A stretch of 64,000 nucleotides of DNA from a virus. Taxonomy: Duplodnaviria > Caudoviricetes. The notes beneath the pieces were generated by a model, which saw nothing but the letters and a program-made list of their open reading frames with translations, searched no databases and was not told the origin of the DNA. Below, piece after piece: positions 1-64,000 of this stretch. The stretch lies in the IMG/VR virus record IMGVR_UViG_3300017585_000267, positions 41,239-105,238 of that record. One strand, 5' to 3'. Both the position numbers and the translations under genes were made by a program. Each line of letters begins with the position of its first letter. The first letter of the stretch is position 1.

Positions 1-736
1 TTCCCCGAAGGTGCAGGCACCTGGCCTCCCTAAGGGTGTTGTCGCCCCCCTCAAAGGAGATGTAGGTCTTCTTGCCCTCCCTGTAGATGTAGCCTATGGC
101 GTCGGCCTCGCCGCAGATGATGGGGCCCATCTTCCCTGCGAGGTCCAGGGTCATCTCGCTCTGCTCCTGGCTGTCCTTCGTGATCTGCTTGTCCTTCACG
201 TGGCACACAAGAATCAAGGTCTCGCAAAGCGGCTTGAACATGTTGATGATTTCCTTGATGGCAAGCCTGGTGTACAGGTAGCCCGAGCCATTGGGAAGCG
301 TCCTGACGTCCGCATTGGGGTCAAGTATCGGCCTTCCGTCCTTGTCCTTGGCCACCATCCCCATCTTGTCCTTCAAGTAGCCCCAGCCAGCTCCCATGGA
401 AGTCTTCCTGTACTTGCTGGCCGCCACCGCGAGGGACATCTCCTCGAGCCTCGAGGCATTGTCTATGGTGATGTACCTGTACGGCAGCTTTCCGCCGTTC
501 TCCCTTATCTTGTCCTCGATGGCGGACCTGATGTTGTATATGTCGGCCGCTCCCTTGGCCTGTATGACCATCGCGTCGAGGGCCCTGTAGCCATCCTCGA
601 GGTCTATGATGAGGTTGGAGTCCAGGGAGGCCACTATGCTGCTCTTCCCAGTCTTCGGCTTCCCGAAGAGCACCAGGAGCCTCGGGTTGTAACTGATTGC
701 CTTCCTACGTTCCGTAGGCAAAATGATGTTGCTCAT
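1..736 (-). CDS. AAA ATPase (AAA_24/Sak4-like), 3' end truncated by window
   Basis: Manual translation MSNIILPTERRKAISYNPRLLVLFGKPKTGKSS... gives a Walker A (GKPKTGKS), IIDLEDG, YITIDN and LILVCH; not in the ORF track because it runs off the window. Confidence 0.85.
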   Translation of the reverse strand, partial: MSNIILPTERRKAISYNPRLLVLFGKPKTGKSSIVASLDSNLIIDLEDGYRALDAMVIQAKGAADIYNIRSAIEDKIRENGGKLPYRYITIDNASRLEEMSLAVAASKYRKTSMGAGWGYLKDKMGMVAKDKDGRPILDPNADVRTLPNGSGYLYTRLAIKEIINMFKPLCETLILVCHVKDKQITKDSQEQSEMTLDLAGKMGPIICGEADAIGYIYREGKKTYISFEGGDNTLREARCLHLRG

Positions 737-835
737 AAATCGCTTCTGCTTTGATAATATTAAGTACAAAAATACCTGGAGTTTTCCAGGTATACAATAG
801 ATTGAATGAGTCGCTTTGGATGGCGAAGAACCTTC

Positions 836-1990
836 CTAAGCCGGCTCGAACACTGTCCCCGGGTTGAGGCTGTCCTGCTCCACCCTTCGAACGTAGTCAT
901 AGACGGCGTTGAGGCCATTTATGTCGTCGGACCTCGGCAGCTCCGAGAACATGCTGGTGGCCCCGTCGAAGAACAGCGGGACTATTAGCCCCCCGGCGCC
1001 GTAGTCCCTGTCGTCAAGGAACTCCAGGAACCTTCCGTAGTTCTTCAGCCTCTCTATGCTGTAGCCGTTGTACTCCCTCTTCCTGAACTTGTAGGGATTG
1101 AAGAGGCCCAATATGACGTTGGCGTCACGTGCGGTGGTCTTGCAATCCCCCAAGCCACTGACGGTGGGCCTCATCATGTCGACCTTGATGCTTTCCAGGC
1201 CTTCCTGCGCCTGGGCCTGGTGCTGGATGAACACGAAGATGTACTTGAGCTGCTTCCTCAGCGAGATGCCGTACTTCGACATCCTGTCTATGGTCTCCAT
1301 CCTGCTGTTGCAGCCGCTCTCCTGCACGAGGTTCGCGCCGTTGTCAAGGATTATTATCCTGTACTCGTCCTCGTCGTCCTGGGTGTATGGGTTGATGGGG
1401 TCGACCACGGGAACCTCCTCAACCTTGCCTGTGACGTCGTTCTTCCTCCTGACCACGGTGTAGTTCATGTGACCGTGCTCAAGGGCGTAGTTCCTGCACA
1501 CCTTGTTGATTCCCGTGGGGTTCTTGGTGGTGTCGTCGAAGGACACCATCCTGTCATAGGCCTCTATGTACGGCCTGTACCTGGCGGACTCAAGGAGCTC
1601 GAAGATGTGGGGGTCACAGGGGTGGCTGCGGTCGGTGCTTCTGAGAATCTTGGGCGAGATGTGCACCCTGTCCAGCCTGGACAGCAGGTAGCACAGGAAC
1701 TCGTCGTACTTCTCGGCGGCGCTCATCTCAAGGGAGAAGTAAAGCACCCGCACCTTGAGCTCGGGATGGGACATCATGAAGAACAGGGGCTCGTAGATGA
1801 ACATGTAGTCGCTCAGCTTCGACTTCCCCACCTTCTGGTTCGCCGTGATCAGCACGAACTTGCCCCTCTCGAACCCCGGATATACATGCCTGGCCCGGGC
1901 GAAGGGGAACGGGAGGCAGTTGTACTTGCCGTCCAGCACCCTCTGCCTGCGGGCCTTGTATGCATCCAGCACTTCCTCGAACTTTCCCAT
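836..1990 (-). CDS. DnaB-like replicative helicase
   Basis: ANQKVGKS Walker A, YFSLEM, IIILDN, FIQHQ, LGDCKTTARDANVILGLF motifs. Confidence 0.85.
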   Translation of the reverse strand: MGKFEEVLDAYKARRQRVLDGKYNCLPFPFARARHVYPGFERGKFVLITANQKVGKSKLSDYMFIYEPLFFMMSHPELKVRVLYFSLEMSAAEKYDEFLCYLLSRLDRVHISPKILRSTDRSHPCDPHIFELLESARYRPYIEAYDRMVSFDDTTKNPTGINKVCRNYALEHGHMNYTVVRRKNDVTGKVEEVPVVDPINPYTQDDEDEYRIIILDNGANLVQESGCNSRMETIDRMSKYGISLRKQLKYIFVFIQHQAQAQEGLESIKVDMMRPTVSGLGDCKTTARDANVILGLFNPYKFRKREYNGYSIERLKNYGRFLEFLDDRDYGAGGLIVPLFFDGATSMFSELPRSDDINGLNAVYDYVRRVEQDSLNPGTVFEPA

Positions 1991-1992
1991 GG

Positions 1993-2646
1993 CTATAGCA
2001 TCGTCGTGGTCCAGTCCTCGGAACGGCTGTCGGGAACCTCCCCGGCCTCCTTCTCGTTGAGCGCGTTCTCGAGGTAGGTGGCGAGCTCAGACCTCACCAC
2101 CTTCTTCACGGTGCATCCGAGCTCGTCAAGTATGGGGACCTCCTTCGAGATGAAATACTTGCTGAGCTGGCGGCTCCTCGGGGAGTTGTCCATCTCCCTG
2201 TTGTAGTCTCTGGCTGCGGCGAGCACCGCCTCCTTGAAATTCTCCTTGTCCCCGTACCTCTTGACCAGTCCGTCATAGGAGGCCATGAACTTCTTGAACT
2301 TCAGCTTCAGCTCCCTCGAGTTGCACCTGTAGTAATAGGGAGTGGGCCCGCTGTTCCCAATCATCTTGCCTGGCGGCCAGAACTTCGCGAACTGCCTCAC
2401 CAGGTCGTCCAGCCATTCCTCATCATCCACGACGCCCGTGGAGTCCAGGAGGATTTCGTCAAGCTCCTCACTCCACCTCTGGGTGACGAGATAGTCCCTG
2501 CCGTTCTTCACCATGATCTCCCTGTCCAGCAGGTCCTTTATGTCCTTCCCCACGTCTGGGGATGTCCTCACCGCAAGGGCGAAGAGCACCTGCGGGATGG
2601 AGAGGTTGTGCTTCTCGGCAATCCTCTCATTGATTTGAAAATCCAT
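1993..2646 (-). CDS. Hypothetical replication-module protein
   Basis: 217-aa ORF abutting the helicase gene, host-like codon usage. Confidence 0.65.
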   Translation of the reverse strand: MDFQINERIAEKHNLSIPQVLFALAVRTSPDVGKDIKDLLDREIMVKNGRDYLVTQRWSEELDEILLDSTGVVDDEEWLDDLVRQFAKFWPPGKMIGNSGPTPYYYRCNSRELKLKFKKFMASYDGLVKRYGDKENFKEAVLAAARDYNREMDNSPRSRQLSKYFISKEVPILDELGCTVKKVVRSELATYLENALNEKEAGEVPDSRSEDWTTTML

Positions 2647-2669
2647 CTTCAGTCATCTTTACATTATCG

Positions 2670-2942
2670 CTATAGTTTCAATATCTGCTCGCTTACGTCC
2701 CTGAGGTGCCTGTTGAGGTCCTCGAGGATGCAGTCGCACACGTCCTCATGGAGCCGTCTCCTGAAGGACGTGGACAGCTTGCTCTGGGGATCGCTCTTGC
2801 AGAACGCGATGGAATCCATCCCACTGCCAACGGTGATGGTGCCGTAGAGTTTCCTGAACTCCCTCATCTTCTCTATGAGCTCCTTGCACTTGCGCCTTTC
2901 GCCCATCAGTGCGACGGCCTTGTCAAATGTCTCTTCCGTCAT
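2670..2942 (-). CDS. Hypothetical protein
   Basis: 90-aa ORF in operon; resembles ORF 5702-5845. Confidence 0.6.
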   Translation of the reverse strand: MTEETFDKAVALMGERRKCKELIEKMREFRKLYGTITVGSGMDSIAFCKSDPQSKLSTSFRRRLHEDVCDCILEDLNRHLRDVSEQILKL

Positions 2943-2945
2943 GGT

Positions 2946-4154
2946 CTATAGACAATCGGTTATGTCATTTACCTTCCTTATGAACCTGGGGTCATAGTCC
3001 CCCATCATGTCATTCACGATCTCCTCCTCCCTGGTGCCGCTGTAGTACGGGATGACTATCTTTGGGTGCCTGTGCCGGAGGAGACGGCCAATCCTCTGGA
3101 CCTTTATGGTGTCCGAGGAGTTGACGTTGGCGAAGATTCCCCACTGGCAGTTCACCAGGTTCACCCCTTCGTTGAGTATCTGGCAAGCCGTTATATGGTC
3201 TATCTTGCCTGAGTTGAACTCGTCGAGCAACTGGTCGTTCACCTTGTCGCCGTTTTTTGAGTGTATGCAGTGCGTCCCAAGGATTTCGGCCTGCTGCACG
3301 CTGCAACAGAAGGTGAGCGTCCTGAAGGGGGCCAGCTTCCCGAGGATTCCCAGTACGACCCGGTTCTTCGCGTTCGCGAGGAACTTCAGCCTCTCGCCGC
3401 AGAGGTTCAGCCAGGAATGCTTGGCCCACTCGCTGCGGGTTTTCTCGTAGAATCTCTTTCGGCGGTCTACCTCCTGATTGTACCACTGGAGCTTCTGCCT
3501 CTGGGTCGCCCTGAGGTCGGCCCTCTCCCCCGACTTCCTGTACTTCCAGGCCATCTCGTAGTCGTCTTTAATCACAGGGTTTCTCGCCTTGGGATTAATC
3601 GCCACCACCTCCCCCCTCTCCCTGTTGTCAAGCTGGAGCGGAAGCAGGTATATCTCGGGTTCAGGGAGGACTCCCCCATCGATCGCCTCCTGTGTAGTCA
3701 CGGAGACGACGCCGACGTTGTAATGAATCCTGAGCCAATGCCTCAAGTTGTCCGGTATGGTCGCCGAGAGGCCTATGAGATGACTGAACCTGAGGGTGGA
3801 CAGGCTGAGGAGCCTCGCGTCAGACCCGACATGGTGCACCTCGTCGGCTATCACCACGTCGAAGTACTCCTCCTCGTGCCTGTGGAGGGACTCGTAGCAT
3901 TCCATGAGAACCTTCACCGGGAGCCCGGCGAAGCTGCCCCACTTCGAGATTTCATCGGACCAGGTGTCCTTGTGGACCCTCTTCGCCACAAGCAGGAGTA
4001 TCCTGCATTCCCTCGAGGGGTCCTTCAGGCAGAGCTGCCGAACGAGGTCCAGGGAGAGCTTCGTCTTCCCGTAGCCGGTCCCCGCCTCTATTATGAGGTG
4101 CGGGGATGTCTTGAGTACCCTAAGGCACTCCTGCCTTACGTCTTCCCTGTTCAT
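2946..4154 (-). CDS. Superfamily 2 (DEAD/DEXH) helicase
   Basis: GTGYGKT, DEVH, LSAT, ILNEGVNL, QRIGRLLR; start at MNREDV with ATGA overlap to the upstream stop. Confidence 0.9.
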   Translation of the reverse strand: MNREDVRQECLRVLKTSPHLIIEAGTGYGKTKLSLDLVRQLCLKDPSRECRILLLVAKRVHKDTWSDEISKWGSFAGLPVKVLMECYESLHRHEEEYFDVVIADEVHHVGSDARLLSLSTLRFSHLIGLSATIPDNLRHWLRIHYNVGVVSVTTQEAIDGGVLPEPEIYLLPLQLDNRERGEVVAINPKARNPVIKDDYEMAWKYRKSGERADLRATQRQKLQWYNQEVDRRKRFYEKTRSEWAKHSWLNLCGERLKFLANAKNRVVLGILGKLAPFRTLTFCCSVQQAEILGTHCIHSKNGDKVNDQLLDEFNSGKIDHITACQILNEGVNLVNCQWGIFANVNSSDTIKVQRIGRLLRHRHPKIVIPYYSGTREEEIVNDMMGDYDPRFIRKVNDITDCL

Positions 4155-4396
4155 AGTGTAAACAATGTCTTGGTTTCCCTCACCCTGGCGGAGATGTCGT
4201 TGCCCTCGTTGTCCCGCCACTTGTAGTAGCGCCAGTAGGTGACCTGTATCTTCCTGTGCTTGCCGTCAATCCACACGGCCCCGAACTCAAACCAGTACTT
4301 CGCGAGGAAATGCCTCACGACCAGGAACACGAGAACCGCAAGCGGCAGGATGAGCAACCACTGTACGCTGGCGTCAGTTACCATGAGGCAGCGCAT
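4151..4396 (-). CDS. Small membrane protein
   Basis: MRCLMV...WLLILPLAVLVFLVV hydrophobic stretch; coupled start and stop overlaps on both sides. Confidence 0.55.
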   Translation of the reverse strand: MRCLMVTDASVQWLLILPLAVLVFLVVRHFLAKYWFEFGAVWIDGKHRKIQVTYWRYYKWRDNEGNDISARVRETKTLFTL

Positions 4397-4467
4397 CAGT
4401 CGTCCCCTCCTGACAGACAGAACAGGGCGACGATGAATACGATCATTACGTGTGACCAGATAATCAT
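4396..4467 (-). CDS. 23-aa hydrophobic mini-protein
   Basis: MIIWSHVMIVFIVALFCLSGGDD*, TGATG overlap with the next gene, A-rich leader. Confidence 0.4.
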   Translation of the reverse strand: MIIWSHVMIVFIVALFCLSGGDD

Positions 4468-4733
4468 AGCTCCTTAAGTTTAAAAGGCATCGGCAGGCGT
4501 CCTGGAAGAAAGTAAGGGAAATGGCAAAAATAAAGCCCAAGACGTATGCCGACACCGAAAGTCCTTTAAAAAGTGCCGAAGGATGGCCTATGGAAAACCC
4601 CTGAAAAGAACCAGAAACGGGGCGTACAGCCAGCCACCCTTCGGCACGACATCCATGTAAATTCAATATGCAAAGATAGGAAACAATTCCCATTATTGCC
4701 AAACAAAACCAAGGTTCAGCGGAGCGCCGGCCC

Positions 4734-4946
4734 TCAGTCCTCCCGGGACCTGCGCCTCCCTATGCACCTGCTGGCCCACTTGAGCCATTCGCTGTCGACG
4801 AAGTAGGCCTGCTGCCCATACTCCGAGACACCCATGTCGTCATTTATGAGGTAGGAGTTGCTGTCAAAGCCGTCCAGCTCCATGTAGGACTGCGACTCAG
4901 GCCAGCACACCACCTGAAAAAGCCTAGGTCTCTCCATGTCAGCCAA
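4734..4946 (-). CDS. Hypothetical protein
   Basis: 70-aa ORF (VCWPESQSYME...YGQQAYFV) overlapping the upstream stop. Confidence 0.65.
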   Translation of the reverse strand: MADMERPRLFQVVCWPESQSYMELDGFDSNSYLINDDMGVSEYGQQAYFVDSEWLKWASRCIGRRRSRED

Positions 4947-5229
4947 TGTTAAGCAGCGAGGCGACCTTCCAAAGGACCCTCTTGAGCCTCATCTTCCACA
5001 TCCAGCACCAGCTGTACGAGGGGCTGCCGCCCATAGCCAGCAGGCAGGTGTTCCTGCGGTCCCTTGCGAGGTGTCCATACCAACGGTCCTCGCAGGCCTT
5101 GGGTGTCCTCCCGATCTCGTCGGACACCATGATGAAGCACCTTGACATGTTCTGTGGGAAGGCCGTGACCTGCCTTATGAGCCTGAGGTCCTCGGCCTGC
5201 GTCCACTTTCTCTTTGGTGAAGTTGCCAT
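4939..5229 (-). CDS. Myb/SANT-like HTH protein
   Basis: KWTQAEDLRL...IGRTPKACEDRW matches the Myb/RsfA-type pattern. Confidence 0.7.
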   Translation of the reverse strand: MATSPKRKWTQAEDLRLIRQVTAFPQNMSRCFIMVSDEIGRTPKACEDRWYGHLARDRRNTCLLAMGGSPSYSWCWMWKMRLKRVLWKVASLLNIG

Positions 5230-5335
5230 AGTTGTTGTTTTTAATGGTTGTTGAAAAATAAGTGACGCCATCCAGTGCCTGCCGAAAACAGCTCCAGTTG
5301 ACTATTGAATGCCTGCACGGGAGGGTGTCACCTTG

Positions 5336-5407
5336 TAGCTCCAGCAGGAATCGAACCTGCACCTGGGGTTTAGGAAACCCCCGTTCTGTCCGTTGAACTA
5401 TGGAGCC
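5336..5407 (-). tRNA. tRNA-Arg(CCT)
   Basis: Canonical cloverleaf: acceptor GGCTCCA/TGGAGCT, anticodon arm GGGGT-TTCCTAA-ACCCC, T-loop TTCGATT. Confidence 0.92.
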
Positions 5408-5442
5408 AAATGAGGGATGCCTTCAATGGGACAGCCCCTTTG

Positions 5443-5514
5443 CAATGGGCAGCGGAATCGAACCACTGTCTCAAGGTTGAAGACCTTGCGTACTGACCGC
5501 TATACCAGCCCACC
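5443..5514 (-). tRNA. Atypical tRNA, most like Glu(TTC) with C33
   Basis: Acceptor GGTGGGC/GCCCATT, D-stem GTAT/GTAC, anticodon arm CAAGG-TCTTCAA-CCTTG, 4-nt variable loop, G discriminator. Confidence 0.7.
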
Positions 5515-5701
5515 TTATAAAGCCTGGCGATCCTCACGGACAGCCAGGCCATTCCATAAACCGTAAAAAAAGTTGATGAACAAAAACTAAGCTATGAATA
5601 ACCGCACTATGTTCCATAGCAGTCCTTGCAAAGCTACAAAATGAGGATGACAACCACAAAGGCCTTAACGCCATCCTTATGTACGTTAAAGGCCTGTGTA
5701 C

Positions 5702-5845
5702 CTATAGCCTCGAGATCAGTCCCTCAAGCTCGTCGACGTGCATAGACAGACGTTCCTTCATGCCGCGCAGCTGCTTCAACAGGTATGCGCACCTGTCCTT
5801 CTCGGCGATGAGTCTCTTCGCCTCGTTGAATGTACTGTAGTCCAT
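5702..5845 (-). CDS. Hypothetical 47-aa protein
   Basis: MDYSTFNEAKRLIAEKDRCAYLLKQLR...; A-rich leader; similar to 2670-2942. Confidence 0.55.
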   Translation of the reverse strand: MDYSTFNEAKRLIAEKDRCAYLLKQLRGMKERLSMHVDELEGLISRL

Positions 5846-5853
5846 AATTCTTT

Positions 5854-6177
5854 TTAATTTTCTCGTTCAGCCAATCGTTCGGCGACTTCTTCAAGCTGGT
5901 CTGCTATGAGGCCACCGAGGTTCTCCAAATCCATCAAGTGCTTCTTGACGTCATCCTGTAGCCCCCGAAGCTTCCCGATGTCATCCATTACGACGGGAAT
6001 GCCATTCGAGATGTCCGGAATGCTTCCGTCGGCCATTCCACGAAGCCTGAAGATGGTTCGGTCCAGCCTTTCACGGATGTTCCAGATGCAGTCAAGCAAG
6101 GAATCCTCATATACCTGAAGTTCCTTGAGGTCGCACCCAACAAGGTACAGCCTGTCCAAAGGCGAAAGGCCGCTCAT
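5854..6177 (-). CDS. Hypothetical coiled-coil protein
   Basis: ATGA overlap with the ligase stop. Confidence 0.6.
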   Translation of the reverse strand: MSGLSPLDRLYLVGCDLKELQVYEDSLLDCIWNIRERLDRTIFRLRGMADGSIPDISNGIPVVMDDIGKLRGLQDDVKKHLMDLENLGGLIADQLEEVAERLAEREN

Positions 6178-7637
6178 ATCGCACCCTCCCACATCTCGGT
6201 CCCTACAATCCCCCTGTCCATCTCCGAGGCCTCATGGGTCATGAACCTTACGCCCTTGTATTTGAAGGCTTCGGGAACCGGGTCATCCACAATCCTGAGG
6301 ACGACTCCCTCCCTGGGAACCTTGTAGTCGCACATGGGCTCATTTTCCTCAAGGTGGAACATTCCCTTGAGTTCCCCAAAGGCCCTTTCCGGGAAGGATT
6401 CGTCTTGATTGATGTCTGGAAACAGGGCTTCACAGGGGCCAGTCCACAGGATTTCAATGGGCATCAGGATTGGGTGGGTTCCCATGTTCCCAACCGTCCA
6501 CTCCCTCACCTCGTCCACGCCCCACTCCCTCTTGGTGCCGTCGGAACTTTCAGTGGTTATCCTATAAGGCATCAGCCTGCACTCGCCCCTCCTGCAACCG
6601 TAGTCATATCCCTGCTGTATGAAGGTGCCTGTGCCGGGGAGGTAGCCTACTATCTCGCCATAGAGGGACATCCCCTCCGGGATTATATCCTTCAGCTTCT
6701 CCGCCACATGGCTCCAAACGTCCACGTCATAGTAGCTTTTGGCGCCCTTGCAGACCCACCTGTTCTTTATGACGGTGCGCGAGGACCAGATGTACCTGTA
6801 ATCAACGATGAAGTCCTCCCTGCGCAATGAGGGGAACGCCCTTGAAAGGAAGTTGCCGATGCACCTCACCAAGGAGAACCCCTTGGGAATGCGGCACATC
6901 ACGTTGGCCAGGATGACACTTGTGCCATGGAGCTTCGTAGTGATCACCAAATTGTTGTCAGGCCTGAGCACCCTTCCGAAGTTCTTCCCGAGGGGCTGCG
7001 TGTCGTAGTGGAACATGAACTCCCCGGGGATTATGGTGTCGAACCTTTTCAGCCTGTTGTTCCTTTTATCCTTAGGAGCCTTGAAGGACTTCTCCACCTT
7101 ATAAGGCAGGTACGCCTGCACGAAGAGCCTCCCGTCCACGGTGTCGAAGTCCTCCCCTACGTGTGACGTAAAGTCATAGCCCTCGAGCTTGGGGCAATAG
7201 CGCACAAGCTCCCTGGTGGTGAAGAGGCAGCCGAAGGACTGTACCCCACGGAGCTTCACCGTCCTCACCCTGCAACTCTTGGTGAAGTAACCGGTCATTC
7301 CCCGAAGCCTCCCCTCAAGTTCCCTTCTATCCCCCTCTTCCTTGGATTTCCGCATCGCCTCCTCGACCTCAAGCCACTCGCGGTAGTTGGCGTTCCTCTC
7401 GGGCTTGTCGAAGAGGTTGTTCACCCTGAGGAATTCATGGGACAGCTGGCACTCGTTCGATGCGTAGAGCATCACCTCCCCCTCCTTCACGCGGTCCTTC
7501 CTGACCACGGTAGGCTGGCCAGCTATGTCCACCACCCCAAGGAAGTCGGATCCTTCGATTGGGGTCACCTTGGGTATCCTCACCAAGGTGCAGCAGTACT
7601 CATGCGAGCCTGCGCTTGAAAAGCTTATAAGTTCCAT
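6174..7637 (-). CDS. ATP-dependent RNA ligase (Rnl5/DRB0094-like)
   Basis: Motif I TKLHGTS, WSSRT, LYGEIVG, REGVVLR, FKYK; N-terminal PIEGSDFL module. Confidence 0.85.
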   Translation of the reverse strand: MELISFSSAGSHEYCCTLVRIPKVTPIEGSDFLGVVDIAGQPTVVRKDRVKEGEVMLYASNECQLSHEFLRVNNLFDKPERNANYREWLEVEEAMRKSKEEGDRRELEGRLRGMTGYFTKSCRVRTVKLRGVQSFGCLFTTRELVRYCPKLEGYDFTSHVGEDFDTVDGRLFVQAYLPYKVEKSFKAPKDKRNNRLKRFDTIIPGEFMFHYDTQPLGKNFGRVLRPDNNLVITTKLHGTSVILANVMCRIPKGFSLVRCIGNFLSRAFPSLRREDFIVDYRYIWSSRTVIKNRWVCKGAKSYYDVDVWSHVAEKLKDIIPEGMSLYGEIVGYLPGTGTFIQQGYDYGCRRGECRLMPYRITTESSDGTKREWGVDEVREWTVGNMGTHPILMPIEILWTGPCEALFPDINQDESFPERAFGELKGMFHLEENEPMCDYKVPREGVVLRIVDDPVPEAFKYKGVRFMTHEASEMDRGIVGTEMWEGAI

Positions 7638-7808
7638 ATGGCAACAGTTGTCGTTTATGCCGTGACTATAAAAAATAAAAAAATAAAAAACAAAAAACAA
7701 GGGGACACGGCAAGCCGCATCCCCCAGAAAGCGTCGACCAGTTTGTGGAAAACAAACAGGACGTTTAAAATTTTTAAAGTTAAACAGTATTCACCGGCCG
7801 ACGCCTTG

Positions 7809-7877
7809 AAGGGACGGCAGGGGTCGAACCTGCGTCTCCCGAAAACCGGGGCTCTCTCCCAATTGAGCTACGTCCCT
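7809..7877 (-). ncRNA. tRNA-like element with truncated anticodon arm
   Basis: Perfect acceptor AGGGACG/CGTCCCT, D arm GCTC/GAGC, T arm GCAGG-TTCGACC-CCTGC, but the anticodon arm is only CCCGGTTTTCGGG. Confidence 0.75.
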
Positions 7878-7884
7878 TGGCAGA

Positions 7885-8166
7885 CTATGCCTGCACTCGA
7901 ACGATGTCCTCCTCACCGGGCCTCTCAAGCGTTACGAGCTGAGCCTTCGAGAGGTCAACCTTGTCCCCCACCCCAAGCTCGGAATCCCTGGAGAGCGGGA
8001 TATAGGTCTGTCCGCCCGCCTTCATTATGAAGCATACGCTGTTCCCATACTGGGAAGCCACCACTTCCGCGCTCTTCACCGAAGAGATCTCCTCGGCGTC
8101 AAATGACCGCAATGACTTCACGCTCCAGTTTCCGGCGTAGCTCTTGAGGGTCGAAAAGATGTTCAT
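7885..8166 (-). CDS. 93-aa protein, paralog 1 of 3
   Basis: MNIFSTLKSYAGNW...VKSAEVVASQYG...MKAGGQTYIPLS; clearly aligns with 11954-12235 and 12509-12790. Confidence 0.85.
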   Translation of the reverse strand: MNIFSTLKSYAGNWSVKSLRSFDAEEISSVKSAEVVASQYGNSVCFIMKAGGQTYIPLSRDSELGVGDKVDLSKAQLVTLERPGEEDIVRVQA

Positions 8167-8638
8167 AAGTTTCATCGCCAATGCCCTTTGGACTTGTTTT
8201 GGTACCTGGCTCACCTGTTGTTGTTGTTAAATGTAGTACTGAGGAATACTTCCGGCTGGCGCCGTACCCCAAATATCGGGGAAGTGTAATGGGCAGGTGT
8301 CGCTCTATGCGGCTCCCATAAATCCACGTTTCACTGGAATACAGTTCCCCGGGCCTTCCACATGACGGCTGTATGGAACATAAAACGGCGGCCATGCCTC
8401 AAATGGAGTACTTCTTCGACAATGCCGACGTCCGTAAAGCCAATGACTGAATGGGCGCATTTTTCCTAAAAGGGAAGCACAAAAATGCCGGATGCGGGCC
8501 TGGGGTTCCCCATGAATGCCAGGGTACAGGCAGTAAAGTCGGGAAGAAATGGGTCGGGGGAAGGGATTATGGGGAAGAGCCGGGGATGAAGGGGATGGAA
8601 GACACTGTGAAACAATTTGCAAGTTTAAAAAAAAGTGT

Positions 8639-8646
8639 TATATTTG
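8639..8646 (+). promoter_or_regulatory. Bacteroidota sigma-A promoter -7 box
   Basis: TATATTTG with TTTG about 20 nt upstream; no credible ORF downstream. Confidence 0.75.
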
Positions 8647-8650
8647 CGGT

Positions 8651-9105
8651 TGCCTTAGACTACTAGTGAAAGTCTACACACCCCCCGAAGGTATGCGACA
8701 CGACAAGTAAGGGGAGAAGGTGGCTGGTAAGGGAGGCAGATGTGACTGATACAGAATACGTTACAGAAACAAGCTGCAAACATATCCCTGAGATATTGCT
8801 GCCAAGGGCAAAAAGGTTCTTTGATATAAGCATGGTCCGTTGCTGATGCACTCTAGAGACGCTGAGGGAAAAACGGGATCGAGATAAAGACCATTAGGTG
8901 TAATAACCCGCCCATGTGAAGTTCAAGGAATAAGCTGAAACCCAATGGGTTCAGAAAGGGAGACGGTTCGTCCCCCTGGGTATACAGGTATCCTCTCTTC
9001 AGAGAGGTTCTTAAAAAACAATCTGAATCAACAAGCAACAGTTTCAACATTCTCCCCCGGTGATAACACCTACCCAAGAAGAAGAGAGGATGAGCCGGGG
9101 GGCCT
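8651..9105 (+). ncRNA. Candidate large structured ncRNA A
   Basis: Follows a promoter, no plausible ORF; many helices (TGCCTT/GAGGCA, TAGACT/AGTCTA, ATGGTC/GACCAT, CCTCTC/GAGAGG, CCCCCGG/CCGGGGG). Confidence 0.5.
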
Positions 9106-9230
9106 ATTGTCATAACCCTGGTGAAACGTCCTTCAAGGTAGGTTTCAATCTCGAGACTAACTCACTGATACTCAATAAATTATAACTACTATTAGTGATA
9201 GTTGAAAGTTAATATGGTACTTTCGGCTTA

Positions 9231-9385
9231 ACGAATGTGCCATATTGCCATTTACTAATGTGGCATATTCCTTAAGGTGAATACCCCATGTAGGTTGTTT
9301 AAGCATTTTTCAATACCCCGACTCACGAATGTGCCATACTCGTCACGTCGACTTTGCCACTTAGGAGTTCACGAATATGGCACTT
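9231..9385. repeat. Four iteron-like direct repeats (ACGAATGTGCCATA consensus) next to an AT-rich tract
   Basis: Copies near 9231, 9253, 9325 and 9371. Confidence 0.6.
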
Positions 9386-9489
9386 AAGTCGATGACGCCT
9401 AATTTTGGCCAAAATCATCCGATTTTTATCGACATAAAGGATTCACTTAGGAATTCCCCCTCCCCTGGATGGATTCCATGCCGCATATA

Positions 9490-10097
9490 CCTATTATATA
9501 TAGGAGTCCCCGGGCAGGGACATCATACGGCTGGGGCGGGAGCCCAGGGTGGTGGCGAATAATCCCCCCACAGGGTTTCGTCCTCCATGTCGCCCATACC
9601 TATTATATATATAGGCATGAAATTCCATCTACTCCTATTATATATATAGGAGTCCCGGTTACGGCCAAACCCAAGCTACACCTATTATATATATAGGAGT
9701 CACAGGCCGGCCACTCCTATTATATATAGGTACAGGTCCCAGGTTATACCTATAATATATATAGGTGCGGTGTCGTGGCTATACCTATAATATATATAGG
9801 AGTGTCGGCATCCATGTCCCGGTCCATATACTTATATTATATATATAGGAGTGGGACTGCCACTACACCTATTATATATGGGGCCACAGCCCTGCCCACT
9901 CTTCATGGTCATGGAGTCCAGGCCATACCTATTATATATAGGGATTCCTGGCCAGGCGATACACCTATTATATATAGGAGTGCCGGGCTTCCCATACCTA
10001 TAATATATATATAGGTATCCAGGCCATGGTCGAACCCGGACTACACCTATTATATATATAGGTGTGTCAGGTCGGCCATACCTATTATATATATAGG
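9490..10097. repeat. Array of 14 palindromic CCTAT(W)(AT)nAGG repeats with unique spacers, mostly 18 or 30 nt
   Basis: Repeat starts 9490, 9599, 9634, 9681, 9716, 9749, 9784, 9831, 9868, 9928, 9964, 9997, 10046, 10081. Confidence 0.95.
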
Positions 10098-10164
10098 CAT
10101 GGGACCATGCCGTCGCCTGTAGTGGAAAATCAAAAAAAGACTTGCAGGATTGAAGAATCCTTCC

Positions 10165-10172
10165 TATATTTG
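10165..10172 (+). promoter_or_regulatory. Bacteroidota sigma-A promoter -7 box
   Basis: TATATTTG with TTG at about 10142. Confidence 0.75.
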
Positions 10173-10177
10173 CGGCG

Positions 10178-10511
10178 ACTCTGGGAGGAGCTGCATCCTC
10201 AGCCGTGCCGAGCCACCCCCTTACGGAAAGGGTCTAACAGGGCTGGTACAGACATCGGGTCGAGAATGGGAGCCGTCCCGATACGGAAACATATCCCTGC
10301 CTCGTAGCCAACTGCCCCGATACCAGAGAAACCGCAGGTTGCCATGACCCCAGCTCGACACCATTGTGCAGCTTATGGAAAAATGGTGTCCACGAACAAA
10401 CGTGGAGGCAATGCCAGAACCCCAGGCGGGAAACGCAACCGAGCAATGGCGATGAGACTTTGACGAGGAGCCAGGGTCTCCAGGCAGGTTTCAGGCGATT
10501 TATTTTTTTTT
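10178..10511 (+). ncRNA. Candidate structured ncRNA B
   Basis: Promoter upstream, T-run at end; helices CTCTGG/CCAGAG, GAGGA/TCCTC, ATCGGG/CCCGAT, GACACCATT/AATGGTGTC, CCACG/CGTGG, GAGACTTTG/CAGGGTCTC. Confidence 0.55.
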
Positions 10512-11426
10512 CGACCTGAGCGTGCCAGGGGGCTCCTTTGCGAAAGAGAGTTCTATTCACTGACGTTCATAGAAACTCTTGCCTTTCTTGATTCAGGAGC
10601 CCTTCCCCCTCACTCCAGCTCCACACTCCTGGGTACGCAGTTCATAAGTACACAGTTCAGTCAATCAGCCAATCAGTTGGTTGGTTCAGTTGAAGGAACC
10701 CAGGCTGTGGGGAATCAGGGTTCACACAACGGCTCTCCTGGGCAGGTGTGGCTGTGTCGACTCCCCGGGGGGAGGACCCCCCGGCCCCCCCCGGAAGCGA
10801 GTGTGGGTGAATAGACATCTTGTCCGCTACTTGGGTACTGCTGAGGTACTGGTTCGCTTGGATGCACCACTTGAAGGGACCAAGGCTGTATGGTGGCGGG
10901 GTTCGCCCACTCCTTCCTCCCTGAGGACCCAAGGCTGAGGGCAGTCGCTTCCTGAGTGGACTCCTGGCTAAGGGTACTATGTTCACTTGGCCCTCTTGGG
11001 ATGGTCCAGTGGACACCAACCAAGTGGCCACCCCTTGGAAGGGATGTCGCCTTAAGGAACCTCCTTTAAAGGGACTTCCGGTCATAAGGAAGTGATCCCA
11101 TGAGGGCTTGGTTGGTTCTGTCCCTCCCCCGGTTAAGGCATATTCCCAGGTGCCACGCCCCTTGAGGGGACATCCTTAAGGAACTCCCTTGAATGAATCC
11201 TGAAGGGAGCCCTGTGAATGAAACCCCCAGGGAACCTCTTGAATGGACTTCACTTGAAGCAGGCCGCTTCATTCACTCCTTGAGGCCACTATGGGGACTG
11301 TCCTTTGGGAGCCTGCATTATTCCCCACCCCTGCCCCATGCCCCCTCCCTGTGAAGCAGTCTTTGCCGTCACGACCCTTGCAAGTCTGGCCGATGTTCAC
11401 TAACTTTGTACAAAACCTAATGGCAC

Positions 11427-11858
11427 ATGCGAACTAAGGAAAGATTCTGCTTCATGTACCCAGACGGGATGTCGAGGCTCCTCAGGGGACGCCTGCTCGA
11501 CCCGGCAGCCAAGGTCCTCCTGGGGCTCACGGGATACCTCGGGTACAACACCAACGTGGTGAAGCTCGACCCCATCAGGAGGACCTCGCTGGCTAACTCA
11601 TGCAGGATACCCAGGACCGCTCTTGACGACGTGCTGGCCGCCCTTGTGGGGGAGGGGGTGCTGGGGATGCTGGATGGGGACACCTACGTCATGGACAAGT
11701 CCCTCTTCTGGAAGGGGGACCTCAACTCAAGGGACGCTCTGAAGATGAAGGACCTCGGGAGGACCCTTGCAAGCTCACTCGAAGGAGCCTCCGTCCCGGT
11801 GGACCTTCCTGACACGGGAGGCTACTGGCAGCCGGATTCCTCGTTTGAACTCCGGTGA
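11427..11858 (+). CDS. RepL-like winged-HTH protein
   Basis: NTNVVKL..RRTSLA...ALDDVLAALVGEGVL...YVMDKSLFWKGD pattern; own promoter TAACTTTG at 11401. Confidence 0.7.
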   Translation: MRTKERFCFMYPDGMSRLLRGRLLDPAAKVLLGLTGYLGYNTNVVKLDPIRRTSLANSCRIPRTALDDVLAALVGEGVLGMLDGDTYVMDKSLFWKGDLNSRDALKMKDLGRTLASSLEGASVPVDLPDTGGYWQPDSSFELR

Positions 11859-11953
11859 AAAAAAATAAGGGAGCGACCCCATAAGGGGCCACTCCCACTG
11901 AAAGAAAAAAAACAAGGGACGCAGCCCGCATTGGACTGCATCCCCTGTACTTT

Positions 11954-12235
11954 TTAGGCCTCGACCCTCACGATGTCATCGCTGCCATCCCTGTGGAGGG
12001 TAATGAGCCTCGCCTTGGTGAGGTCCACGGAATCCCCTACGCCCAGGCTGCTCTGGTTGGAAAGCGGAATGTAGGTCTGCCCACCCGCCTTCATGAAGAA
12101 GCACACGGAGCTGCCGTACTGCGAGGCGACCACCTCCGCCGACTTGACGGCATTGATTTCCTCAGCCTCGAATGCACGGGATCCAGTCACGTTCCAGTTG
12201 CCAGCGTAGGTCCGCAAAGAAGAAAAGATGTTCAT
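11954..12235 (-). CDS. 93-aa protein, paralog 2 of 3
   Basis: Aligns with paralogs; followed by hairpin plus T-run terminators (11860-11945). Confidence 0.85.
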   Translation of the reverse strand: MNIFSSLRTYAGNWNVTGSRAFEAEEINAVKSAEVVASQYGSSVCFFMKAGGQTYIPLSNQSSLGVGDSVDLTKARLITLHRDGSDDIVRVEA

Positions 12236-12508
12236 GATGTTTGTGATTTAAGTTGTTAATGATGAATGTTGACTACGGGAACCCTGTGTTCCCGCAAAAA
12301 CCCGGGAAGTGTAATGGGGTGGGGGTTCCCTATGGGACGCCGCCTGTGGAATGCCTGCCGACGGCGCTCCAACATGCAGACGTCGCTTCAGCCAGCCTTC
12401 CCTGTCCCACAAAAGGACGCCGCTCCCACTTGTCGTCGTTGCCGCCAGGCTTTAAAAAAATAAGGGGAAGAGGCCCGAAGGCCCCTCCCCCATTGCATTG
12501 AGACTGGC

Positions 12509-12790
12509 TTATGCCTCGACCCTCAGAATGTCCGCCTCCCCGTCCTTGGAGAGCACGACCAGCTTGGCCTTTGTGAGGTCTATGGACTGACCCACGGCTG
12601 CGGAGGCATCCCTGCTCATCGGTATGAACTTGGAGCCTCCCGCCTTCATCATGAAGCAGCAGGACGTCCCGTATTGGGACGCCACCACCTCGGCGGACTT
12701 CACTGCGTCTATCTCCTCTGCTGAGAAGCCCCTCGTTTCCTTTACGTTCCAGGATGCGGCATAGGTCTTGAGTGAATTGAAGATGTTCAT
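12509..12790 (-). CDS. 93-aa protein, paralog 3 of 3
   Basis: Aligns with paralogs; terminator at about 12453-12490. Confidence 0.85.
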   Translation of the reverse strand: MNIFNSLKTYAASWNVKETRGFSAEEIDAVKSAEVVASQYGTSCCFMMKAGGSKFIPMSRDASAAVGQSIDLTKAKLVVLSKDGEADILRVEA

Positions 12791-12929
12791 AATGTTTGAA
12801 ACCCACTTACAACTGTGTCTCCACAGAGCCTTAAAGGGTACTGGCTTTTGGTTTACGGAATAATGTTTTGGGGAATACCTTATGTAAGGACAGCCTGGGC
12901 CTTCCCCTGGACCCAGGCCATCCCGAAAG

Positions 12930-13187
12930 CTACTTCAGGCCAAGCAGGCCGTCGTAAAGTTCACCGTCACAGGAGACCCTCATGATTTCAGGGACCCTGG
13001 ACACCGCAAAGAACGCATAGCTGGAGCCATGGTACGTGCCATTCCTCCTGGCCTCGTAAATCCTTTGCTTCCTGAGGCACTCGGCCTTGGCCTTCTGCCT
13101 TAGGGCAATCCGTTCATCGGTGAACTTGGCGAGGTTAATCCTAACCCCGTCCTTTCGCTCCACCTGGAGCAGATAGAACCATCTCAT
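12930..13187 (-). CDS. Hypothetical protein
   Basis: ORF in minus-strand small-gene cluster. Confidence 0.55.
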   Translation of the reverse strand: MRWFYLLQVERKDGVRINLAKFTDERIALRQKAKAECLRKQRIYEARRNGTYHGSSYAFFAVSRVPEIMRVSCDGELYDGLLGLK

Positions 13188-13289
13188 TTCATTTCATGAT
13201 TAAGGTTATACATAGAGTTATTATCACAAGCAAGAGCGCAACAATCTGCGCCCTTGCCTCCTTGAGTTTCCTGTAGTCCGACTTCATGC

Positions 13290-13634
13290 CTACACGAACT
13301 TTGCGTTGTCAGGCATCCTGTCCTTCCAGCAGTCGGGTATCTCGCCCTGGAACCACAGGTTGTCACAGGCTACCTCATGTCCGTCATTGAACTTGATGAG
13401 GTTCGTGGCTCCGCAGAGCCCGCTTGGGTATCCCTCGGCATGGGGCTTGAGGACGTAATGGGAGCCATCTATAATGGCGTACCCGTACCGTCCCCTCTCC
13501 TTGTCCCATTTCATCTGGTTCCTCCAGTGGTTGCAGGAGAAGCACATCCGGTGTTTCCGGAGTTCCCTGGCGCAGCTCTCGCGCCATTCTGCGGTGTTTT
13601 CGGTGGCACCGCACACCTTGCATTTGAAAATCAT
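13290..13634 (-). CDS. Hypothetical Cys-rich (CxxC) protein
   Basis: CKVC, CFSC, NLWFQGEIP; A-rich leader. Confidence 0.7.
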   Translation of the reverse strand: MIFKCKVCGATENTAEWRESCARELRKHRMCFSCNHWRNQMKWDKERGRYGYAIIDGSHYVLKPHAEGYPSGLCGATNLIKFNDGHEVACDNLWFQGEIPDCWKDRMPDNAKFV

Positions 13635-13779
13635 AGCTTTTTAGTTTAATGGTTTATGGTAATGTGATACTCCCTGCCCCACTTGGGCAGGATGTATTTC
13701 CTGAAGTTGTCAAGGGATTCCCTTGAGCGGAAGCGCAGGTCTCTCACCCAATGGGAACCCCTCCACAGCGACACTGTAA

Positions 13780-14019
13780 TCATTCCTTGGCTTTCTTCGG
13801 GAACGTGCCCCTGTACACCTCACGCGTACAGAAGCCGAAGAACCAGGCCAGCATGCCCATGAGTACGGCCATGCATAGTCCCAGGGACGGGTTTCCTCCC
13901 AGCATCCCCGTGACCAGAAACCTCCAGGCCAACGCCATGAAGTTCAACGTCATGAGGCCGAGGCACATGATGACTACAATGCCAAAGGTCTTTTTGGTGA
14001 ATCTGACAATCCTTTTCAT
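13780..14019 (-). CDS. Membrane protein
   Basis: Two hydrophobic segments; start at MKRIVRF. Confidence 0.6.
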   Translation of the reverse strand: MKRIVRFTKKTFGIVVIMCLGLMTLNFMALAWRFLVTGMLGGNPSLGLCMAVLMGMLAWFFGFCTREVYRGTFPKKAKE

Positions 14020-14124
14020 CTTTTTACGGTTTAATGGTTTATGGTTTGACTTTGTTTTACTTCTTCGACTGTCCGTAGTCAAGAAGCGGCATCAGGATGA
14101 TGCAGAGCAGTATTATCCAGAACA

Positions 14125-14448
14125 TCAGTATGTCCTCCCAAGTTCAGTGTTTATGTAATCCATTACGGAGTCCCTCGTCCACCTGAGCGCATGGCCGAAC
14201 AGCAATGCCGCGTCGAGGTCCTCCTTCCTCATGTGATGAACCTGGCAGTCATCTTCAGAGGCCGCGTTTATGGAGCTCGCCGACGATACCATCAGCATTC
14301 CCCTATAGCCGTCTGAGGGCTTCATCAAGAAGTCCCCGAACTCATTGGTGTACTCTGTTTGTGCGCCTTCCATGCGTTCAGTCCATGTGTTGAAGTCCAT
14401 GGTGTCAGTGGCGACTGCGAAAGTGCCGATTAATTGATCGATGTTCAT
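14125..14448 (-). CDS. Hypothetical protein
   Basis: A-rich leader, 107 aa. Confidence 0.65.
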   Translation of the reverse strand: MNIDQLIGTFAVATDTMDFNTWTERMEGAQTEYTNEFGDFLMKPSDGYRGMLMVSSASSINAASEDDCQVHHMRKEDLDAALLFGHALRWTRDSVMDYINTELGRTY

Positions 14449-14494
14449 AACTTTTTTTGGTTTAAATTGTTTAACTTTGGTTTAATATTAAGGG

Positions 14495-14851
14495 TTAACC
14501 TTCAATCAGGAGAATCAGCTGATGATGCTCACTATCCACATCTAGGATGATAAGCCTCCCGTCCTCAAGGTGAACCAGCAACGTCGGGATGCACAATTCA
14601 CCCAAATCCCACTGATCGAAACAGTCGAAGTCCGGGTTCCCTTCCGGGGTCAGCATATCTTCCCCATCCTCCCCATAGAACCCGCTGATGTGTTCCTGCG
14701 CCCGTTCCTTGATGTAGGCTACCAAAGACGCAGCGATGCGCCCATCGGGGAATGCAAGTACTGGTGATTCCCCGTTGGGGTACGTGAATGTGTACCTTGT
14801 GGTCTCCAAGATGGAGATTACCTCTGCAAAGCTAATAATCTTTGCTTTCAT
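14495..14851 (-). CDS. Hypothetical acidic protein
   Basis: 118-aa ORF with conserved leader motif. Confidence 0.65.
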   Translation of the reverse strand: MKAKIISFAEVISILETTRYTFTYPNGESPVLAFPDGRIAASLVAYIKERAQEHISGFYGEDGEDMLTPEGNPDFDCFDQWDLGELCIPTLLVHLEDGRLIILDVDSEHHQLILLIEG

Positions 14852-15303
14852 AATTCATCCCTTTCCACCACACTCGAGCTGAAAGGGTAACGGCTTTAAT
14901 TGTTATTAATATTTAGCTGTCTTTCGTTTCCAGGCACAGCTATTCCTGTTTTACAAGGAATGACGGAACACACCATGTTGCGATGTATAGTCTGTCATTC
15001 CTCCAGGTAACTGTATCCAACGCTACTCCGTAATCGTATGAACACAGTACCTGGAAGTCCTCAAGGCTAATGTAGCCTTGTACCCTTATGGAGCTTTCTC
15101 CATTTCTGTCAAGCCTCACTTGGGTGTCCACGTGCTCAATGGCATTGAGTACCTCCCGTTACTTTATGCCTTTAACCATGTCGGTGAGCTCCGACAGCGT
15201 GAGGTCTCTATGATGCCTCACGTCCTTTATTTCTTTCATTGTACTTCATTTGTTCGTTTTCAACGAGTTCCTGATACTCATCGAACCGGTCTTCTTCAGT
15301 ATT

Positions 15304-15540
15304 TTATTTAATAGAAGTTGATAACAGTTCATCATATTCGGGAATCACACAATACTCCGCGATTACTCGCACTCTGTCACAGTCATCACCCTCGACGACT
15401 TCAATGAGCCTATTTTGCCCGTAGTAGAGCTTCACAAGGGCAAGGCTCCCCAACTGCTCGTAGAGAGCTACCAAGACCGCATCCACGGTCACCTCCTCGC
15501 CATAAGACATAGGCACGAGGACTTTCTCAATTTTCTTCAT
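15304..15540 (-). CDS. Hypothetical protein
   Basis: Start MKKIEK after A-rich leader. Confidence 0.6.
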   Translation of the reverse strand: MKKIEKVLVPMSYGEEVTVDAVLVALYEQLGSLALVKLYYGQNRLIEVVEGDDCDRVRVIAEYCVIPEYDELLSTSIK

Positions 15541-15632
15541 TTTTTTATTATTTATGAATTTGGGTGAACGTAAACCCCAGTCACCCATTCCAGGGATGTA
15601 TATATTCTATAATAGGCCTGACTATATCATTC

Positions 15633-16016
15633 CTATGGCCACCCGCTTGTAAAGGGAGCCAGATAAGCTTCTACATCCGGCCATACCTTCTTAAGCCCTA
15701 TGCAGGCATCGAGGAGTAGGGACTCATTATCTATCTCCAAATCCTCCAGGTAATCCTCAATTCCCCTACGACAGTCCTTCAGAATGAGGTCACCATCAGT
15801 CTCATCTTCATAGAGTTCATACACCTCATCCAATTCATTAAAGACAGTAAGCCTGGATTTACCATCAACAACCCAGAGCTGAGCCCAGTAGTAACACTTC
15901 GCATCCCATGGGCGCAGGTTCAGGATATCTTTCTTGTAGCACCACGGCTGGTTGAACATGATAAGGTTTGCGTCGTTCAGGATGTTTCCTACTTCGTCAA
16001 GAATTTTGTTGTTCAT
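15633..16016 (-). CDS. Hypothetical acidic protein
   Basis: First gene of the minus-strand small-ORF block. Confidence 0.65.
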   Translation of the reverse strand: MNNKILDEVGNILNDANLIMFNQPWCYKKDILNLRPWDAKCYYWAQLWVVDGKSRLTVFNELDEVYELYEDETDGDLILKDCRRGIEDYLEDLEIDNESLLLDACIGLKKVWPDVEAYLAPFTSGWP

Positions 16017-16257
16017 AGCTTTTGCTGTTTTATTCGGCAGGCGTTAGTAATCCAATCGTGGCAACTGCCTGCCAGCGTTTCCATACTGTGTATGTAGCAG
16101 CAGGTAATCCCTGCTGCAAAGCATGGGGAGGGGTACTCCCCCAACCCATCAAACATGGGGGGATACGTATATAATAATCACCCCTCTTTATCCCCACGTC
16201 CCGTTTTCAAAAATTTCAAAAAATTTTTTTATTTTTGCGGAGTTAAACTTTGTCGAT

Positions 16258-16569
16258 ATGGTAAGATTCTTTAAGAAAGTCTATGGCTGGATTACCGGCT
16301 TCACGGCTGATAAGTACATGCACTTCATCGCGGGCGCCGCCATAGTTGGCTTCCTGTCTGCGGTGGGCAGCCTGTTCCCCGTTGACTCCGGCATGTTCAC
16401 CGTGCTCTGCCCGGGCTCCTTCTTTTGGGGCATCGTCGCTAGTTTCCTGAAGGAAATCTATGACATTGAGGTCAGGAAGGGCAAGTTCGACGAGGTGAGT
16501 ATGGCCTTCACTTGCGCAGGCGCCTTCCTACAGTGGATAGCGGTCATCGTCCTCATGAAGTTTTATTAA
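16258..16569 (+). CDS. Membrane protein (DKxxHF motif)
   Basis: DKYMHFIAG...KEIYD; promoter TATTTTTG at 16230. Confidence 0.65.
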   Translation: MVRFFKKVYGWITGFTADKYMHFIAGAAIVGFLSAVGSLFPVDSGMFTVLCPGSFFWGIVASFLKEIYDIEVRKGKFDEVSMAFTCAGAFLQWIAVIVLMKFY

Positions 16570-16618
16570 TGTCTTTCCCGTCCCTCGTCTTGGGAGATGG
16601 GATTCTTTTTCTCCTTGC

Positions 16619-17095
16619 ATGAAGAGGGTAAATAGGGATAGTAGGCTCAAGAGGAAGATGTCCTCGAAAAGGACTCCCTCGGGGAGGGAGTCCTCCCCTT
16701 CCTATATAAGGGAGCACAACGCCTTCATGAGGTCTAAGGCGAACGACTTTTTGCAGCGTATGGTATGCGAGCCGACCCAGGCCGAGGAGGTGTTCTCACG
16801 TCTCCTCAAGGCCTTGGGAGTCTACTTTATCCCCCAGTACCCCATATTCATAAGGAGGGACACTGGGCTGATCGAGAGGTTCTACATAGCCGACTTCTAC
16901 CTTCCCGGGAAGGACCTTGTGGTCGAGATTGACGGGGGCTACCACTCGAAGGACCTCCAGTGTAGGTACGACTCCTTCAGGACCGAGGACATACGGTCCC
17001 ATTATCCCAATATGAGGGTGCTCAGGATTGACAACGCCAAGGTGCTTGACCCTGGGGGCCTCTATGAGTTCGCGAGGGATCTTCTCTCTATATGA
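16619..17095 (+). CDS. DUF559/Vsr-like endonuclease
   Basis: PTQAE, FYIADFY, VVEIDGGYH, RYDSFRT, VLRI. Confidence 0.85.
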   Translation: MKRVNRDSRLKRKMSSKRTPSGRESSPSYIREHNAFMRSKANDFLQRMVCEPTQAEEVFSRLLKALGVYFIPQYPIFIRRDTGLIERFYIADFYLPGKDLVVEIDGGYHSKDLQCRYDSFRTEDIRSHYPNMRVLRIDNAKVLDPGGLYEFARDLLSI

Positions 17096-17336
17096 GGAAC
17101 GTGAGCAGCAGCTCCCTAAGGAACATCTCCTCCACCGCATCTACGAGCTTGCCCTTATGATCCCCTTTCCAGGGGCCGTCGGCCTGGCTGGCTATGACGA
17201 CACTGTCTCCCTCATGCAGTTCCATGAGGTATCTCCTGGAGTCCTTTCCCAGGTCGGACCCCTTCACTGTCCTCCTCAGCGACAGCCTCTTTCCCGTAAG
17301 CTCCCCGAGGGTCTTCACTATGTCTTCCATTTTCAT
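17088..17336 (-). CDS. Small hypothetical protein divergent from portal
   Basis: MKMEDIVKTLGELTG...; real C-terminal part of the 689-aa shadow ORF. Confidence 0.5.
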   Translation of the reverse strand: MKMEDIVKTLGELTGKRLSLRRTVKGSDLGKDSRRYLMELHEGDSVVIASQADGPWKGDHKGKLVDAVEEMFLRELLLTFLI

Positions 17337-17438
17337 GACGCTAATATAGGAAAAAATCGCAAAACTAAGGTTGTCTGTTAAGCAGTTGCAAAACTTTTCC
17401 GTCTTTCCTATCTTTGCATGAAATAAGCGTATAAGGAT

Positions 17439-19850
17439 ATGGGATATGCAAACAAGGGCTTTCCTGCACAGCAGCTTCCCTTCAGGGAGAAGACCAAGAA
17501 GTGGAGGAAGGCCAACGTGGACTTCGCGGACTCGAGGAGCCTGCTGCACTACAACCTCACGAGGAAGTCCGTGTTCAACATGAAGATAAACTACGACCTC
17601 CTCAACGGCAAGCTGCACATGGAGGACCTGAAGCTGATGCTGAACCCCTACGGCACCGCCGCTTCCTACATACCCGACAACATACAGCACTATCCCGTGA
17701 TGAACTCGAAGCTGCAAGTCCTCAGGGGCGAGGAGTCGAAGAGGGTGTTCGACTTCAGGGTGGTGGTGACCAACCCCAACGCCATCTCCGAGATTGAGGA
17801 GAACAAGAAGGAGGAGATGCTCGTGAGGCTCCGGCAGATGGTCGCGGACGACTCCGCTTCGGAGGATGAGTTCAACCGGAACCTCGAGAAGCTCGGGGAC
17901 TACTTCACGTACGAATGGCAGGACATGAGGGAGGTGCGGGCGAACCAGCTCCTCAACCACTACATCAGGGAGCTCGAGATCCCACAGCTGTTCAACGCCG
18001 GCTTCCTCGACGCCATGTGCGTCGGCGAGGAGGTCTACCAGTGCGACATAGTGGGGGGCGAGCCAGTGGTCGAGAGGCTCGACCCGATGAAGGTGAGGAT
18101 ACTGAGGTCGGGGTACTCGAACAGGATTGAGGACGCTGACATAATAATCATAGAGGACTACTGGTCGCCTGGACGGATAATAGACACATATTGGGACCAG
18201 CTCTCGAAGGAGGATCTCAGGAGCATCGAGGAGTCTCCCAATTTCCTTGGGGGTTCCTACACCGACGACATGGGGAGCGTCGACCCGAGGTATGGCCTCG
18301 TGCACGGTGCCGTCCTTGGGGACACGGACGCGGAGCTCGACCCCCTGAGCCTCTTTGACGATGACGTGGACTCCTCGCTTCTGCCATACGACCTTGAGGG
18401 GAACGTTCGCGTCCTGAAGGTCTACTGGAAGTCCCGCAGGAAGATAAAGAAGGTCAAGTCCTACGACCCGGTGTCGGGGGAGGAGCAGTTCAACTTCTAC
18501 CCCGAGACCTATGTGGCCGACGCAGACAAGGGCGAGGAGGAGGAGTCCTTCTGGATAAACGAGGCCTGGGAGGGCATCAAGATCGGCACCGACATCTACA
18601 TCAGCATGAGGCCGAGGCCCGTACAGTACAACAGGCTCTCGAACCCCTCGCGCTGCCACTTCGGGATAGTGGGCTCCATCTACAACATAAACGGCGACAA
18701 GCCCTTCTCCCTCGTGGACATGATGAAGCCCTACGCCTACCTGTACGACGTGATACACGACAGGCTCAACAAGGTCCTCGCGAAGAACAAGGGGAAGATC
18801 CTGAGGCTGGACTTCGCGAAGGTTCCCAAGGGATGGGACGTCGACAAGTGGCTGTACTTCGTTGAGTCCAGCGGCATAGCCGTGGAGAACTCCTTCAAGG
18901 AGGGCGAGTATGGTGCGGCCACGGGCAAGATAGCCGGGGCCATGAACACGGCCTCCTCTGGGGTGATAGACGCGAGCCTGGGGACCGAGATAGTGCAGTA
19001 CTGCAACCTCCTGGACTTCATAACCAACAAGATGGGCGACATGGCTGGCATCTCGAGGCAGAGGGAGGGGCAGATCTCGAACAGGGAGACGGTTGGCGGC
19101 GTCGAGAGGGCCACCTTGCAGAGCTCCCACATCACGGAATACCTGTTCTTCACCCATGAGTCCGTGAAGAAGAGGGTCCTCGAGTGCCTCCTCGAGACGG
19201 CCAAGATCGCCATGAAGGGCAAGGGCAAGCGCAAGTTCGAGTACATCACCACGGACGGGGCGGTGAAGCAGGCCGAGATTGAGGGGGACGAGTTCGCGGA
19301 GTGCGACTACGGCCTCGTGGTCGACAACGGCACCGCCACCCAGGAGCTCAACCAGAAGCTTGACGTCCTCACGCAGGCCGCCGTCCAGAACCAGTATGAC
19401 CTCTCGACCATCATCAAGCTGTACAACACCACCTCCGTCGCCGAGAGGGAGAGGATTCTCGAGAACGACGAGAAGAGGCGCAGGGAGGAGTCCCAGCAGC
19501 AGCAGCAGCAGCAGCTCCAGTTGCAGCAGCAGCAGCTACAGCAGCAGGCGCAGCTCGAGCAGGAGAGGCTTGACAGGGAGTACAAGATGCATCAGGAGAA
19601 GCTGGAGACCCAGGTGCTCGTGGCGAAGATCAACGCCCAGGCCGAGGCCGACAGGCTCGCGATGATGAACATGGACAACCAGGTGACGTCTGACCAGCAG
19701 TACCAGCTCGAGAAAGACAAGCTGGCGCAGGACGTCAAGGAGTTCGACGCCAAGCTCAGGCAGGACGAGGCGTCCCTGGAGCTCAAGAAGAGGCAGCATG
19801 AGGACGACATGAGGATCAAGGAGAGGCAGCTGCGGCAGCAGGGCAAGTAG
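17439..19850 (+). CDS. Portal protein (crAss-like)
   Basis: FPAQQLP...KINYDLLNG, IQHYPVMNSKLQVLRGEE, WINEAWEG, GISRQREGQI, QSSHITE; promoter TATCTTTG at 17409. Confidence 0.92.
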   Translation: MGYANKGFPAQQLPFREKTKKWRKANVDFADSRSLLHYNLTRKSVFNMKINYDLLNGKLHMEDLKLMLNPYGTAASYIPDNIQHYPVMNSKLQVLRGEESKRVFDFRVVVTNPNAISEIEENKKEEMLVRLRQMVADDSASEDEFNRNLEKLGDYFTYEWQDMREVRANQLLNHYIRELEIPQLFNAGFLDAMCVGEEVYQCDIVGGEPVVERLDPMKVRILRSGYSNRIEDADIIIIEDYWSPGRIIDTYWDQLSKEDLRSIEESPNFLGGSYTDDMGSVDPRYGLVHGAVLGDTDAELDPLSLFDDDVDSSLLPYDLEGNVRVLKVYWKSRRKIKKVKSYDPVSGEEQFNFYPETYVADADKGEEEESFWINEAWEGIKIGTDIYISMRPRPVQYNRLSNPSRCHFGIVGSIYNINGDKPFSLVDMMKPYAYLYDVIHDRLNKVLAKNKGKILRLDFAKVPKGWDVDKWLYFVESSGIAVENSFKEGEYGAATGKIAGAMNTASSGVIDASLGTEIVQYCNLLDFITNKMGDMAGISRQREGQISNRETVGGVERATLQSSHITEYLFFTHESVKKRVLECLLETAKIAMKGKGKRKFEYITTDGAVKQAEIEGDEFAECDYGLVVDNGTATQELNQKLDVLTQAAVQNQYDLSTIIKLYNTTSVAERERILENDEKRRREESQQQQQQQLQLQQQQLQQQAQLEQERLDREYKMHQEKLETQVLVAKINAQAEADRLAMMNMDNQVTSDQQYQLEKDKLAQDVKEFDAKLRQDEASLELKKRQHEDDMRIKERQLRQQGK

Positions 19851-19868
19851 CCTTTTGGGATTACGGTT

Positions 19869-19897
19869 AAGGGGGCTCATAGAGTCCCCTTTCTTTT
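19869..19897. terminator. Intrinsic terminator between convergent genes
   Basis: AAGGGGGCTC-ATA-GAGTCCCCTT followed by a T-rich tail. Confidence 0.7.
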
Positions 19898-19924
19898 GTC
19901 CCCACCGGTCCTTTCCAGCAGTCC

Positions 19925-20539
19925 CTAGTCGATTATCTTGACGTACCTGTTCATGGTGTCCCTTATGTAGGGGTTCCCTTCCTTCACGTCGACCCTTACG
20001 ACCGTGCGCTTCCTTTGGAACCACCTTGCCATGAAGCACTTCCTCGGCTTCCCGATTGGTTCCTTTGAGTTGGACACCAATATGTACTTCTGGCTGGTGA
20101 ACTCGGGCTCGGCGGCTATCACGTTAGGGTACTCAAGGTGCAGCCTCATCCTGTACCACTGGTCCCCATACAGTGTGTCAAGCTGGAAGTGCCTGTCCCT
20201 GAAGATGGTGTCCCTCACCGTGATGGTGTCCGTCCTCCTGGCTACCGACGCGAGATACTGTAGGGACTGGATCTCCTTGTCCTTTATCCCCAGCTCTTTC
20301 CGTATGGAATCCATCTTGTGCATGATGGAGTCCTTGAAGTACTCGAGCTGCCCCACCTTCAGGGACAGCGCCCTGTTCGAAAGCTCCATGCCGTTGTACT
20401 GGTCGTCCATGGCCTCGAGGTTCTCCACCGCCCTTCCGTACCTTTCCCCCAGCTTCTTTGAGTGGCCTATGGAAAGGCACAGTCCCATGGTGAGGAGGAC
20501 TATCGCCGCCACGGCTCCTATTATCAGCTTCTTCTTCAT
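19925..20539 (-). CDS. Spanin-like lysis protein
   Basis: N-terminal TM helix, coiled coil, DTITVRDTIF, WFQRKR tail; next to holin/lysin genes. Confidence 0.6.
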   Translation of the reverse strand: MKKKLIIGAVAAIVLLTMGLCLSIGHSKKLGERYGRAVENLEAMDDQYNGMELSNRALSLKVGQLEYFKDSIMHKMDSIRKELGIKDKEIQSLQYLASVARRTDTITVRDTIFRDRHFQLDTLYGDQWYRMRLHLEYPNVIAAEPEFTSQKYILVSNSKEPIGKPRKCFMARWFQRKRTVVRVDVKEGNPYIRDTMNRYVKIID

Positions 20540-20683
20540 CTTGTCATGTTTTTCGCAAAGGTAGCGATTCCTGCGGGTCGTTGTCCTTAGGGATGCCTTT
20601 AGGTTTGTGCAGCCCTCGAGTTATCGGCCAAACACTTGGGGAGAATCAGTTATCTTTGCATGGAAATATAAAGTCTGGCAAGA

Positions 20684-21049
20684 ATGCTCACTGAAGTCGC
20701 CATAGCCCTTATAGGCATACTATCAAGCGTGATATCCAGCTTCGTCACGTTCCATGTGACCAAGCGGAAGTACAACGCCGAAGTGGATTCCAACCTTATC
20801 CAGAACATGCAGGACTCGTTGCAGTTCTACGATGAACTGACCAAATCAAACACGCAGAAGCTCAGGGAGATCGAGGAGGAGAACCGACTGCTCAGGCAGC
20901 AGGTGAGCGAGTTGCAGACACAGGTGGTGAAGCTCATGGGCAATATATGCTACGACGCCACTTGCAGGGCCAGGAAACTTCAGGAAGAGGTCGACAAAAA
21001 GGACAAGGGACATGAACCTTCTGTTGAAGCGCAGGGCAAGAAAGCCTAA
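20684..21049 (+). CDS. Holin-like membrane/coiled-coil protein
   Basis: N-terminal TM helix, KRKYNAEVD, coiled coil; overlaps the lysin candidate. Confidence 0.55.
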   Translation: MLTEVAIALIGILSSVISSFVTFHVTKRKYNAEVDSNLIQNMQDSLQFYDELTKSNTQKLREIEEENRLLRQQVSELQTQVVKLMGNICYDATCRARKLQEEVDKKDKGHEPSVEAQGKKA

Positions 21050-21443
21050 GTACACCATAGGCAGCCTCTACATCGACGGCAGCTATTTCTGTGACACCCT
21101 TGAGGACGCGGACAGGGGGCTCAGGCACTCGATGTCCGATGCGGAGATAAAGTCCGTCAAGGTAGCCGGGGAGACCGCAATCCCGACGGGGAAGTACAAG
21201 GTGCTCTGGACCTACTCCCCAAGGTTCAAGAAGATGATGCCCCTCGTAAACGGGGTGCCTGGGTTCTCGGGAATAAGGATACACTCCGGGAATACCAATA
21301 GTGATACGGACGGGTGCATCCTGTTGGGGCAGAACAAGGTAGTGGGCAAGGTAGTGAACTCGGTGGCCACCATAGACAAGTTCTATCCCATCATAGAGAA
21401 GGCCTCGAAGAAGGGTGAGTCCATCTACCTGGAAATAAAGTGA
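21012..21443 (+). CDS. DUF5675 family protein (putative endolysin)
   Basis: YTIGSLYIDG..FCDTLED, TAIPTGKY, GIRIHSGN...TDGCILLG. Confidence 0.8.
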   Translation: MNLLLKRRARKPKYTIGSLYIDGSYFCDTLEDADRGLRHSMSDAEIKSVKVAGETAIPTGKYKVLWTYSPRFKKMMPLVNGVPGFSGIRIHSGNTNSDTDGCILLGQNKVVGKVVNSVATIDKFYPIIEKASKKGESIYLEIK

Positions 21444-21800
21444 TTACGCTTGTGGCATTGCCACGAGTTTTTCTCAATGTTTTGTGATGTGTCATAAGTA
21501 ATGTTCAATTAGGGTATAGGGAGGCGGCTGCGAAGTCCCCTCCCTATTTTTGTCTTTCGAAGCCCAAGGTTCTCCCTTTCCAACGACCTGACAAGAATTA
21601 TTTGTTTATTTAAGAATTTTATATAACTTTGTGGCGTGCTTGTGAAAGTACGATTACAGGATTAGCAGTACACCTTTTTAAGAAGGGAGGCTCGGGAAAA
21701 TTTGTCGAAGATCGGATTGTCTTTACGAGTACTTGAATGATTTTGATTAGTCAGCATACCTTGGCCTCCCTGTTTTTTATGGACTTTAAGGATTTGAGAT

Positions 21801-22013
21801 ATGTCAACAAGGGACGAGCAGAAGTGGCAGGCCGAGAGTGACGCGAGGGTCATGGCCACCTATCAGGAAATCCTGGGCGACAAGGCCAGGATGAACAGGG
21901 CCGTGAAGGAGGCCAAGCAGCAGGCGTCCGACCTCGCAAAGAGGGCGGTCGCCATGTCGAGGGCCGCCGGGGGTCCGTCAAAGACGTCCCGTACAACCTC
22001 GAAGAAGAAGTGA
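21801..22013 (+). CDS. Small basic protein
   Basis: KWQAESDARVMATYQEI. Confidence 0.7.
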   Translation: MSTRDEQKWQAESDARVMATYQEILGDKARMNRAVKEAKQQASDLAKRAVAMSRAAGGPSKTSRTTSKKK

Positions 22014-22014
22014 C

Positions 22015-22161
22015 ATGGAGAAGGCGAGGACACTTACGGCGCTCATCTCCACGACGCTCAGCGGCCTTGTGAGGCTCGCGAATGAGAAGGGGATACAGAA
22101 GGAGGACATCGTGACCGTGATAAGCGGCCAGGAGCAGTATACCTTGCTATACTATGTTTAA
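22015..22161 (+). CDS. Hypothetical 48-aa protein
   Basis: MEKARTLTAL...ANEKGIQKEDIV...LLYYV, fills the operon gap. Confidence 0.6.
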   Translation: MEKARTLTALISTTLSGLVRLANEKGIQKEDIVTVISGQEQYTLLYYV

Positions 22162-22176
22162 GGCACAGGGCTTCGC

Positions 22177-22389
22177 ATGGACGACAAGAAGACCATAGAC
22201 TACAACGAGGAGCCAGTCCTGTACTGCGCCAGGTGCTACTCACTCAACATCAGGGACGTGGATGGGGTTCCCGATTCAGACTACTGCAAGGATTGCAGCT
22301 GCACCGACATCAGGGAGACCTCCATATTCTCCTGGGAGAGGATGTACCAGATGAGGTACGGCCACAAGCTTGTGGAAAGAAGAAAATGA
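22177..22389 (+). CDS. Zinc-ribbon protein
   Basis: YNEEPVLYCARCYSL...YCKDC. Confidence 0.7.
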   Translation: MDDKKTIDYNEEPVLYCARCYSLNIRDVDGVPDSDYCKDCSCTDIRETSIFSWERMYQMRYGHKLVERRK

Positions 22390-22419
22390 CCAACATAACA
22401 ACAACTTAATTCAAAAGCA

Positions 22420-22779
22420 ATGGAAGAGATGAATAAAAACAACGTTCAGGCCGAGCCTGATGCAAGCGGCAAGAAGCCCACGAAGCTCTACACCGAGGCC
22501 GAGGTCAACCAGGCATGCCAGCGGCTCTATCAGAGGCTCCTGGCCCAGATGCAGCGCATGGACATGACGAACACCTTCAAGAGACTGGACTACCTGTTCC
22601 AGATACTCGACCACAAGGACATGTTCGAGCCCGAGTTCATCGCCGAGTGCGTGTCAGAGCTCACCTCCGCCATGAAGGCCGAGGACGAACCCGAGGCTCC
22701 CAAGGAAGGCGAGACGGAGGCTTCTGAGGCTGGAGAGGCGGACAATGGAGAGACCCCGAAGTCCGCTGGGGAGGAATAG
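22420..22779 (+). CDS. Hypothetical protein
   Basis: FKRLDYLF motif, acidic tail. Confidence 0.7.
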   Translation: MEEMNKNNVQAEPDASGKKPTKLYTEAEVNQACQRLYQRLLAQMQRMDMTNTFKRLDYLFQILDHKDMFEPEFIAECVSELTSAMKAEDEPEAPKEGETEASEAGEADNGETPKSAGEE

Positions 22780-22781
22780 CG

Positions 22782-23195
22782 ATGGGAAGTCCAGCTCAGG
22801 CTTCCCAAGGGAAGTTCCGTAAACCCAACAACATGGTTGAGGTTCCCACTAGGCTGGATACAGACTTCTTCAAGTGGTGGTGCATATTCCTCAGGCCCTT
22901 CATAAACCTCACCAACAGGGAGATTGACGTGGTGGCCTCCTTCCTCAAGCAACGGTACGAGCTCTCAAGAAGCATCTCGGATGAGGCCATCCTCGACTCC
23001 GTGGTGATGGGCGAGGACGCCAAGAAGAGGGTCATCGAGGATTGTGGCATAACGTTGCAGCACTTCTACGTGGTGATGAGCAACCTCAGGAAACGCAAGG
23101 TCATCGTCAATGACGTCCTCAACCCGAGGCTCATCCCAAACATCAGGAAGGACGACAACGGAAAGTTTCAATTGCTCATAGTGTTTGGGGAATGA
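22782..23195 (+). CDS. Winged-HTH-like protein
   Basis: LTNREIDV...HFYVVMSNLRKRKVI...LNPRLIP. Confidence 0.6.
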   Translation: MGSPAQASQGKFRKPNNMVEVPTRLDTDFFKWWCIFLRPFINLTNREIDVVASFLKQRYELSRSISDEAILDSVVMGEDAKKRVIEDCGITLQHFYVVMSNLRKRKVIVNDVLNPRLIPNIRKDDNGKFQLLIVFGE

Positions 23196-23494
23196 CTTAC
23201 GAGGAGATATTCGAGCAGGTCGCGGGGAAGCTCGGCTTGCCTGTCAAGGTTGTGGAGAGGGCATACAAGGCCTACTGGAGGGTTGTCAAGGATTATATAG
23301 CCTCCCAACCGCTCAAGGAGGACCTGACCGACGAGGAGTTCCTTGCACTGCGACCGCATGTCAACATACCCAAGTTGGGGAAGTTCTGTGTCACGCTTGA
23401 CAGGTACAGGAGAGTCAAGAAGTACCATGAGATAGTTGAAATGAAAATAAAGAAAAGACAGGAGAAACAAGATGCTTCACATCAGGAAGGTTAA
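23192..23494 (+). CDS. HU/IHF-like protein
   Basis: IFEQVAGKLGLP..VVE...NIPKLGKF. Confidence 0.6.
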   Translation: MTYEEIFEQVAGKLGLPVKVVERAYKAYWRVVKDYIASQPLKEDLTDEEFLALRPHVNIPKLGKFCVTLDRYRRVKKYHEIVEMKIKKRQEKQDASHQEG

Positions 23495-23885
23495 GCCCCT
23501 GTTCACGTCAGTCATAATCACTGGGGACAGGTTTGAGGACGACTGGATCGAGAACGGCCTTATAGTGGCCAAAAAGGGGGACATAAAGGTTTGGCAGAAG
23601 GTGCTGTTCGTGGGCGATTCCGTAAGGAACCTACAGCCGGGCGACATGGTCATGGTGAACTTCGAGAACTACGCCAAGAGGCGTTACGACAAGAACTCCA
23701 TACAGAACGACCTGGACAACAACCCCATAAAGAGCTATGACATCCATTGGCTCACCATCGACGACGACGAGGGGAATCCGATGGAGTGCATAAAGATAAA
23801 TGACAGGGACGTTGAGTATGCCTTTGAGGGGGAGGAGAGGCCCGAGCCTCAAATCGTGGCCCCGCAAAGCCAGCTCATCGTCTAG
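23472..23885 (+). CDS. GroES-like protein
   Basis: VKPLFTSVII...KVLFVGDSVRNLQPGDMVMV...INDRDV. Confidence 0.6.
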   Translation: MLHIRKVKPLFTSVIITGDRFEDDWIENGLIVAKKGDIKVWQKVLFVGDSVRNLQPGDMVMVNFENYAKRRYDKNSIQNDLDNNPIKSYDIHWLTIDDDEGNPMECIKINDRDVEYAFEGEERPEPQIVAPQSQLIV

Positions 23886-24015
23886 TCATTTATGCGACCC
23901 GATTTTATAGGCTAGGCACGTAGGGGGAGGGCGGCTGTGAAGCCCCTCTCCCCCATTTGTTAAGAAAATCGCTTAGGACGTTCGGACAAGGGGAAACATT
24001 TGGTAATTTTGCGCT

Positions 24016-24564
24016 ATGCGACTGATATCAGTTGAAAACTATGAGCTTAAGGTGGCCGACGAGGCCTTGCTGGTAAAGCCGATAAGGAGGCTGTTCAACA
24101 TGGACAGGACCCTGAAGAAGGAGAAATTCTACCAGCAGATGAGCGTGCTGTTCTTTTGCTATGACCCGAGGAGCAACTACTCCTACATAGTGGACGAGAA
24201 TGACAGGCTGAAGGAGGTCCTCGCCCAGGAGGGAATCCGGGACTTCCGCATGACGGCGGAGTTCAAGGCCGCCGTGGCGGCGTACAGGAAGCTGTGCGTC
24301 ACCTCGTCCTCGGTGCTCCTTGAATCCACCAAGGTCGCCATAGACAAGGTGAGCAGGTTCCTTCGGGAGGTCGACCTCAACGCCCTTGACGACCGTGGCA
24401 AGCCCATATATACAATCAACAACATAACCGCCGCGATAAAGCAGATACCCGAGCTCTCGCAGAAGCTGGCTGACGCCGAGAAGGCCCTCGCGAAGGAGAT
24501 GGAGGAAGGGGGGAAGGCCCGTGGGAGCCAGGAGCTGACAATCTTTGACAACAACATGGACTAA
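24016..24564 (+). CDS. Conserved crAss protein upstream of terL (possible TerS)
   Basis: DPRSNY, position, promoter TAATTTTG at 24004. Confidence 0.55.
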   Translation: MRLISVENYELKVADEALLVKPIRRLFNMDRTLKKEKFYQQMSVLFFCYDPRSNYSYIVDENDRLKEVLAQEGIRDFRMTAEFKAAVAAYRKLCVTSSSVLLESTKVAIDKVSRFLREVDLNALDDRGKPIYTINNITAAIKQIPELSQKLADAEKALAKEMEEGGKARGSQELTIFDNNMD

Positions 24565-24567
24565 GGT

Positions 24568-24753
24568 ATGGTACATTGGAAGATCACTGACAAGGACAAG
24601 GCCGACAAGCTTGGCGTAGGCATCATATGCGCACGAAATGGCGCGTCGTTCCTCAAGCTCAACCTCGACAAGGTTCCCAAGGGAATGACTGCCGACCAGT
24701 ACTATGACTGCATAATAAACGAGGGGGTAGCGGATTGCCATGACGTGGGATGA
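24568..24753 (+). CDS. Hypothetical protein
   Basis: 61-aa ORF in operon. Confidence 0.5.
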   Translation: MVHWKITDKDKADKLGVGIICARNGASFLKLNLDKVPKGMTADQYYDCIINEGVADCHDVG

Positions 24754-25762
24754 CTTGGGAATGAAGGGCAAGGCCGCCTTCATGGGGGTGGCCATAATGC
24801 ACGGCCTCACCGACCTGGGGGACATAAGGCAGGCATACAATGCGTATGCCCAGGAGGCTCCCCAGGCTCCTGTGGGTGCCACGGGAGGGGCAAACCTCTA
24901 TCAAGACGGCGGAGACAAGTACGACTTCGGCAGCTACTTCAGGAAGCTACAGGCTGAGAGGGCTGAAAGGGAGGCCCAGGAGCGGGCGGCTGAGGAGGAC
25001 TTCCTCAATAGGTACTCAATGGCTACGGGAAATCCCGTGGAGGCTATTTCAAAAGATCTCGTCCCATTCTACCGGGAAAGTCCCAAGGACGCGGAGCAAG
25101 TCCTTCAGAACATTATAGACAAGAGGCGTGCGGCAGGCATCCCCGTGAGGATACGCAACAACACCTCAAGGACGGCTGAGCAGTCACAGCACTTGGAAAA
25201 CGTGTTCGCACAAAGGATTGCCGAGAATCACAATGGCACTGTCGGCTATGCGATTCCCTGGGGGGACGAGGTGATAAAGGTCGACAACCTTGGTACATCC
25301 ATCCCCACGAACGCGCTGGATTCCCTCGCGAAGTATGCGGGCATGGCGGGCATCCCTCTCAAGGAGGCCGTAGGGCTTGCCTTTCAGGAGACGAGGTTCG
25401 GGAGGGTTCCATACGGCAACATCGGGGACAAGGGCGTCAACGCCACGGAGCTGATGAACGCGAACTACTTCAAGAACTTCGGGAGCATCCCGGCTGAGTC
25501 CATCGTGAGGGACTTCGCCTACAACAATACCGACCGCTCGCTCCCTCCCCTGTTCCATGCGTTCACGTACTACAACGCCGGAAAGTACAACAGGGGTGAG
25601 GGCAAGACGCCTTCGGGCGAATGGAGGCATACTGCGGAGACGCAGGCCGCAGGAGACAAGGCCTTCGCGATCCCCGGAATCCAGCAATGGGGGGACACCG
25701 AGGGGAAGCGGTGGTACGCCATTGGGATGGAATTGGCGAAGAAGGCCGGCAGAAAGAAGTAA
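24740..25762 (+). CDS. Putative virion cargo protein with lysozyme/SLT-like region
   Basis: N-terminal leader ending NLYQDGG; EAVGLAFQETRFG and YYNAG resemble the transglycosylase pattern. Confidence 0.5.
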   Translation: MTWDDLGMKGKAAFMGVAIMHGLTDLGDIRQAYNAYAQEAPQAPVGATGGANLYQDGGDKYDFGSYFRKLQAERAEREAQERAAEEDFLNRYSMATGNPVEAISKDLVPFYRESPKDAEQVLQNIIDKRRAAGIPVRIRNNTSRTAEQSQHLENVFAQRIAENHNGTVGYAIPWGDEVIKVDNLGTSIPTNALDSLAKYAGMAGIPLKEAVGLAFQETRFGRVPYGNIGDKGVNATELMNANYFKNFGSIPAESIVRDFAYNNTDRSLPPLFHAFTYYNAGKYNRGEGKTPSGEWRHTAETQAAGDKAFAIPGIQQWGDTEGKRWYAIGMELAKKAGRKK

Positions 25763-25783
25763 GGAAGCTTTTGGAAGAGTAGA

Positions 25784-28700
25784 ATGGAGAAGTTCAACAA
25801 GTGCCAGACCCCGCTTGAGGAGCTGAGGCTGGATACGTATCCCCAGGAGGTCCAGGAGCAGTTCTGGGACTTCCTCGACACGGTTCCCTTCATAAAGTGG
25901 ATGGTGAGCCCTGACAGGCCGCTCATATCGGAGTGTCCAAGGGACGATGAGGGCAAGGTGACGATAGACGTGACTAGGCCCCCGATCCTTGAGAACACCA
26001 AGTTCTTCAGGCAGGCGGCCATTGCGTTTGCCAACAACGGCAAGAGGTACTCAACCCTGAGGCCCAACGCCAATCCCAACAGCGACTTTGGCAGGTGGCT
26101 TCGTGAGGAGCGCCGGAGGGGGTGGGAGGGGCTAATAGACCCGTCCACCGGCATGTGGGTCACCGGTGACATGTATTGGCTTCTCAACTACTGTCCCATA
26201 CACCAGGTGGTGAAGGACAGCAAGGGGATGGCGCTTCGCGTAGTGAACTTCCCCAAGTTCTGGGACGGCCAGTTCCTGATGACCCACTACATGCACCAGG
26301 CGAGGCTTCACGGCCACCATGCCGCCGAACTGGCCAGCCGAGGGAAGGGCAAGGCGCACCCCTACAGCCAGGTCGTCTATACTCCTGATGGTATGAGGAG
26401 GTGGGGCGACATACAGGTCGGGGACCTCCTGTTCGGGGACGACGGCAAGCCGACGAGGGTGACCATGGTTCCCTTTGACGAAGAGGAGGACATCTATACT
26501 GTCACCTTGTCTGACGGCAGATCCCTCAGTTGCACTTCAGGACACCTGTTCAGGGTAAGGGACTGCCTGGAACACTCTTCGGAATGTGTGATTGACCTGT
26601 GGGAGATGATGCACTCAGGCTATACCTACGAGAGTCATGGCGGAACTACCGCCTATCGCTACTCCTTGCCAAACAACGGTGCCGTGGAGTTCAGTCCACA
26701 ATCAGTCCCCATAGACCCCTATTCTTTGGGGCTTCTCTTGGGGGGCGGTCTTTTCTCCATGAGTTCCACGAATACCGTGGAGTTCACTTCGGAGGAGGGG
26801 GACATTGACATATATCAGAAAAGCATACCCTACAGGATTGGTAGTGGGAAGACCCCTTGCAGCCATACTATGGAGATTCCTGGAATCAAGGGCTTCCTAA
26901 AGAAGCATGGCATGTATAGTGAGTTCCCCCAAAGGAGATTCATCCCAAGGGAGTACATGTTCAACTCCTCGGATGTACGGATGGAGGTGCTCAGGGGACT
27001 TATGGATACTTGCGGTATAGTGGACAATGAGGGTGCGCCTACATTTACTACCGCCTCATTGAGATTGGCGGATGATATAAGGTGGCTCTGCCATAGCCTT
27101 GGCTACAGCTCCCTTTTGCCTACAGGGCACCTCGAGTACGAGGGTGGCCCGCTCAGGGCCGGCTACACCGTTGCCATTCTCACCAATGACGCCATATTTC
27201 GGCTGCCTCGGAAACTGAAGGAGCTTGCAGGCTTTCCTTCTGTACATGGCCAGGACGGGAAGGACTGGACGAGCATAGTCGACATAAGGTACAGCCACAG
27301 GGAGAAGGCCAAGTGCGTCATAGTGAACAATGACAGCCACTGCTACCTCATAGGGGACTTCGTGGTCACCCACAACACCTCCCTCGGGGGAGGCATGCTC
27401 AGCCGCAGGTGCATACTGGGGGAATCCCATGACAACAGGAGCGACGTCCAGTGTTGGGTCACGGCGACAGACCGGACGAAGTTGATGGGTGAGAACCAAA
27501 TCCTCTCGATCTTCACCGACAACCTCGACTTCTGCGCGAAGAATACCCAGTTCGCAGGCCACAGGCTAACTTCGTCAAGGCAGGAGATGCTCTGGAAGAT
27601 GGGCTACAAGAAGCCAGGGAGCGACGTGGAGCATGGGTCGAAGAACTCCGTCCAGGGAATCATAACAGGCGTGAACCAAGACAAGCTCAATGGCTCCAGG
27701 GGAGTCCTGTACCTCATTGAGGAGGCCGGCATCTTCAGGGACCTCCTGAGCATGTATACCCTCATACGCCCCTCTGTCGAGCAAGGCGATGACGTGTTCG
27801 GAGAGATAATCCTTTACGGAACCGCCGGTGACGAGCAGTCCGACTTCCAGGACTTCCAGGAGATCATCTACAAGCCCAAGGGCTACAATGTCGAGTCTCT
27901 TCCCAATGTCTTTGACAAGGAGGGGCAGGGCAGCCAGGAGTGCGCGATATTCTACCCGGCCTACCTGAACAGGGACGACGGCTGCATGGATGCCGACGGC
28001 AATTCCGACGTAACCAAGGCCCTGCTCGGGTTGCTGGCGGACAGGTACAGGGTGAAGTACAACTCCTCCGACATAACCGCGATTGCCAAGCGCATCTCCC
28101 AGTACCCCATAACCCCCCAGGAGGCCATTCTCAGGTCCCATCATTCCATATTCCCGATAACGGAGCTCATCGAAAGGCTGAACCAGATAGACAACAACCC
28201 TTCCGAGTACGACGACGTGTACATCGGGGAGCTCCTGGAGGGAACCAGCGGCAAGATGGAGTTCATACCGACCAATGACATCCCGATAAGGGACTTCCCG
28301 ACGAAGGACAACAAGGTGAAGGGCGCATTGGAGATCTTCGAGATGCCCCAGAAGGACGGGCAGGGCGACGTGTTCTCGGAGAGGTACCTGGCAAGCTGCG
28401 ACCCTTACGACGATGACTCGTCTAACACAATGTCCTTGGGGTCCATCTTCGTCCTCGATTCCTGGACCGACAGGCTGGTGGCCGAGTACACCGGAAGGCC
28501 CGAATATGCCGACGATTTCTTTGAGATCGCCCGCAAGCTGTGCTTCTTCTACAATTGCCAGATGATGTACGAGAACAACAAGAAGGGCCTCTTTGCGTAC
28601 TTCAGCAAGAAGAACTGCGTCTACAAGCTGGCGGACACCCCTACGTACCTCAGGGACAAGCAGCTGATAAAGGAGATTGGGTACGGCAACAAGCTGAAGG

Positions 28701-29059
28701 GGATAGCGATGTACGGGAGTGACAAGCCAGGCACCTTGAGGAACTATGGCTATACCCTGATTAAGGAATGGTTGATACAGAAGGTATCCAAGGTAGAGAA
28801 GGATGACCAGGGCAATGACATCGAGACCTCCATCCCAAACCTGTACTTCATCAGGAACAGGGCCTTGCTCAGGGAGCTCATCCTCTGGAACCCCAACATC
28901 AACGTGGACCGCATCATGTCCCTCATGCAGCTCATGCTCTATCGCCAGGAAAAGGTGATACTCTATCAGGGTGACCTCAGCAAGCCCTCAACCAGGGACA
29001 GCTCACAGGACCTCGACAACGACGAGTTCTTCAAGAGGAACTATCCGAAGGGGTTCTGA
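25784..29059 (+). CDS. terL: Terminase large subunit, intein-containing
   Basis: ASRGKGK[intein]TS Walker A, YLIEEAG Walker B, YGTAG, ASCDPYDDD nuclease, YENNKKG, NVDRI. Confidence 0.95.
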   Translation: MEKFNKCQTPLEELRLDTYPQEVQEQFWDFLDTVPFIKWMVSPDRPLISECPRDDEGKVTIDVTRPPILENTKFFRQAAIAFANNGKRYSTLRPNANPNSDFGRWLREERRRGWEGLIDPSTGMWVTGDMYWLLNYCPIHQVVKDSKGMALRVVNFPKFWDGQFLMTHYMHQARLHGHHAAELASRGKGKAHPYSQVVYTPDGMRRWGDIQVGDLLFGDDGKPTRVTMVPFDEEEDIYTVTLSDGRSLSCTSGHLFRVRDCLEHSSECVIDLWEMMHSGYTYESHGGTTAYRYSLPNNGAVEFSPQSVPIDPYSLGLLLGGGLFSMSSTNTVEFTSEEGDIDIYQKSIPYRIGSGKTPCSHTMEIPGIKGFLKKHGMYSEFPQRRFIPREYMFNSSDVRMEVLRGLMDTCGIVDNEGAPTFTTASLRLADDIRWLCHSLGYSSLLPTGHLEYEGGPLRAGYTVAILTNDAIFRLPRKLKELAGFPSVHGQDGKDWTSIVDIRYSHREKAKCVIVNNDSHCYLIGDFVVTHNTSLGGGMLSRRCILGESHDNRSDVQCWVTATDRTKLMGENQILSIFTDNLDFCAKNTQFAGHRLTSSRQEMLWKMGYKKPGSDVEHGSKNSVQGIITGVNQDKLNGSRGVLYLIEEAGIFRDLLSMYTLIRPSVEQGDDVFGEIILYGTAGDEQSDFQDFQEIIYKPKGYNVESLPNVFDKEGQGSQECAIFYPAYLNRDDGCMDADGNSDVTKALLGLLADRYRVKYNSSDITAIAKRISQYPITPQEAILRSHHSIFPITELIERLNQIDNNPSEYDDVYIGELLEGTSGKMEFIPTNDIPIRDFPTKDNKVKGALEIFEMPQKDGQGDVFSERYLASCDPYDDDSSNTMSLGSIFVLDSWTDRLVAEYTGRPEYADDFFEIARKLCFFYNCQMMYENNKKGLFAYFSKKNCVYKLADTPTYLRDKQLIKEIGYGNKLKGIAMYGSDKPGTLRNYGYTLIKEWLIQKVSKVEKDDQGNDIETSIPNLYFIRNRALLRELILWNPNINVDRIMSLMQLMLYRQEKVILYQGDLSKPSTRDSSQDLDNDEFFKRNYPKGF
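26354..27376 (+). mobile_element. Ala1 intein (class 3-like) with degenerate LAGLIDADG domain
   Basis: Starts AHPYSQVVYTPDG, block B CTSGHLF, ends KCVIV...YLIGDFVVTHN followed by Thr+1; 341 aa. Confidence 0.92.
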
Positions 29060-29190
29060 AGGGGTAATAAGTGAAATACATCCTTTAGCTGCGCTTAGTA
29101 ACTATTTTAGGTCCCATAGAAACATCGGACTATTAGTTATTTTTGCATCAAATGAAGAACTTAAGAAGTAGGACTTAAAGAGAAGATAAC

Positions 29191-30375
29191 ATGGAAGAAC
29201 TGAGTTTCGACAACATCTTGGGGGAGAGCCAGATTGAAAATCTGTTCACCTACCAGGATGACGCCCAGGCAAATGGGCAGGAAAGACAGGGGGATCCCGG
29301 GGATGACAGTCCCGAGGAACCCCAAAAACAAGAAGAAGACACTGCTGAGACCATAAATCCCGACGAGCTATTCGTGGATGAAAAGTCAGAGAGCGTAGGT
29401 AGTGGAAAAAGCAATGAAGCCAACAGGGAACAGGAAGATGCCGACCTCCCGGCGAGTGACGGTACTTCTCCAAACAATCGCTTCTACTCTTCCATTGCCA
29501 AAGCTTTGAGGGAGGAAGGCATTTTCCCAGACCTTGATGATGAGCTCATTGAGAAGGCTTCCGGCCCTGAGGAATTCAGGGACTTGGTGGAAGCGCAGAT
29601 TAAGGCAGGACTTGACGAAAGGCAGAGGAGGGTTGACGCGGCGCTCAACAACGGCGTGGAGCCCTCGGACATCAGGAAGTTCGAAGGGACCCTCAAGTAT
29701 CTGTCCTCCATAAAGGAGGCGGATGTCATGGCGGAGACTGAAGATGGCGAAAGGCTCAGGAGGAACCTCATCTACCAGGACTACCTCAACAGGGGGTTCA
29801 CACAGGAAAAGGCCCTCAAGTTCACAGAGAGGACCGTGGAGAACGGAACTGACGTGGAGGATGCCAAGGAAGCCCTTGCCAGCAACAGGGAGTACTTCAA
29901 GGAAGGCTACGACAAGCTTCTCAAGGAGGCCCAGGAAGAGGCTGACAAGGAAAGGGCCGAGAGGGAGGCGAAGGCTGCCAAGGTCAAGGACTCCATTATG
30001 AAGGACAGGGGCTTGTTGGGAGACATTGAGTTGGATGCGAGCTTGAGGAAGAAGGCGTTCGACACAATCTACAAGCCTGTGTACAAGGACCCCGAGACGG
30101 GAGACTACTACACTGAACTTCAGAAGTATGAGCGCGACAACCATGAGGACTTCATGAAGTATGTCGGACTCATCTACACCCTTACCAATGGGTTCAAGGA
30201 CTTTGATGGGTTTACCAAGGGTAAGGTGAAGAAGGAAGTAAAGAAAGGCCTCAGGGAGTTGGAGCACACCCTGAACAGCACGAGGCGGAACGCCAATGGC
30301 AACCTGGCCTTGGTCACAGGGGTGACAGATGACCCAGAGTCATTCATAGGCAAGGGGGTTAAGCTAGATTTCTAG
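29191..30375 (+). CDS. Putative capsid scaffolding protein
   Basis: Acidic helical protein directly upstream of MCP; promoter TATTTTTG at 29138. Confidence 0.7.
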   Translation: MEELSFDNILGESQIENLFTYQDDAQANGQERQGDPGDDSPEEPQKQEEDTAETINPDELFVDEKSESVGSGKSNEANREQEDADLPASDGTSPNNRFYSSIAKALREEGIFPDLDDELIEKASGPEEFRDLVEAQIKAGLDERQRRVDAALNNGVEPSDIRKFEGTLKYLSSIKEADVMAETEDGERLRRNLIYQDYLNRGFTQEKALKFTERTVENGTDVEDAKEALASNREYFKEGYDKLLKEAQEEADKERAEREAKAAKVKDSIMKDRGLLGDIELDASLRKKAFDTIYKPVYKDPETGDYYTELQKYERDNHEDFMKYVGLIYTLTNGFKDFDGFTKGKVKKEVKKGLRELEHTLNSTRRNANGNLALVTGVTDDPESFIGKGVKLDF

Positions 30376-30424
30376 GGGCCTGACAATGATAGAAACCACT
30401 TAACTTTATTTAAATTTAAAAAGT

Positions 30425-31936
30425 ATGGCCGGTAAATTAGGTAAATTTCAGACCCAGACTTTCAGTCACTGGAAAGGCTTGACCAAGGACAACCACCTTG
30501 GCAGCATCTATACTCTCTATCCCCAGAAGGCTACGAACCTCACGGTTCAGCTCCTCGCCTTCTACAGGGGCAAGACCCTGGACACCTTCCTCTCGAAGTT
30601 CCCCACGAAGGAATTTGAGTCGGGCGACGAGTACACATGGGATGTCGTAAGCAGCTCCTCGAGGAACATTCCCCTTGTGGAGGCCCGTACCATTGACGGT
30701 GCGGCCATCTCGGATGAGGTAGTCCTTGGTGCCAATGGCGAGCCGTTCTACCTCGTGTTTGGCGAGGACTGGTTCGCGGATCAGGAGGTGATTGTGGGTG
30801 AGCTCAACGAGGTCTATCCGCTGAGGATTCTTGGCGATGGCCGCAATGAGGGTACCAACACTGTATATAAGGTGGAGCTTATGGGAGGCATCACCTCTGG
30901 CATGCCCGTAGAGGAGCTTGCTGCTGGCAAGAGGTTCTCCGTTGAGTACGCCCCTGTGGAGCGTGAGCTGTCCAGGAAGGCCGGCGACGTTCGCTTCAGC
31001 TCCCCCGTGAGCATGAGGAATGAGTTCACGACGATCCGTATCCAGCACAAGGTCCCGGGATCCATGCTCAACAAGAAGCTCGCCGTGGGCATCCCCGTGA
31101 CGAGGGAGACCAATGGCCGCTACGTGAAGGACACCGTGAACATGTGGATGCACAACGTTCAGTGGGAGCTCGAGAAGCAGTGGGCCGACTACAAGAACAA
31201 CGTGCTCGCCTTTGGCCGCAGCAACCGCAACAAGAACGGCGAGTACCTCAACATCGGCAAGTCCGGTGAGGTCATCCGCATGGGCGCCGGCCTCTACGAG
31301 CAGATGGAGGTTGCCAATACGATGTATTACAACACGTTCTCCCTCAAACTTCTTGAGGAGGCCCTGTATCAGCTCTCCGCCGCCAAGCTCGACTTCGGCG
31401 AGAGGACCTTCATCATCAAGACCGGTGAGAGGGGTGCCATCCAGTTCCACAAGGAAGTCCTCAAGACCGTTAGCGGCTGGGTTGCCTTCCAGCTCAATGG
31501 CGACCAGCTGGGCATCATAAGGAAGACCCAGTCCCCGCTCAGTGAGAACGCTCTCTCGGCTGGCTTCCAGTTCGTGGAGTACCAGGCTCCCAATGGTGTC
31601 AAGGTGAAGATTGACGTGGATCCCTACTATGATGATCCCACCAGGAACAAGCTCCAGCATCCCAATGGTGGTCCTGCCTTCTCCTACAGGTATGACATCT
31701 TCGACATTGGTACGATGGATCAGCCGAACATCTTCAAGTGCGCCATCAAGGATCAGAATGGCGACTTCACTTCCTATGAGTGGGGTCTCCGCAACCCGTT
31801 CACTGGCCAGATGGGCAACCCGAACGCCAGCCATGACGAGGATTCCGCGACCATCCACAAGATGACCACGACTGGTGTGTGCGTCCTTGATCCTACTAGG
31901 ACGATGAGCCTCATCCCTGCAATTCTTCAGGGTTAG
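30425..31936 (+). CDS. Major capsid protein
   Basis: MAGKLGKFQ...HWKGLTKDNHLG...PQKATNL, recalled as close to crAss001 MCP; strong codon bias; terminator at 31949-31975. Confidence 0.93.
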   Translation: MAGKLGKFQTQTFSHWKGLTKDNHLGSIYTLYPQKATNLTVQLLAFYRGKTLDTFLSKFPTKEFESGDEYTWDVVSSSSRNIPLVEARTIDGAAISDEVVLGANGEPFYLVFGEDWFADQEVIVGELNEVYPLRILGDGRNEGTNTVYKVELMGGITSGMPVEELAAGKRFSVEYAPVERELSRKAGDVRFSSPVSMRNEFTTIRIQHKVPGSMLNKKLAVGIPVTRETNGRYVKDTVNMWMHNVQWELEKQWADYKNNVLAFGRSNRNKNGEYLNIGKSGEVIRMGAGLYEQMEVANTMYYNTFSLKLLEEALYQLSAAKLDFGERTFIIKTGERGAIQFHKEVLKTVSGWVAFQLNGDQLGIIRKTQSPLSENALSAGFQFVEYQAPNGVKVKIDVDPYYDDPTRNKLQHPNGGPAFSYRYDIFDIGTMDQPNIFKCAIKDQNGDFTSYEWGLRNPFTGQMGNPNASHDEDSATIHKMTTTGVCVLDPTRTMSLIPAILQG

Positions 31937-32015
31937 TTTATAAGGATAGGGGGAGGAGTTTGACCTCCTCCCCTGATTCCTATTATTATCAAATACAATA
32001 CGGAGAAGTTTAAAA

Positions 32016-33026
32016 ATGGTGAAAAGACAAGTAGTAGAAGAGGGTATCAAGCTGGACGACAGCTTTGACATGCCAATGGAACAGGTCGAACTGGCGAAGG
32101 AAGAACCCAAGGAGACCCGTGTTTCCAAGAGAATGAAGGCCGTGGGTCCTTCGGATGAGGTGGTAAGCTGCCTGAGGAATGAGCGTGTAATCGTGAGGTT
32201 CGTTCCCAAGCCCACCGCCATGGTCCAAAACCCGAAGCATATCCTCTACGGAGGAATGGCCGAGACGGCTACAAGGACCTTTGTGGTTCCCAGGCTCTCT
32301 ACGGGGATGTACAAGAATGTACTTACCGACAACGAGAAGGCTTTCCTGGAGAAGGCGATGGGCCTTGAGTACAACACCCTCTCGGTCTACAAGAAGAACG
32401 ACAACTTTTGGGATGACAGCAACGAGGCAGGTATAGGCAGGGTGGTGCTGCACAAGCAGGACAACTACTTGGATCTCAGCATTCCCGAGGACTACATCAA
32501 GTACAAGATCCTTCTTGCGAACAAGAATGAGATTGCCTCTTCGCTCCAGGAGCTTGAGGACAGGCCCAAGGCGACCTACCAGTTCGTGATCATCTCGGAG
32601 AACGCGGAGGCAAGGATGGCCACATCCAACATGAGCGTGACCATGCAATGCTACAAGGAATATGGAAAGATTGAGGATGACTTCGATACCCTAAGGGTTC
32701 TCATTGAACTCCTCGAAGGAAGGCCGGTATCTCCCAAGGTAAGGCTTGATTTCCTTCAGAGCAAGGTCAATGAGCACATACAGGCGAAGCCCAAGCTGTT
32801 CCTTCAGGCGGTGAAGGATACGCTGCTTCCCACGAAAGTGCTTATAAAGAAGAGCGTGGAGGCAGGGCTCATAGGGACAAGGAACAACCTGTATTACCTG
32901 AAACAGGACGGGTCTCCTCTTTGTGAGATAGGTGAGGAAAGTACCCTCAACAACGCTGCGAGGTACCTTAACGCACCGAAGAGGCAGGAACTGCTGTTCA
33001 TGCTACAGGCAAAGGTAAAGAATTAA
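32016..33026 (+). CDS. Conserved crAss virion protein following MCP
   Basis: LDLSIPEDYIKYKILLAN, KATYQFVI; synteny. Confidence 0.75.
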   Translation: MVKRQVVEEGIKLDDSFDMPMEQVELAKEEPKETRVSKRMKAVGPSDEVVSCLRNERVIVRFVPKPTAMVQNPKHILYGGMAETATRTFVVPRLSTGMYKNVLTDNEKAFLEKAMGLEYNTLSVYKKNDNFWDDSNEAGIGRVVLHKQDNYLDLSIPEDYIKYKILLANKNEIASSLQELEDRPKATYQFVIISENAEARMATSNMSVTMQCYKEYGKIEDDFDTLRVLIELLEGRPVSPKVRLDFLQSKVNEHIQAKPKLFLQAVKDTLLPTKVLIKKSVEAGLIGTRNNLYYLKQDGSPLCEIGEESTLNNAARYLNAPKRQELLFMLQAKVKN

Positions 33027-33040
33027 AACAGGATTGGAAT

Positions 33041-33862
33041 ATGACGGCACAGGAAATGTCAAACAGCTTTGATGTTCTGTACAACAACATTACATCGAAC
33101 CAGGCCCCTGGGATCAACGAGTACGAGAAGAGTGTCTTCTTGACCAAGGCCCAGGATGAGATAGTGAAGAACTATTTCACCGCCTCCAGCAAGGGCAACA
33201 ACCTCCAACAGGGGTTCGATGACTCTGCCAAGAGGCAGGCCGACTTTTCCATGCTGCTCAATTCCAAGGCCCTTGCCGCGATAAGCTCCTCGGAGCTTCC
33301 CTCAAGCTGGAGCGCGATAGACAGCAGGAGCAGGAAGTACTTCTATCCGGATGACGTGTACATCATCATCAACGAGGCCATAGTCACCCAGAGCTCCGGC
33401 AGCGACAGGATCCTCCAGGTGATTCCCCTCAGGTACGACGAGTACACGAGACTTATGTCAAAGCCCTATAAGAGGCCTCTCAAGAACCAAGCTTGGAGGC
33501 TTCTTACAGGTGCCATGACAAGGGGTTCGGTGGATGGGAAGATCGCTGAGGTGATGCTTCCAAACAGCAACCTTACGGTGGCTTCCAATGGATATACCAT
33601 ACGATATATCTCCAGGCCCCTGCCAATCATCCTTACGCCACTTGACGATGAGGGTGTGTCGATAGGTGGCGGATATGTCGGCGGTAACTCCAGCGGGAAG
33701 GCGGTGAAGTCAAGTCCGGTGGGCCCCGCCGAGTGCCAGCTCGACGAGATCCTTCATGAGGACATCCTTCAGAGGGCGGTGGAGCTTGCCAAGATAGCCT
33801 GGACTGCAACTGGCCAGGACAACATACAGGCCGAGATGACCGCCGGTACCAGGAGCGAATAG
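33041..33862 (+). CDS. Tail ring protein paralog 1
   Basis: MTAQEMSNSFD...EYEKSVFLTKAQ...PYKRPLKNQAWRL...CQLDEILHEDILQRAVELA. Confidence 0.8.
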   Translation: MTAQEMSNSFDVLYNNITSNQAPGINEYEKSVFLTKAQDEIVKNYFTASSKGNNLQQGFDDSAKRQADFSMLLNSKALAAISSSELPSSWSAIDSRSRKYFYPDDVYIIINEAIVTQSSGSDRILQVIPLRYDEYTRLMSKPYKRPLKNQAWRLLTGAMTRGSVDGKIAEVMLPNSNLTVASNGYTIRYISRPLPIILTPLDDEGVSIGGGYVGGNSSGKAVKSSPVGPAECQLDEILHEDILQRAVELAKIAWTATGQDNIQAEMTAGTRSE

Positions 33863-33886
33863 TGTGACATCTAACTTATTGAAGAT

Positions 33887-34681
33887 ATGACGGCGCAAGA
33901 AATGTCCAATGAGATGGATACCCTGCTGAATGCCTATTCGCAGAATCCGGACTTCGGCAAGGACACCGACATGAGGGACATAAGGCTCGACGAGTATGAG
34001 AAGAGCGTACTCCTCACCCATGCACAGGAAGCCCTGATCAAGGCCTATTTCCAGAACAACACCGCCAATGACGGCAATGGGTTCGACGACTCCGAAAGGA
34101 GGCAGATGGACTACTCCACCCTCATAACCAACAATGGTCTGGGCTCAGACCCCCTTTCGGATGTGGCCAGCGTCTTTGATGAGGGGGCTCTCGCCTTCGC
34201 CTTCCCCTCGAATGTACTCTTCGTGCTCAACGAGAGGGTGCTGGTGAAGAACGCAGGTGCCACCACCGAGGAATACGTAGTGATTCCAATCAACTACAAC
34301 GACTACGACAGGCTCCAGAGCAAGCCCTACACCAAGCCGCTCAAGAAGCAGGCCTGGAGGATGCTTAACAACGGCACCTACACAGGTGTCACTGGAACCA
34401 GGAAGTTCGTGGAGATAATCCTCAGGGACGAGCTGTCGGACGGGGAGTCGGCAATATATAAGGTCAGGTATGTACGGAGGCCAAGGCCCATCCTCACCGA
34501 GGACTTTACTGGCATGGACCTTAGCTTCGCTGGGGACACCGAGGAGGCTGCGGTCACTGGTCCACAGGACTGTGAGCTTGACCCCATCATGCACAGGGAC
34601 ATAGTGAACGAGGCCGTAAGGCTTGCGATAGCCAGCAGGGGGAGCCAGCCCACGACAACCACCAGGTCAAACAGTCAGTAA
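33887..34681 (+). CDS. Tail ring protein paralog 2
   Basis: Same motifs as 33041-33862. Confidence 0.8.
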   Translation: MTAQEMSNEMDTLLNAYSQNPDFGKDTDMRDIRLDEYEKSVLLTHAQEALIKAYFQNNTANDGNGFDDSERRQMDYSTLITNNGLGSDPLSDVASVFDEGALAFAFPSNVLFVLNERVLVKNAGATTEEYVVIPINYNDYDRLQSKPYTKPLKKQAWRMLNNGTYTGVTGTRKFVEIILRDELSDGESAIYKVRYVRRPRPILTEDFTGMDLSFAGDTEEAAVTGPQDCELDPIMHRDIVNEAVRLAIASRGSQPTTTTRSNSQ

Positions 34682-34693
34682 TCATCTTGGGAC

Positions 34694-35422
34694 ATGACGG
34701 TACAGGAACTTTCAAATGAGTTCGACACTCGGATAGCGGCTTACGTCAACCTCCATAAGTTCGAGGAGAATGAGTCCTTGGACTCCCTGGAGTTTGACGA
34801 CTATGAGAAGTCCGTGTTCCTGACGATGGCCCAGGAAGAGTATGTGCTTGGCCTGTATAACGGGAAGAACAGGTACGGTGAGGGGTTTGAGAATACCGAG
34901 GAGCTTCGTAGGTACCTGGCGCCGCTCATCAAGGAAACCTATCCAGTGCTCACTCCCATAACGGGAGTGTCCAACGTACCGCTGGGAATCTCCTCGAACA
35001 GCAGGTTCTTCACCCTGCCTGAGGACTTGTGGTTCATTACCTATGAGGCTGTGACTATAAGCAACGCGGGGAAGTGCAATGACGGGGCCACCCTGCAAGT
35101 TGTTCCGGTTACCCAGGATGAATACCACAGGGTGAAGGACAATCCCTTCAGGGGTCCCAACAAGCGGCGTGCCTTGAGACTGGACCTCTCTGACGGAGTG
35201 GTTGAGGTGGTCTGCATCTATGACGTGACCGGCTACTATGTGAGGTATCTCAGGAAGCTTTCCCCAATCATACTGATAGACCTCCCAAAAGGCCTTTCGA
35301 TAAGGGAAGTGAGTGCCGCAACCGAGTGCGTCTTTCCTGACACCGTACAGGACAGCATCCTGAACCTTGCCGTGGAGATTGCCACAAGAAGCAAATCAGG
35401 TGGCAAGACTGCGGCATCCTGA
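34694..35422 (+). CDS. Tail ring protein paralog 3
   Basis: DYEKSVFLTMAQ, NPFRGPNKRRALRLD. Confidence 0.8.
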   Translation: MTVQELSNEFDTRIAAYVNLHKFEENESLDSLEFDDYEKSVFLTMAQEEYVLGLYNGKNRYGEGFENTEELRRYLAPLIKETYPVLTPITGVSNVPLGISSNSRFFTLPEDLWFITYEAVTISNAGKCNDGATLQVVPVTQDEYHRVKDNPFRGPNKRRALRLDLSDGVVEVVCIYDVTGYYVRYLRKLSPIILIDLPKGLSIREVSAATECVFPDTVQDSILNLAVEIATRSKSGGKTAAS

Positions 35423-35489
35423 TATATTGGAGGCCCCAAGTTGCCAACAACGGGGGGCTATTGTTAAACTAAATTCTTTATTTTTTAAA

Positions 35490-36464
35490 ATGAACCAAAG
35501 CGTAAACCAAAACAGGCAGCTCTACGTAATGAACAGTTACGCGGCTGTCAGTGAGAGCAGCGCCACTGGAACCATTGAGGTCGACAGCATCGGCGAGGGT
35601 CGCCAGGCTAAGGTTTTCCTTAAGTACAAGGGTGCGGACACTGTTCTCAGGAGTGATTACATTAGCCCCGCCAACATAGCCTATGTAAAGGCCGTGGCGG
35701 CTTCATCCATGGAGCCGAAGCTCAATGTGGTCACCGTGACCCTTGATTCCAACGTCAACGGCGGCGCCCCCGTGGCTGGCCAGGAGTATATGCTCCGCAT
35801 CAGCTTCAAGCAGTTCTTCGGGATGTCTGACTCCGACACCTATGAGAAGCTTGTGTCTGTGACCGCCACTTCAGGGGAGACTGCCGAGCAGCTTTACAAG
35901 GCTCTTGAGACGGCCCTCAACAAGAACTTCTCCAAGGAAGTGGGGGCCACCCCAACCAGCAACCCGTACCTTGAGTTCTCTTCCAGCGCCTCCGGCCTGG
36001 TAATCACCGAGAAGGAGCAGGACTGGAAGAGGGGCAAGATTTCCGCAGAGAGGGTTCTCTTCGACGTCTATGCGGGAACCATCAACACCGGCACCTTGGT
36101 AGCACCTGTTGAGTCCGCCTGGGCAGTGATCACCAAGTCCTCCAGCACCACGACCATCTGCAATGGCAAGGCCATCGCCGACCTTGAGTATTTCGCGATG
36201 GGTGAAAGGGGCGACCAGTACAGGGGCATGGGATTCCCCAACAACATCGACACGACCTACCTCGTGGATGCCTCCAAGCATTACGATGTACTTGAGATTC
36301 ACTATGCCTTCTATGATTCCGGCGTGAACTCCTACAGGAGCGAGAAGGACATCACCATTGTCTGCGACCACGACAATGTAGCCCAGCTTAACTCCCTCAT
36401 CGACGCCTTCGAGACTGCCACCGGCCTCACCATCGATGGCGTATCCACCGCGACCGGGGACTAA
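35490..36464 (+). CDS. Auxiliary capsid/structural protein
   Basis: SVNQNRQLYV, IADLEYFAMGERGDQYRGMG, SEKDITIV; MCP-like codon bias; terminator at 36486-36514. Confidence 0.75.
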   Translation: MNQSVNQNRQLYVMNSYAAVSESSATGTIEVDSIGEGRQAKVFLKYKGADTVLRSDYISPANIAYVKAVAASSMEPKLNVVTVTLDSNVNGGAPVAGQEYMLRISFKQFFGMSDSDTYEKLVSVTATSGETAEQLYKALETALNKNFSKEVGATPTSNPYLEFSSSASGLVITEKEQDWKRGKISAERVLFDVYAGTINTGTLVAPVESAWAVITKSSSTTTICNGKAIADLEYFAMGERGDQYRGMGFPNNIDTTYLVDASKHYDVLEIHYAFYDSGVNSYRSEKDITIVCDHDNVAQLNSLIDAFETATGLTIDGVSTATGD

Positions 36465-36629
36465 TCGTATCTGCATGAAATTCTTGGGGGATGGACCGTT
36501 CCGTCCCCCTTTTTGGTCTCTGTGGTATAAGGGGTTTCGTTAAGTCGGCGAAAATTTCCAGTAATGCCTTCAAAGAAATCCACATAAATTCGTATCTTTG
36601 GTGCAATAATAGGTTTGGTGGAACAGGGT

Positions 36630-37334
36630 ATGCTAGTAAAGGAAATCGTCTATATGGTCCTTGACCAGCTCAAGGAGATGAGCGATGACTCCTTCTATAC
36701 AGAGGAGCATGTGCTATTCCTGTGCAAGAAGTTCAGGAGCTTCCTCATAAAGAAGGAGCAGGACAAGGAGAAGACCAGCACCGACGTAGCTTCGGAATTT
36801 GAGTACCAGCAGATCTGCCTTGATCTTGAGAGAGTTGAGGCGATTGAGGGGCTTCCTTGTGAGGGCGGCTACTATCTCAGGACTACGGCGAGGATTCCCA
36901 AGATACTTGAGGGGACTTCCCCCAGGGTCTATCCGATAGACTACTACAGCAATCCCATGATCTCATTTATTCCACGTGACAGGATGAGGTTCGTGGGCAG
37001 CAACCCATTCCTGAAGAACATCATCTGGGTAAGTATCGGACCGGATCTCAGGCTGTACCTGAAAAGTCCCAATCCACAGTTCAATTACCTTCGCAAAATC
37101 AGGATGAATGCCATCTTCGAGGATTTTGACGAGGCGGCCGACTTGCTCTGTGATGACAGCGGGGATTCCTCGGCTTGCGATGTGCTGGACTCCACATTTC
37201 CCATAAGGGATTACCTTGTCCCTACGCTGATAGAGCTTGTCGTAAAGGAACTCAGCGGGTCCGTGTACAAGCCCGAGGACAAGAGGAACAATGCCCATGA
37301 TGACCTTGGTGACCTGAGTACAACTAACAGCTAA
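36630..37334 (+). CDS. Tail ring/tube protein
   Basis: EIVYMVLDQLK..SDDS..TEEHV, CDVLDSTFPI; promoter TATCTTTG at 36593. Confidence 0.75.
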   Translation: MLVKEIVYMVLDQLKEMSDDSFYTEEHVLFLCKKFRSFLIKKEQDKEKTSTDVASEFEYQQICLDLERVEAIEGLPCEGGYYLRTTARIPKILEGTSPRVYPIDYYSNPMISFIPRDRMRFVGSNPFLKNIIWVSIGPDLRLYLKSPNPQFNYLRKIRMNAIFEDFDEAADLLCDDSGDSSACDVLDSTFPIRDYLVPTLIELVVKELSGSVYKPEDKRNNAHDDLGDLSTTNS

Positions 37335-37336
37335 AA

Positions 37337-37876
37337 ATGATGGAAGAGACATTCACGGAATTTTCACGACGCATCAGGAAGGCGTGTGGGAAGCATAACT
37401 TCAAGGTGAAGAACAGCTTTGGGGTAAAGGATTGCTACAACCGTGTAAGGAAGAACAAATGGTCCGACATAGGGATGCGATTGACCGATAGCCAATTCCT
37501 TGCCATCATAAGGGAAGTGAACATGCGCCTTGCGGACAATATAGTGAATGGCATTACAGTAAAGTTTCCTTCAGGGATGGGAAAGCTCGAGGCGCGAAGG
37601 ATAGAGAAACGCCCTCGCGTGACGAAGGATGGAAAGCTGAAGGTCGTCAATCCAGTAGATTGGCAAAGCACGCTGAGGCTTTGGTATGAGGATGAGGAGG
37701 CTAGAAAGCAGAAGCAGCTGATCAGGTACTCCGGAAAGGTGGGTTACTGGATTAAGTATAGCAATGTGCTGGCCTACTACAACAACAGGAGCTTTTATGA
37801 GTTTGCCATCCAAAGGCCCATAAATCATAGGTTCAATGAGAATGTCAAGGAGGGTAAGATAAAGGTACTATGGTAA
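37337..37876 (+). CDS. IHF-like protein of crAss tail module
   Basis: VKFPSGMGKLEARR, VDWQSTLRLW. Confidence 0.7.
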   Translation: MMEETFTEFSRRIRKACGKHNFKVKNSFGVKDCYNRVRKNKWSDIGMRLTDSQFLAIIREVNMRLADNIVNGITVKFPSGMGKLEARRIEKRPRVTKDGKLKVVNPVDWQSTLRLWYEDEEARKQKQLIRYSGKVGYWIKYSNVLAYYNNRSFYEFAIQRPINHRFNENVKEGKIKVLW

Positions 37877-38673
37877 AGGAGGTCAGATATACAAGCATCA
37901 AGAGGGTCCTCGACAACCTGCTTGAGCATCCGCTGCTTAGGGACTTGACCCTCGAGCAGGCAGTGAGGTACACCATTAGGTTCATTGGTCTCAATGGTTT
38001 CCCCAACCTTTATTCCGACAAGATTTCCGAAGTGGGGATTGAGGACTGGAGAGGTCTTCTCCCATGCGATCTGGTCAGCATAAAACAGGTAAAGGACAAG
38101 CGGACTGGGGTGTGCCTGAGAGCCATGACCGACAACTTCACGCCAGGATTACTCTCCACACCCTCCCCCTCTGCCCACGACCATAGACCTTCCCACGCCG
38201 ACATGAGGAAGCTAGGCAGCATGAACCCTGCCCCGGATGGCATGGACAGGATGCATGGGCCAAAACCTCTTCCTCCCAGGGAACCCTCGTTCAAGACACA
38301 GGGCAGGGTAATATTCACTTCATTCCCGGAAGGGTGTGTACTGGTTGCATACAAGAGCATCCCGGTCGATGATGACGGCTTTCCCCTCCTCATGGACAAC
38401 GAGACCTACCTCAACGCCCTTGAGGCCTACATAAAGAAACAGATATTTACAATCAAGTTTGATACGGGCAAGATTTCTGCCGGGATACTTTCGAACGCCC
38501 AGCAGGACTATGCCTTCGCGGCAGGCGAGCTACAGGGGGAGATGACGATACCGTCCGTAAGCGAGATGCAGACAATCACCAATATGTGGACGACCTTGGT
38601 CCCAAGCATGAAGAGCTTCGATCGGGGCTTCGTGGATGCGGGTGACAGGGAATACATCAGAAATCACGCATAG
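37870..38673 (+). CDS. Tail tubular/ring protein (P22 gp4-like)
   Basis: RGLLPCDL, AYKSIPVDDDGFPLLMDN; synteny. Confidence 0.75.
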   Translation: MVKEVRYTSIKRVLDNLLEHPLLRDLTLEQAVRYTIRFIGLNGFPNLYSDKISEVGIEDWRGLLPCDLVSIKQVKDKRTGVCLRAMTDNFTPGLLSTPSPSAHDHRPSHADMRKLGSMNPAPDGMDRMHGPKPLPPREPSFKTQGRVIFTSFPEGCVLVAYKSIPVDDDGFPLLMDNETYLNALEAYIKKQIFTIKFDTGKISAGILSNAQQDYAFAAGELQGEMTIPSVSEMQTITNMWTTLVPSMKSFDRGFVDAGDREYIRNHA

Positions 38674-38676
38674 CGC

Positions 38677-40038
38677 ATGAATACGCTCATCAGATACAAG
38701 CTTGAGGCATTTGACCTTGTGGAGGCCCTCAACGGGAGGCTCTGCATCCTTACGCCTAGCTCCAGCAAGGCGGGGGAGACTGTTGCAACGAGCAATTCCT
38801 CGAAGTACTGTGGCTCCGGGTTTCTAAAGAAGGAAAGCTCCGACACCTACTACATCATGGTGGATGGCGAGAAGTACATAACGGACAGCAGCGGAACGGT
38901 AACCTCGTCCTATCGCCAGGGCTACATACTCCTGTTTGGCTCCACCATGACTACAGTGACGAGGGCTGGCTCGACTGGTACCACGACTTCCCGTACAAGC
39001 ACGACCTTGAGGAAGGATGGCAAAGTGTCGACCACGACAACCGAAGTCGATGACGAGACGATCCTGGTAAGCGGGACCACCATCAGGGACACCTTCGCCA
39101 TCAACATCTTGCGGGAACTCCTAAAGGACGTAAAGGATCCCGCCGCATTGGCCAAGTCCGAGATGGAGTACTACACTACGGCTGCATATGACTGGGCTGC
39201 CGTGATGATGGCGAACGCCGCAAAGGCGAGGGCTGAGCTTGATGACGAAAGGGATCCCCTTGAAGCTGAGGAGGTGCCGGTGACAGACCTTGAGGACAAT
39301 ACCCAAAGGCTCCTCAACAACATAATAGTGGCCCTCAGCAGGACCGACGAAATCACGCCCTCGGCTGCGGAAGGTAAGGATCCGACATACGCGGAGAGGA
39401 TAACCCTCAAGGATGTGACTATGGCAGAGCTTCAGCTCGCGGTAGAGCAGTATCTCGGCAAGACGACCACATCAACTACAGACTCCGACGGGAACATCAC
39501 GGAAACCACTTCCTATGAAGGAAGAAGCGCATTCGCCAAGGACGTGACCGAAATACTCACCAACATCTGGAAACAGTATTCAGGTGACGAGACCCAGCAG
39601 GGGACTTCAAAGGCGAACCGGGATTTGGTGGCCGCATTGACCGACATAAAGACCGCCATTGAGGACTTGACCGCCCAGGTGACGGACCTGAGCACCGAGA
39701 CTGCTACGACAAATACGAGGCTGAATACCCTCAACTCCACCATAAGCAGCTATGCAAGTTCAACCAAGTCCGCAATCAATACAGCACAGACCACTGCCGA
39801 CAAGGCATCGTCAAAAGCCCAGACAGCATTGAACACCGCAACCTTGGCCCAATCTGACGCAGACAGCGCCTACTCACTGGCATCGTCAGCCTCGGCTGCC
39901 GCAAGCGCCGCACAGGAGGACGCGGATGAAGCCTACGCCAAGGCGATCGCAGCCGCCAATGCCGCGTCAATTAATGCCACGGAGATAGAGGAACTCAGTT
40001 CAAGGGTGACCGCCCTGGAAGGAGGATCAAGTTCATAA
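38677..40038 (+). CDS. Putative tail needle/fibre-like coiled-coil protein
   Basis: Ala/Thr-rich C-terminal heptads ending SSRVTALEG. Confidence 0.5.
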   Translation: MNTLIRYKLEAFDLVEALNGRLCILTPSSSKAGETVATSNSSKYCGSGFLKKESSDTYYIMVDGEKYITDSSGTVTSSYRQGYILLFGSTMTTVTRAGSTGTTTSRTSTTLRKDGKVSTTTTEVDDETILVSGTTIRDTFAINILRELLKDVKDPAALAKSEMEYYTTAAYDWAAVMMANAAKARAELDDERDPLEAEEVPVTDLEDNTQRLLNNIIVALSRTDEITPSAAEGKDPTYAERITLKDVTMAELQLAVEQYLGKTTTSTTDSDGNITETTSYEGRSAFAKDVTEILTNIWKQYSGDETQQGTSKANRDLVAALTDIKTAIEDLTAQVTDLSTETATTNTRLNTLNSTISSYASSTKSAINTAQTTADKASSKAQTALNTATLAQSDADSAYSLASSASAAASAAQEDADEAYAKAIAAANAASINATEIEELSSRVTALEGGSSS

Positions 40039-40054
40039 GTCAGGAGGATAGCAT

Positions 40055-43000
40055 ATGAGGAAGCTGGACAACCATATCTTTCAGGGATTGCAGATGGATG
40101 CGAGCGTAAGCAAGCAGCAGCCGCAATTCCTTTGTGACGCCCACAACATAAGGATACTTACAAGGGGTGAGAACACGAGCCTTTCGCTCACCAATGAGAA
40201 GGGTACCAAGGAGGCCCCGATATCGTTCCTTGGGGGCGGAACTTCCCTCAAGGGAATCTGCCTTGGGTACTGTACGTTGAATGAGTACGCGGTGCTGTTC
40301 ACTACCTACCAGACTACTGTAAGCGGTTCACCTTACCTCAGGGACTATATATGGCTGCTTGACTTCAGCAACATCAACAACATCAAGGCGACCAAGCTCT
40401 TTGAGGGAAACCTGAACTTTCAGAAGGATCACCCCATAAAGGCCTGGGGGGTCTATGAGGGTGACTTCGTGCAGAAGGTGTATTGGACCGACGGCTACAA
40501 CCAGCCCCGTGTGATTAACATCAAGAGATACAGCCAGGCCAGCACAAGCTCCTCATCCAAAGCTCCTCTCGAGACGGCCTTTGACTTCGTACCCACGCTG
40601 GAGCTGAAGGATTCCATCGAGGTGCATAAGGTCTCTGACGCCTCGAGCCTCTTTGGGGCTGGTGTCATACAGTACGCCATAAGCTACTACAACAAGTACG
40701 GCCAGGAGTCCAATATAAGCAACGTGACCACCCTCTACAGCACCAGCTTCAACAACAGGGCTGGTAGTCCCGAGGAAAGGGTTCCCACTGCATTCAGGGT
40801 GGTGATAAACAACCCAGACCTAAGCTTCGAATACCTCAGGCTCTACTCCATCTTCAGGAGTTCCCAGAACGGAACCCCCTACTGCAAGAGGGTGGCCGAC
40901 GTAGCGTTGGGTTCCTCGAAGAAGGTAGTCATCACGGACAACAACACTCTTGGGGAGGTCATAGATAATACCGAGCTGCTTTATGTTGGGGGAGAGAGCA
41001 TAGCTGCGGGAACCTTAGAGCAAAAGGACGGCACTATGTTCTTCGGGGACGTGCAGATTACCAGGCCGAACATCCCGTTGGGGTTCTCCATAAGCAACAA
41101 TGTCTCCAGCAAGTCCAACTCCACGAGGAAGTTCTACGTTGACTGTGCGATAAGTAACGACTACTACAAGTGGGGGAACACCCTCAACGCCTTCAAGATA
41201 TCCAACAACAGCAAGGTCCTTCAAAATGCGGCAGCCTTCAAGTATGGGCAGTACTACAGGCTGGGGCTCCAGTTCCAGTACAAGACTGGAAGGTGGAGCG
41301 AACCTGTATACCTTGGGGAGGACGTAAGGATTACCAATCATCCATCAGTTGGAGCCTACTCTGGCGACGACACTGGGGGTGATACTTACACCAATGCCAC
41401 CTCCGTTACGATAACTGGGATCAATACTGCCGAGGTCGGCGGAGGCGTGCAGCTCACAGCCACCGTCAACCCCTCCGACGCGAGCGGCTATACTGTAAAG
41501 TGGAGTTCCTCTGATACGTCAGTGGCGACGGTAACCCAGAGTGGCAGGGTCACCGCAGTAGGTGAGGGCACTGCCACCATTACCTGCACAATCACCAATG
41601 CCGATGGCTCGACGGTGACGGACTCTTATGAGTTCACCGTGACGGCAGCCTCCGGCGGGGAGACCACTGGAGATATCTGGTGGGAAATAGACGGTGAGAC
41701 AGTCTCTGACGGGATGGTGTATGCGCTTAATCCACACGGTGGGACTTTCACGCTCTCAATCCACAACAGCACAGGGACGGCGCTTGGCATCCTGAACCAG
41801 ATTGACGCGACTCTTGATCCTGATGTATCCAGCCCCCGAAGTTGGAAATATGGGGATTACACTGTCACTGTTACGTATGGTGCAAACACCTCTGGCGAGG
41901 ATAATACAGGCAGCTCCATCTTCTATATGAAGATAGCTACTGACAATTATGACCTTGAGTTGCCACCAGCAATATCCTTTACACAGAAAGCTGTCACGAC
42001 ATCGGACTATACAATAGAAATCCGCGATGTCGATACAGGATTCGCTGTCTCGTCATGCACCCTCGACAGTAACGGCACAGCAACGTATGAGGTCTTTGTC
42101 AACGATGTCAACGCCGGTGATGGCAATTTTGACGTTACGGCGACAGTTCGTAATGAGGCAGTGGCACAGTTGCAGTATGACTCCGTTAGTGGGTTACTCT
42201 ACATATCCGGTACTGGGGCGGGCGTTACGACCGTGACAGTGGAGTGTGAAGGCGAGCAGGCAACACTCAAGGTAACTGTTACGGAAGCTGACGCAGGCTA
42301 TACAATAGCGGTCAGCCCCATAAGCTATGGGTTCAGTGCGGCTGGCGGCTCAGTCGAGGTGACCGTGACAAGCAACGGCACTCCGGTGATGGATGCATCC
42401 AAGTCGTCGCCTGCTACGGCGACCGCATTGACGAAGGTGACGGACGGCGTATGGAAGACTACCGTAACAATGCCCGCTAACAACAGCTCGTCGGCCCTGG
42501 CCAGGGTGACGCCCATAACATTCACTGTGCAGGAAGACGCGACTGTGGTGGGTTCGTTCGGAATCACACAGGATGCATCTTCGTCCGCCGCGTTTTACAT
42601 ATTTGTTGAGGACGGTCCTTCAGACGGGGTGCTTGAGATAGGGGAGACTGCGACGCTCCTTGCCTGCCTCTCTACCTCGCATGGTGTTGACGCCCAGTGG
42701 AGCATATCGAACTCCTCAGTGGCTTCGATATCGGCAACTGAAGGAGCCGAGATAGTGGTTACCGCGCTGAAGGCAGGCACTGCGACGATAACGGCGCACG
42801 TTGACGGCTACGTCGATGCAACTTATGATGTGACTGTCAAGAAAGCCCCCGAGAGCATAGAGCTCCTGGATGAAGACACGGGCAAGGAGGTGAGCTCGTA
42901 TAGCCTCAAGGCCGGCGGGGCAGGCGTATGCGAAGTCTATGTCAACGGTGTCAATGCCAGCACAGGCGACTTTGCCGATTCCGTCTCCGTATCAAGCAGC

Positions 43001-43702
43001 GATACATCCGTGGCCGAGGGCGTGTACTTCGACAACAACGGCAAGCTCACTGTGGTGGCCAAGAGCGCCGGGACGTGCGAAATCACCGTCAGCTGCGGCA
43101 GCCTCACGGCGACGCTCGACGTCACTGTGTCAGGCACGGCGTACCGCGTCACCATCAACCCGTCACCGTCCGACGCGACCGTCAAGATTGACGGCGTGAC
43201 GATAAGCCAAGTCGACGTCCCGGAGGGCACCGTGGTCAGCTACGAGGTCTCCAAGGACGGCTACGTCACCAAGACCGGAAGCGTGACGGTCACCAAGGAC
43301 GAGACCATCACGGTGACGCTCGAGGAGGAGACCGTGACAGAAGACATTACGGTAGAGGTTTCCAACGGAGCCAACTATCCAGTGAAGGTGTCCGTTGACT
43401 CGCAGGACGGCCTCGGCAACAACGTGACACTCACAGTCAGGAGTTCCTCCACGGAGACCAGCACGCTGACGGTCGACAGGGGCTCTACGAACCCGCTCTC
43501 CGCGTCAGTGGTATGGCCTACCGGCACGACGGCCCTCGGCACGATGCAGGTCGAGTTCCTCGGCGACGCGTCGTACACGAACATCAACCCGAGCGACGGC
43601 CTGCTCGATGAGGAAGGGGGCTATACGGTGATTGCCACCATTGCAAGAGGGATCAGGCTCTCAGGCGGGAGGATATACATAAGCATAGAGCAAAACTCAT
43701 AG
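40055..43702 (+). CDS. Muzzle/tail stabilization protein N-terminal part fused to tandem Ig-like (Big_2/BACON-like) domains
   Basis: DAHNIRI, LTNEKGT, KVYWTDGYNQPRVINI, YRLGLQFQ..GRWSEP, then repeats such as WSSSDTSVATV..GRVTAVGEGTATIT. Confidence 0.8.
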   Translation: MRKLDNHIFQGLQMDASVSKQQPQFLCDAHNIRILTRGENTSLSLTNEKGTKEAPISFLGGGTSLKGICLGYCTLNEYAVLFTTYQTTVSGSPYLRDYIWLLDFSNINNIKATKLFEGNLNFQKDHPIKAWGVYEGDFVQKVYWTDGYNQPRVINIKRYSQASTSSSSKAPLETAFDFVPTLELKDSIEVHKVSDASSLFGAGVIQYAISYYNKYGQESNISNVTTLYSTSFNNRAGSPEERVPTAFRVVINNPDLSFEYLRLYSIFRSSQNGTPYCKRVADVALGSSKKVVITDNNTLGEVIDNTELLYVGGESIAAGTLEQKDGTMFFGDVQITRPNIPLGFSISNNVSSKSNSTRKFYVDCAISNDYYKWGNTLNAFKISNNSKVLQNAAAFKYGQYYRLGLQFQYKTGRWSEPVYLGEDVRITNHPSVGAYSGDDTGGDTYTNATSVTITGINTAEVGGGVQLTATVNPSDASGYTVKWSSSDTSVATVTQSGRVTAVGEGTATITCTITNADGSTVTDSYEFTVTAASGGETTGDIWWEIDGETVSDGMVYALNPHGGTFTLSIHNSTGTALGILNQIDATLDPDVSSPRSWKYGDYTVTVTYGANTSGEDNTGSSIFYMKIATDNYDLELPPAISFTQKAVTTSDYTIEIRDVDTGFAVSSCTLDSNGTATYEVFVNDVNAGDGNFDVTATVRNEAVAQLQYDSVSGLLYISGTGAGVTTVTVECEGEQATLKVTVTEADAGYTIAVSPISYGFSAAGGSVEVTVTSNGTPVMDASKSSPATATALTKVTDGVWKTTVTMPANNSSSALARVTPITFTVQEDATVVGSFGITQDASSSAAFYIFVEDGPSDGVLEIGETATLLACLSTSHGVDAQWSISNSSVASISATEGAEIVVTALKAGTATITAHVDGYVDATYDVTVKKAPESIELLDEDTGKEVSSYSLKAGGAGVCEVYVNGVNASTGDFADSVSVSSSDTSVAEGVYFDNNGKLTVVAKSAGTCEITVSCGSLTATLDVTVSGTAYRVTINPSPSDATVKIDGVTISQVDVPEGTVVSYEVSKDGYVTKTGSVTVTKDETITVTLEEETVTEDITVEVSNGANYPVKVSVDSQDGLGNNVTLTVRSSSTETSTLTVDRGSTNPLSASVVWPTGTTALGTMQVEFLGDASYTNINPSDGLLDEEGGYTVIATIARGIRLSGGRIYISIEQNS

Positions 43703-43715
43703 CGTACGGAGAACA

Positions 43716-46700
43716 ATGACTATGAAGGCATTGAAGAAAATCAAGGAGAAGGCCGTGTCACTCAAGGGTAGGCATGGCAGGAAGACAGGCCCATCGGCAA
43801 TGGTGTCCATCAGTATGTTGACAAGATCCGTAGCCTCCAGCCAGTCCACCCTTGAATCGGACAGAGCCGAAGTGGAGGAGTACCTCAATGACAACCTCAT
43901 ATCGAAATGGGGTTCCGCAAGCAGTCCGTTGATGACGGCGGCCCAAAGTGTAAGGCTGCTCATGAAAGCCAATGGTACGACCAGTACCGATGCGAGTGTG
44001 TACCTGGATACCTGGGAATCCGCCATGCAGGACGTGGACAGCACCCTTGCGAGTTTTGCAGCTGCATTGAAAGATGTATCTAGCTACATAGCGAGGTACT
44101 ATCCAGGCTTCAGCAAGACCTATACGATGATAAATAGCCTCAGGGAAGACATTGAGCACTGGATTCCCCTATGGTCGCAAATCGAGCTTGTACAGGTGGC
44201 CTTTGCAGGCCTGGGAGACACGGAGGAGGATGAGTACCGGCTGGACGGCAATGATATGGGCGGCACCCCTACTGCAACCGACAAGTTCTACCAGTATTTC
44301 CACCAGAACAACTTTGGGAACCTGTGGCTGTTCCTACAGATGATCGGGGACGACGACCGCGTCCCACAGCCTGGCTATGGGACGTTCAACATCGACAACT
44401 CCTTCGAGGATATCATTGCCGTCATAGCTTCAGATGGTACAAGTGCGGACACTGGTTCTGGAGAGACCATCAACTACACAAGTATGCTGGAGTTTGAGGT
44501 CCCCTCATATAAGGTAGTGTTGAAGAACCTGAGCGTTCTTACAGACAATGGCTACCTTAGGGTAAGGCCAGTGTTTGTGCCCCCGTCTGATTCCGACAGG
44601 ACCACCCTTTGCCAGGGAGTTCTCAACCCCACAGTCTACAATCCTGTCGACAGGGCGGCCTCCACACCATATGCACAGTCCTCCTGGTTCTTCAGGCCAT
44701 GGGTGGACGTCTCGAGTTATACAGGCCTAAAGGCCAATCCGACGAAGTACACTGTAGGGAACAATACATACAGACTGAGCGTCATTGAGTGCAGGGATTC
44801 CGAGAAGCTGTTCCCCCCCGGCAACAGGGGCTGCGAGATTGAGGGGGCTTGGCAGTATGACAGCGCCAGCACCCATGCCGAGGAGGATTCCTACGTAAGG
44901 CCTCAGTTCAGGGTGAGCCAGGAGGTCCAGACGCTGCATTCACCAGAAGTCGAGTTTGACGTCAATGGAACGCTGTCCAACGTCGACCTCAGCCAGTATA
45001 GCCTTGCCCTGATGGGGGACGCGGACTTCAAGGCCTTCCAAGGTGACATCAACATATTGACATCTACGCCCCAGTTCTCATCAAGGGGTTCCGGATTTAC
45101 TAAGAAGATGCAATCTGCTGTATTCAGCGATAGTGTGCCAGCGGGCTGCCTAGTCGCAGGTCTCTATTATAACGACGACCTTGTAAACGACGGAAGCTTG
45201 GCCAGCTACACCACCTACAACAACAGCAGGGTGGCATTTATGGTATATCCTTGGCAGTCCTCAGGTAGTCTCAACAATGACGCCCCCAGGGAAGACGAGA
45301 CTACACAGACCGCAGTTCTCAGCCAAAAGAGGATGAGCAACATCAAGTTCAGCGAGACAAGCTGGAGGTCCTCGGAGTCCGTCATCCCCAGTGCGGCGAT
45401 ACCCTTCTTGGAGTGCTTCAGCTCCGAGGACACCATGGTGAAGCTGGGTACGAGCAACTACTACGGCAATGTGGACACCCTGATCACCTTGCCATCGGTT
45501 GGAAAGGTGTTCGGCAAGATAGACTACACCAAGGCCTCTGACGGGGAACTGTTTGATACGGACAACATCTACACTACCGATACCTCGCACACAATCACGT
45601 CGGGCTTTACTGTCTCAGGCCTTGCGAGCCAGAACAAGACCATGGAGAGATCCGTGAGGATGCGCTATAGGTCAACCCCGCATATAGCGATGAGACTCAC
45701 CGCCCCCCTCACTTCAAGTGACTTCACTTACAATGCCCTTATAGTTGGGGAACTCAGGAGGGACAGGAACCCGGAGACCGACTACGGAGGACAGACCTAC
45801 GAGGCCCTGAAGAGCAACCAATGGATTCCTGCTGGTGAGCCAATAAGCCTTACAAGCTCCAGCGGCTCCACGCTCAGTTCCGTCACCGTGGAGTGGAAGT
45901 ATGGAGACACTTGGTTCCAGAGGTACGACTGCCTGAAGACATATCCATACTCCCAGGAAGACGAGAACATGATGGTGGAGATAGGGAGCTTCATGCTCGA
46001 GACCTATACCAACATCGATGGCAGGTACGACAGGAACAGGGGACAGGGAAGCAACCTGTACATGACCCCCACGACGTTCAACTGCATCAATACGGTGTAT
46101 TCTCAGCTCGACAACTTCTTCACCTACAGGTTGCAGGATTCCGATTACTATAACAACACCCTCTACCCCAACACTGTCTTTTTCTCGAAGCAGAAGGCCT
46201 CGATGGCCGATGTGGACAACTGGACCAACATGAGCCTTTCCAGCAGCTGTGAGCTTGATGGCGGGAAGGGTAAGGTAACTGACCTGAGGAGCTGGAACAA
46301 TGAGCTCTATTGCTTCCAGGAAAAGGGAATCAGCAGGGTGCTCTTCAATTCCAGGGTACAGATTCCCACAAGTGACGGGACTCCTGTGGAGATAAGCAAC
46401 AACTACAAGGTCGACGGAGCCACATACCTCAGTTCCAACATAGGGTGCTACAACAAGTTCGCGATAGCCGACTCCATGGAGGGCCTGTACTTCGTGGCTT
46501 CCGACGGGATGCTGTACCTGCTTTCAGGGGAACTCAGGAACGTGAACGTAGCCCTCAACATGCAGGACTGGTTCAGTGGGCAGGACTTCGTTTCGGAGTG
46601 GAGGCCGACTGACAGCGATGGATCTCTCAGCCAAAGGGGATTGAGGCTGATGTATGACTTCGGCTACAAGGACCTCTACATCAGTTCCCCTTCGGAGACC

Positions 46701-47297
46701 CTTTGCTATTCGGACCTGCTTGGACAGTTCGTCTCCCTGTACGACTACAAGGCTCCCTATATGATTTTTAACGTCGGCGAGAATCTGTACTCCGTAGCCC
46801 CTGACGCTTCAGGTAATAACTATCAACTGCCCGTCGTATGGGAGATGTTCGGAGGGGACTACAACACTCTCTTTGGGAAGCAGTACAGGAGCGACTTCAC
46901 CTTCATAAGCAACGCCGACTACCAAAGCGAGAAGGTGTTTTCGAACGTGGAGTTCAGGGGGGATTTCTACTCAGGGATGAAAGCCCTGAACGCCTTGCAG
47001 CATGACAGCTGCTTTGACAAAATCAGGGTTTGGGATGAATATCAGGACACCCAGGAGCAGGGGCTGAAGTTCGAGAAGGTGCTGTTCTCCAACCTCAAGA
47101 AGAAGTTCAGGGTCTGGAGGACGATAGTCCCGAGGGCGTCCAAGTATGACTCGACCACGAAGGCCTACAAGTCAAGCATGGAGAGGATTCGAAATACCTG
47201 GTGCAAGATGCAGTTCACGATGAATGACCCAACTGCGTCTTCCCATTCTCCATATAACATGGAGCTGCATGACATGAGTGTGGTTTACTTCACGTGA
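43716..47297 (+). CDS. Muzzle/tail stabilization protein C-terminal part with novel ~245-aa N-terminus
   Basis: RVRPV, CQGVLNPTVY, QSSWFFRP, HSPEVEF, GDTWFQRYDCLKTYP, NIDGRYDRNRG, KKKFRVWR, ERIRNTW. Confidence 0.85.
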   Translation: MTMKALKKIKEKAVSLKGRHGRKTGPSAMVSISMLTRSVASSQSTLESDRAEVEEYLNDNLISKWGSASSPLMTAAQSVRLLMKANGTTSTDASVYLDTWESAMQDVDSTLASFAAALKDVSSYIARYYPGFSKTYTMINSLREDIEHWIPLWSQIELVQVAFAGLGDTEEDEYRLDGNDMGGTPTATDKFYQYFHQNNFGNLWLFLQMIGDDDRVPQPGYGTFNIDNSFEDIIAVIASDGTSADTGSGETINYTSMLEFEVPSYKVVLKNLSVLTDNGYLRVRPVFVPPSDSDRTTLCQGVLNPTVYNPVDRAASTPYAQSSWFFRPWVDVSSYTGLKANPTKYTVGNNTYRLSVIECRDSEKLFPPGNRGCEIEGAWQYDSASTHAEEDSYVRPQFRVSQEVQTLHSPEVEFDVNGTLSNVDLSQYSLALMGDADFKAFQGDINILTSTPQFSSRGSGFTKKMQSAVFSDSVPAGCLVAGLYYNDDLVNDGSLASYTTYNNSRVAFMVYPWQSSGSLNNDAPREDETTQTAVLSQKRMSNIKFSETSWRSSESVIPSAAIPFLECFSSEDTMVKLGTSNYYGNVDTLITLPSVGKVFGKIDYTKASDGELFDTDNIYTTDTSHTITSGFTVSGLASQNKTMERSVRMRYRSTPHIAMRLTAPLTSSDFTYNALIVGELRRDRNPETDYGGQTYEALKSNQWIPAGEPISLTSSSGSTLSSVTVEWKYGDTWFQRYDCLKTYPYSQEDENMMVEIGSFMLETYTNIDGRYDRNRGQGSNLYMTPTTFNCINTVYSQLDNFFTYRLQDSDYYNNTLYPNTVFFSKQKASMADVDNWTNMSLSSSCELDGGKGKVTDLRSWNNELYCFQEKGISRVLFNSRVQIPTSDGTPVEISNNYKVDGATYLSSNIGCYNKFAIADSMEGLYFVASDGMLYLLSGELRNVNVALNMQDWFSGQDFVSEWRPTDSDGSLSQRGLRLMYDFGYKDLYISSPSETLCYSDLLGQFVSLYDYKAPYMIFNVGENLYSVAPDASGNNYQLPVVWEMFGGDYNTLFGKQYRSDFTFISNADYQSEKVFSNVEFRGDFYSGMKALNALQHDSCFDKIRVWDEYQDTQEQGLKFEKVLFSNLKKKFRVWRTIVPRASKYDSTTKAYKSSMERIRNTWCKMQFTMNDPTASSHSPYNMELHDMSVVYFT

Positions 47298-47432
47298 CGG
47301 CTCCTTCATAGGCAGGTCTGCCATGGTGATTGGGGAACTTAAGGGACAACCTTATGTTCCCTTTTCACTTTAATAAAGATTGTGGAGGGGTTAAGGGAAT
47401 TGTTTATATTTGTGGCAAATAAGGAATCTTCC

Positions 47433-50400
47433 ATGAAGAAGAATAGACTATATACGGTGACGAAGGCCAACAAGGCTCACCTGTTCAGCTATGGCGGGAC
47501 TGCAACCCAAGGAAGCGCGAATGTGGGTATAAACAATTCAGTCTCTTCATCTTCCAAGATGAACTGGGGCAAGGCCGCATCCACTGTTGGAGGCACTCTG
47601 CTCAATACGCAGGGTACAGACAAGCTCCTGGATTACGCTGACCCCCTGTATTATCTTGCAGGGAGCAACGAGTCCCAGGTAGGCAATACCTTGCAATCGA
47701 CTGGAAAGGGGCTGTTCAAGACTGGCGTACAGTCTGGCAATCCCTGGGTGATGCTTGCCGGGGGAGTGGCGCAAGGTGTGGGAAGTCTTACAAACGCTGC
47801 CTTTGGGCATTCCATAGAGAATGAGGATGCAGTAAAGAGCAACACCACGAGGCTCAACCAGTACAGGGTAAGCGATGACAGCTACGAGTCCATACAGAAC
47901 GCCTTCAACTCAAGCCCCCTCATGAAGCAGGACATAGGGAAGGTGTCCAATGGCTGGTTTACGAACAAGGGAACCAAGAAGGCCAACAAGCTCACTGAGG
48001 CGCAGAACAATGCATACGCCTTTGCCACAAACTCCACCCGCAATGCGATAAACAACGTGAAGTCCAAGCAGAACGCGGCCTATGAGCTGAACTACTCCGC
48101 CTTCGGGGGGCCACTGTTCACCCAACAGAACAGCGGCATGGGAGCCATAGACTATGGATTCATGAGTGACTACCTGGCTGCAAAGAATGCCAAGACGCAG
48201 ACGGACAACAAGATAACCTCAATGCCCAACAGTTTTATAGGAATGGAAGGTGTCAATACATTTGCCGAAGGTGGGTCAATTCACATCAAGCATCCCGGAA
48301 GGCTCACTGAACTGAAGAAGAGAACCGGGAAGACCGAGGATGAGCTTTGGGCGACGGGTAATCCGGAATACAGGAAGATGATTACATTCGCAAGGAATGC
48401 CCGCAAATGGAAGAAGGCCTACGGTGGGGCCCTGGACGAACTTGAGGATGGCGCCCCATTGTTTGCCTTTGGCGGGAGCCTTCAGTCCCATGGGTCTGAT
48501 TGGTCCAACGGAGTGACCATGGTGAACACCGGAGGTACGCATGAGGAGAATCCCTATGAGGGGGTGAAGGTCGGGGTCGACCACAAGGGAATGGACAACC
48601 TGGTTGAGGAGGGGGAGGTCATTTATACATTCCCTGACAGTGACTTCGTTTACTCAAACAGGATTACATGTCCTGAAGAGCTGAGGAAGAAATATGGAAT
48701 AAGGGGCAAGAAGGACTTGACATTCGCCGAGGTGGCCAAGCGGGTCCAGGAGGAAAGCGCCGAAAGGCCCAACGACCCGATAAGCAAGGCTGGCCTCGAG
48801 GCGATAATGCAAGACCTTGCGGACAGCCAGGAGAGGCTTAAGGAGGAGGCCAATGCCGCGAGGGCAAAGGCTGAATTTGAATCCATGACCCCGGAGCAAC
48901 AGGCGACCATTCTCGCGGCACGTCAGCAAGCGGTCTCCCAGCAAGCCGCCGTTCCCCAGGAACAGCCAATACCCCAAGCTGGGACTGTGCCACAGGAACA
49001 GCCTGTAATGTCCACAGATGGGGGAAACATCCATGCCGAGGGCGGTCCCTACAATACATACGGGTACGTAAAGGGCTATGACAGGGGATGGTTCGGGGAT
49101 GACGGCAAGTACACCCAGGACTACCTTGACAGGGTTAACGCCCTCACGGCGGAAGAGCTGCAAAAGCAGTTTGACCGCCAGTATGCCTTCTATCATGATG
49201 ACGCGAACAAGGACACCGACAGGTGGAAGTCGATAGACGAGTTCTACAAAAGGAACTCGAAGTACAACGACGCGGCCTACAAGGTGACGGACGAGGACCT
49301 CAAGGACGCCATAAGGCTCGCCCAGGACTACAAGCCCGGCTATATGCATGACTTGGTGTTGAGGGCTACGGAGACTGTTCCCGAGGTGACCCCTCCGAAC
49401 ATTCCCCAGGGCGTCACTACTGATGCAGGCACATTGGCGCCAAATGAGCCAAGGGTGGCGGCTGCAAACAGATATTGGCTGAGGGATCCAAACGGCGGCG
49501 AGGCCACCCCCATCGACGACTACTTCGAGGGGGTGAACGGGAATGGCTATACATGGGCGCAGCTTCACCCTGACTATACAAGCGCCGGTGACGGGATTGT
49601 ACGGGAGCCGGTGGACGTGGACGGGATTCCCACCACATACACCGACTATTACTTCGACCCCTCGGCAAGGCAGGCTGATGTGGCAGGTGTCTCTCCCAGG
49701 ACAAGGTGGGAAGGCTGGAGGTACGCAGGTCTCTTCGGACCGGCGATAGGGCTTGGGATGCAGGCTGCCGGGATAGGCAAGCCAGACTATGCCGACCTTG
49801 ACGCGGCAGTATCCCTTTCGGGTAGGGAGCCGATTGAAGCCAGGGTCGAACATATAGGAAACTACATGAAGTACAGGCCCTTTGACAGGGACTATTACCT
49901 CAACAAGGCGAACGCCACCAACGCCGCGACACGGAGGGCGATCCTCAACTCCGGTGCAGGTGCCTCCAGGAATGCCGCGTTGCTGGCCTCGGACTACAAT
50001 GCGGTGAACAACTTGGGTGACCTTGCACGGCAGGCCGAGGAATACAACCTCGCCCAAAGGCAGCAGGTAGCCCAGTTCAACAGGGAGACTGACCAATACA
50101 ATGCCACTGCTGACAACAATGCCCATCTACAGTATGCTCAGGATTATAATCGCAACAGGCAGTACGCGGCATCCCTGGCACTCCGTGCGGCTGCTGAAAA
50201 GCTCAACGGCAACGCCGAATGGTACAATGGCATTTATGGGAACATCTCGGGCCTTGCCAACGCAATCTCGAACATAGGCAAGGAGAACGCCGCCCACAAC
50301 ATGGTGGCGAGGTCTGCGGCTGACGGGATCTACGGAAGCATGAATCCCGATACGGGCGCACTTGCCAGCGAGGTGCTGGTCACCGAGGATGACACAAGGG

Positions 50401-50453
50401 CCGGGAGGCGCAAGAACAGGAAAAACAAGAAGAAGGGAGGCTTGACTTACTGA
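47433..50453 (+). CDS. Cargo/ejection protein 1
   Basis: GGTHEENPYEGV, NLVEEGEV, YSNR, ERPNDPIS; repeated xxGG motifs; promoter TATATTTG at 47405. Confidence 0.75.
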   Translation: MKKNRLYTVTKANKAHLFSYGGTATQGSANVGINNSVSSSSKMNWGKAASTVGGTLLNTQGTDKLLDYADPLYYLAGSNESQVGNTLQSTGKGLFKTGVQSGNPWVMLAGGVAQGVGSLTNAAFGHSIENEDAVKSNTTRLNQYRVSDDSYESIQNAFNSSPLMKQDIGKVSNGWFTNKGTKKANKLTEAQNNAYAFATNSTRNAINNVKSKQNAAYELNYSAFGGPLFTQQNSGMGAIDYGFMSDYLAAKNAKTQTDNKITSMPNSFIGMEGVNTFAEGGSIHIKHPGRLTELKKRTGKTEDELWATGNPEYRKMITFARNARKWKKAYGGALDELEDGAPLFAFGGSLQSHGSDWSNGVTMVNTGGTHEENPYEGVKVGVDHKGMDNLVEEGEVIYTFPDSDFVYSNRITCPEELRKKYGIRGKKDLTFAEVAKRVQEESAERPNDPISKAGLEAIMQDLADSQERLKEEANAARAKAEFESMTPEQQATILAARQQAVSQQAAVPQEQPIPQAGTVPQEQPVMSTDGGNIHAEGGPYNTYGYVKGYDRGWFGDDGKYTQDYLDRVNALTAEELQKQFDRQYAFYHDDANKDTDRWKSIDEFYKRNSKYNDAAYKVTDEDLKDAIRLAQDYKPGYMHDLVLRATETVPEVTPPNIPQGVTTDAGTLAPNEPRVAAANRYWLRDPNGGEATPIDDYFEGVNGNGYTWAQLHPDYTSAGDGIVREPVDVDGIPTTYTDYYFDPSARQADVAGVSPRTRWEGWRYAGLFGPAIGLGMQAAGIGKPDYADLDAAVSLSGREPIEARVEHIGNYMKYRPFDRDYYLNKANATNAATRRAILNSGAGASRNAALLASDYNAVNNLGDLARQAEEYNLAQRQQVAQFNRETDQYNATADNNAHLQYAQDYNRNRQYAASLALRAAAEKLNGNAEWYNGIYGNISGLANAISNIGKENAAHNMVARSAADGIYGSMNPDTGALASEVLVTEDDTRAGRRKNRKNKKKGGLTY

Positions 50454-50454
50454 C

Positions 50455-51990
50455 ATGGCTAATTATTCTTTTGTAATCAACTCGACCTACGACCCCTTTA
50501 CCCTTGGTGAGCTCATGACCCCTTACCAGGAGTATGGGAAGGCCTTCGAGAAGCAGGAAGACAAGATTGAGGACATGACCGACAAGGCCGAGACCTTGAA
50601 GTACATAGCCGAGCAGGACCCCAACAGTGAGACCGCGAGGCTGTACCAAAGCATGAACGACAGGCTGACGGCTGCAAGGGATGAGCTTTACAGGAATGGC
50701 ATGAGCATGGGAATACGGAAGGACATCCAGAACCTGCGGGGGCTATATACTGCAAACGCCTCGGAGATTACAAGGAGGTACAACGATCTGAGGGAATACC
50801 GGGACAGGATGACAAAGCTTGTCGACAAGGATCCCAGCGTCAGGTTCACCCCATCCTCATACAACATAGGGCTTGACAGCTTTGCCGGGGGCAAGACCCC
50901 CTCAATGGACAGAATGAGCGGGGATGAGGTGGCGCAAAGGGGCGCACAGGCCATGAAGGCGTTTACAAGCAGGGAGTTCCGAAACTCCGTCGAGGGGAAG
51001 CTGATGGGAGGCCAGTACTGGAACTATGTGCAGGAGAACGGCATGGACAACAACGCCATAAACGAGCTGCTTAGCCACCTCGGGGATGAGAGGTTCACTA
51101 CCCTCAACAGCGTGATAGACGGAATCCGGAGGGAATATGTGGGAAAATTCGACGATGCAGACAGCCAGTACTTCGACAGCAGGCTGAGGGAAGGTCTCAA
51201 TGCAGGTGCCATCTATGATAGGAGGGAGTCTCCTACAGGAAACCAGGCCTACATAAGTCCACTTGAAGCCGCAAGGGAGGAACGCTACAAGGAGCAGGCC
51301 GATATGGAGAAGGAGGCTCTGAAGTTCCAAAGGGGTGATGGCACAAGGATTATGAGGGGTGCCGATGGCAAGGACTACAGGGTGAGGGTCAACATCGACG
51401 GCAGTCTGTCGGCTGTCGAGGTGGCCCCGACGGACACCGAGGTGACAGATGCTTCCAAGAACAAGATTTACAAAGACGCCTTCGGAGATTCCTTCATCTA
51501 TGAAGGGAATGACCCCACGAAGGGAAGATTGTACAACACTGGTGGGGACACTCCCGTAAGCGACATCACGATAGCCAATCCAGACGAGGCCTCCAAGGGG
51601 AAGAATCCCCTCCTAACAAGCCCCGTGAACCCTGCCAAAATTACGCTCATCGGCAAAGACAGGCCATACTATAACAGCAGAGGAGAGGAGATAAACTGGA
51701 AACAGCAGGACAACGAGATTCAGATTCCCCTTAAAGTGGGTTCAGACGATTACCAGAGGGCTGTAAGGGCGAATCCTGACAGGGAGAACGCCGAAAGGTA
51801 TATCTACTATAGAATCGCAGGTTCAGAGAAACAGGAGAAGCAACGGCAGAAACAGATAGAAAAAGGCGTGGAGCCTGATGACATCTACGTAAGGGTTCCC
51901 AATCCAAACTATGACAGGGATGTGCAGCAGGCAGGCAGCGGCCAGCCAACTCCTGTGAACCCTCCGGTAGGCAGGGGCAGTGAAGGTTAG
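50455..51990 (+). CDS. Cargo/ejection protein 2
   Basis: MANYSFVINSTYDPFTLGELMTP N-terminus; synteny. Confidence 0.7.
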   Translation: MANYSFVINSTYDPFTLGELMTPYQEYGKAFEKQEDKIEDMTDKAETLKYIAEQDPNSETARLYQSMNDRLTAARDELYRNGMSMGIRKDIQNLRGLYTANASEITRRYNDLREYRDRMTKLVDKDPSVRFTPSSYNIGLDSFAGGKTPSMDRMSGDEVAQRGAQAMKAFTSREFRNSVEGKLMGGQYWNYVQENGMDNNAINELLSHLGDERFTTLNSVIDGIRREYVGKFDDADSQYFDSRLREGLNAGAIYDRRESPTGNQAYISPLEAAREERYKEQADMEKEALKFQRGDGTRIMRGADGKDYRVRVNIDGSLSAVEVAPTDTEVTDASKNKIYKDAFGDSFIYEGNDPTKGRLYNTGGDTPVSDITIANPDEASKGKNPLLTSPVNPAKITLIGKDRPYYNSRGEEINWKQQDNEIQIPLKVGSDDYQRAVRANPDRENAERYIYYRIAGSEKQEKQRQKQIEKGVEPDDIYVRVPNPNYDRDVQQAGSGQPTPVNPPVGRGSEG

Positions 51991-52018
51991 CGTAATCAGT
52001 TAAAGAGCAAGGCGACAT

Positions 52019-55000
52019 ATGAGCATTTGGAAGGACTTTTGGGGCAGCGTTGTCAATGCCAGCGCGAATACAGTCTTGAATCCCCCTGAATCGCGGGACT
52101 TCTATACAGAGTATAGCAAGGCGAAGACCGCCAAGGAGGATGAGAGGAGCCAGAGGCAGAACGAGCTGGGAGTTGACGAATGGACCCCTTATTACTTCAA
52201 GGGGCTGAGCGGCCTCTCCAGCAAGCAAAGGGAGAAGTGGGAGCAGGACAACCTGGACTACATAAATGGGTTGAAGGTGAAGCACCCCATGGCATCCGAC
52301 GACGAGCTTGAGGCATACAAGAACAACAGGTTCAAGAACGACATACTCAGGAAGTCCAAGAGTCCCATAGTGCAGGGAATCTTCAAGGACGGCAACCTTA
52401 CCGACCAGGAATGGGAAACACTCGACGACAACATCTCCAGGGCTGCGCTGGAGAACGACCTTGACGGGCTTAGCGATGACAGGGATTCCTACAAGGACAG
52501 TTGGTGGAAACACGCCGGGGATGTCTACCTTGGGGAGAACATAAAGAGCAGCCTCAGGGACGGTGCCAGGGAATACCTCAGGGGCAGCCAGAATCCCGAG
52601 GAGATAACCAATCAGGTATATGCCTGGGAGACGGACCCCCTCAAGAAGCAGGAGGCCGTCGAGGCCTTCGATTCACTCTCCTCGTCACTGTCGCAGGACT
52701 ATGACATGATGGCCAATCCTGACAAGTACAAGGCCATACAGAACTATGGAAGGTTCAAGGATACCGAGGCCTTGAGGATGAGCAGCCAGGAGAAGGAGAC
52801 CTTGCTCGCGGAATATATGGCCAATGTGCGGAGGGGTGGGGAGAAGTACGCCAACGAGGAACTTGTCAATGTCTTCAAGGACAAGATGGAGGCCAGTCAA
52901 AGCAAGCTCGACGTGGCACTCAACGCAGGTAGCATGTTCATCGACAACTTCGCGTCCATGGCGATAGGTACGGTGGGCATCATGGATGGCCTGTTGACTG
53001 GTGGTAGCTTGGGAAGGGCCATCATGGGAGAGGATGAGGAAGATGCGCAGAGGCGTGAGGGTCAGGGCTACTTGCAGGGGATATTCGACAATCCCCTCGT
53101 ACAGTATTCCTCTGGCATAATGGAATCCCATGTGTATGACATGGATGCCCAGAAGGTCTTCAAGGAACTCGGAATTACGGACAACCAGCTTTACGAGAAA
53201 GCAAGCGAAGAAGGCAAGCTCTTCAACAGCAAGACCCTTCCCAACCTGCTTGGGCAGTATGGTTTTACGGCTGCGTCCACGGCACTTTCCATGGGAGGTA
53301 CGGCGGCTGCACAAGGGGCCATAAAGGGAGGGCTGTGGGCTGCCAAGGCCCTTGGTATGGCAAAGAACGCCACTACTTGGAACAAGGCGTTGAGGACCGC
53401 CGCCAAGTCGAAGGACATGCTCAACCTAGTGAACGGAGGCATAGTGGCCACCACGGAAGGCGCACAGATAGCGCAGCTTGACAAGGTTGAGAAGTACGAG
53501 GCCATGACTGAGGACATGTACAAGAAATACATCGACCGGACAGTCGAGGAAAGCCCTGCCGTAGCCAGCCAAATACTGATTGACAGATATGCCCAGGAGA
53601 ACCCTGAAATGGCAGGCATGATTCCACAGGGTTCCCTCATGATGGATCCCGAGACTGGCAAGGCCGTACAGGTATTCTCGGAGGAGGACAAGGAACGGCT
53701 GAAGGATTTTATTGGCCAGGACAAGGAGGTGAAGGACTATATCCTTGGACAGTACACAGCCGCCCACAAGGATGAGGTGGCCAATGACATCAACAACATA
53801 AGGGACATAGCCGAAGACGGAGCCTTGGCGGACTTCGCTTTCCAAAGCGCCATCAATGGCGCCGTCAACATGGGACTCAAGGCCACCCTTCATTCAAAGG
53901 GAGTGCAGAAGGCCCTTCAGCGAACTGGACTCAAGAAAGCTCCGGCTGCAAGGTACGCGGACAATGTGGACGTAAGTAAGGATGCTTCGGGCAACTGGGT
54001 GGCCACGGCAAAGAAGGCATCACGTGGAGCCTTGGTGAAGGAGAGGCTGAAGGAAAGCTGGGGTGAGGGACTTGAGGAGTATGTACAGGACGTGGGCTCC
54101 GGGTTTGGCAGTGGCTACACTGACGTGGCATACGAACAGTACCTCAACTCAAAGTATGGGGACGAAAAGGGCGTGAACGCCGCCGTGGAGTACAGCTTCA
54201 TAGATGCCCTCTCAGGTGCCCTGACGCAGGGCATGGAGAAGGCGGTGGCCTGGGACTCCGTAAAGGACGGCATCCTTGGCGGACTTAGCTCGCTCATAGG
54301 CGGCTTCAATGTAAACCAGAACTTCAGGCCAAGATCCTCAGGGACTACGGAAGGCCAAAATTGGTTTGAAAAGCTCAGCAGCAGGTCTCCCATAGTGTGG
54401 AGGGGCGCACTAAGTCCCCTTATAAATGGAACTGACGCAAAGCTGAGGCAGAGCTACAACGACAGGGTTGCCGAGGAACTCAACAAGTTCTTCAATGACA
54501 AGGACGTCCAGGAAAAGCTCCTCAACACCGAAAGCGCCATGAGCTTCCTCAGGGACTACCAGGACGCGCTTGACGGCAAGGACGAACTCAAGGCGAGGGA
54601 CGCGGAGTTCGGGCAGCAGTTCTCCGTGCTGAACACACTGAACGCCCTCAAGGGCACAGCCTATTATGACGCCGTCATGACTTCCCTTGACATGAGGGAG
54701 GCCGTCGGCAAGCTCACTGACGACCAGATAAAGGAGCAGCTTCAGGACAGCAACTCCGATGCCTCCGTAATGCTCAGGGGCTTCAAGACGGAATGGGCGA
54801 ACATGACCGGCACCCAGGACGACAGGGACTTCTCCCCATCAGATGACAACGTAGCCCTTGTAAGGAAGGCCGCCAAGAATGCGACTGACTTCAAGAATTT
54901 CATGAAGGATGCCGATGAGGTGAGGGAACAGGTGCAGAGGGACTTCGGTGATGAACTTGACGACGATGGCCTTGCCGCCATGATGTTCCAAAGGCTTGCC

Positions 55001-58000
55001 ATACGGAACATGGACACAAGGATTGAGCAGCTTGACAACAAGTTTCGGAAGATACGGACATTCGACCCCAAGAAGAAGAAAGACCACGTTCTTGAGGACA
55101 TTGCCCTGTACGGCTCGGTGGCTACTGCCAAGACTGAGAAGGAAGAGCTGGACAAGAAGATTGAGAAGGCCAAGAAGAACCTTGCAGACAGGGAGAAGGA
55201 GACAATCAAGATACTTGAAAAGAATGACCCTGACTTCAAGAAAAGCACTGACAGGAAGCAGAAGGACATAAAGAAGGCAATCCGCAAGATGGCCAACTCG
55301 GACATTGAACTCAGTGAGGAGGACCAAAAAACGCTGGCCTCCTACTTTGCGCTCACTGAGGATATCCCGGTAGATGAGAGGAGGTCAGGGGAGTTGGCAT
55401 CAGCGATTACCAGGATGGGAAAAGCCGAAACTCCCGTACTTACATGGGAGCAAATTATTTCCCTTTCGCCAAGGGCGAGGGCCTTCATGCTGAACCCTGC
55501 CAACGCCAAAAAGTACAGCAAGGAGCAGCAGGAAGTCATTGAGGACCTCAACAGGGATGGAGCCGCGATCTTTGGCAGTGCCAAGCTGTGGAGGTCCTCG
55601 CTGAACGACAGGGCGAGACTTGAGATGAAGAGGGAACTGAACATGCGAAAGGAGAACCAGCTCCTTGAAAGCACCTCGGCACTGTCGGACTTCCTCAACA
55701 ACGTAAGGAACGAGAAGGCTGTAAGGACAAGGACCGCCCAGTATGAATACCTGTTCAAGGATGCGAACACTGCGATACTTGAGGCCAGGAAGAACGGCGT
55801 GGAGGATGCCGCAGGCAATGAGCAGCTTGAGAAGCTCGCGGACTGGCTTTTCTCAGAATCCGATGACGGGCTTACAGGGGTGGTCAAGGGACGGCTGTTT
55901 GCCAAGTACGAGGACTCCGCCGCAATAGAGGCACTCCTGGAAAGGGCCGAGAGACTTGGGGAGCTGTCGGACTTCTTGAAGATGACTGACTTGGTGAGCC
56001 ATACCTCAATGCAGCAGACAGGGGAGACGACCACCAATGAGGAAACTGGTGAAGTAGAGCCCATATCCCAACTTGTGACCACGGAGTATTCCCTGACCGA
56101 CTCGGACAGGAAGCTCCTTGACTACGCGATAGAATATGCAGCAAGGAAGGGAATCACCATGGACAACCTTGCAGAGGCGATGACTTCCCAAAAGTTTGCG
56201 GACTTTGTTGCGGAGAGGAACAAGAAGGAGGCAAACGGAGGAATCGTATTTGACGCCGACTATGCCAAGGCTCTTGTACAGGATGTGGTGGAGGGATTCA
56301 ACGCTGACAGGAACGCTTCCACGGAAGTCACCAAGCCGAAGGAAGCCACCGCTGCGCCTCAGAGTGTTTCAGAGAAGCCTGTCGAGCCGACTGGGACAGC
56401 CAATACCAGGGAGGAGGAAAGACGGCCAGATGAGGTAGACCCCAAGGATCCGTTCGGGCTTAAGAAGGGCAAGCCCTCAGCCAGTGGCCAAACTACTCCC
56501 CCCGCATCCTCCAGTACTGCGACAACTACCACCAAGGCGTCCTCAACCATAACTGCACAGGGGACAGCCTCTACGGAGACTCCCGCACAGACGGGGACTG
56601 AGGAACCAATCGTGGCATCAGTCAGGAACAGTCGAATCCTTGAGAACGCAAGGCTTCTCAACGGCTCGATAGAAGGCGGGGTGAGGTCCATGCTTGAGGA
56701 ACTCGACAGGATGCAGATGGATGAGAGCACACGAAACAAGCTCAAGGACATCATCGAGGCATACCTACAGTCCGAGGTGATTCCAAATGTAAAGTCCCTC
56801 CAGGCAAAGGTCCTGTCGGATGCGCTCACCGCAAACAGGGCGGCCTATCCACAGATTGACGTAAAGGCTACGGCCTTGGCGTCAAGGAACTTTGACAAGC
56901 AGGAGGCACAGCAGCCGAAGGCTGAGACCTCTTCTACCACATCCCCAAAGGCGGAGTCCCCAATCACGGCCCCGATTCCAATGAGGCTGGACAGCATCGA
57001 CCTCGACTTCTTCCTTACCAATCCAAGGTACCAATCATGGGCTGATTACATCAGGCGTCACAACATGGTGCCGTTCCTACAGAAGTTCCAGGCCCTGTGG
57101 AACCAGGATTACAGGAACGCCCAAAGCATGAAGAACACCCAGGTGGCCTTCATCTACGAGCCTAGTCTTGAGGGGGCCATAGCCAGTGCCATGGGGGAAA
57201 GCGGGGCGACCTATACGGTAGAGATGGATGCCCCCGTAGTCATGGCCATTGAAATCAATGACTACAACAGGCATCTCGTGGACAATCCGGACCAGCTCAT
57301 CGCCGTAACAGACAATGCTGACAACAAGGTTCACTACTACCAGCCCATAGGCATCATGCCGTCGAGCAACAACCAGAGGATTCCCACGGCTGGAAGGATG
57401 CTCGCGCTCAGGAGGCAGATAAGGAGATCCAGTGAAAGCTCCCTCATTAAGTATGACAATGGGGCCACCATCAAGACGAACCTCGCGGCAATCCACTCGG
57501 CGACTGACGAGGAGAGCATACCAAGGAGTACCGAGGATACCCCGAAGAGCGACGCAAGTGAGCTCATGGCCAAGAACGCCCTTTCCGTGGCCGAGTCCTT
57601 TGTCGGGGCGACGGCTGAGGAAATGGATGAATACAAGAGGGCTGAAGCCTCGGGAGACAAGGTCGCCCTGAGAAAGACGAAGCTCTGGGCCAAGATGAAG
57701 AAGGCCTTCGTAAAGAGGCTTCGCAAGCACAAGCCCGAAGAGGGTGGCCGTTCCTACCTCGTGTTTGACATACAGAAGGGGACACATGATGTCTATCCCA
57801 AGGTTGTCCTCACAAAGGCCATCGGGGAGACCATGGACAGGAACTCCGGCAGGACGATAGTTGAACTCCTGAGAGGATTTGACGGCAGCGTGGAGTACGG
57901 CAGGGAGATAGTTGAGTCCAATAGCAGGTTCAAGGGACTCTTCAAGACGCTCAAGGCATTGAGGCTAGACAAGGACCCGGTCCGTAACATAAGCGAATAT

Positions 58001-59770
58001 ACCGCCAGTGTGGAATCCTTGATTTCGAGGTATTTCAATGTACCGGACCTCAAAGTTGAAGTCGCGGTTACGGGAGAGGCGGGAAACAGGGACATAAACA
58101 TAAAGGTGTCCTCGGACGGCAACCACTTGGCAACGCTTACAACAAGCTATGCCCAGGATATGTCAGAGGCGGAGTTTGGTGCCTTTACTAGGGATCTCAT
58201 ACTTGATAGGGAAGGAAATGTGCGGCTGAACAAGGCATCTGGATATGAGCTGGTGAAGTGGCAAACCTCCTATCACCATGCAGGGACTGACAACAAGGCC
58301 GATGTGCGAGACCTTGAAGACCTCTTTGACGATGGGGTGCTCCAGATGCAGGTGTCCAAGCTCTCGTATCCTGCGAAGACCGTCTCAGCCCATGTGCTGG
58401 GTGGCAGGATGTCAGAGCTCTACAGCACCGAGGAGCCTTCCCAGAAGGTAACGACTGCAACGGACAGTACAGCCCCGACAGAGACAACCACGGCTTCAGG
58501 CACCACAGTGGATGCGGACACTGGGATGGCCTCGGAGAAAGCAGCTGCCACTGCACCAAGAAACACAACTCCAGCTGTCATAAGGAAGGCCATCGCCAGG
58601 ATTCTCCAGGATTCCAAGAACAGGAACCTTGTCGAGGGGGATGAGAGGCACTACATGGTAAACGGGCTTCTCTATTCCAGGGTCACTTCAATAAAGAGCG
58701 CATTGCCTGGAATGGAGGGGAGATTCGACCCTGCCAGTGCCTGGGGACTTCCCTCATCTAGGATTGGCAACTCCATAGATGAGTTCGGAAGGGACGTGTT
58801 CAACGGTGTGTTCGACTCCATGTCCGAGGAGGAACGCAAGGAAGCCTTTGGAGACTATGACAACTCGACCGTAGAGAACTATGAGAATGCCTATAGGGCC
58901 TTCAAGGCTTTTGAGGCGAGGCTTGCCGAAAAGGGGCAGACGATAATCAAGACTGGCACCAGGGAAGACCCAGGCCACATAACAGCCGCCGGGGTACTCA
59001 ATGTCAAGGTGAACAACAATGGGGTTGTTGAAACGAGGCAGGTGAGGGTCGCAGGAACCCTTGACGTGCTGGCCCTAGACCAAAACGGCAACCTGCATAT
59101 CTATGACTTCAAGACCCACAGGAGTGCCTTCGATTCTAAGATAGCCGCCTCAAGGGGGTATGACAGGCAGCTCTCGATGTATGCCAAGTTCCTTGAGGAT
59201 GAATACGGGCTCAAGGTGGCCAGCATCAACATCATTCCCATACAGGCCTCATATCCAGCCCCTGATGGTATAGATGGGGGCAGAGCTGTATATAAGGAAT
59301 CTAGGCCTGGTGGAAACCAGCTGCTTGTAAAGGACAAGGATGCAAATGACAGTTCATTTGCTGAGTATAGGGGAGCTGGCTATCAGATAGGGAAAGAGTT
59401 CTCACTGAGCAGGCTCAGTGGGGAATCGCTTACGGCAAGTTTTGAAAAGATGACTGAAGATGAAAAGGCCTCCATGGTCGAGGCTATCCAGGATCAAAGT
59501 GAAGTGCCTGCCGAGGAAGTGCAGACCAGCGACGCCATAGTCTCCTCGGATGTACCCACAACAGTAGAGGCCGTCTCAATTGATCCGGTCACTAACTCTG
59601 AGACTCTCAATAAGGATCATGACGCGATATCCGGTGTCGAGGATTGGGATGGGGGTCCACAGGATTCTGTCCCAAGTACACCGACGGAACTTTCAGACGA
59701 CCTTACCCATGCAAGGGGGGATTCCACGGAAATAGAGGAACACTCAAAAGACTGTGGAGGCAAGAGGTAA
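52019..59770 (+). CDS. Giant virion cargo protein with C-terminal PD-(D/E)XK nuclease-like domain
   Basis: 2583 aa; GEGLEEYVQ, hydrophobic Gly/Ala segments; RVTS...IGNSID...AGTLDVL...IYDFKT...QLSMYAKFL. Confidence 0.75.
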   Translation: MSIWKDFWGSVVNASANTVLNPPESRDFYTEYSKAKTAKEDERSQRQNELGVDEWTPYYFKGLSGLSSKQREKWEQDNLDYINGLKVKHPMASDDELEAYKNNRFKNDILRKSKSPIVQGIFKDGNLTDQEWETLDDNISRAALENDLDGLSDDRDSYKDSWWKHAGDVYLGENIKSSLRDGAREYLRGSQNPEEITNQVYAWETDPLKKQEAVEAFDSLSSSLSQDYDMMANPDKYKAIQNYGRFKDTEALRMSSQEKETLLAEYMANVRRGGEKYANEELVNVFKDKMEASQSKLDVALNAGSMFIDNFASMAIGTVGIMDGLLTGGSLGRAIMGEDEEDAQRREGQGYLQGIFDNPLVQYSSGIMESHVYDMDAQKVFKELGITDNQLYEKASEEGKLFNSKTLPNLLGQYGFTAASTALSMGGTAAAQGAIKGGLWAAKALGMAKNATTWNKALRTAAKSKDMLNLVNGGIVATTEGAQIAQLDKVEKYEAMTEDMYKKYIDRTVEESPAVASQILIDRYAQENPEMAGMIPQGSLMMDPETGKAVQVFSEEDKERLKDFIGQDKEVKDYILGQYTAAHKDEVANDINNIRDIAEDGALADFAFQSAINGAVNMGLKATLHSKGVQKALQRTGLKKAPAARYADNVDVSKDASGNWVATAKKASRGALVKERLKESWGEGLEEYVQDVGSGFGSGYTDVAYEQYLNSKYGDEKGVNAAVEYSFIDALSGALTQGMEKAVAWDSVKDGILGGLSSLIGGFNVNQNFRPRSSGTTEGQNWFEKLSSRSPIVWRGALSPLINGTDAKLRQSYNDRVAEELNKFFNDKDVQEKLLNTESAMSFLRDYQDALDGKDELKARDAEFGQQFSVLNTLNALKGTAYYDAVMTSLDMREAVGKLTDDQIKEQLQDSNSDASVMLRGFKTEWANMTGTQDDRDFSPSDDNVALVRKAAKNATDFKNFMKDADEVREQVQRDFGDELDDDGLAAMMFQRLAIRNMDTRIEQLDNKFRKIRTFDPKKKKDHVLEDIALYGSVATAKTEKEELDKKIEKAKKNLADREKETIKILEKNDPDFKKSTDRKQKDIKKAIRKMANSDIELSEEDQKTLASYFALTEDIPVDERRSGELASAITRMGKAETPVLTWEQIISLSPRARAFMLNPANAKKYSKEQQEVIEDLNRDGAAIFGSAKLWRSSLNDRARLEMKRELNMRKENQLLESTSALSDFLNNVRNEKAVRTRTAQYEYLFKDANTAILEARKNGVEDAAGNEQLEKLADWLFSESDDGLTGVVKGRLFAKYEDSAAIEALLERAERLGELSDFLKMTDLVSHTSMQQTGETTTNEETGEVEPISQLVTTEYSLTDSDRKLLDYAIEYAARKGITMDNLAEAMTSQKFADFVAERNKKEANGGIVFDADYAKALVQDVVEGFNADRNASTEVTKPKEATAAPQSVSEKPVEPTGTANTREEERRPDEVDPKDPFGLKKGKPSASGQTTPPASSSTATTTTKASSTITAQGTASTETPAQTGTEEPIVASVRNSRILENARLLNGSIEGGVRSMLEELDRMQMDESTRNKLKDIIEAYLQSEVIPNVKSLQAKVLSDALTANRAAYPQIDVKATALASRNFDKQEAQQPKAETSSTTSPKAESPITAPIPMRLDSIDLDFFLTNPRYQSWADYIRRHNMVPFLQKFQALWNQDYRNAQSMKNTQVAFIYEPSLEGAIASAMGESGATYTVEMDAPVVMAIEINDYNRHLVDNPDQLIAVTDNADNKVHYYQPIGIMPSSNNQRIPTAGRMLALRRQIRRSSESSLIKYDNGATIKTNLAAIHSATDEESIPRSTEDTPKSDASELMAKNALSVAESFVGATAEEMDEYKRAEASGDKVALRKTKLWAKMKKAFVKRLRKHKPEEGGRSYLVFDIQKGTHDVYPKVVLTKAIGETMDRNSGRTIVELLRGFDGSVEYGREIVESNSRFKGLFKTLKALRLDKDPVRNISEYTASVESLISRYFNVPDLKVEVAVTGEAGNRDINIKVSSDGNHLATLTTSYAQDMSEAEFGAFTRDLILDREGNVRLNKASGYELVKWQTSYHHAGTDNKADVRDLEDLFDDGVLQMQVSKLSYPAKTVSAHVLGGRMSELYSTEEPSQKVTTATDSTAPTETTTASGTTVDADTGMASEKAAATAPRNTTPAVIRKAIARILQDSKNRNLVEGDERHYMVNGLLYSRVTSIKSALPGMEGRFDPASAWGLPSSRIGNSIDEFGRDVFNGVFDSMSEEERKEAFGDYDNSTVENYENAYRAFKAFEARLAEKGQTIIKTGTREDPGHITAAGVLNVKVNNNGVVETRQVRVAGTLDVLALDQNGNLHIYDFKTHRSAFDSKIAASRGYDRQLSMYAKFLEDEYGLKVASINIIPIQASYPAPDGIDGGRAVYKESRPGGNQLLVKDKDANDSSFAEYRGAGYQIGKEFSLSRLSGESLTASFEKMTEDEKASMVEAIQDQSEVPAEEVQTSDAIVSSDVPTTVEAVSIDPVTNSETLNKDHDAISGVEDWDGGPQDSVPSTPTELSDDLTHARGDSTEIEEHSKDCGGKR

Positions 59771-59786
59771 GTACCATGCTTACGGA

Positions 59787-59816
59787 TAAAGGAGGCCAAC
59801 AGCCTCCTTTATTTTA
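59787..59816. terminator. Bidirectional intrinsic terminator
   Basis: TAAAGGAGGC-CAACA-GCCTCCTTTA between convergent genes. Confidence 0.75.
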
Positions 59817-60245
59817 TTCTATACTTCCGATCCCTATCTTCCGCCTGCAACAGTCGCAGAGGAACCTCTTGGCCACTGGAAACATTTTCCTGCCTATCTC
59901 GCCCGTAAGGTATTGGTACTCTTCCCCGAATGGGTCGATTCCAAAGGTCTCGGCTATGTGCATCGCAAGGTGTCCCTTTTCATGGTCAAAGGTTGACTGG
60001 AACTCCTCTGCGGAAGTAGTCGGACCGATTACCATTACAGACTGTCTACTACTGGGATTGGAATACGTGAACCCTGCATTGTAGCCGAATGATGAAAGGG
60101 CTTCCTTGAAATTATTCGCCTCCACTCCCCCGCACCCCACCTCCCGTAACTTGTCTGCGATGTCCTCTGCGTCGATACTGGCAATGGCGTAGTAGATATA
60201 TGCGGTCCAGCCATACTTTCCCAGATGGACTTCCTGTAGGATCAT
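59814..60245 (-). CDS. HExxH zincin-like protein
   Basis: NAGFTYSN, FDHEKGHLAMH, EEYQYLTG. Confidence 0.7.
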   Translation of the reverse strand: MILQEVHLGKYGWTAYIYYAIASIDAEDIADKLREVGCGGVEANNFKEALSSFGYNAGFTYSNPSSRQSVMVIGPTTSAEEFQSTFDHEKGHLAMHIAETFGIDPFGEEYQYLTGEIGRKMFPVAKRFLCDCCRRKIGIGSIE

Positions 60246-60649
60246 ATCATGTCCTCCCAGACAATGGGCGTCCCGGATCCTATGCAGTCGGCATAGAACC
60301 TCGTGAAGGGCATCCCCTCGTATGCATCGGCGTCGTCTATGACATCCTTCACATACTTTGCGAGATGGGCCTCATCTGGGATGGAACTTCCCAGGAAGTC
60401 CGCCTTCGCCATGTTGGCCACATACACATGGTCATAGCCGACATTGCGTTCAAGCCTTACGTCACTCTTGCCCAGGAGACCTTCAAGCCCCTCCTTCGTA
60501 TATGGGGTTATGTACTCCTTGTTCTGTCCGATCTTCCTGTACATCATGGAGACGGCCCACTCGGCCATCTTCTTGCTGAAGTGCCAGCCATAGTAGCCCA
60601 GGTATTCCTTCATTCCCGATGGGAACGTGTCGTTGGTGTCAAGTCTCAT
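60242..60649 (-). CDS. Conserved hypothetical phage protein
   Basis: YGWHFSKKMAEWAVSMM, YVANMAKADFLGSSI. Confidence 0.75.
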   Translation of the reverse strand: MRLDTNDTFPSGMKEYLGYYGWHFSKKMAEWAVSMMYRKIGQNKEYITPYTKEGLEGLLGKSDVRLERNVGYDHVYVANMAKADFLGSSIPDEAHLAKYVKDVIDDADAYEGMPFTRFYADCIGSGTPIVWEDMI

Positions 60650-60707
60650 GTCTCTATAGTTCTAAAAGTAAAATGGGGAGGAAGCATCCCTCCTCCCCAT
60701 AGCTATA

Positions 60708-60917
60708 CTAGTACCTACGTTCGCCATAGTAGGACTTCGATTCCTTCATCGCCATCCTGTAGCCGTCTTCATAGCCACAGTCGTAGCCCTTTTCATAGGA
60801 ATCGTCCCTATAGCCCGTAATCCCACTGCGCTCACCGCGCCTTGTGGAGTATCTCTCCCCATACCTGGGGTCTTCGCGGGAGTACTGGTCTCCCTCCCTT
60901 ATTTCCCACATTTTCAT
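60708..60917 (-). CDS. Low-complexity Arg/Tyr/Gly/Glu-rich small protein
   Basis: YEKGYDCGYEDGYR, YGERRY. Confidence 0.65.
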   Translation of the reverse strand: MKMWEIREGDQYSREDPRYGERYSTRRGERSGITGYRDDSYEKGYDCGYEDGYRMAMKESKSYYGERRY

Positions 60918-61390
60918 ATCGTGTTCTCCTTTTTGAAATGTCCGAGCAGTTCGGCCAGGTTCTTCGATATGTCCAGGATTTGGGTCTTCATCTCCGCAAT
61001 CTCCTTCTTCTGCGTCTGCTGTTCGGCAAACTGGGGATTGAGGGTTCCCATCATCTCGTTACATGCCTGCACCACCTTTTGGTGGTATGGGATGTTGCCG
61101 AGTATCTGCTGGGAGTTCTTCATGAACCCCTCGACCTCGGAGAGCATGGCTTCCTTGGTCTCGGCCACAACAAGGCCGTTGCTGGTGGCTATGCTTCCCG
61201 CAGAGGGGAGTTTCTGGAACTGCATCTGATGCCCGTCGACTATGGCGGTCACGTCAACAGTGAACGTGTTGAACTGCCCAAAGCTTGGGGACGGGGCGGA
61301 CACGTTGACCACCTGGCCAACCTTGAGGGAGGGGGTCTCGCCCTTGTCGAGGATGTATATCGAATTGCTTTGCCTCAATGCACTAAACAT
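60914..61390 (-). CDS. Conserved hypothetical phage protein
   Basis: MFSALRQSNSIYILDK, LNPQFAEQ coiled coil. Confidence 0.75.
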   Translation of the reverse strand: MFSALRQSNSIYILDKGETPSLKVGQVVNVSAPSPSFGQFNTFTVDVTAIVDGHQMQFQKLPSAGSIATSNGLVVAETKEAMLSEVEGFMKNSQQILGNIPYHQKVVQACNEMMGTLNPQFAEQQTQKKEIAEMKTQILDISKNLAELLGHFKKENTI

Positions 61391-61416
61391 GGTTTTTAAT
61401 TTTACTTGTCAATTGA

Positions 61417-61758
61417 TTAAGCCACTCCAGTGAGCAGCGCCAATTCCGCAGAGCTTGAGTTGCCATACGCGGCATGGATTCCCTCGGAGGTCAGGCTGGC
61501 CACCGTAAGCGCCGTGCCTGCATAATCCGTAAGGGGAACTTCCTTGCCATTTATCACCGCCACGAGGGGCAGCGTAGTGGTAGTGCCACTTGGGATGGCG
61601 GAAAGCTTGAACAGAATCAGCCCCGCAAAGGACTGGAGGAAGGGATATTCCTTGAACGTGAACCTTACGTTGGTGGTGCCGTTGACGGATACCGACTGGG
61701 ATTCAAGACAGGGAATGCCCCTCTTGTTGGTTACAAAATAAGGAAATCTCATGGCCAA
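61417..61758 (-). CDS. Beta-rich hypothetical protein
   Basis: NKRGIPCLES, IPSGTTTTLPLV. Confidence 0.7.
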   Translation of the reverse strand: MAMRFPYFVTNKRGIPCLESQSVSVNGTTNVRFTFKEYPFLQSFAGLILFKLSAIPSGTTTTLPLVAVINGKEVPLTDYAGTALTVASLTSEGIHAAYGNSSSAELALLTGVA

Positions 61759-61771
61759 TCCACTTTAGTCC

Positions 61772-62752
61772 CTAGCCCCAGGCCTGATTGCTGTACGGGT
61801 AGTATCCGGCGTAGCTGCCTGCATACGGGGTGTTGTTGACGGCCACAAGGTTGGGGTACTGTATGGGTACAGTGTTCGGAACCTTACCCGAGAGGGCGGT
61901 AATCTGATTCTGCAAGGAATTGAACGCCTCGGTGAAAGCCTTGGACTGGTTGTCGTTGCTGATTTGACCCCTGAGCAAGGTGATGGTGTCGGACTGCGTG
62001 TCAATCTTGGACTGGAGGTTCCTTTCCTTGGCCTCGCAGAACTCCTTGGTCATGTTGGTCTGAAGGTTACTGATGGCGTCCACTATCCTCTGCGTGTTCG
62101 CGGTGGCCCCATTCTGGAGGGTGTTGGTCTGCTGGCATACTGAGAGGTTCGTGGCCGCCCCTCCCATGTCGATGGAATGCTGGAGGTTCGATGTCCACAG
62201 CTGGGTGTTGTAGCCGTTCCTGTTGATTGCGTCGCTGAGGGTAGTCTGCGTACCATAGATGCTGGACTGGAGGGAGCTTGTCTGGTTTGCGATGGCGAGC
62301 TGGTTGTCGCAGCAGCACTTGCAAAGCTGCTGGGCAAGCGCCATGTCCCCGGACTGGATGGAGTTGATCACCTGCTGGCTGCTGAGGCCAACTTGGTTGC
62401 CAACTGAAAGCACTGAGGTCTGAAGTGCGCTGATACCTTGCTGGATCGCACTTGTGGAGGTGTTGAGCATGGAGGAGAGTTGGCTGATTGCGTTGGCGTT
62501 GCCTTGGATCGCGCTCATGAGGAGCTGCCTTCCAGCGTCATTGTTGACAGCTGAGTCCGTGCCGCCGCCGAGCCCGCCGAAGTTCCTGCCTATCACAGGA
62601 TAGAGGAAGAACAGGAAAAGCACCCAGAGCCAATTGCCGTTGCCTCCAAAGCCCCCGTTGTTCCCCAACATGGCAAGGAGGGCAGTCGGGTCGAGACCCT
62701 TGGAACCGCTCGCCGAGTCAAACACATAAGTTTTAGAAGTTTCTTCTGCCAT
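61772..62752 (-). CDS. Gly/Asn/Gln-rich protein with TM helix and CCC motif
   Basis: GGFGGNGNWLWVLFLFFL, QQLCKCCCD, CQQTNTLQ; promoter TACTTTTG at 62800-62807. Confidence 0.8.
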   Translation of the reverse strand: MAEETSKTYVFDSASGSKGLDPTALLAMLGNNGGFGGNGNWLWVLFLFFLYPVIGRNFGGLGGGTDSAVNNDAGRQLLMSAIQGNANAISQLSSMLNTSTSAIQQGISALQTSVLSVGNQVGLSSQQVINSIQSGDMALAQQLCKCCCDNQLAIANQTSSLQSSIYGTQTTLSDAINRNGYNTQLWTSNLQHSIDMGGAATNLSVCQQTNTLQNGATANTQRIVDAISNLQTNMTKEFCEAKERNLQSKIDTQSDTITLLRGQISNDNQSKAFTEAFNSLQNQITALSGKVPNTVPIQYPNLVAVNNTPYAGSYAGYYPYSNQAWG

Positions 62753-62898
62753 AACTTGGTTGATTAAAGAGTTGAACATTTGGTCGTAAGCTTACAAGGC
62801 AAAAGTACTCCCGTTCGCCCAAGGAAGACAACGTTGCCAGGAGAAAAAATAAAGGCCCCTGTAGATGGCTACAGAGGCGATATTCATTGAGGACGATG

Positions 62899-63186
62899 CT
62901 ACTTGCCCAGGTACTCGTTCAGTTCCCTCACGGTCCATGAGAGTTCCTTGAACCCAGGCCTCTTCCTTCCCCTCGGCAGCTTGCCCTCCCGCACAAGGTT
63001 GTCAAATGAGGCCCTGCTCATGTTGAGGTATGTATATGCCTGGTACTTGCTGATTGGTTCGTCCTTCCTGGTATATCTTCTAAGCGCGTCTATTATCTCG
63101 AGCTCCTCCTTCTCGTCTATGTTAGAGTTGCCAGTCTCAAGGTCGTCAACGATCTTTTTAAGTAGCTGTAGCAATATCTTCCTCAT
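62899..63186 (-). CDS. Excisionase/AlpA-like HTH protein
   Basis: SKYQAYTYLNMSRASFDNLVREGKLPRGRK..GFKELSW. Confidence 0.75.
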   Translation of the reverse strand: MRKILLQLLKKIVDDLETGNSNIDEKEELEIIDALRRYTRKDEPISKYQAYTYLNMSRASFDNLVREGKLPRGRKRPGFKELSWTVRELNEYLGK

Positions 63187-63565
63187 CTCTCTTCAGTTTC
63201 ATGTGTACAATCAGTATGGCCGTAAGGAACAGGAAGGCCCCCATGCAGTGCAACCCAAGCAGCTGTAAGCCCTTGAGGGACAGTCCCACCTTCATGTCCA
63301 TGTAGTTTATGGCATCTACGGCAACGCAATAATATAGGTACATCCTGTGACAGGGACAGAACTGGAATACCAGGGAGGACATTACTAGGAACAGGGTGGG
63401 CAGCAGTGACATTCCCCCGAGGAAACTGAGCATGGGTATGCTGCGACCCAGGCAGGAGGCCACCGTATTGATGAAATACAAGGTGGCCAATGTCATGGGC
63501 AGTACCCTGAGGATTCTTATTTCAGCTTTGTAGAGGTCACTTCTTGAGCGGGCCACCGCAACCAT
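63158..63565 (-). CDS. Multi-pass membrane protein
   Basis: Several TM segments, FQFCPCHRM. Confidence 0.7.
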   Translation of the reverse strand: MVAVARSRSDLYKAEIRILRVLPMTLATLYFINTVASCLGRSIPMLSFLGGMSLLPTLFLVMSSLVFQFCPCHRMYLYYCVAVDAINYMDMKVGLSLKGLQLLGLHCMGAFLFLTAILIVHMKLKRDEEDIATAT

Positions 63566-63731
63566 ACCTGCTGTGACTGCCAGTGCCGGCCTTGGGCATC
63601 ATTGGGGATACCCTGGGGGTCTTAGGCTGTTGGGGCTTGCCTGAAGTCTTGCTGGATGGTTTGCTCGTAGTCTTGCCGGCTGACTTGCTGGCAGTCTTGG
63701 GGTTGCTCTTGGATTTGTTCTTCTTAGCCAT
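63537..63731 (-). CDS. Small basic protein ending in YGCGG motif
   Basis: Promoter TATATTTG at 63755-63762. Confidence 0.6.
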   Translation of the reverse strand: MAKKNKSKSNPKTASKSAGKTTSKPSSKTSGKPQQPKTPRVSPMMPKAGTGSHSRYGCGGPLKK

Positions 63732-63907
63732 AACTTACTCTGTCTATTGCCGTACAAATATAAGAATTATTTCAAAACGGCAGTCACCGAACTTAATTTG
63801 TTAAATTCTTTCATTAAGAAGTATAAGGGGATTCATTTATTGAGATCAGATGCTCCGGAAACCTGTTATCTTTGTGCAGGCTAATAGAGGCTCAAAGTAT
63901 TGAGGAC

Positions 63908-64000
63908 ATGATAGTAATCGATCAACTGAGAATATCGGACAACGGCAGGTTAATGTGTCTGGATGCGCACATAAACAAGGCCAGCTACTTCGATAACTGC
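63908..64000 (+). CDS. Start of a crAss structural (tail hub-like) protein, truncated by window
   Basis: MIVIDQLRISDNGRLMCLDAHINKASYF; promoter TATCTTTG at 63867. Confidence 0.5.
   Translation, partial: MIVIDQLRISDNGRLMCLDAHINKASYFDNC

Follow-up and report, generated by a model that had tools for sequence, protein, structure and literature searches.

A repeat-rich, gene-free region upstream of a RepL-like gene in a crAss-like phage as a candidate replication or copy-control module

What occupies about 3.2 kb of a phage genome in which no gene can be recognized, and do the elements in and around this stretch act together? The stretch belongs to the 105-kb genome of a gut crAss-like, Steigviridae-like phage, of which we analysed a window of 64,000 nucleotides; all coordinates refer to this window. 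An earlier note on this DNA listed elements in and around the stretch and proposed that they act together. All of these elements were located again where the note had placed them (Table 1). Below, we separate those that probably form a module with the RepL-like gene from those that appear to belong elsewhere.

The gene-free stretch and its promoters

The ORF-poor interval, given previously as 8170–11420, contains no coding-like ORF of at least 50 aa across 8215–11426. All ORFs of that length have codon log-odds of at most 0.07 (shadow-ORF mean −0.20). Recoding TAG as Q or TGA as W opened nothing beyond modest, unconvincing ORFs in this interval, several of which cover the repeat array, and a search of the same interval for pseudogene remnants of neighbouring genes found none. 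DnaA boxes were not enriched, and the cumulative GC-skew minimum is at the strand switch, 7 kb from the RepL region; both results weigh against an origin here. Promoters of the form TTGCA-N16-18-TAnnTTTG are rare, with five full-form sites in the whole genome; three of these lie in the gene-free region, on the plus strand, all directed toward RepL.

Table 1. Positions of the predicted features in the window
Feature	Position	Strand	Remarks
Intrinsic terminator of 93a and tRNA-like unit	7700–7725	−	GC hairpin then T-run; last hairpin of the fold
Long hairpin trailer, tRNA-like element to terminator	7730–7806	−	stem ~15 bp
tRNA-like element	7809–7877	−	Rfam tRNA, 45.9 bits; cloverleaf in fold
93-aa paralogue a (93a)	7885–8163	−	codon score 0.26; frame open back to GTG at 8214
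Conserved upstream element of 93a	8267–8316	−	core CCATTACACTTCCC then −7-like box; repeat family D7
Promoter P_A	8618–8646	+	TTGCA-N16-TATATTTG, Bacteroidota sigma-A type
ORF-free transcript A (putative; end not defined)	8652–9190	+	no coding ORF
Iteron cluster	9213–9389		ACGAATGTGCCATA-like 14-mers
Array of 14 TA-centred palindromes	9490–10097		CCTATWATATATA(TA)GG; pattern search
Promoter P_B	10142–10172	+	TTGCA-N18-TATATTTG
Putative ORF-free transcript B, or first part of a long RepL leader	10180–10511	+	no coding ORF
GC-rich dyad/repeat tract	10650–11300		14-mer at 10694, 10875, 10924
RepL promoter and inverted iteron core	11378–11428	+	TTGCA-N18-TAACTTTG; promoter proper 11378–11408
RepL-like winged-helix gene, 143 aa (p143)	11427–11858	+	codon score 0.31
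Two terminator hairpins, RepL/93b interval	11869–11948		hairpin calls
93-aa paralogue b (93b)	11954–12235	−	codon score 0.35
Terminator of 93c	12464–12491	−	hairpin call
93-aa paralogue c (93c)	12509–12790	−	codon score 0.45

Elements that occur apart from RepL

The three 93-aa genes are paralogous, as the earlier note had it, with 66–73% mutual identity. Their family has more than 800 homologues, and its model gives weak OB-fold hints only. A second copy of the D7 element found upstream of 93a lies upstream of 93b (12292–12341). These two copies are the only close matches in the 105-kb genome, where two weaker, two-mismatch matches occur elsewhere, and a D7-like motif also precedes 93-aa genes in L006. 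The tRNA-like element has an anticodon arm made of a 4-bp stem and a 5-nt loop, which explains why ARAGORN did not call it at 7809–7877; the Rfam alignment places 3 nt where the model has its 7-nt loop. With the arm truncated in this way, the element lacks an anticodon. Counterparts in L002, L004 and L113 differ in anticodon-arm length and have co-varying acceptor stems. The minus-strand fold of 7690–7884 has a z-score of −2.96. The tRNA-like element is part of the 93a transcription unit.

The proposed ncRNAs A and B are putative transcripts, predicted from a promoter and a missing ORF. The fold stability of the candidates was not unusual (z −0.4 to −1.3). Transcript B ends at the only T9 run of the genome, without a canonical terminator hairpin, and a near-identical counterpart of its promoter is present in L131, as is the proximal half of P_A. 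Within transcript A, some 115 nt of non-coding sequence (8876–8992) form a conserved block that L131 and L146 share, where a promoter of the same type lies about equally far away. A covariance model of this block (R1) found no further match in 44 sources, and no Rfam match was found for transcript A.

Synteny in relatives separated these elements from RepL. Around 30 related loci carry two to four tandem 93-aa genes with no RepL nearby, seven RepL-bearing loci have no nearby 93-aa gene, and in the relative sharing the transcript A block, RepL and the 93-aa cluster are about 20 kb apart. In relatives, therefore, RepL is missing beside 93-aa genes, beside the tRNA-like element and beside part of transcript A, and it also occurs without them, so the proposal that all parts form one locus fails for these elements. 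The order 93-93-RepL(antisense)-gap-93 recurs in L107, whose genome encodes a capsid protein 67% identical to that of this phage, and in L109; L128 has 93-93-RepL followed by the contig end. Comparison with relatives shows the 93-aa genes to be an independent multi-copy family, separately promoted and terminated, and transcript A with its conserved block appears to be a separate non-coding unit, also present in a relative whose RepL lies elsewhere. The proposal stands in part: the RepL-like gene, together with its iterons, the array of palindromes and the promoters on the plus strand, forms a plausible replication or copy-control module. The locus is composite, and its core is this RepL module, at about 9.2–11.95 kb on the plus strand.

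The RepL-like gene and its upstream repeats

The product of the RepL-like gene, p143, matched a protein of L107 by BLASTP (E 7e-15), and a family profile built without p143 recovered it with an hhalign probability of 96.4% (E 1e-9). Family members score 22.8–36.7 bits against PF05732 (cut-off 20.3), a domain carried by most of 334 homologues. The L128 protein is 31% identical, over 87% of its length, to RepL of small Bacillus/Priestia plasmids, and the homologue in Dulem virus 41 is annotated RepL. The earlier assignment of the gene therefore holds through remote homology, the Pfam RepL model giving no match to p143 itself even at E ≤ 10. The protein lacks the N-terminal third of the family, and the core of its AF2 model has the order H-beta-H-H-beta-beta. 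The gene caller placed the start at a later Met, giving 134 aa. These comparisons place p143, as a divergent protein, in a RepL-like family of phages, whose proteins are predicted initiators and could instead be repressors.

Several repeat classes lie upstream of this gene. The iteron cluster, which lies in the most AT-rich stretch (GC 34–41%), contains four direct copies of a 14-nt iteron (9231, 9254, 9325 and 9371) plus inverted copies; the direct copies are spaced by 23, 71 and 46, in agreement with a period of 11.7 bp (R 0.98). The 9-mer iteron core ATGTGCCAT is found three times in the 105-kb genome, twice within iterons (9235 and 9329) and once inverted (11420–11428, minus strand), where it overlaps the RepL start codon. 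The GC-rich tract includes a 52-nt duplication (10677–10728 and 10858–10909) and three tandem dyad units of about 25 bp (11172–11245); relative to the RepL start they are at −241 to −182, where relatives have 21-bp repeats. Tandem repeats with a period of 17–26 bp were found within 1 kb upstream of RepL in seven of ten lineages, at 0.81 per kb compared with 0.08 per kb elsewhere in the same loci, and phased repeats also precede RepL in Dulem virus 41. Their units are lineage-specific and often TA-centred palindromes, that of L109 resembling the unit in the window. Phased repeats upstream of RepL are thus a family trait.

Such repeats might also serve a transcriptional switch, in which the winged-helix protein would be a repressor or activator, the repeats would be operators of P_A, P_B and its own promoter, and the plus-strand island would be timed within the minus-strand block. 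The operator-like 9-mer on the RepL start fits this account, as do the dyad repeats of relatives, which lie 36–190 bp upstream of the gene at a typical operator position; the only PDB sequence matches of the family profile, weak ones, are MarR/AdcR-type repressors. However, a set of 14 palindromes and over six copies of the iteron, which takes up 900 bp at 1.3–2.2 kb from the gene, far exceeds the needs of promoter control, and the plasmid homologues are replication/maintenance proteins. We regard a switch as unlikely in itself, and it is not exclusive of an origin, since iteron replicons combine initiation with autoregulation (PMC6854812).

The palindrome array is the most repetitive spot of the 105-kb genome. 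The pattern search gave 15 matches, two of which overlap inside one palindrome, against 0.21 expected, and every genomic copy of TATATATA falls inside the array, with none in the other 104 kb. The gaps (94, 18, 30, 18, 18, 18, 30, 18, 45, 21, 18, 30 and 18) reflect three diverged copies of a four-palindrome block, which align co-linearly and have partly similar spacers. The palindrome centres follow a lattice with a period of 11.8 bp (R 0.81; under a simple null model, p is about 0.0008) that is common to the palindromes and the iterons, block duplication being an alternative account of the regular spacing. The array lies 1.3–1.9 kb from the RepL gene, farther than in any relative. It was not found in other public contigs, and a search for close relatives found none.

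A CRISPR-like array was rejected, because the "spacers" are diverged duplicates of the four-palindrome block and not unique inserts. The same duplication weighs against an RNA-level role, in which a P_A precursor would be cut into guide-like RNAs in a Cas-less, CRISPR-like manner, or transcripts A and B would form an RNP with OB-like 93-aa proteins. Strong promoters ahead of ORF-free DNA, quantised gap lengths, the conserved block in transcript A and the weak OB-fold matches would suit such a role. However, the repeats are only 15–19 bp long and consist purely of A and T at their centre, the folds have ordinary energies, Rfam offers no match and the roughly 30 loci with 93-aa genes lack the array; the inclusion of iterons in the site lattice points instead to DNA recognition. 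We consider an RNA-level role very improbable. A non-functional origin of the array, as recombination-prone, fast-evolving filler in which slippage and the duplication of blocks multiplied (TA)n palindromes, would agree with its uniqueness to this genome and its clearly duplicated build. Yet the palindromes stayed intact while the spacers diverged, which indicates selection on the sites, and neither the confinement of TATATATA to the array nor the full-consensus promoters suit filler, to which we give the least credence.

With their even phasing, at 35 and 47 bp, the palindromes also resemble centromere arrays, and their unit is unlike the iterons, so that the array might be the site of another machine (a sopC/parC-like centromere, pac or an HU/IHF sink) lying beside RepL by chance. 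Several related contigs end beside the 93-aa cluster, which could hint at genome termini there. Against this, the contig of this phage ends about 50 kb away, ParA (AAA_31) and ParB_N genes were not found in the genome, and TA-centred palindromes immediately precede the RepL genes of L109, Dulem virus 41, L143 and L149, which ties such sites to RepL. A chance neighbour of this kind is improbable in our judgement.

A candidate origin and its relation to known replicons

Taken as a whole, the core is probably an iteron-type RepL replication origin or copy-control region. RepL dimers would bind the iteron copy that lies, like an operator, on the promoter and start codon of their own gene, giving autoregulation. 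They would also bind the 25-bp dyad repeats close to the gene and the more distant iteron cluster. The palindrome lattice could provide additional RepL sites or an easily melted, handcuffing-type element; the palindromes are unlike the iterons and the proximal dyads in sequence, and a single protein may therefore not recognize all three. Placement of all sites on one helix face, as the 11.8-bp period suggests, would suit a wrapped nucleoprotein complex. P_A, P_B and the RepL promoter, which are strong and host-type, would transcribe through or toward this field; by analogy with lambda, T7 and P1 oriL, such transcription might activate the origin, or it might merely feed RepL expression. The whole would then be an origin or copy-control region such as has been proposed for crAssphage in its role as a phage-plasmid.

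In the iteron-type replicons P1 oriR (incC-repA-incA), mini-F, R6K and pSC101, the iteron clusters are split and the rep gene is autoregulated. The phage locus resembles them in having several phased direct-repeat clusters around a rep gene, an AT-rich region and a rep promoter that carries a partial or inverted iteron. In contrast to these replicons, its protein is a RepL winged helix and not Rep_3, DnaA boxes are not enriched, and the largest cluster consists of perfect TA-centred palindromes at 35/47 bp instead of 19–22-bp direct repeats. RepR of pIGRK (pHW126 family), an HTH Rep, binds the iteron-like repeats of the origin, a conserved region there and its own operator, and it is a repressor of its own promoter (PMC6854812). 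Going by this described behaviour, the phage locus would have similar ingredients, a putative HTH Rep, iteron-like repeats and a putative own-promoter site, whereas pHW126-family plasmids are small and gammaproteobacterial, with four iterons. At the level of proteins, to which this comparison was confined, the phage family is homologous to the "replication/maintenance protein RepL" (PF05732) of small Bacillus/Priestia plasmids; unlike the L128 protein, p143 is related to it only through the phage family profile.

The placement of RepL beside a predicted origin has already been published for crAssphage: in Carjivirus communis and 19 other Crassvirales, RepL genes are reported to have a predicted origin immediately upstream (Schmidtke et al., bioRxiv 2024, PMC10983915). 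That study makes no mention of iterons, and its RepL profile is PF01719, as against PF05732 here, so that a shared RepL family is putative. Like those phages, ours pairs a plasmid-type RepL with a non-coding putative origin directly upstream and a local GC skew near zero. In contrast to the published cases, our phage is Steigviridae-like; its RepL is present in one copy, not two, is too divergent for Pfam and is embedded in the minus-strand block, flanked by 93-aa genes, instead of lying at the strand switch, and the upstream field spans 3.2 kb with three repeat classes. The locus is thus probably an unusually large variant of the RepL–origin arrangement, with an expanded upstream site field.

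The RepL-like gene and its genome

We examined p143, the 143-aa product of a plus-strand gene that an earlier note on this DNA had labelled RepL-like. Direct searches were negative: p143 did not match Pfam family PF05732 (cut-off 20.3 bits) at E<=0.1, nor did a six-frame search of the genome at E<=10; p143 matched nothing in Pfam or PHROGs, and a sequence search returned p143 alone. Comparison with related phage loci (numbered L002, L107 and so on) linked it to the family. p143 is 32% identical over 101 residues to an antisense gene of L107 (BLASTP E 7e-15), and the PF05732 scores of the relatives in L107 (22.8 bits), L109 (22.9 bits) and L128 (36.7 bits) are all above the cut-off. Aligned by hhalign with a 20-sequence RepL-like family profile that excludes p143, it scored a probability of 96.4% (E 1e-9). 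Profile matches place at least 334 members in this family, most of them tagged PF05732; the L128 member shares 31% identity with a protein of small Bacillus/Priestia plasmids named 'replication/maintenance protein RepL', and a p143-family homologue in Dulem virus 41 is annotated RepL. The BLASTP link to L107, the p143-free profile, the PF05732-matching relatives and the plasmid RepL together indicate that the label was right, as a remote homology read from sequence. p143 lacks the N-terminal third of the family, and its single-sequence AF2 model (mean pLDDT 50, core ~70) has the order H-beta-H-H-beta-beta, which may represent a winged helix-turn-helix DNA-binding core. A second RepL copy was not found in the genome. 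ORF197 of L131 was also considered as a RepL and rejected because it is not RepL-like.

The virus record (105,238 bp, of which the window covers bases 41239-105238) is complete by CheckV and belongs to a crAss-like phage, with a Crassvirus major capsid protein (E 1e-202), muzzle and cargo proteins and a portal. In a DNA search of GenBank phages, the sole named relative was cr126_1 (Kolpuevirus, Steigviridae), with a match confined to a 93-aa gene; queries with p143 and the RNA ligase found no close relatives in IMG/VR or JGI metagenomes. The RepL-like gene and its palindrome array lie inside a block of minus-strand genes that runs from 1 to ~16 kb, and a strand switch coincides with the cumulative GC-skew minimum near 16.8 kb. 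Outside the window, the initial 5 kb of the genome (G000:C1:1-5000) has a GC content of 59-64% (against ~54% overall) and is second in repetitiveness genome-wide.

Repeats and promoters upstream of the RepL-like gene

Every element that the earlier note had listed was found (Table). Between 8215 and 11426 there was no ORF of 50 aa or longer with coding-like codon usage, no convincing ORF under TAG=Q and TGA=W recoding, and no pseudogene remnant of RepL or of adjoining genes. The tract carries, on the plus strand, three promoters that fit the complete Bacteroidota pattern (TTGCA, 16-18 nt, TAnnTTTG); the genome's only other two are at the strand switch. Transcripts A and B, predicted from the first two promoters (P_A and P_B), and the GC-rich tract fold with z-scores of only -0.4 to -1.3. 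An Rfam 15 search of 7600-12900 at E<=1, also run at the gathering cut-off, returned one tRNA match and one chance miRNA match only. A G-rich purine tract between the 93a upstream element and P_A has a GC skew of +0.55 to +0.65 and many G3-5 runs. The genome's sole T9 run forms part of a weak hairpin's loop and does not qualify as a canonical terminator.

Features of the locus and counterparts in related loci (window coordinates unless prefixed)
Feature	Position	Strand	Remark
tRNA-like element	7809-7877	-	
93-aa gene 93a	7885-8163	-	
Upstream element CCATTACACTTCCC + -7-like box	8267-8316	-	50 nt; upstream of 93a
G-rich purine tract	8500-8610	+	
Promoter P_A	8618-8646	+	
Transcript A	8652-9190	+	ORF-free
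Conserved non-coding block	8876-8992		~115 nt
Iteron cluster	9213-9389		
Palindrome array	9490-10097		14 TA-centred palindromes
Promoter P_B	10142-10172	+	
Transcript B	10180-10511	+	ORF-free
T9 run	10503-10511		
Proximal dyads	11172-11245		
Third promoter	11378-11408	+	
Third iteron core 9-mer	11420-11428		inverted
RepL-like gene (p143)	11427-11858	+	
93-aa gene 93b	11954-12235	-	
Upstream element CCATTACACTTCCC + -7-like box	12292-12341	-	50 nt; upstream of 93b
93-aa gene 93c	12509-12790	-	
Conserved block, L131	L131:6655-6772	-	
Conserved block, L146	L146:9991-10111		
tRNA-like counterpart	L002:9092-9203		downstream of 93-aa gene
tRNA-like counterpart	L004:9076-9187		downstream of 93-aa gene
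tRNA-like counterpart	L113:7061-7142		downstream of 93-aa gene
RAGATH-1 hammerhead ribozyme	L115:6910-6986	+	85.8 bits
tmRNA gene	L122:9782-10086	+	74 bits

The region contains at least four iterons, 14 palindromes and three proximal dyads, phased repeats of the kind that an iteron-type origin has beside its initiator gene. The 14-palindrome array is far above chance, exceeds every other part of the genome in repetitiveness and holds all of the genome's (TA)4 tracts; GC falls to 34-41% at 9100-9450, against ~54% genome-wide, which gives the AT-rich, readily melting stretch expected next to such an origin's repeats. Distances between palindrome centres are 35, 47, 60 or 110 bp, in keeping with a lattice of 11.8 bp (R 0.81; against a simple null model, p ~0.0008). 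Four iterons share this period, and palindromes and iterons combined stay in phase, which makes recognition on DNA more likely. Three copies of one block of four palindromes, since diverged, make up the array; each has gaps of 18-30-18, and corresponding spacers are still alike. We therefore rejected a CRISPR-like array: its repeats are 15-19 bp (vs ~23 bp or more), and its spacers, of 18 or 30 nt, can be aligned between the three duplicated blocks. No Cas-like gene was found among the neighbouring ORFs scanned with Pfam and PHROGs. As the spacers drifted, the palindromes were retained. The 105-kb genome gave no AAA_31 or ParB_N match, and so no ParA/ParB partners of a sopC/parS-type centromere. 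Host DnaA boxes are present in many iteron-type origins, though not in all; here they were not enriched, with one one-mismatch site in the region and 12 in the window vs 10.8 expected.

The 9-mer core of the iterons has three copies in 105 kb. Two are in the cluster and the third, inverted, lies between the -7 box and the RepL start codon, a test that was chosen post hoc. This arrangement is classic for an autoregulated iteron replicon. The window also has three dyad units of ~25 bp at -241 to -182 from RepL, a position equivalent to that of the relatives' repeats, which form sets of 2-4 tandem units of ~21 bp just upstream of RepL in L107/L137, L109, L128, L139, L102 and Dulem virus 41. These units are lineage-specific, usually with a dyad core, and several are TA-centred palindromes; that of L109 resembles the window's unit. 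L149 has no tandem set but a 27-nt inverted-repeat pair with TA-centred cores, and in Dulem virus 41 ~1 kb of non-coding DNA holds two three-repeat clusters plus two dyads. By TRF, the density of such repeats in the 1 kb upstream of RepL is ten times that in the rest of the same loci. In IMG/VR the exact palindrome was matched only by isolated chance hits, and the paired-palindrome pattern in metagenomes gave unrelated simple repeats with no genes in common.

The 93-aa genes, the tRNA-like element and transcript A

The three 93-aa genes are true paralogues with gene-like codon usage, each with its own hairpin terminator, and belong to a family of more than 800 members, all unnamed. Genes of this family occur in 2-4 tandem copies in ~36 crAss-like contigs, with RepL nearby in a minority; conversely, RepL occurs without them in L137, L139-L143 and Dulem virus 41. 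Each is thus found without the other, an outcome that the earlier note had named as counting against joint action. The order 93-93-RepL(antisense)-gap-93 is also seen in L107 and L109, and L128 has 93-93-RepL up to the contig end. This recurrence marks a favoured insertion site, not an obligate unit, and the 93-aa genes fall outside the RepL module. L107 lies in a 117.5-kb genome (G003, IMGVR_UViG_3300020011_000226) that IMG/VR classes as a provirus; its gene order is 93-93-RepL-93, and its capsid protein is 67% identical to the window's. Several Kolpuevirus-like IMG/VR contigs (L097/L120, L127/L129, L111, L116 and L125) have ends no more than ~1.5 kb from 93-aa genes, and two contigs have a 93-aa gene at both ends; such ends may be genome termini or an assembly break point.

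The element upstream of 93a and 93b has no close matches in the 105-kb genome beyond these two copies and may be a dedicated promoter or leader. A similar motif precedes 93-aa genes in L006. In its AF2 model (pLDDT 85.6), the 93-aa protein forms a small beta-barrel plus a single helix. Foldseek found no match to it in the PDB; among its weak VIA-align neighbours (Z <=4.3), OB-fold proteins that bind single-stranded nucleic acid predominate, and an Atlas structure search returned a viral Dual-OB family (TM 0.63). We treat kinship of this predicted structure with OB-folds as a lead only.

The acceptor, D and T arms of the tRNA-like element fit the Rfam tRNA model (45.9 bits); its anticodon arm has 4 bp and a 5-nt loop, whereas the standard arm has a 5-bp stem and a 7-nt loop, and ARAGORN made no call. 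Counterparts lie downstream of 93-aa genes in three relatives (Table). Across the family the acceptor stems co-vary, and the anticodon arms differ widely, the shortest being a 13-nt stub and the longest a 46-nt insert. In the window, the element is ~170 nt from an RNA ligase gene. Other structured RNAs in the relatives are a RAGATH-1 hammerhead ribozyme ~630 nt downstream of a 93-aa gene (L115) and a tmRNA gene beside tRNA genes in a related crAss-like contig (L122).

Within transcript A, a non-coding block is conserved in L131 and L146. Similar strong promoters precede it by 220-410 nt in both lineages, that of the window and that of L131/L146, which are otherwise unalignable. With this block and promoters like P_A and P_B, L131/L146 are closer to the window than other relatives. 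This lineage lacks the array, and its RepL lies not among the 93-aa genes but ~20 kb off. The block is thus kept apart from RepL there, and transcript A is a unit of its own. With a covariance model (R1), matches to the block were confined to the window and L131/L146, and the L131 counterpart of transcript A had no Rfam match. A three-helix consensus can be drawn for the block from two sequences, without covariation.

A candidate RepL origin and its comparison with known replicons

The earlier note had proposed that all of these elements act together as one locus. Our results support this in part: it is plausible for RepL, the iterons, the array and the promoters; the 93-aa genes, the tRNA-like element and transcript A drop out, as they are found apart from RepL in relatives. 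The best reading, which we regard as reasonably probable, is a candidate iteron-type RepL origin or copy-control region through which transcription would pass. Points that weaken this reading are that p143 has no direct Pfam match, the three repeat classes are mutually unlike, there are no DnaA boxes and no close relatives were found. A far bolder proposal, which we consider unlikely, is that a Steigviridae-like crAss phage might carry a complete plasmid-type replicon, with RepL, three site classes and a transcription-activated origin, in which the 14-palindrome lattice would be a new handcuffing/copy-control or centromere-like element that allows phage-plasmid persistence; separately, transcript A, including its block, and the multi-copy OB-like 93-aa proteins might be an undescribed RNA-protein pair.

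The locus bears on how crAss-like phages start replication and on whether many of them persist as plasmids. RepL-adjacent origins have been proposed for crAssphage, and RepL is listed in 19 more Crassvirales, with iterons not described (preprint PMC10983915). Our analysis adds a hidden, highly divergent RepL in another crAss family and indicates that RepL genes across crAss-like phages carry lineage-specific phased palindromic repeats. It also removes a false lead, with the array not CRISPR-like and the 93-aa genes placed outside the module, and defines candidate fragments: the iterons, the palindrome lattice, the operator and the promoters. The proposed RepL module would follow the same logic as plasmid pIGRK, in which Rep binding and control through its own operator have been shown experimentally (PMC6854812).

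What the first reader, a model, noticed from the sequence alone, without database searches (positions are those of the whole stretch)
8639..10511. Two promoter-driven structured ncRNA candidates share a 13-nt motif and flank the array
Seen: both start just after TTG...TATATTTGCGG promoters (8639, 10165), lack ORFs and are dense in helices. Both contain AAACATATCCCTG (8778-8790, 10287-10299) at a similar distance from the promoter (139 and 122 nt). RNA A ends in a G-tract stem just upstream of the AT-rich/iteron zone, reminiscent of a ColE1 RNAII-type primer RNA (inference). I cannot assign either to a known family by eye.
Basis: partly seen in the sequence, partly recalled or inferred. Interest (0 to 1): 0.78.

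Follow-up and report, generated by a model that had tools for sequence, protein, structure and literature searches.

The report
Conserved noncoding RNA in crAss-like phage
In the gene-free control region of an uncultured crAss-like phage, one of two promoter-driven stretches (A) is a non-coding element shared with two other phage lineages and probably a small RNA gene of unknown function, while the other (B) and the motif said to link them have no support.

Summary
The window is the right 64 kb of a 105-kb crAss-like phage (Crassvirales capsid, 55% GC). The promoters, the exact 13-mer and the lack of ORFs are all as described. Both promoters fit the Bacteroidota type (TTG, 19-20 nt, TAnnTTTG) that also precedes many genes of this phage.

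"Dense in helices" is not supported: the folding energies are ordinary (z -0.6 and -0.95), and no Rfam family matches.

RNA A (about 8650-9015) has real relatives. Three co-linear blocks match a promoter-driven, ORF-less stretch in one IMG/VR crAss-like lineage (each z above 5). An 85-nt core (8856-8936) also matches a second lineage. The core reads GAGAUAAA, a hairpin whose sequence varies, then AAUAACC(C/G)(C/G)CCC. No reading frame is conserved. Covariation could not be shown with three sequences.

RNA B has no relative anywhere. A and B are not alike beyond the promoter and the 13-mer, and that 13-mer falls in a gap of the A-homolog alignment. The T-run taken as B's end is the loop of a 62-nt hairpin.

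The closest known case is the pair of abundant, unexplained long non-coding RNAs of crAss-like phage phi14:2. They are not sequence homologs, and one of them looks like a tmRNA. The ColE1-like primer idea remains speculative. An earlier scan note (e1-3432099) reports a comparable ncRNA gene in another crAss-like phage.

The parts
8616..8646 (+). Promoter PA: TTTG/TTGCAAG, then TATATTTG 19 nt downstream (Bacteroidota -33/-7 type)
   Evidence: The consensus is cited from PMC10309648. A similar 39-nt promoter precedes sigma-factor genes in two related contigs.
8650..9015 (+). RNA A unit, about 360 nt and ORF-less. It runs from the predicted start to the conserved 3' block (hairpin CCTCTC/GAGAGG, then TTCTTAAAAAAC).
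   Evidence: No coding signal. Three co-linear blocks are shared with the G001 homolog. The ends are inferred, not mapped.
8737..8830 (+). 5' block conserved with G001; it ends in GGCAAAAAGGTTCTTTGATATAAG
   Evidence: local score 18 against 10.0 in shuffles, z 5.2, 0 of 200
8856..8936 (+). Conserved core: TGAGGGAAA..GAGATAAA, a hairpin (ACC/GGT), then AATAACCCGCCC..GAAGTTCAAGG
   Evidence: z 5.4 against G001 and 5.3 against L051. The hairpin is present with a different sequence in all three lineages, joint chance about 0.002.
9000..9025 (+). 3' block conserved with G001 (AGAGAGGTTCTTAAAAAACAATCTG); possible 3' end of the RNA
   Evidence: z 5.5, 0 of 200
8778..8790 (+). 13-mer copy 1. On the minus strand it carries TATGTTTG with TTG 18 nt upstream, an antisense promoter-like site.
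   Evidence: It falls in a 13-nt gap of the alignment with G001.
9053..9102 (+). G/C stem CTCCCCCGG...CCGGGGGG, downstream of the conserved unit and upstream of the iterons
   Evidence: dG -19.6, z -0.97. Not conserved in the relatives.
10141..10172 (+). Promoter PB: CTTGCAGG, then TATATTTG 20 nt downstream
   Evidence: A near-identical -33 element (TTGCAGG) heads the RNA A homolog in G001.
10176..10473 (+). RNA B body: ORF-less, specific to this phage, no detectable relative
10287..10299 (+). 13-mer copy 2. The minus-strand reading TATGTTTC with TTG 15 nt upstream is a poor promoter match.
10474..10535 (+). 62-nt imperfect hairpin whose loop is the T-run 10503-10511
   Evidence: dG -36.3, z -2.67, 2 of 200 shuffles

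Best explanation
The region lies in the 3.2-kb gene-free control zone of a crAss-like phage. That zone sits between the leftward replication genes and the rightward structural genes. Two host-type (Bacteroidota sigma-A) promoters fire rightward into ORF-less DNA on either side of the iteron and palindrome zone.

The first unit, RNA A (about 8650-9015, roughly 360 nt), is most likely a stand-alone non-coding RNA gene made by the host RNA polymerase. It belongs to a small, uncatalogued family found so far in three crAss-like lineages. Its conserved part is mainly primary sequence: GAGAUAAA, a short hairpin of variable sequence, then AAUAACC(C/G)(C/G)CCC. I therefore infer that it works through exposed motifs that bind a protein or pair with another nucleic acid, and not through a large stable fold.

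The second unit, RNA B, is a transcript or leader specific to this phage, with no evidence of a conserved RNA function. A and B are not paralogs.

Shown: the promoter consensus, the absence of coding signal, the conservation of A and the lack of conservation of B. Inferred: that A is transcribed, its ends, and its mode of action.
For: Phage identity and layout.

Promoters: TTG-N19/20-TAnnTTTG at both sites, and the same type upstream of many of the phage's genes. The consensus is taken from PMC10309648.

Non-coding. All three frames carry stops around the core in the window and in L051, and G001 has stops in every frame within the stretch examined. Its only open frame across the core is a 52-aa ORF that the other two lack. 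The indels between homologs are not multiples of three.

Conservation of A: the local alignment with G001 (portal 72% identical) gives z 5.4, with separate 5' and 3' blocks at z 5.2 and 5.5. The alignment with the 29%-GC lineage L051 gives z 5.3.

Context: in all three lineages the core lies 230-340 nt downstream of a TAnnTTTG promoter on the same strand. In the window and in L051 that DNA has no sense-strand ORF of 30 aa or more. G001 carries short, non-conserved sense-strand frames, including the 52-aa ORF across its core.

Hairpin: one lies between the two conserved motifs in all three, each with a different sequence and a spacing of 13-18 nt. The joint chance is about 0.002.

Precedent: crAss-like phage phi14:2 transcribes two long intergenic regions at very high levels, and the authors call them long non-coding RNAs of unknown function (bioRxiv 10.1101/2020.03.07.982082).

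RNA neighbours: in relatives the same genome zone holds RNA genes, namely tRNA arrays, and in G033 a tmRNA about 2.8 kb from the A homolog.
Against: There is no direct evidence of transcription. Only three distinct homologs exist, so covariation cannot be tested. RNAalifold on the MAFFT alignment predicts no pairs. A pairwise alifold of the window against G001 gives z -2.3 with a single compensatory pair, fewer than in shuffled columns. The cores fold no better than shuffles.

G001 and L051 are not detectably similar to each other (z -0.4); the window sequence links them. The family is absent from 46 other related phage records and from GenBank phages. Because the region is syntenic, conserved orientation alone does not separate an RNA from a DNA-level site.
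Confidence: 0.5

Rival explanations
1. Origin transcript. PA, and perhaps PB, exist to transcribe into or beside the replication origin. The RNA would open the AT-rich iteron zone or form an R-loop that primes leading-strand synthesis, as at ColE1 (RNA II), the phage T7 primary origin or T4 oriF/oriG. The 13-mer would then mark antisense promoters that make short counter-transcripts against the 5' part of each unit, in the manner of ColE1 RNA I.
For: PA points at the AT-rich zone, which carries ACGAATGTGCCATA iterons about 490-580 nt downstream. A G/C stem lies just before that zone. RNA A is purine-rich (58.5% purines, GC skew +0.14). Read on the minus strand, the 13-mer at 8778 gives TTG-N18-TATGTTTG about 120 nt inside the unit, and the second copy sits about 105 nt inside B. 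That would explain why the same word lies at a similar distance from both promoters. In L051 the homolog is also followed by AT-rich DNA.
Against: In G001 the homolog is followed by a small ORF, and the single palindrome lies upstream of its promoter. No antisense TAnnTTTG box exists in G001 or L051, and the second box in the window is off-consensus (TATGTTTC, spacing 15). The 13-mer is missing from the G001 homolog. Iterons imply an initiator-dependent origin, unlike ColE1. The conserved 3' block suggests the unit ends near 9015, before the G/C stem. The cumulative GC-skew minimum lies near 16-18 kb, not here. That this zone is the origin is itself only inferred.
Confidence: 0.2
2. DNA-level control region. 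The conserved blocks would be binding sites for phage or host proteins (initiator, repressor, nucleoid protein) in a regulatory zone, and the promoters would be incidental or would drive distant genes. No functional RNA would be involved.
For: Conservation lies in primary sequence, with no thermodynamic or covariation signal. The whole 8.2-11.4 kb zone is full of repeats, iterons and palindromes. A core-like word recurs at 9558 inside the array. Synteny alone explains the conserved orientation.
Against: The spacing between the two conserved motifs varies from 13 to 18 nt. The spacer always forms a hairpin, each time with a different sequence. That pattern suits a single strand better than a bipartite duplex site. 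A strong consensus promoter sits directly upstream in all three lineages, with no conserved gene to express.
Confidence: 0.2
3. Long 5' leaders or tiny-protein mRNAs. The units would express short ORFs, for example 8945-9115 (56 aa) or 10344-10463 (39 aa, basic), or would serve as leaders of downstream genes.
For: Short ORFs exist. I read the 39-aa frame directly from the sequence.
Against: None of these ORFs has a positive coding score. The frames are not conserved among the three homologs. What follows differs in each lineage: iterons, a small ORF, or a tRNA. The next plus-strand gene (11427) has its own promoter.
Confidence: 0.1

Closest known systems
The two abundant long non-coding RNAs of crAss-like Cellulophaga phage phi14:2, from the g004-g005 and g005-g006 intergenic regions (Drobysheva et al., bioRxiv 10.1101/2020.03.07.982082)
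   Same: The phage order is the same (Crassvirales). Both have two adjacent long ORF-less regions transcribed in one direction. The first region in phi14:2 also starts just after a TAnnTTTG box (NC_021806 position 2929). The function is stated to be unknown.
   Different: There is no sequence similarity to RNA A or B (z 0.7 or less; the only hit of model R1 lies inside a CDS). The second phi14:2 region is recognisable as a tmRNA, and this phage has none. Transcription is measured in phi14:2 and only inferred here.
ColE1 RNA II primer with its RNA I antisense regulator
   Same: A promoter lies some 500 nt upstream of a presumed origin and the transcript is non-coding. A possible antisense promoter lies about 120 nt inside the unit.
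   Different: Iterons are present, so the origin is probably initiator-dependent. The conserved unit seems to end before the origin zone. The arrangement relative to origin-like repeats is not kept in the relatives. No RNase H site or persistent-hybrid element could be tested.
Transcription-primed phage origins: the T7 primary origin (promoters 1.1A and 1.1B plus an AT-rich region) and T4 oriF/oriG (a promoter plus a DNA unwinding element)
   Same: A promoter or promoters are directed at an AT-rich region in a lytic phage that carries its own helicase genes.
   Different: In those phages the promoter lies within tens of bases of the unwinding element and the RNA needs no conserved sequence. 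Here the gap is about 490 nt and the RNA body is the conserved part. This comparison rests on textbook knowledge and was not tested here.
Stable RNAs of unknown function in the phage T4 tRNA gene cluster (species 1 and 2 RNAs)
   Same: Phage-encoded stable non-coding RNAs sit among tRNA genes. In L051 the A homolog lies upstream of a tRNA, and in relatives the zone is a tRNA array.
   Different: No homology was tested or is expected. This is an analogy recalled from the literature.

Membership tests
Bacteroidota sigma-A promoter | -7 box TAnnTTTG | tested here: met
   TATATTTG at 8639 and at 10165. Consensus as cited in PMC10309648.
Bacteroidota sigma-A promoter | -33 element TTTG/TTG about 19 nt upstream of the -7 box | tested here: met
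   TTG 19 nt upstream at PA and 20 nt upstream at PB. The same layout is seen at other promoters of this phage.
Any Rfam 15 family (ROOL, GOLLD, group I/II introns, tmRNA, RNase P, 5S and others) | Covariance-model match | tested here: not met
   Nothing at gathering score in the window except 3 tRNAs. Over 8200-11900, only chance microRNA, snoRNA and lncRNA hits appear at E up to 10. Single-family searches of the whole genome at E up to 10 found nothing for RF00010, RF00001 or RF00023. ARAGORN finds no tmRNA.
ColE1-type RNA II primer | Non-coding transcript starting about 0.5 kb upstream of the origin and reading into it | tested here: inconclusive
   PA lies 490-580 nt upstream of the AT-rich iteron zone. 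The origin is not mapped, and the conserved unit appears to end near 9015.
ColE1-type RNA II primer | Antisense RNA I made from a promoter about 110 nt inside the unit | tested here: inconclusive
   A good minus-strand promoter-like site lies at 8815-8777. The one in unit B is poor, and the homologs have none.
ColE1-type RNA II primer | Initiation independent of an element-encoded initiator (no iterons) | tested here: not met
   ACGAATGTGCCATA-type iterons at 9231, 9254 and 9325.
ColE1-type RNA II primer | Persistent RNA-DNA hybrid and RNase H cleavage at the origin | not testable with these tools
   This needs biochemistry.
phi14:2 long non-coding RNAs | Sequence or model homology | tested here: not met
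phi14:2 long non-coding RNAs | High, persistent transcription of a long intergenic region during infection | not testable with these tools
   No sequencing run could be listed for this phage.
Proposed RNA A family (this report) | GAGATAAA, a 13-18-nt hairpin spacer, then AATAACCSSCCC, lying 230-340 nt after a TAnnTTTG promoter in DNA with no conserved ORF | tested here: met
   Met by the window, by G001/G051 and by G032/G033. G001 has a non-conserved 52-aa ORF across its core. RNA B does not meet it.

The most novel reading that the evidence does not exclude
RNA A, together with a counter-transcript from the antisense promoter embedded in the 13-mer, forms a ColE1-like primer and antisense copy-control module at the replication origin of a crAss-like phage. 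A second such module (B) sits on the other side of the palindrome array. This would be the first RNA-primed, antisense-regulated origin described in Crassvirales.
Probability: 0.07. Interest if true: 0.8.

Novelty: new member of a known kind. Interest (0 to 1): 0.42.

Why it matters
crAss-like phages are among the most abundant phages known, yet how they start replication and what their non-coding transcripts do are open questions. The only transcriptome of a crAss-like phage that I found in the searched literature, for phi14:2, showed two very abundant non-coding RNAs with no assigned function.

A promoter-driven non-coding element whose sequence is conserved across lineages spanning 29% to 55% GC gives that question a defined target. 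The target is a short motif pair and a hairpin that can be mutated, probed or used as bait.

The practical value is limited because the host is unknown and the family is small. Showing that the second candidate and the linking motif are unsupported also saves effort.

Tried and rejected
- Rfam searches: gathering and E-value scans, plus single-family searches for RNase P, 5S and tmRNA. The RNase P and 5S searches followed resemblances I recalled from memory (AGAUGAAU..ACAGAACCCGGC, GAAGUUAAGCCCGCC). None matched.
- Alternative genetic codes: no convincing gene opens.
- Reverse transcriptase nearby (retron- or DRT-type ncRNA): the genome has none.
- blastn and nhmmer of the whole non-coding zone against 80 portal-related IMG/VR loci: nothing. 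The true homolog lay just outside those loci and was found through the flanking 93-aa gene family.
- GenBank phages and PLSDB plasmids: no match.
- RNA ligase neighbours: the nearest relatives (64-65% identity) are not syntenic.
- The 143-aa ORF at 11427-11858: an orphan, with no RepL or other family.
- IMG/VR and JGI metagenome pattern scans for the core: only the known lineages plus chance hits in coding DNA.
- Promoter-plus-13-mer pattern in IMG/VR: none.
- Pattern and sequence-only model R1 over 50 related records: nothing new.
- Antisense target of the core within the phage: none.
- Sequencing runs: none was listed and no RNA holder was listed, so expression could not be examined.
- Structure-aware alignment (mafft-qinsi) was not available.
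- Yutin et al. 2021 (PMC7886860) does not discuss non-coding regions; my recollection that it does was wrong.
Full report
**Context.** The window is bases 41239-105238 of a 105,238-bp IMG/VR virus record. It encodes a Crassvirales major capsid protein (PF23898, E 1e-202), a crAss muzzle protein and a P22-like portal. On the other strand it encodes DnaB-like and DEAD-box helicases and an RNA ligase. It is therefore a crAss-like phage, with an unusually high GC content (about 55%).

The finding lies in a zone with no credible genes. With a 3-periodic Markov model trained on 36 long ORFs of this genome, no ORF of 30 aa or more between 8215 and 11426 scores above 4 bits. The flanking small genes (7885-8214, 11427-11858, 11954-12235, 12509-12790) score 22-32 bits. 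Reassigning TGA, TAG or TAA does not open a convincing gene. A second, independently assembled JGI contig is 100% identical over 5454-15063.

**The observation.** The promoters are better described as Bacteroidota sigma-A promoters. They have a -7 box TAnnTTTG and TTG/TTTG about 19-20 nt upstream (consensus as cited in PMC10309648). The same type sits in front of many genes of this phage, including the portal operon. A 39-nt relative of PA precedes sigma-factor genes in two distantly related contigs. The promoters are therefore credible but not special.

'Dense in helices' fails. MFE z-scores are -0.61 for A and -0.95 for B.

Apart from promoter and 13-mer, A and B share nothing. With the promoters excluded the best local alignment is the 13-mer itself, and 0 of 300 shuffles reach its score. 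Another scoring scheme gives z 1.9, with 8 of 100 shuffles as good. The 13-mer match is real but isolated, and it was selected post hoc.

The T-run at 10503-10511, which the finding uses as the end of RNA B, is the loop of a 62-nt imperfect hairpin at 10474-10535 (dG -36.3, z -2.67). It is not the tail of a terminator. The G/C stem at 9053-9102 exists.

**Known families.** Rfam gives only three tRNAs in the window at gathering score, and only chance hits over 8200-11900 at E up to 10. Two resemblances that I recalled from memory, to the conserved regions of RNase P RNA and to 5S rRNA, were tested with single-family searches of the whole genome at E up to 10. Both failed, as did tmRNA (ARAGORN). 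The genome has no reverse transcriptase.

**Relatives of RNA A.** Eighty IMG/VR loci with portals 58-72% identical showed no nucleotide similarity to the zone. The three paralogous 93-aa genes that bracket the zone have homologs in a few relatives. This led to the syntenic interval of record G001 (portal 72% identical, 44-48% GC).

In G001, between two 93-aa genes, a promoter (TTGCAGG, 20 nt, TATATTTG) is followed by about 430 nt that carry no conserved ORF and share three co-linear blocks with RNA A:
- a 5' block ending in GGCAAAAA.G.TCTT.GATATAAG (z 5.2, 0 of 200 shuffles);
- a core (z 5.4, 0 of 300 shuffles);
- a 3' block AGA.AG.TT.TTAAAAA.CAAT.TG (z 5.5, 0 of 200 shuffles).

A second lineage (G032/G033, 29% GC, portal 60% identical) shares the 85-nt core with the window (z 5.3). 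There too the core lies about 230 nt after TAnnTTTG promoters in ORF-less DNA at the strand switch, and it is followed by AT-rich DNA and a tRNA. G001 and G032/G033 are not detectably similar to each other; the window sequence links them.

The core reads (T)GAGG.AAA ... GAGATAAA, then a 13-18-nt spacer, then AATAACC(C/G)(C/G)CCC ... AGT..AAG. In each lineage the spacer forms a hairpin with a different sequence: ACC/GGT, GCTT/AAGC and CTAC/GTAG. The joint chance from shuffled spacers is about 0.002.

No reading frame is conserved across the core. All three frames have stops around it in the window and in L051. G001's only open frame there is a 52-aa ORF that the others lack. The indels between homologs are not multiples of three.

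Further searches found no more members. These were two IMG/VR pattern scans with different anchor sets, one JGI metagenome scan, a looser IMG/VR scan filtered with an HMM, a pattern search and a sequence-only covariance model over 50 related records, and blastn against GenBank phages. The family has three distinct sequences, or five records.

**Is RNA A structured?** The evidence is thin:
- RNAalifold on the three-way MAFFT alignment predicts no pairs.
- A pairwise alifold of the window against G001 gives z -2.3 with one compensatory pair, fewer than in column shuffles.
- The isolated cores fold no better than shuffles.
- Partition-function partners of the C-rich motif differ between lineages.
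- In the window and in G001 the C-rich motif can pair with an upstream G-rich run, enclosing the hairpin. L051 does not show this at the same place.

What is established is sequence conservation plus one small recurrent hairpin.

**The 13-mer.** In the best local alignment of the 5' blocks, the window's 13-mer falls exactly in a 13-nt gap relative to G001. It is therefore not part of what is conserved.

Read on the minus strand, it contains TATGTTT. At 8784 this gives TTG-N18-TATGTTTG, a good promoter match pointing back toward PA. At 10293 it gives TTG-N15-TATGTTTC, a poor match. This could explain why the same word lies at a similar distance inside both units, as antisense promoters in the geometry of ColE1 RNA I. 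The homologs have no such box, and nothing could be tested. I keep it as the low-probability novel reading.

**RNA B.** It has no similarity to RNA A, to the A homologs, to phi14:2, or to anything in four related records. Its folding energy is ordinary. It has no coding signal. It is followed by the long hairpin and by 0.9 kb of GC-rich ORF-less DNA that also lacks relatives. PB is a credible promoter, but nothing beyond that supports an RNA B gene.

**Literature.** In crAss-like phage phi14:2, RNA-seq showed that two long intergenic regions are transcribed rightward at higher levels than most genes. They are present from the earliest time point and do not decline. The authors call them long non-coding RNAs of undetermined function (bioRxiv 10.1101/2020.03.07.982082). 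This is the closest precedent.

I fetched that region (NC_021806 2905-4601). It has no similarity to RNA A or B. Its second part is recognisable as a tmRNA: ARAGORN gives the tag GSSVQKLAMVA, and Rfam RF00023 gives 46 bits, E 1.4e-16, one bit under gathering. G033 also carries a tmRNA about 2.8 kb from its RNA A homolog. In other relatives the equivalent ORF-free zone is an array of 20 or more tRNA genes. This part of crAss-like genomes is therefore a habitual site for RNA genes, which fits RNA A being one.

**Mechanism and odds.**
- Most likely (0.5): RNA A is a stand-alone ncRNA gene transcribed by the host polymerase, acting through its conserved exposed motifs. RNA B is a non-conserved transcript.
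- Origin-activating or primer transcript (0.2): this fits the window's layout, but not G001, and it does not fit the presence of iterons.
- Purely DNA-level regulatory element (0.2).
- Small-ORF mRNA or leader (0.1).

No transcript evidence could be obtained.

**Novelty.** RNA A is a new, small family within a known kind: phage-encoded ncRNAs of unknown function, already seen in Crassvirales. Interest is moderate.

I did not test that claim, and the two are not shown to be related.

Noticed in passing
L119 (NC_021806, phage phi14:2) 4031-4500: The second of the two 'long non-coding RNA' regions reported for phi14:2 is recognisable as a tmRNA. ARAGORN gives the tag peptide GSSVQKLAMVA. Rfam RF00023 gives 46 bits, E 1.4e-16, one bit below gathering. 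The preprint describes the function of these RNAs as undetermined.
   Followed up: partly
G033:C1:67694-68085 (L130): A clear tmRNA gene (67.2 bits, over the cut-off) lies in the crAss-like record that carries an RNA A homolog, about 2.8 kb away on the other strand. The window's own phage has none.
   Followed up: no
L046 348-4704; L068 1406-4638: In related crAss-like phages the ORF-free zone upstream of the portal is an array of about 25 tRNA genes. This phage has only three tRNAs.
   Followed up: no
window 7885-8214, 11954-12235, 12509-12790 (all minus strand): Three paralogous genes of about 93 aa, with no Pfam or PHROG family, bracket the non-coding zone. Homologs (52-67% identity) bracket the syntenic interval in G001 and occur in G002/G003.
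   Followed up: partly
window 9480-10100; L085 about 4465-4511; L086 9688-9709: The AT-core palindrome (CCTATTATATATATAGG type), present about 15 times here, occurs as a single related copy in two relatives. The array is therefore a lineage-specific amplification. Untested idea: cruciform or hairpin sites for the virion RNA polymerase, as in phage N4.
   Followed up: partly
window 7809-7877 (minus strand): Rfam finds a third tRNA (45.9 bits) that ARAGORN does not.
   Followed up: no
window 11401-11858: A 143-aa ORF with its own TTGCAAG..TAACTTTG promoter is an orphan. Its only match among 5.8 billion proteins is itself, and it has no RepL or other family.
   Followed up: yes
window 8480-8610: A purine-rich stretch with six runs of 4-5 G and repeats such as GGGGATGAAGGGGATGGAAG lies just upstream of PA. 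It could be protein-binding sites or G-quadruplex-prone DNA.
   Followed up: no
window 10536-11400: About 0.9 kb of GC-rich DNA has no coding signal and no relatives. It contains recurring words (CCTTAAGGAAC twice, CCAAGGCTG-like three times) and long C and G runs at 10763-10792.
   Followed up: partly
window 8267-8316 and 12292-12341: A shared leader with GGGAAGTGTAATGGG lies upstream of two of the 93-aa genes. On the minus strand it ends in ..TTTGGGG or ..TTTGCGG, so it may be a distinct promoter type.
   Followed up: no
L082 8687-8725; L083 8350-8382: A 33-39-nt sequence 79-85% identical to promoter PA sits directly upstream of Sigma70_r2-domain genes in the two contigs with the closest RNA ligase.
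   Followed up: no

Follow-up and report, generated by a model that had tools for sequence, protein, structure and literature searches.

A cluster of 14 co-oriented AT-core motifs in a crAss-like phage and its counterpart, a dispersed repeat of Bacteroidales

Fourteen copies of a short motif with an AT-only core, all in the same orientation, form a locally amplified cluster in a crAss-like phage genome, and the same motif is a dispersed, mostly intergenic, lineage-restricted repeat in one Bacteroidales family. The array occupies 9490-10097 (plus strand) of the window, i.e. the whole stretch of DNA that was analysed, which covers the rightmost 64 kb of an IMG/VR virus record of 105,238 bp. We tentatively favour a reading of this array as a cis-acting DNA element whose clustered sites would be bound by a factor of the host lineage (itself presumed) within a replicon-control region. 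Other readings, from melting sites at a replication origin to selfish repeat expansion, processed RNAs and CRISPR-like guides, are weighed below.

Organization of the motif array

A regular-expression scan of the window for C[CT]TAT-W-(AT)n-A[TG]GG returned 14 copies in 9490-10097, with lengths of 15, 17 or 19 nt and starts at 9490, 9599, 9634, 9681, 9716, 9749, 9784, 9831, 9868, 9928, 9964, 9997, 10046 and 10081. The gaps between them are 94, 18, 30, 18, 18, 18, 30, 18, 45, 21, 18, 30 and 18 nt, so that the count and every gap listed in the initial annotation of this locus were reproduced exactly. Searching for CCTATWATATATA with at most one mismatch gave 13 matches, all on the plus strand, where 0.03 were expected from 100 shuffles, and a scan of the whole 105,238-bp phage genome found zero copies of the motif outside the array. 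With its flank the unit can be written as YAYA-CCTAT-W-(AT)n-AGG, with an AT-only core of 11-15 bp, and the part shared with Bacteroidales is ATACCTATWATATATA. These cores are the only clustered AT runs of at least 10 nt in the region.

The units had been described as near-palindromes, which holds for their (TA)n part only. Each consists of a perfect (TA)n palindrome plus one extra T (11 copies) or A (three copies), always on the left, and the orientation is identical in 14/14 copies: the units are oriented and not true palindromes. Among copies the (TA)n length differs in steps of 2 nt. The 5' flank is kept as YAYA, with A at position -3 in all 14 copies, and the 3' flank is variable. Hairpins of single units have predicted energies of -0.4 to -5.5 kcal/mol (as DNA), many of them no better than shuffles, and thus argue weakly for the cruciform extrusion suggested earlier. 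The frequent extension to ACTCC...GGAGT shows no pairing covariation, and permuted 3' flanks pair equally well (p = 0.24-0.5); the extension therefore reflects composition rather than selected pairing. Taken together, the conserved 5' YAYA, the free 3' flank and the absence of covariation fit recognition of a sequence better than recognition of a hairpin.

Duplication history

A four-motif unit with gaps of 18, 30 and 18 nt is present three times in the array, all on the plus strand, and two extra motifs lie at 9490 and 9928. Unit 1 (9599-9730) has spacers that are homologous to those of unit 3 in an alignment, unit 2 (9749-9882) is the most diverged and contains degenerate motifs at 9831 and 9868, and unit 3 (9964-10097) was recovered as repeat family D3 with 81% identity to 9636-9728. 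Equivalent spacers of units 1 and 3 agree at 15/24 sites (p = 0.0008) and 9/12 sites (p = 0.011). The threefold occurrence of the 18-30-18 unit and the homology of its spacers demonstrate tandem and segmental duplication, by which the array grew. The quantised gaps of 18 and 30 nt are a by-product of the duplicated unit, and the “seven gaps of 18, three of 30” emphasised in the initial annotation amount to about four independent observations. Tandem duplication had been argued against there, on the ground that spacer length is conserved while spacer sequence is free, and this argument is contradicted by the repeated unit with its homologous spacers. The accompanying description of the spacer cores as GC-rich and all different remains valid for their composition (65% G+C) and for the fact that the sequences differ, but some of them are mutually homologous.

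Between units 1 and 3, 48/49 motif positions are identical compared with 31/48 in the spacers (Fisher p = 1.4e-5), which shows that the motif cores are constrained; they were conserved while the spacers drifted. The spacing of the motifs, for which selection had been proposed, does not look selected: centre-to-centre distances of 34-35 or 47-48 bp correspond to 3.3 or 4.5 helical turns and thus not to phasing on the same face of the helix, and arrays of the same motif in host genomes have periods anywhere between 20 and 45 nt. A search of the spacers against the remainder of the phage genome, which the initial annotation had recommended, yielded no match beyond those of shuffled sequences.

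The island around the array

The gene set of the phage is crAss-like (portal, large terminase, major head protein and a giant ORF of 2,583 aa), and its G+C content is ~54% compared with 29-48% in 80 relatives found through their portal. The array region holds no convincing ORF and is embedded in a block of minus-strand genes; the recognisable signals of the surrounding island all point along the plus strand. Three paralogous 93-aa genes on the minus strand bracket this island, one at its left border (7885-8166), one at its right border (11954-12235) and a third one at 12509-12790.

Upstream of the array, a Bacteroidota-type promoter (TTTG at 8616-8619, 19 nt, TATATTTG at 8639-8646), a candidate non-coding RNA (RNA candidate A) and a terminator-like hairpin (8992-9013) were read from the sequence at 8616-9013 (plus strand), the predicted transcript being directed toward the array. 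The 3' part of this RNA candidate is homologous to an RNA candidate in the closest relative, G001 (score 45; shuffles 27 +/- 4, maximum 38). It belongs to no Rfam family, as its sole match, mir-iab-4, was below threshold and due to chance, and no match was found in the host genomes searched. A second repeat class follows at 9211-9382 (plus strand; repeat families D4 and D5, inverted repeat I21), in which four iterons of 14-16 nt of the ACGAATGTGCCATA type are accompanied by an inverted partner, giving a 36-bp dyad at 9211-9246. Downstream of the array, another promoter of the same type (TTG at 10142-10144, 20 nt, TATATTTG at 10165-10172) and RNA candidate B were read at 10141-10520 (plus strand). 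The -33 element of this promoter lies 44 nt past the last motif, and its resemblance to the promoter of G001 does not exceed that of shuffles. A third repeat class (11048-11246, plus strand; repeat family D1) comprises 25-nt iterons, one at 11048 and three that follow each other in exact tandem at 11172-11246, within a repeat-rich tract ~180 nt upstream of the promoter of a RepL-like gene; these iterons are 850 nt away from the array and not adjacent to it. This last promoter (TTG at 11378-11380, TAACTTTG at 11401-11408) and the gene itself, P0002, which encodes a 143-aa winged-helix protein (11427-11858), span 11378-11858 on the plus strand. Two terminator-like hairpins (11869-11948, minus strand) close the island and the adjoining 93-aa gene. 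Between 8 and 12 kb the local GC skew is close to zero; the cumulative skew reaches its minimum 7 kb from the array at a strand switch, and the skew tracks gene orientation. The island as a whole has the appearance of an accessory replicon or control module.

P0002, at 1.3 kb from the array, is probably RepL-like; the assignment draws on similarity in a language model and in predicted structure, together with Pfam scores of its homologues that stay below threshold. In the ESM Atlas it reached a score of 0.96 with 194 shared features, and RepL was named on 13 of 30 matches, with TM values of 0.60-0.69 to RepL clusters. Its AlphaFold model is a winged helix with a pLDDT of 85-90 over residues 30-100. 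An exhaustive HMMER search recovered four small homologues with a common FWKGD motif, three of which score RepL at E = 1e-3 to 6e-3, under the Pfam cut-off; against RepL, HTH_36 and Phage_rep_O the remote homologues all stay below threshold. P0002 itself has no match in Pfam or PHROGs and no homologue in GenBank phages or PLSDB plasmids, a word-indexed sequence search returned the protein alone, and a sequence profile against the PDB gave winged-helix matches only, none of them significant. For the prototype crAssphage, a phage-plasmid lifestyle with RepL genes and adjacent origins has been proposed, and the predicted origin of crAssphage is located directly upstream of the repL gene (PMC10983915).

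Related phages

A comparison of the locus across relatives had been envisaged in the initial annotation, yet none of 80 portal-anchored relatives carries a comparable array within 10 kb. The closest of them, G001 (portal 72% identical), possesses the 93-aa paralogues as well as the homologue of RNA candidate A and is devoid of iterons, array and RepL-like gene. A related motif, CCTATTATATATAATG, does occur once in G001, in inverted orientation ~90 nt upstream of the RNA promoter, and in the more distant relatives L093/L095 one full motif directly follows the -7 box of a gene promoter. A motif near a promoter is hence seen in three crAss-like phages (this window, G001 and L093/L095). Exact-motif and two-motif scans of IMG/VR revealed no second array, only single chance matches or unrelated AT-rich repeats, and the use of an RNA ligase as an anchor for related loci retrieved nothing.

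The same motif in Bacteroidales genomes

A two-motif scan of metagenome and genome collections recovered the motif including its flanks (ACACCTATTATATATAGG...) as 2-10 tandem intergenic copies in G+C-rich Bacteroidales, an order that accounts for 10 of the 18 genome matches. In five motif-bearing Bacteroidales genomes the 14-mer ACCTATWATATATA has 4-23 matches per genome and its reversed control none. The 16-mer is present in 11/151 genomes sampled across the order, with more than one copy in three of them, and in 40/101 genomes of the family of one carrier, with up to 14 copies. Aligned host sites share (T)ATACCTATTATATATA, usually followed by (T)AGG or AGGT. No long open frame spans 43 of 77 host sites. 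Intergenic sites, which occur in both orientations, are located just past a stop codon, just ahead of a start codon or between the two; among the exact matches in hosts, ~40% may be coding sequence, e.g. codons for T-Y-Y-I-Y.

Genes flanking the host sites are diverse housekeeping genes (71 Pfam families in 57 ORFs, none in more than two), and we found neither a regulon among them nor a fixed relation of the motif to host promoters of the TAnnTTTG type. Orthologous spots recur in different host genomes (at MetRS, TrmB and def), and one such site has a single copy in L245 and three in L280. Spacers within host arrays are near-identical, which together with periods of 20-45 nt points to recent local duplications and to no common phasing; the array in L235, for instance, has 10 copies with a period of 23 nt. 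A few inverted motif pairs 1-6 kb apart flank host genes. As for a direct link between phage and host, a 20-kb stretch of structural genes (17000-36999) gave only low-complexity matches against the 101 family genomes. A literature search found no description of the motif, nor of REP-like repeats shared by Bacteroidales and phages.

Two links to known host systems were considered and rejected. The motif resembles the NrdR box, and one host motif pair precedes a B12-type ribonucleotide reductase gene; such an upstream link exists in only one of ~12 arrays. The NrdR regulator (TIGR00244) is absent from the five motif-bearing genomes, the phage has no ribonucleotide reductase gene, and other arrays flank unrelated genes. 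A REP-RAYT association was dismissed likewise, given that PF01797 occurs in three of five genomes with no motif within the flanks examined.

A candidate binding-site cluster

The array is best explained, with due caution, as stacked sites for a DNA-binding factor. Each copy of the oriented ~17-21-bp motif would be a putative site for a sequence-specific factor of the presumed host lineage, and we infer that the motif is read by a protein as double-stranded DNA sequence. Such a binder would be host-encoded, since the motif is kept at the boundaries of housekeeping genes in genomes without this phage. Fourteen sites stacked 44 nt upstream of the promoter of RNA candidate B and 1.3 kb from an initiator-like gene might recruit this factor or soak it up, and its recruitment or titration might then tie the module's replication and transcription to the host. 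Protein binding, the host origin of the binder and the effect of binding are steps that we infer from motif conservation and genomic context. A more far-reaching version is rather unlikely: that the phage captured and amplified a host-lineage recognition motif, and that the 14 sites next to a RepL-type replicon hijack or titrate a putative Bacteroidales DNA-binding factor, thereby wiring replication or persistence to the host. Candidates for the binder in this version include a nucleoid or topology factor, a protein that acts as a polar barrier to replication or transcription, and a global regulator.

Several observations speak for binding: the motif is real, unique in the phage and co-oriented, its cores are constrained, a RepL-like gene and further iterons are nearby, and the island is absent from the closest relative. 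The dispersal of the motif at gene boundaries and orthologous spots of one host family, the host arrays of 2-10 copies, its place near a promoter in three crAss-like phages and the predicted crAssphage origin upstream of repL point the same way. Others count against it. The half-site spacing varies with the motif length of 15, 17 or 19 nt, and a rigid dimer would hardly accommodate such variation; the host flanking genes form no regulon and lack a fixed relation to promoters; a considerable part (~40%) of the exact host matches is possibly coding; the 25-nt iterons are 850 nt off; and the RepL assignment is sub-threshold in Pfam. Of the interpretation initially offered, the options at the DNA level (binding sites or melting sites of an origin) remain the best reading, backed by the RepL-like gene and two sets of iterons, while the argument from spacing and the framing as guide RNAs were lost.

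Alternative explanations

The AT-only cores might instead serve to unwind the DNA at a RepL-dependent origin, as 14 islands of 11-15 bp that melt easily within a genome of 54% G+C; their role would be physical and call for no dedicated binder, with or without priming by RNA candidate A. In oriC and in iteron plasmids the classical unwinding element consists of repeated AT-rich 13-mers, and the phage cores, being the only clustered AT runs of their region, would suit this role; the RepL-like gene at 1.3 kb, the two iteron classes that flank the array and the local GC skew near zero are in line with it, as are a promoter and an RNA directed into the region, an arrangement known from transcript-primed origins such as ColE1, T4 oriF and P1 oriL. 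Melting alone, however, explains neither the conserved CCTAT, AGG and 5' YAYA nor the dispersal of the exact motif at host gene boundaries. Moreover, the islands are split by GC-rich spacers of 18-30 nt whereas known unwinding elements are contiguous, and the cumulative GC-skew minimum is 7 kb away at a strand switch. We regard this explanation as unlikely. We assign the same low probability to a selfish or neutral expansion, by which a host-lineage repeat entered the phage and multiplied at its (TA)n tracts, through slippage or unequal recombination, without serving the phage. The host repeat is indeed dispersed and intergenic, its copy number varies between orthologous sites (one in L245, three in L280), its near-identical spacers testify to recent tandem duplication, and the phage array has a duplication history of its own with (TA)n varying by 2-nt steps and no counterpart in relatives. 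Yet near-identical cores next to spacers that diverged to ~65% or less are not what neutral decay would leave in a size-constrained phage genome, all 14 copies are direct, unlike the inverted pairs of REPINs, and the Y1 transposase genes (a family that includes RAYTs) found in three of five motif-bearing genomes are not flanked by the motif.

An action of the array as RNA appears considerably less probable still. It would require read-through from the promoter of RNA candidate A or a phage polymerase, with the 14 hairpins as processing or protein-binding sites that yield unit-length RNAs. The orientation of that promoter into the array and the promoter reading into 10 motif copies in host array L235 would agree with it, and the 631-nt RNA folds with z = -4.2. 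This score is driven, however, by pairing between repeats, and a terminator-like hairpin separates RNA candidate A from the array, within which no promoter of the TAnnTTTG type was seen by eye. Weak single hairpins (many of them no better than shuffles), stem flanks without compensatory covariation, host arrays transcribed in either orientation (L226 vs L235) and spacers with no match elsewhere in the phage beyond chance further disfavour processed RNAs. The idea of a cas-less, CRISPR-like array with spacers as acquired guides, or of a precursor of guide-like RNAs as put forward initially, draws on the superficial regularity of near-palindromic repeats and differing spacers, and we consider it extremely improbable. 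Repeats of 15-19 nt (~21-25 nt with flanks) and spacers of 18-30 nt (cores 12-24 nt) are outside the CRISPR ranges, the spacers are diverged duplicates of each other with no match in the phage, and the repeat occurs singly at ~15-20 dispersed sites in host genomes, as CRISPR repeats do not. The earlier remark was that the window has no cas gene, and Cas1 was not found in the whole 105-kb phage genome either. Hardly more credible is an assembly artefact, named at the outset as a potential refutation; (TA)n tracts form a low-complexity region that is hard to assemble. The unique spacers provide an unambiguous assembly path, and a JGI metagenome contig (L309, 50,256 bp, sample 3300029976) shows 100% identity to the record across 9,610 bp, array included, with the independence of the two assemblies not proven.

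Implications

With its initiator-like gene, three repeat classes and two RNA candidates, this locus is a compact candidate control region that bears on the replication of crAss-like phages and on their persistence in gut Bacteroidales. If a host factor reads the motif, the array would tie phage replication or expression to host physiology, and 14 sites in 600 bp would be a bait for the factor behind an undescribed family of dispersed repeats. If selfish expansion took place instead, it would be a rare case of REP-like spread into the genome of a virulent-type phage. The remaining interest of the locus thus lies in the sharing of a motif between phage and host and in the compact, candidate replicon-control island.

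Comparison with known systems

CRISPR arrays, including the cas-less mini-arrays of phages, resemble the phage array in the regular alternation of near-palindromic repeats with non-identical spacers. They were defined here by repeats of ~23-47 nt, by foreign and mutually unrelated spacers of ~26-72 nt and by cas genes or identity to repeats of a host CRISPR, and the array has none of these three features: its repeats and spacers are too short, the spacers are duplicated and without targets, no cas gene accompanies them, and the repeat is single across host genomes. Partition centromeres (F sopC, the sopC-like sites of N15, P1 parS) are likewise tandem arrays of about a dozen units, each with a short dyad (12 units of 43 bp in F sopC), and here too the carrier element might be maintained as a plasmid. 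A centromere was nevertheless rejected, as searches of the phage genome found neither a ParA (AAA_31) nor a ParB_N gene; conservation does not extend to the spacers either, and the motif is shared with host chromosomes.

The control regions of theta replicons (P1 incC/incA, R6K, RK2, F, lambda ori) offer another parallel, with multiple direct, oriented repeats of ~17-22 bp near a winged-helix initiator-like gene and several repeat classes in one ORF-free region, to which the AT cores of 11-15 bp might be added here. The incC and incA regions of P1, for example, together contain 14 RepA iterons, and 13-mer unwinding elements are found in oriC and RK2. Iterons are, however, Rep-specific and not known to be scattered over host chromosomes, the 13-mers of known origins are contiguous, the spacing of 34-35 or 47-48 bp deviates from the ~22 bp of these replicons, and origin activity of the phage region is putative.

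REP/BIME elements (REPINs) of Enterobacteria and Pseudomonas share yet another set of features with the motif, i.e. a short near-palindrome dispersed at gene boundaries in one lineage that persists at orthologous sites and sometimes forms small arrays with short linkers. The host data agree with a dispersed, mostly extragenic and lineage-restricted element (4-23 copies per genome against none for the reversed control, 40/101 genomes of the family against 11/151 of the order, 43/77 sites without a spanning frame). In contrast to the high copy number and inverted pairs typical of REP elements, at most 23 copies of the 14-mer were counted per genome and the arrays are direct repeats, and in place of a single-copy RAYT flanked by the repeat, PF01797 genes in three of five genomes have no motif within the examined flanks. 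The motif further differs in its ~5-20 copies per genome instead of hundreds, in an AT-only instead of a GC-rich core, in direct instead of alternating or inverted array copies, and in having its largest array in a phage. Among the systems compared, it is nonetheless the low-copy REP/BIME-type repeat that the motif of the host genomes works most like.

RNA candidates and repeats of the island

The ORF-poor island around the array contains two promoter-driven RNA candidates on the plus strand. Candidate A (window 8616-9013, ~360 nt), predicted to be non-coding from a reading of the sequence, has no matching family in Rfam, and its 3' part is conserved in an RNA candidate of ~500 nt in the closest relative phage G001 (stretch L117, ~950-1440, minus strand). 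It overlaps an 86-aa minus-strand ORF (window 8853-9113), which is probably spurious. Candidate B (window 10141-10520) lies directly 3' of the array, and its promoter looks like the promoter of the G001 RNA (CTTGCAGG...TATATTTGC), with a likeness not above that of shuffled controls. Further downstream, a GC-rich tract (window 10560-11350) holds several additional repeat families and overlapping palindromes, among them a 52-nt repeat pair (window 10677/10858) and three copies of the 14-nt repeat TTGGTTGGTTCAGT. The 142-aa minus-strand ORF in this tract (window 10657-11085) looks spurious, its translation being of low complexity and rich in P/G/S.

Proteins encoded around the island

The island is bracketed by genes of a 93-95-aa protein family with the conserved pattern MNIF...YAGKW...SAEVVAS...DI.RV.A, which gave no match in Pfam and only a weak one in PHROG. 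Three copies are found in this phage (window 7885-8166, 11954-12235 and 12509-12790, all minus strand) and three in G001 (L117 320-607 and 2466-2753; L110, another G001 stretch, 284-571), where the alignment of a fourth, at L117 4118-4405, is poor (21% identity). A Myb-like DNA-binding domain (PF13921, E = 4e-8) is present in a further protein, of 110 aa (window 4939-5271, minus strand), which is conserved in G001 and is an additional candidate binder of the island repeats.

Terminase, RNA ligase and portal genes

The plus-strand ORF of the large terminase (window 25784-29059) has an unusual length of 1,091 aa, and different terminase PHROGs match residues 187-542 and 563-1085, with weaker matches of the N-terminal part also to DnaC-like and primase families; the long ORF could represent a fusion or an insertion. 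The gene for a 508-aa RNA ligase (window 6174-7700, minus strand) adjoins tRNA-Arg(CCT) and tRNA-Glu(TTC) (window 5335-5514, minus strand); no homologue of the ligase was detected in the three most closely related records. A 55-60-nt stretch of the portal gene (window 19494-19552, plus strand) has matches of ~80% identity in 28 of the 101 Bacteroidales family genomes. Most likely this stretch codes for a charged segment of low complexity and does not represent a CRISPR spacer.

The motif in Bacteroidales chromosomes

The motif of the phage array also forms arrays in Bacteroidales chromosomes, each with its own conserved spacer. At L235 3423-3643, ten copies spaced at 23 nt follow a TAGGTTTG promoter; further arrays hold four copies at 42 nt (L226 3600-3760), five at 36-38 nt (L179 3819-3940, minus strand) and three at 20 nt (L280). 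Elsewhere it occurs as inverted pairs. At G008:C19:17208-18461 (L242 1501-2754), two consecutive ~365-aa genes each have a motif copy directly 3' of their stop codon, the two copies being oppositely oriented. Similar inverted pairs, 4-6 kb apart, are present in G008:C127, G252:C23 and G230:C2 and are commoner than expected from ~14 random sites.
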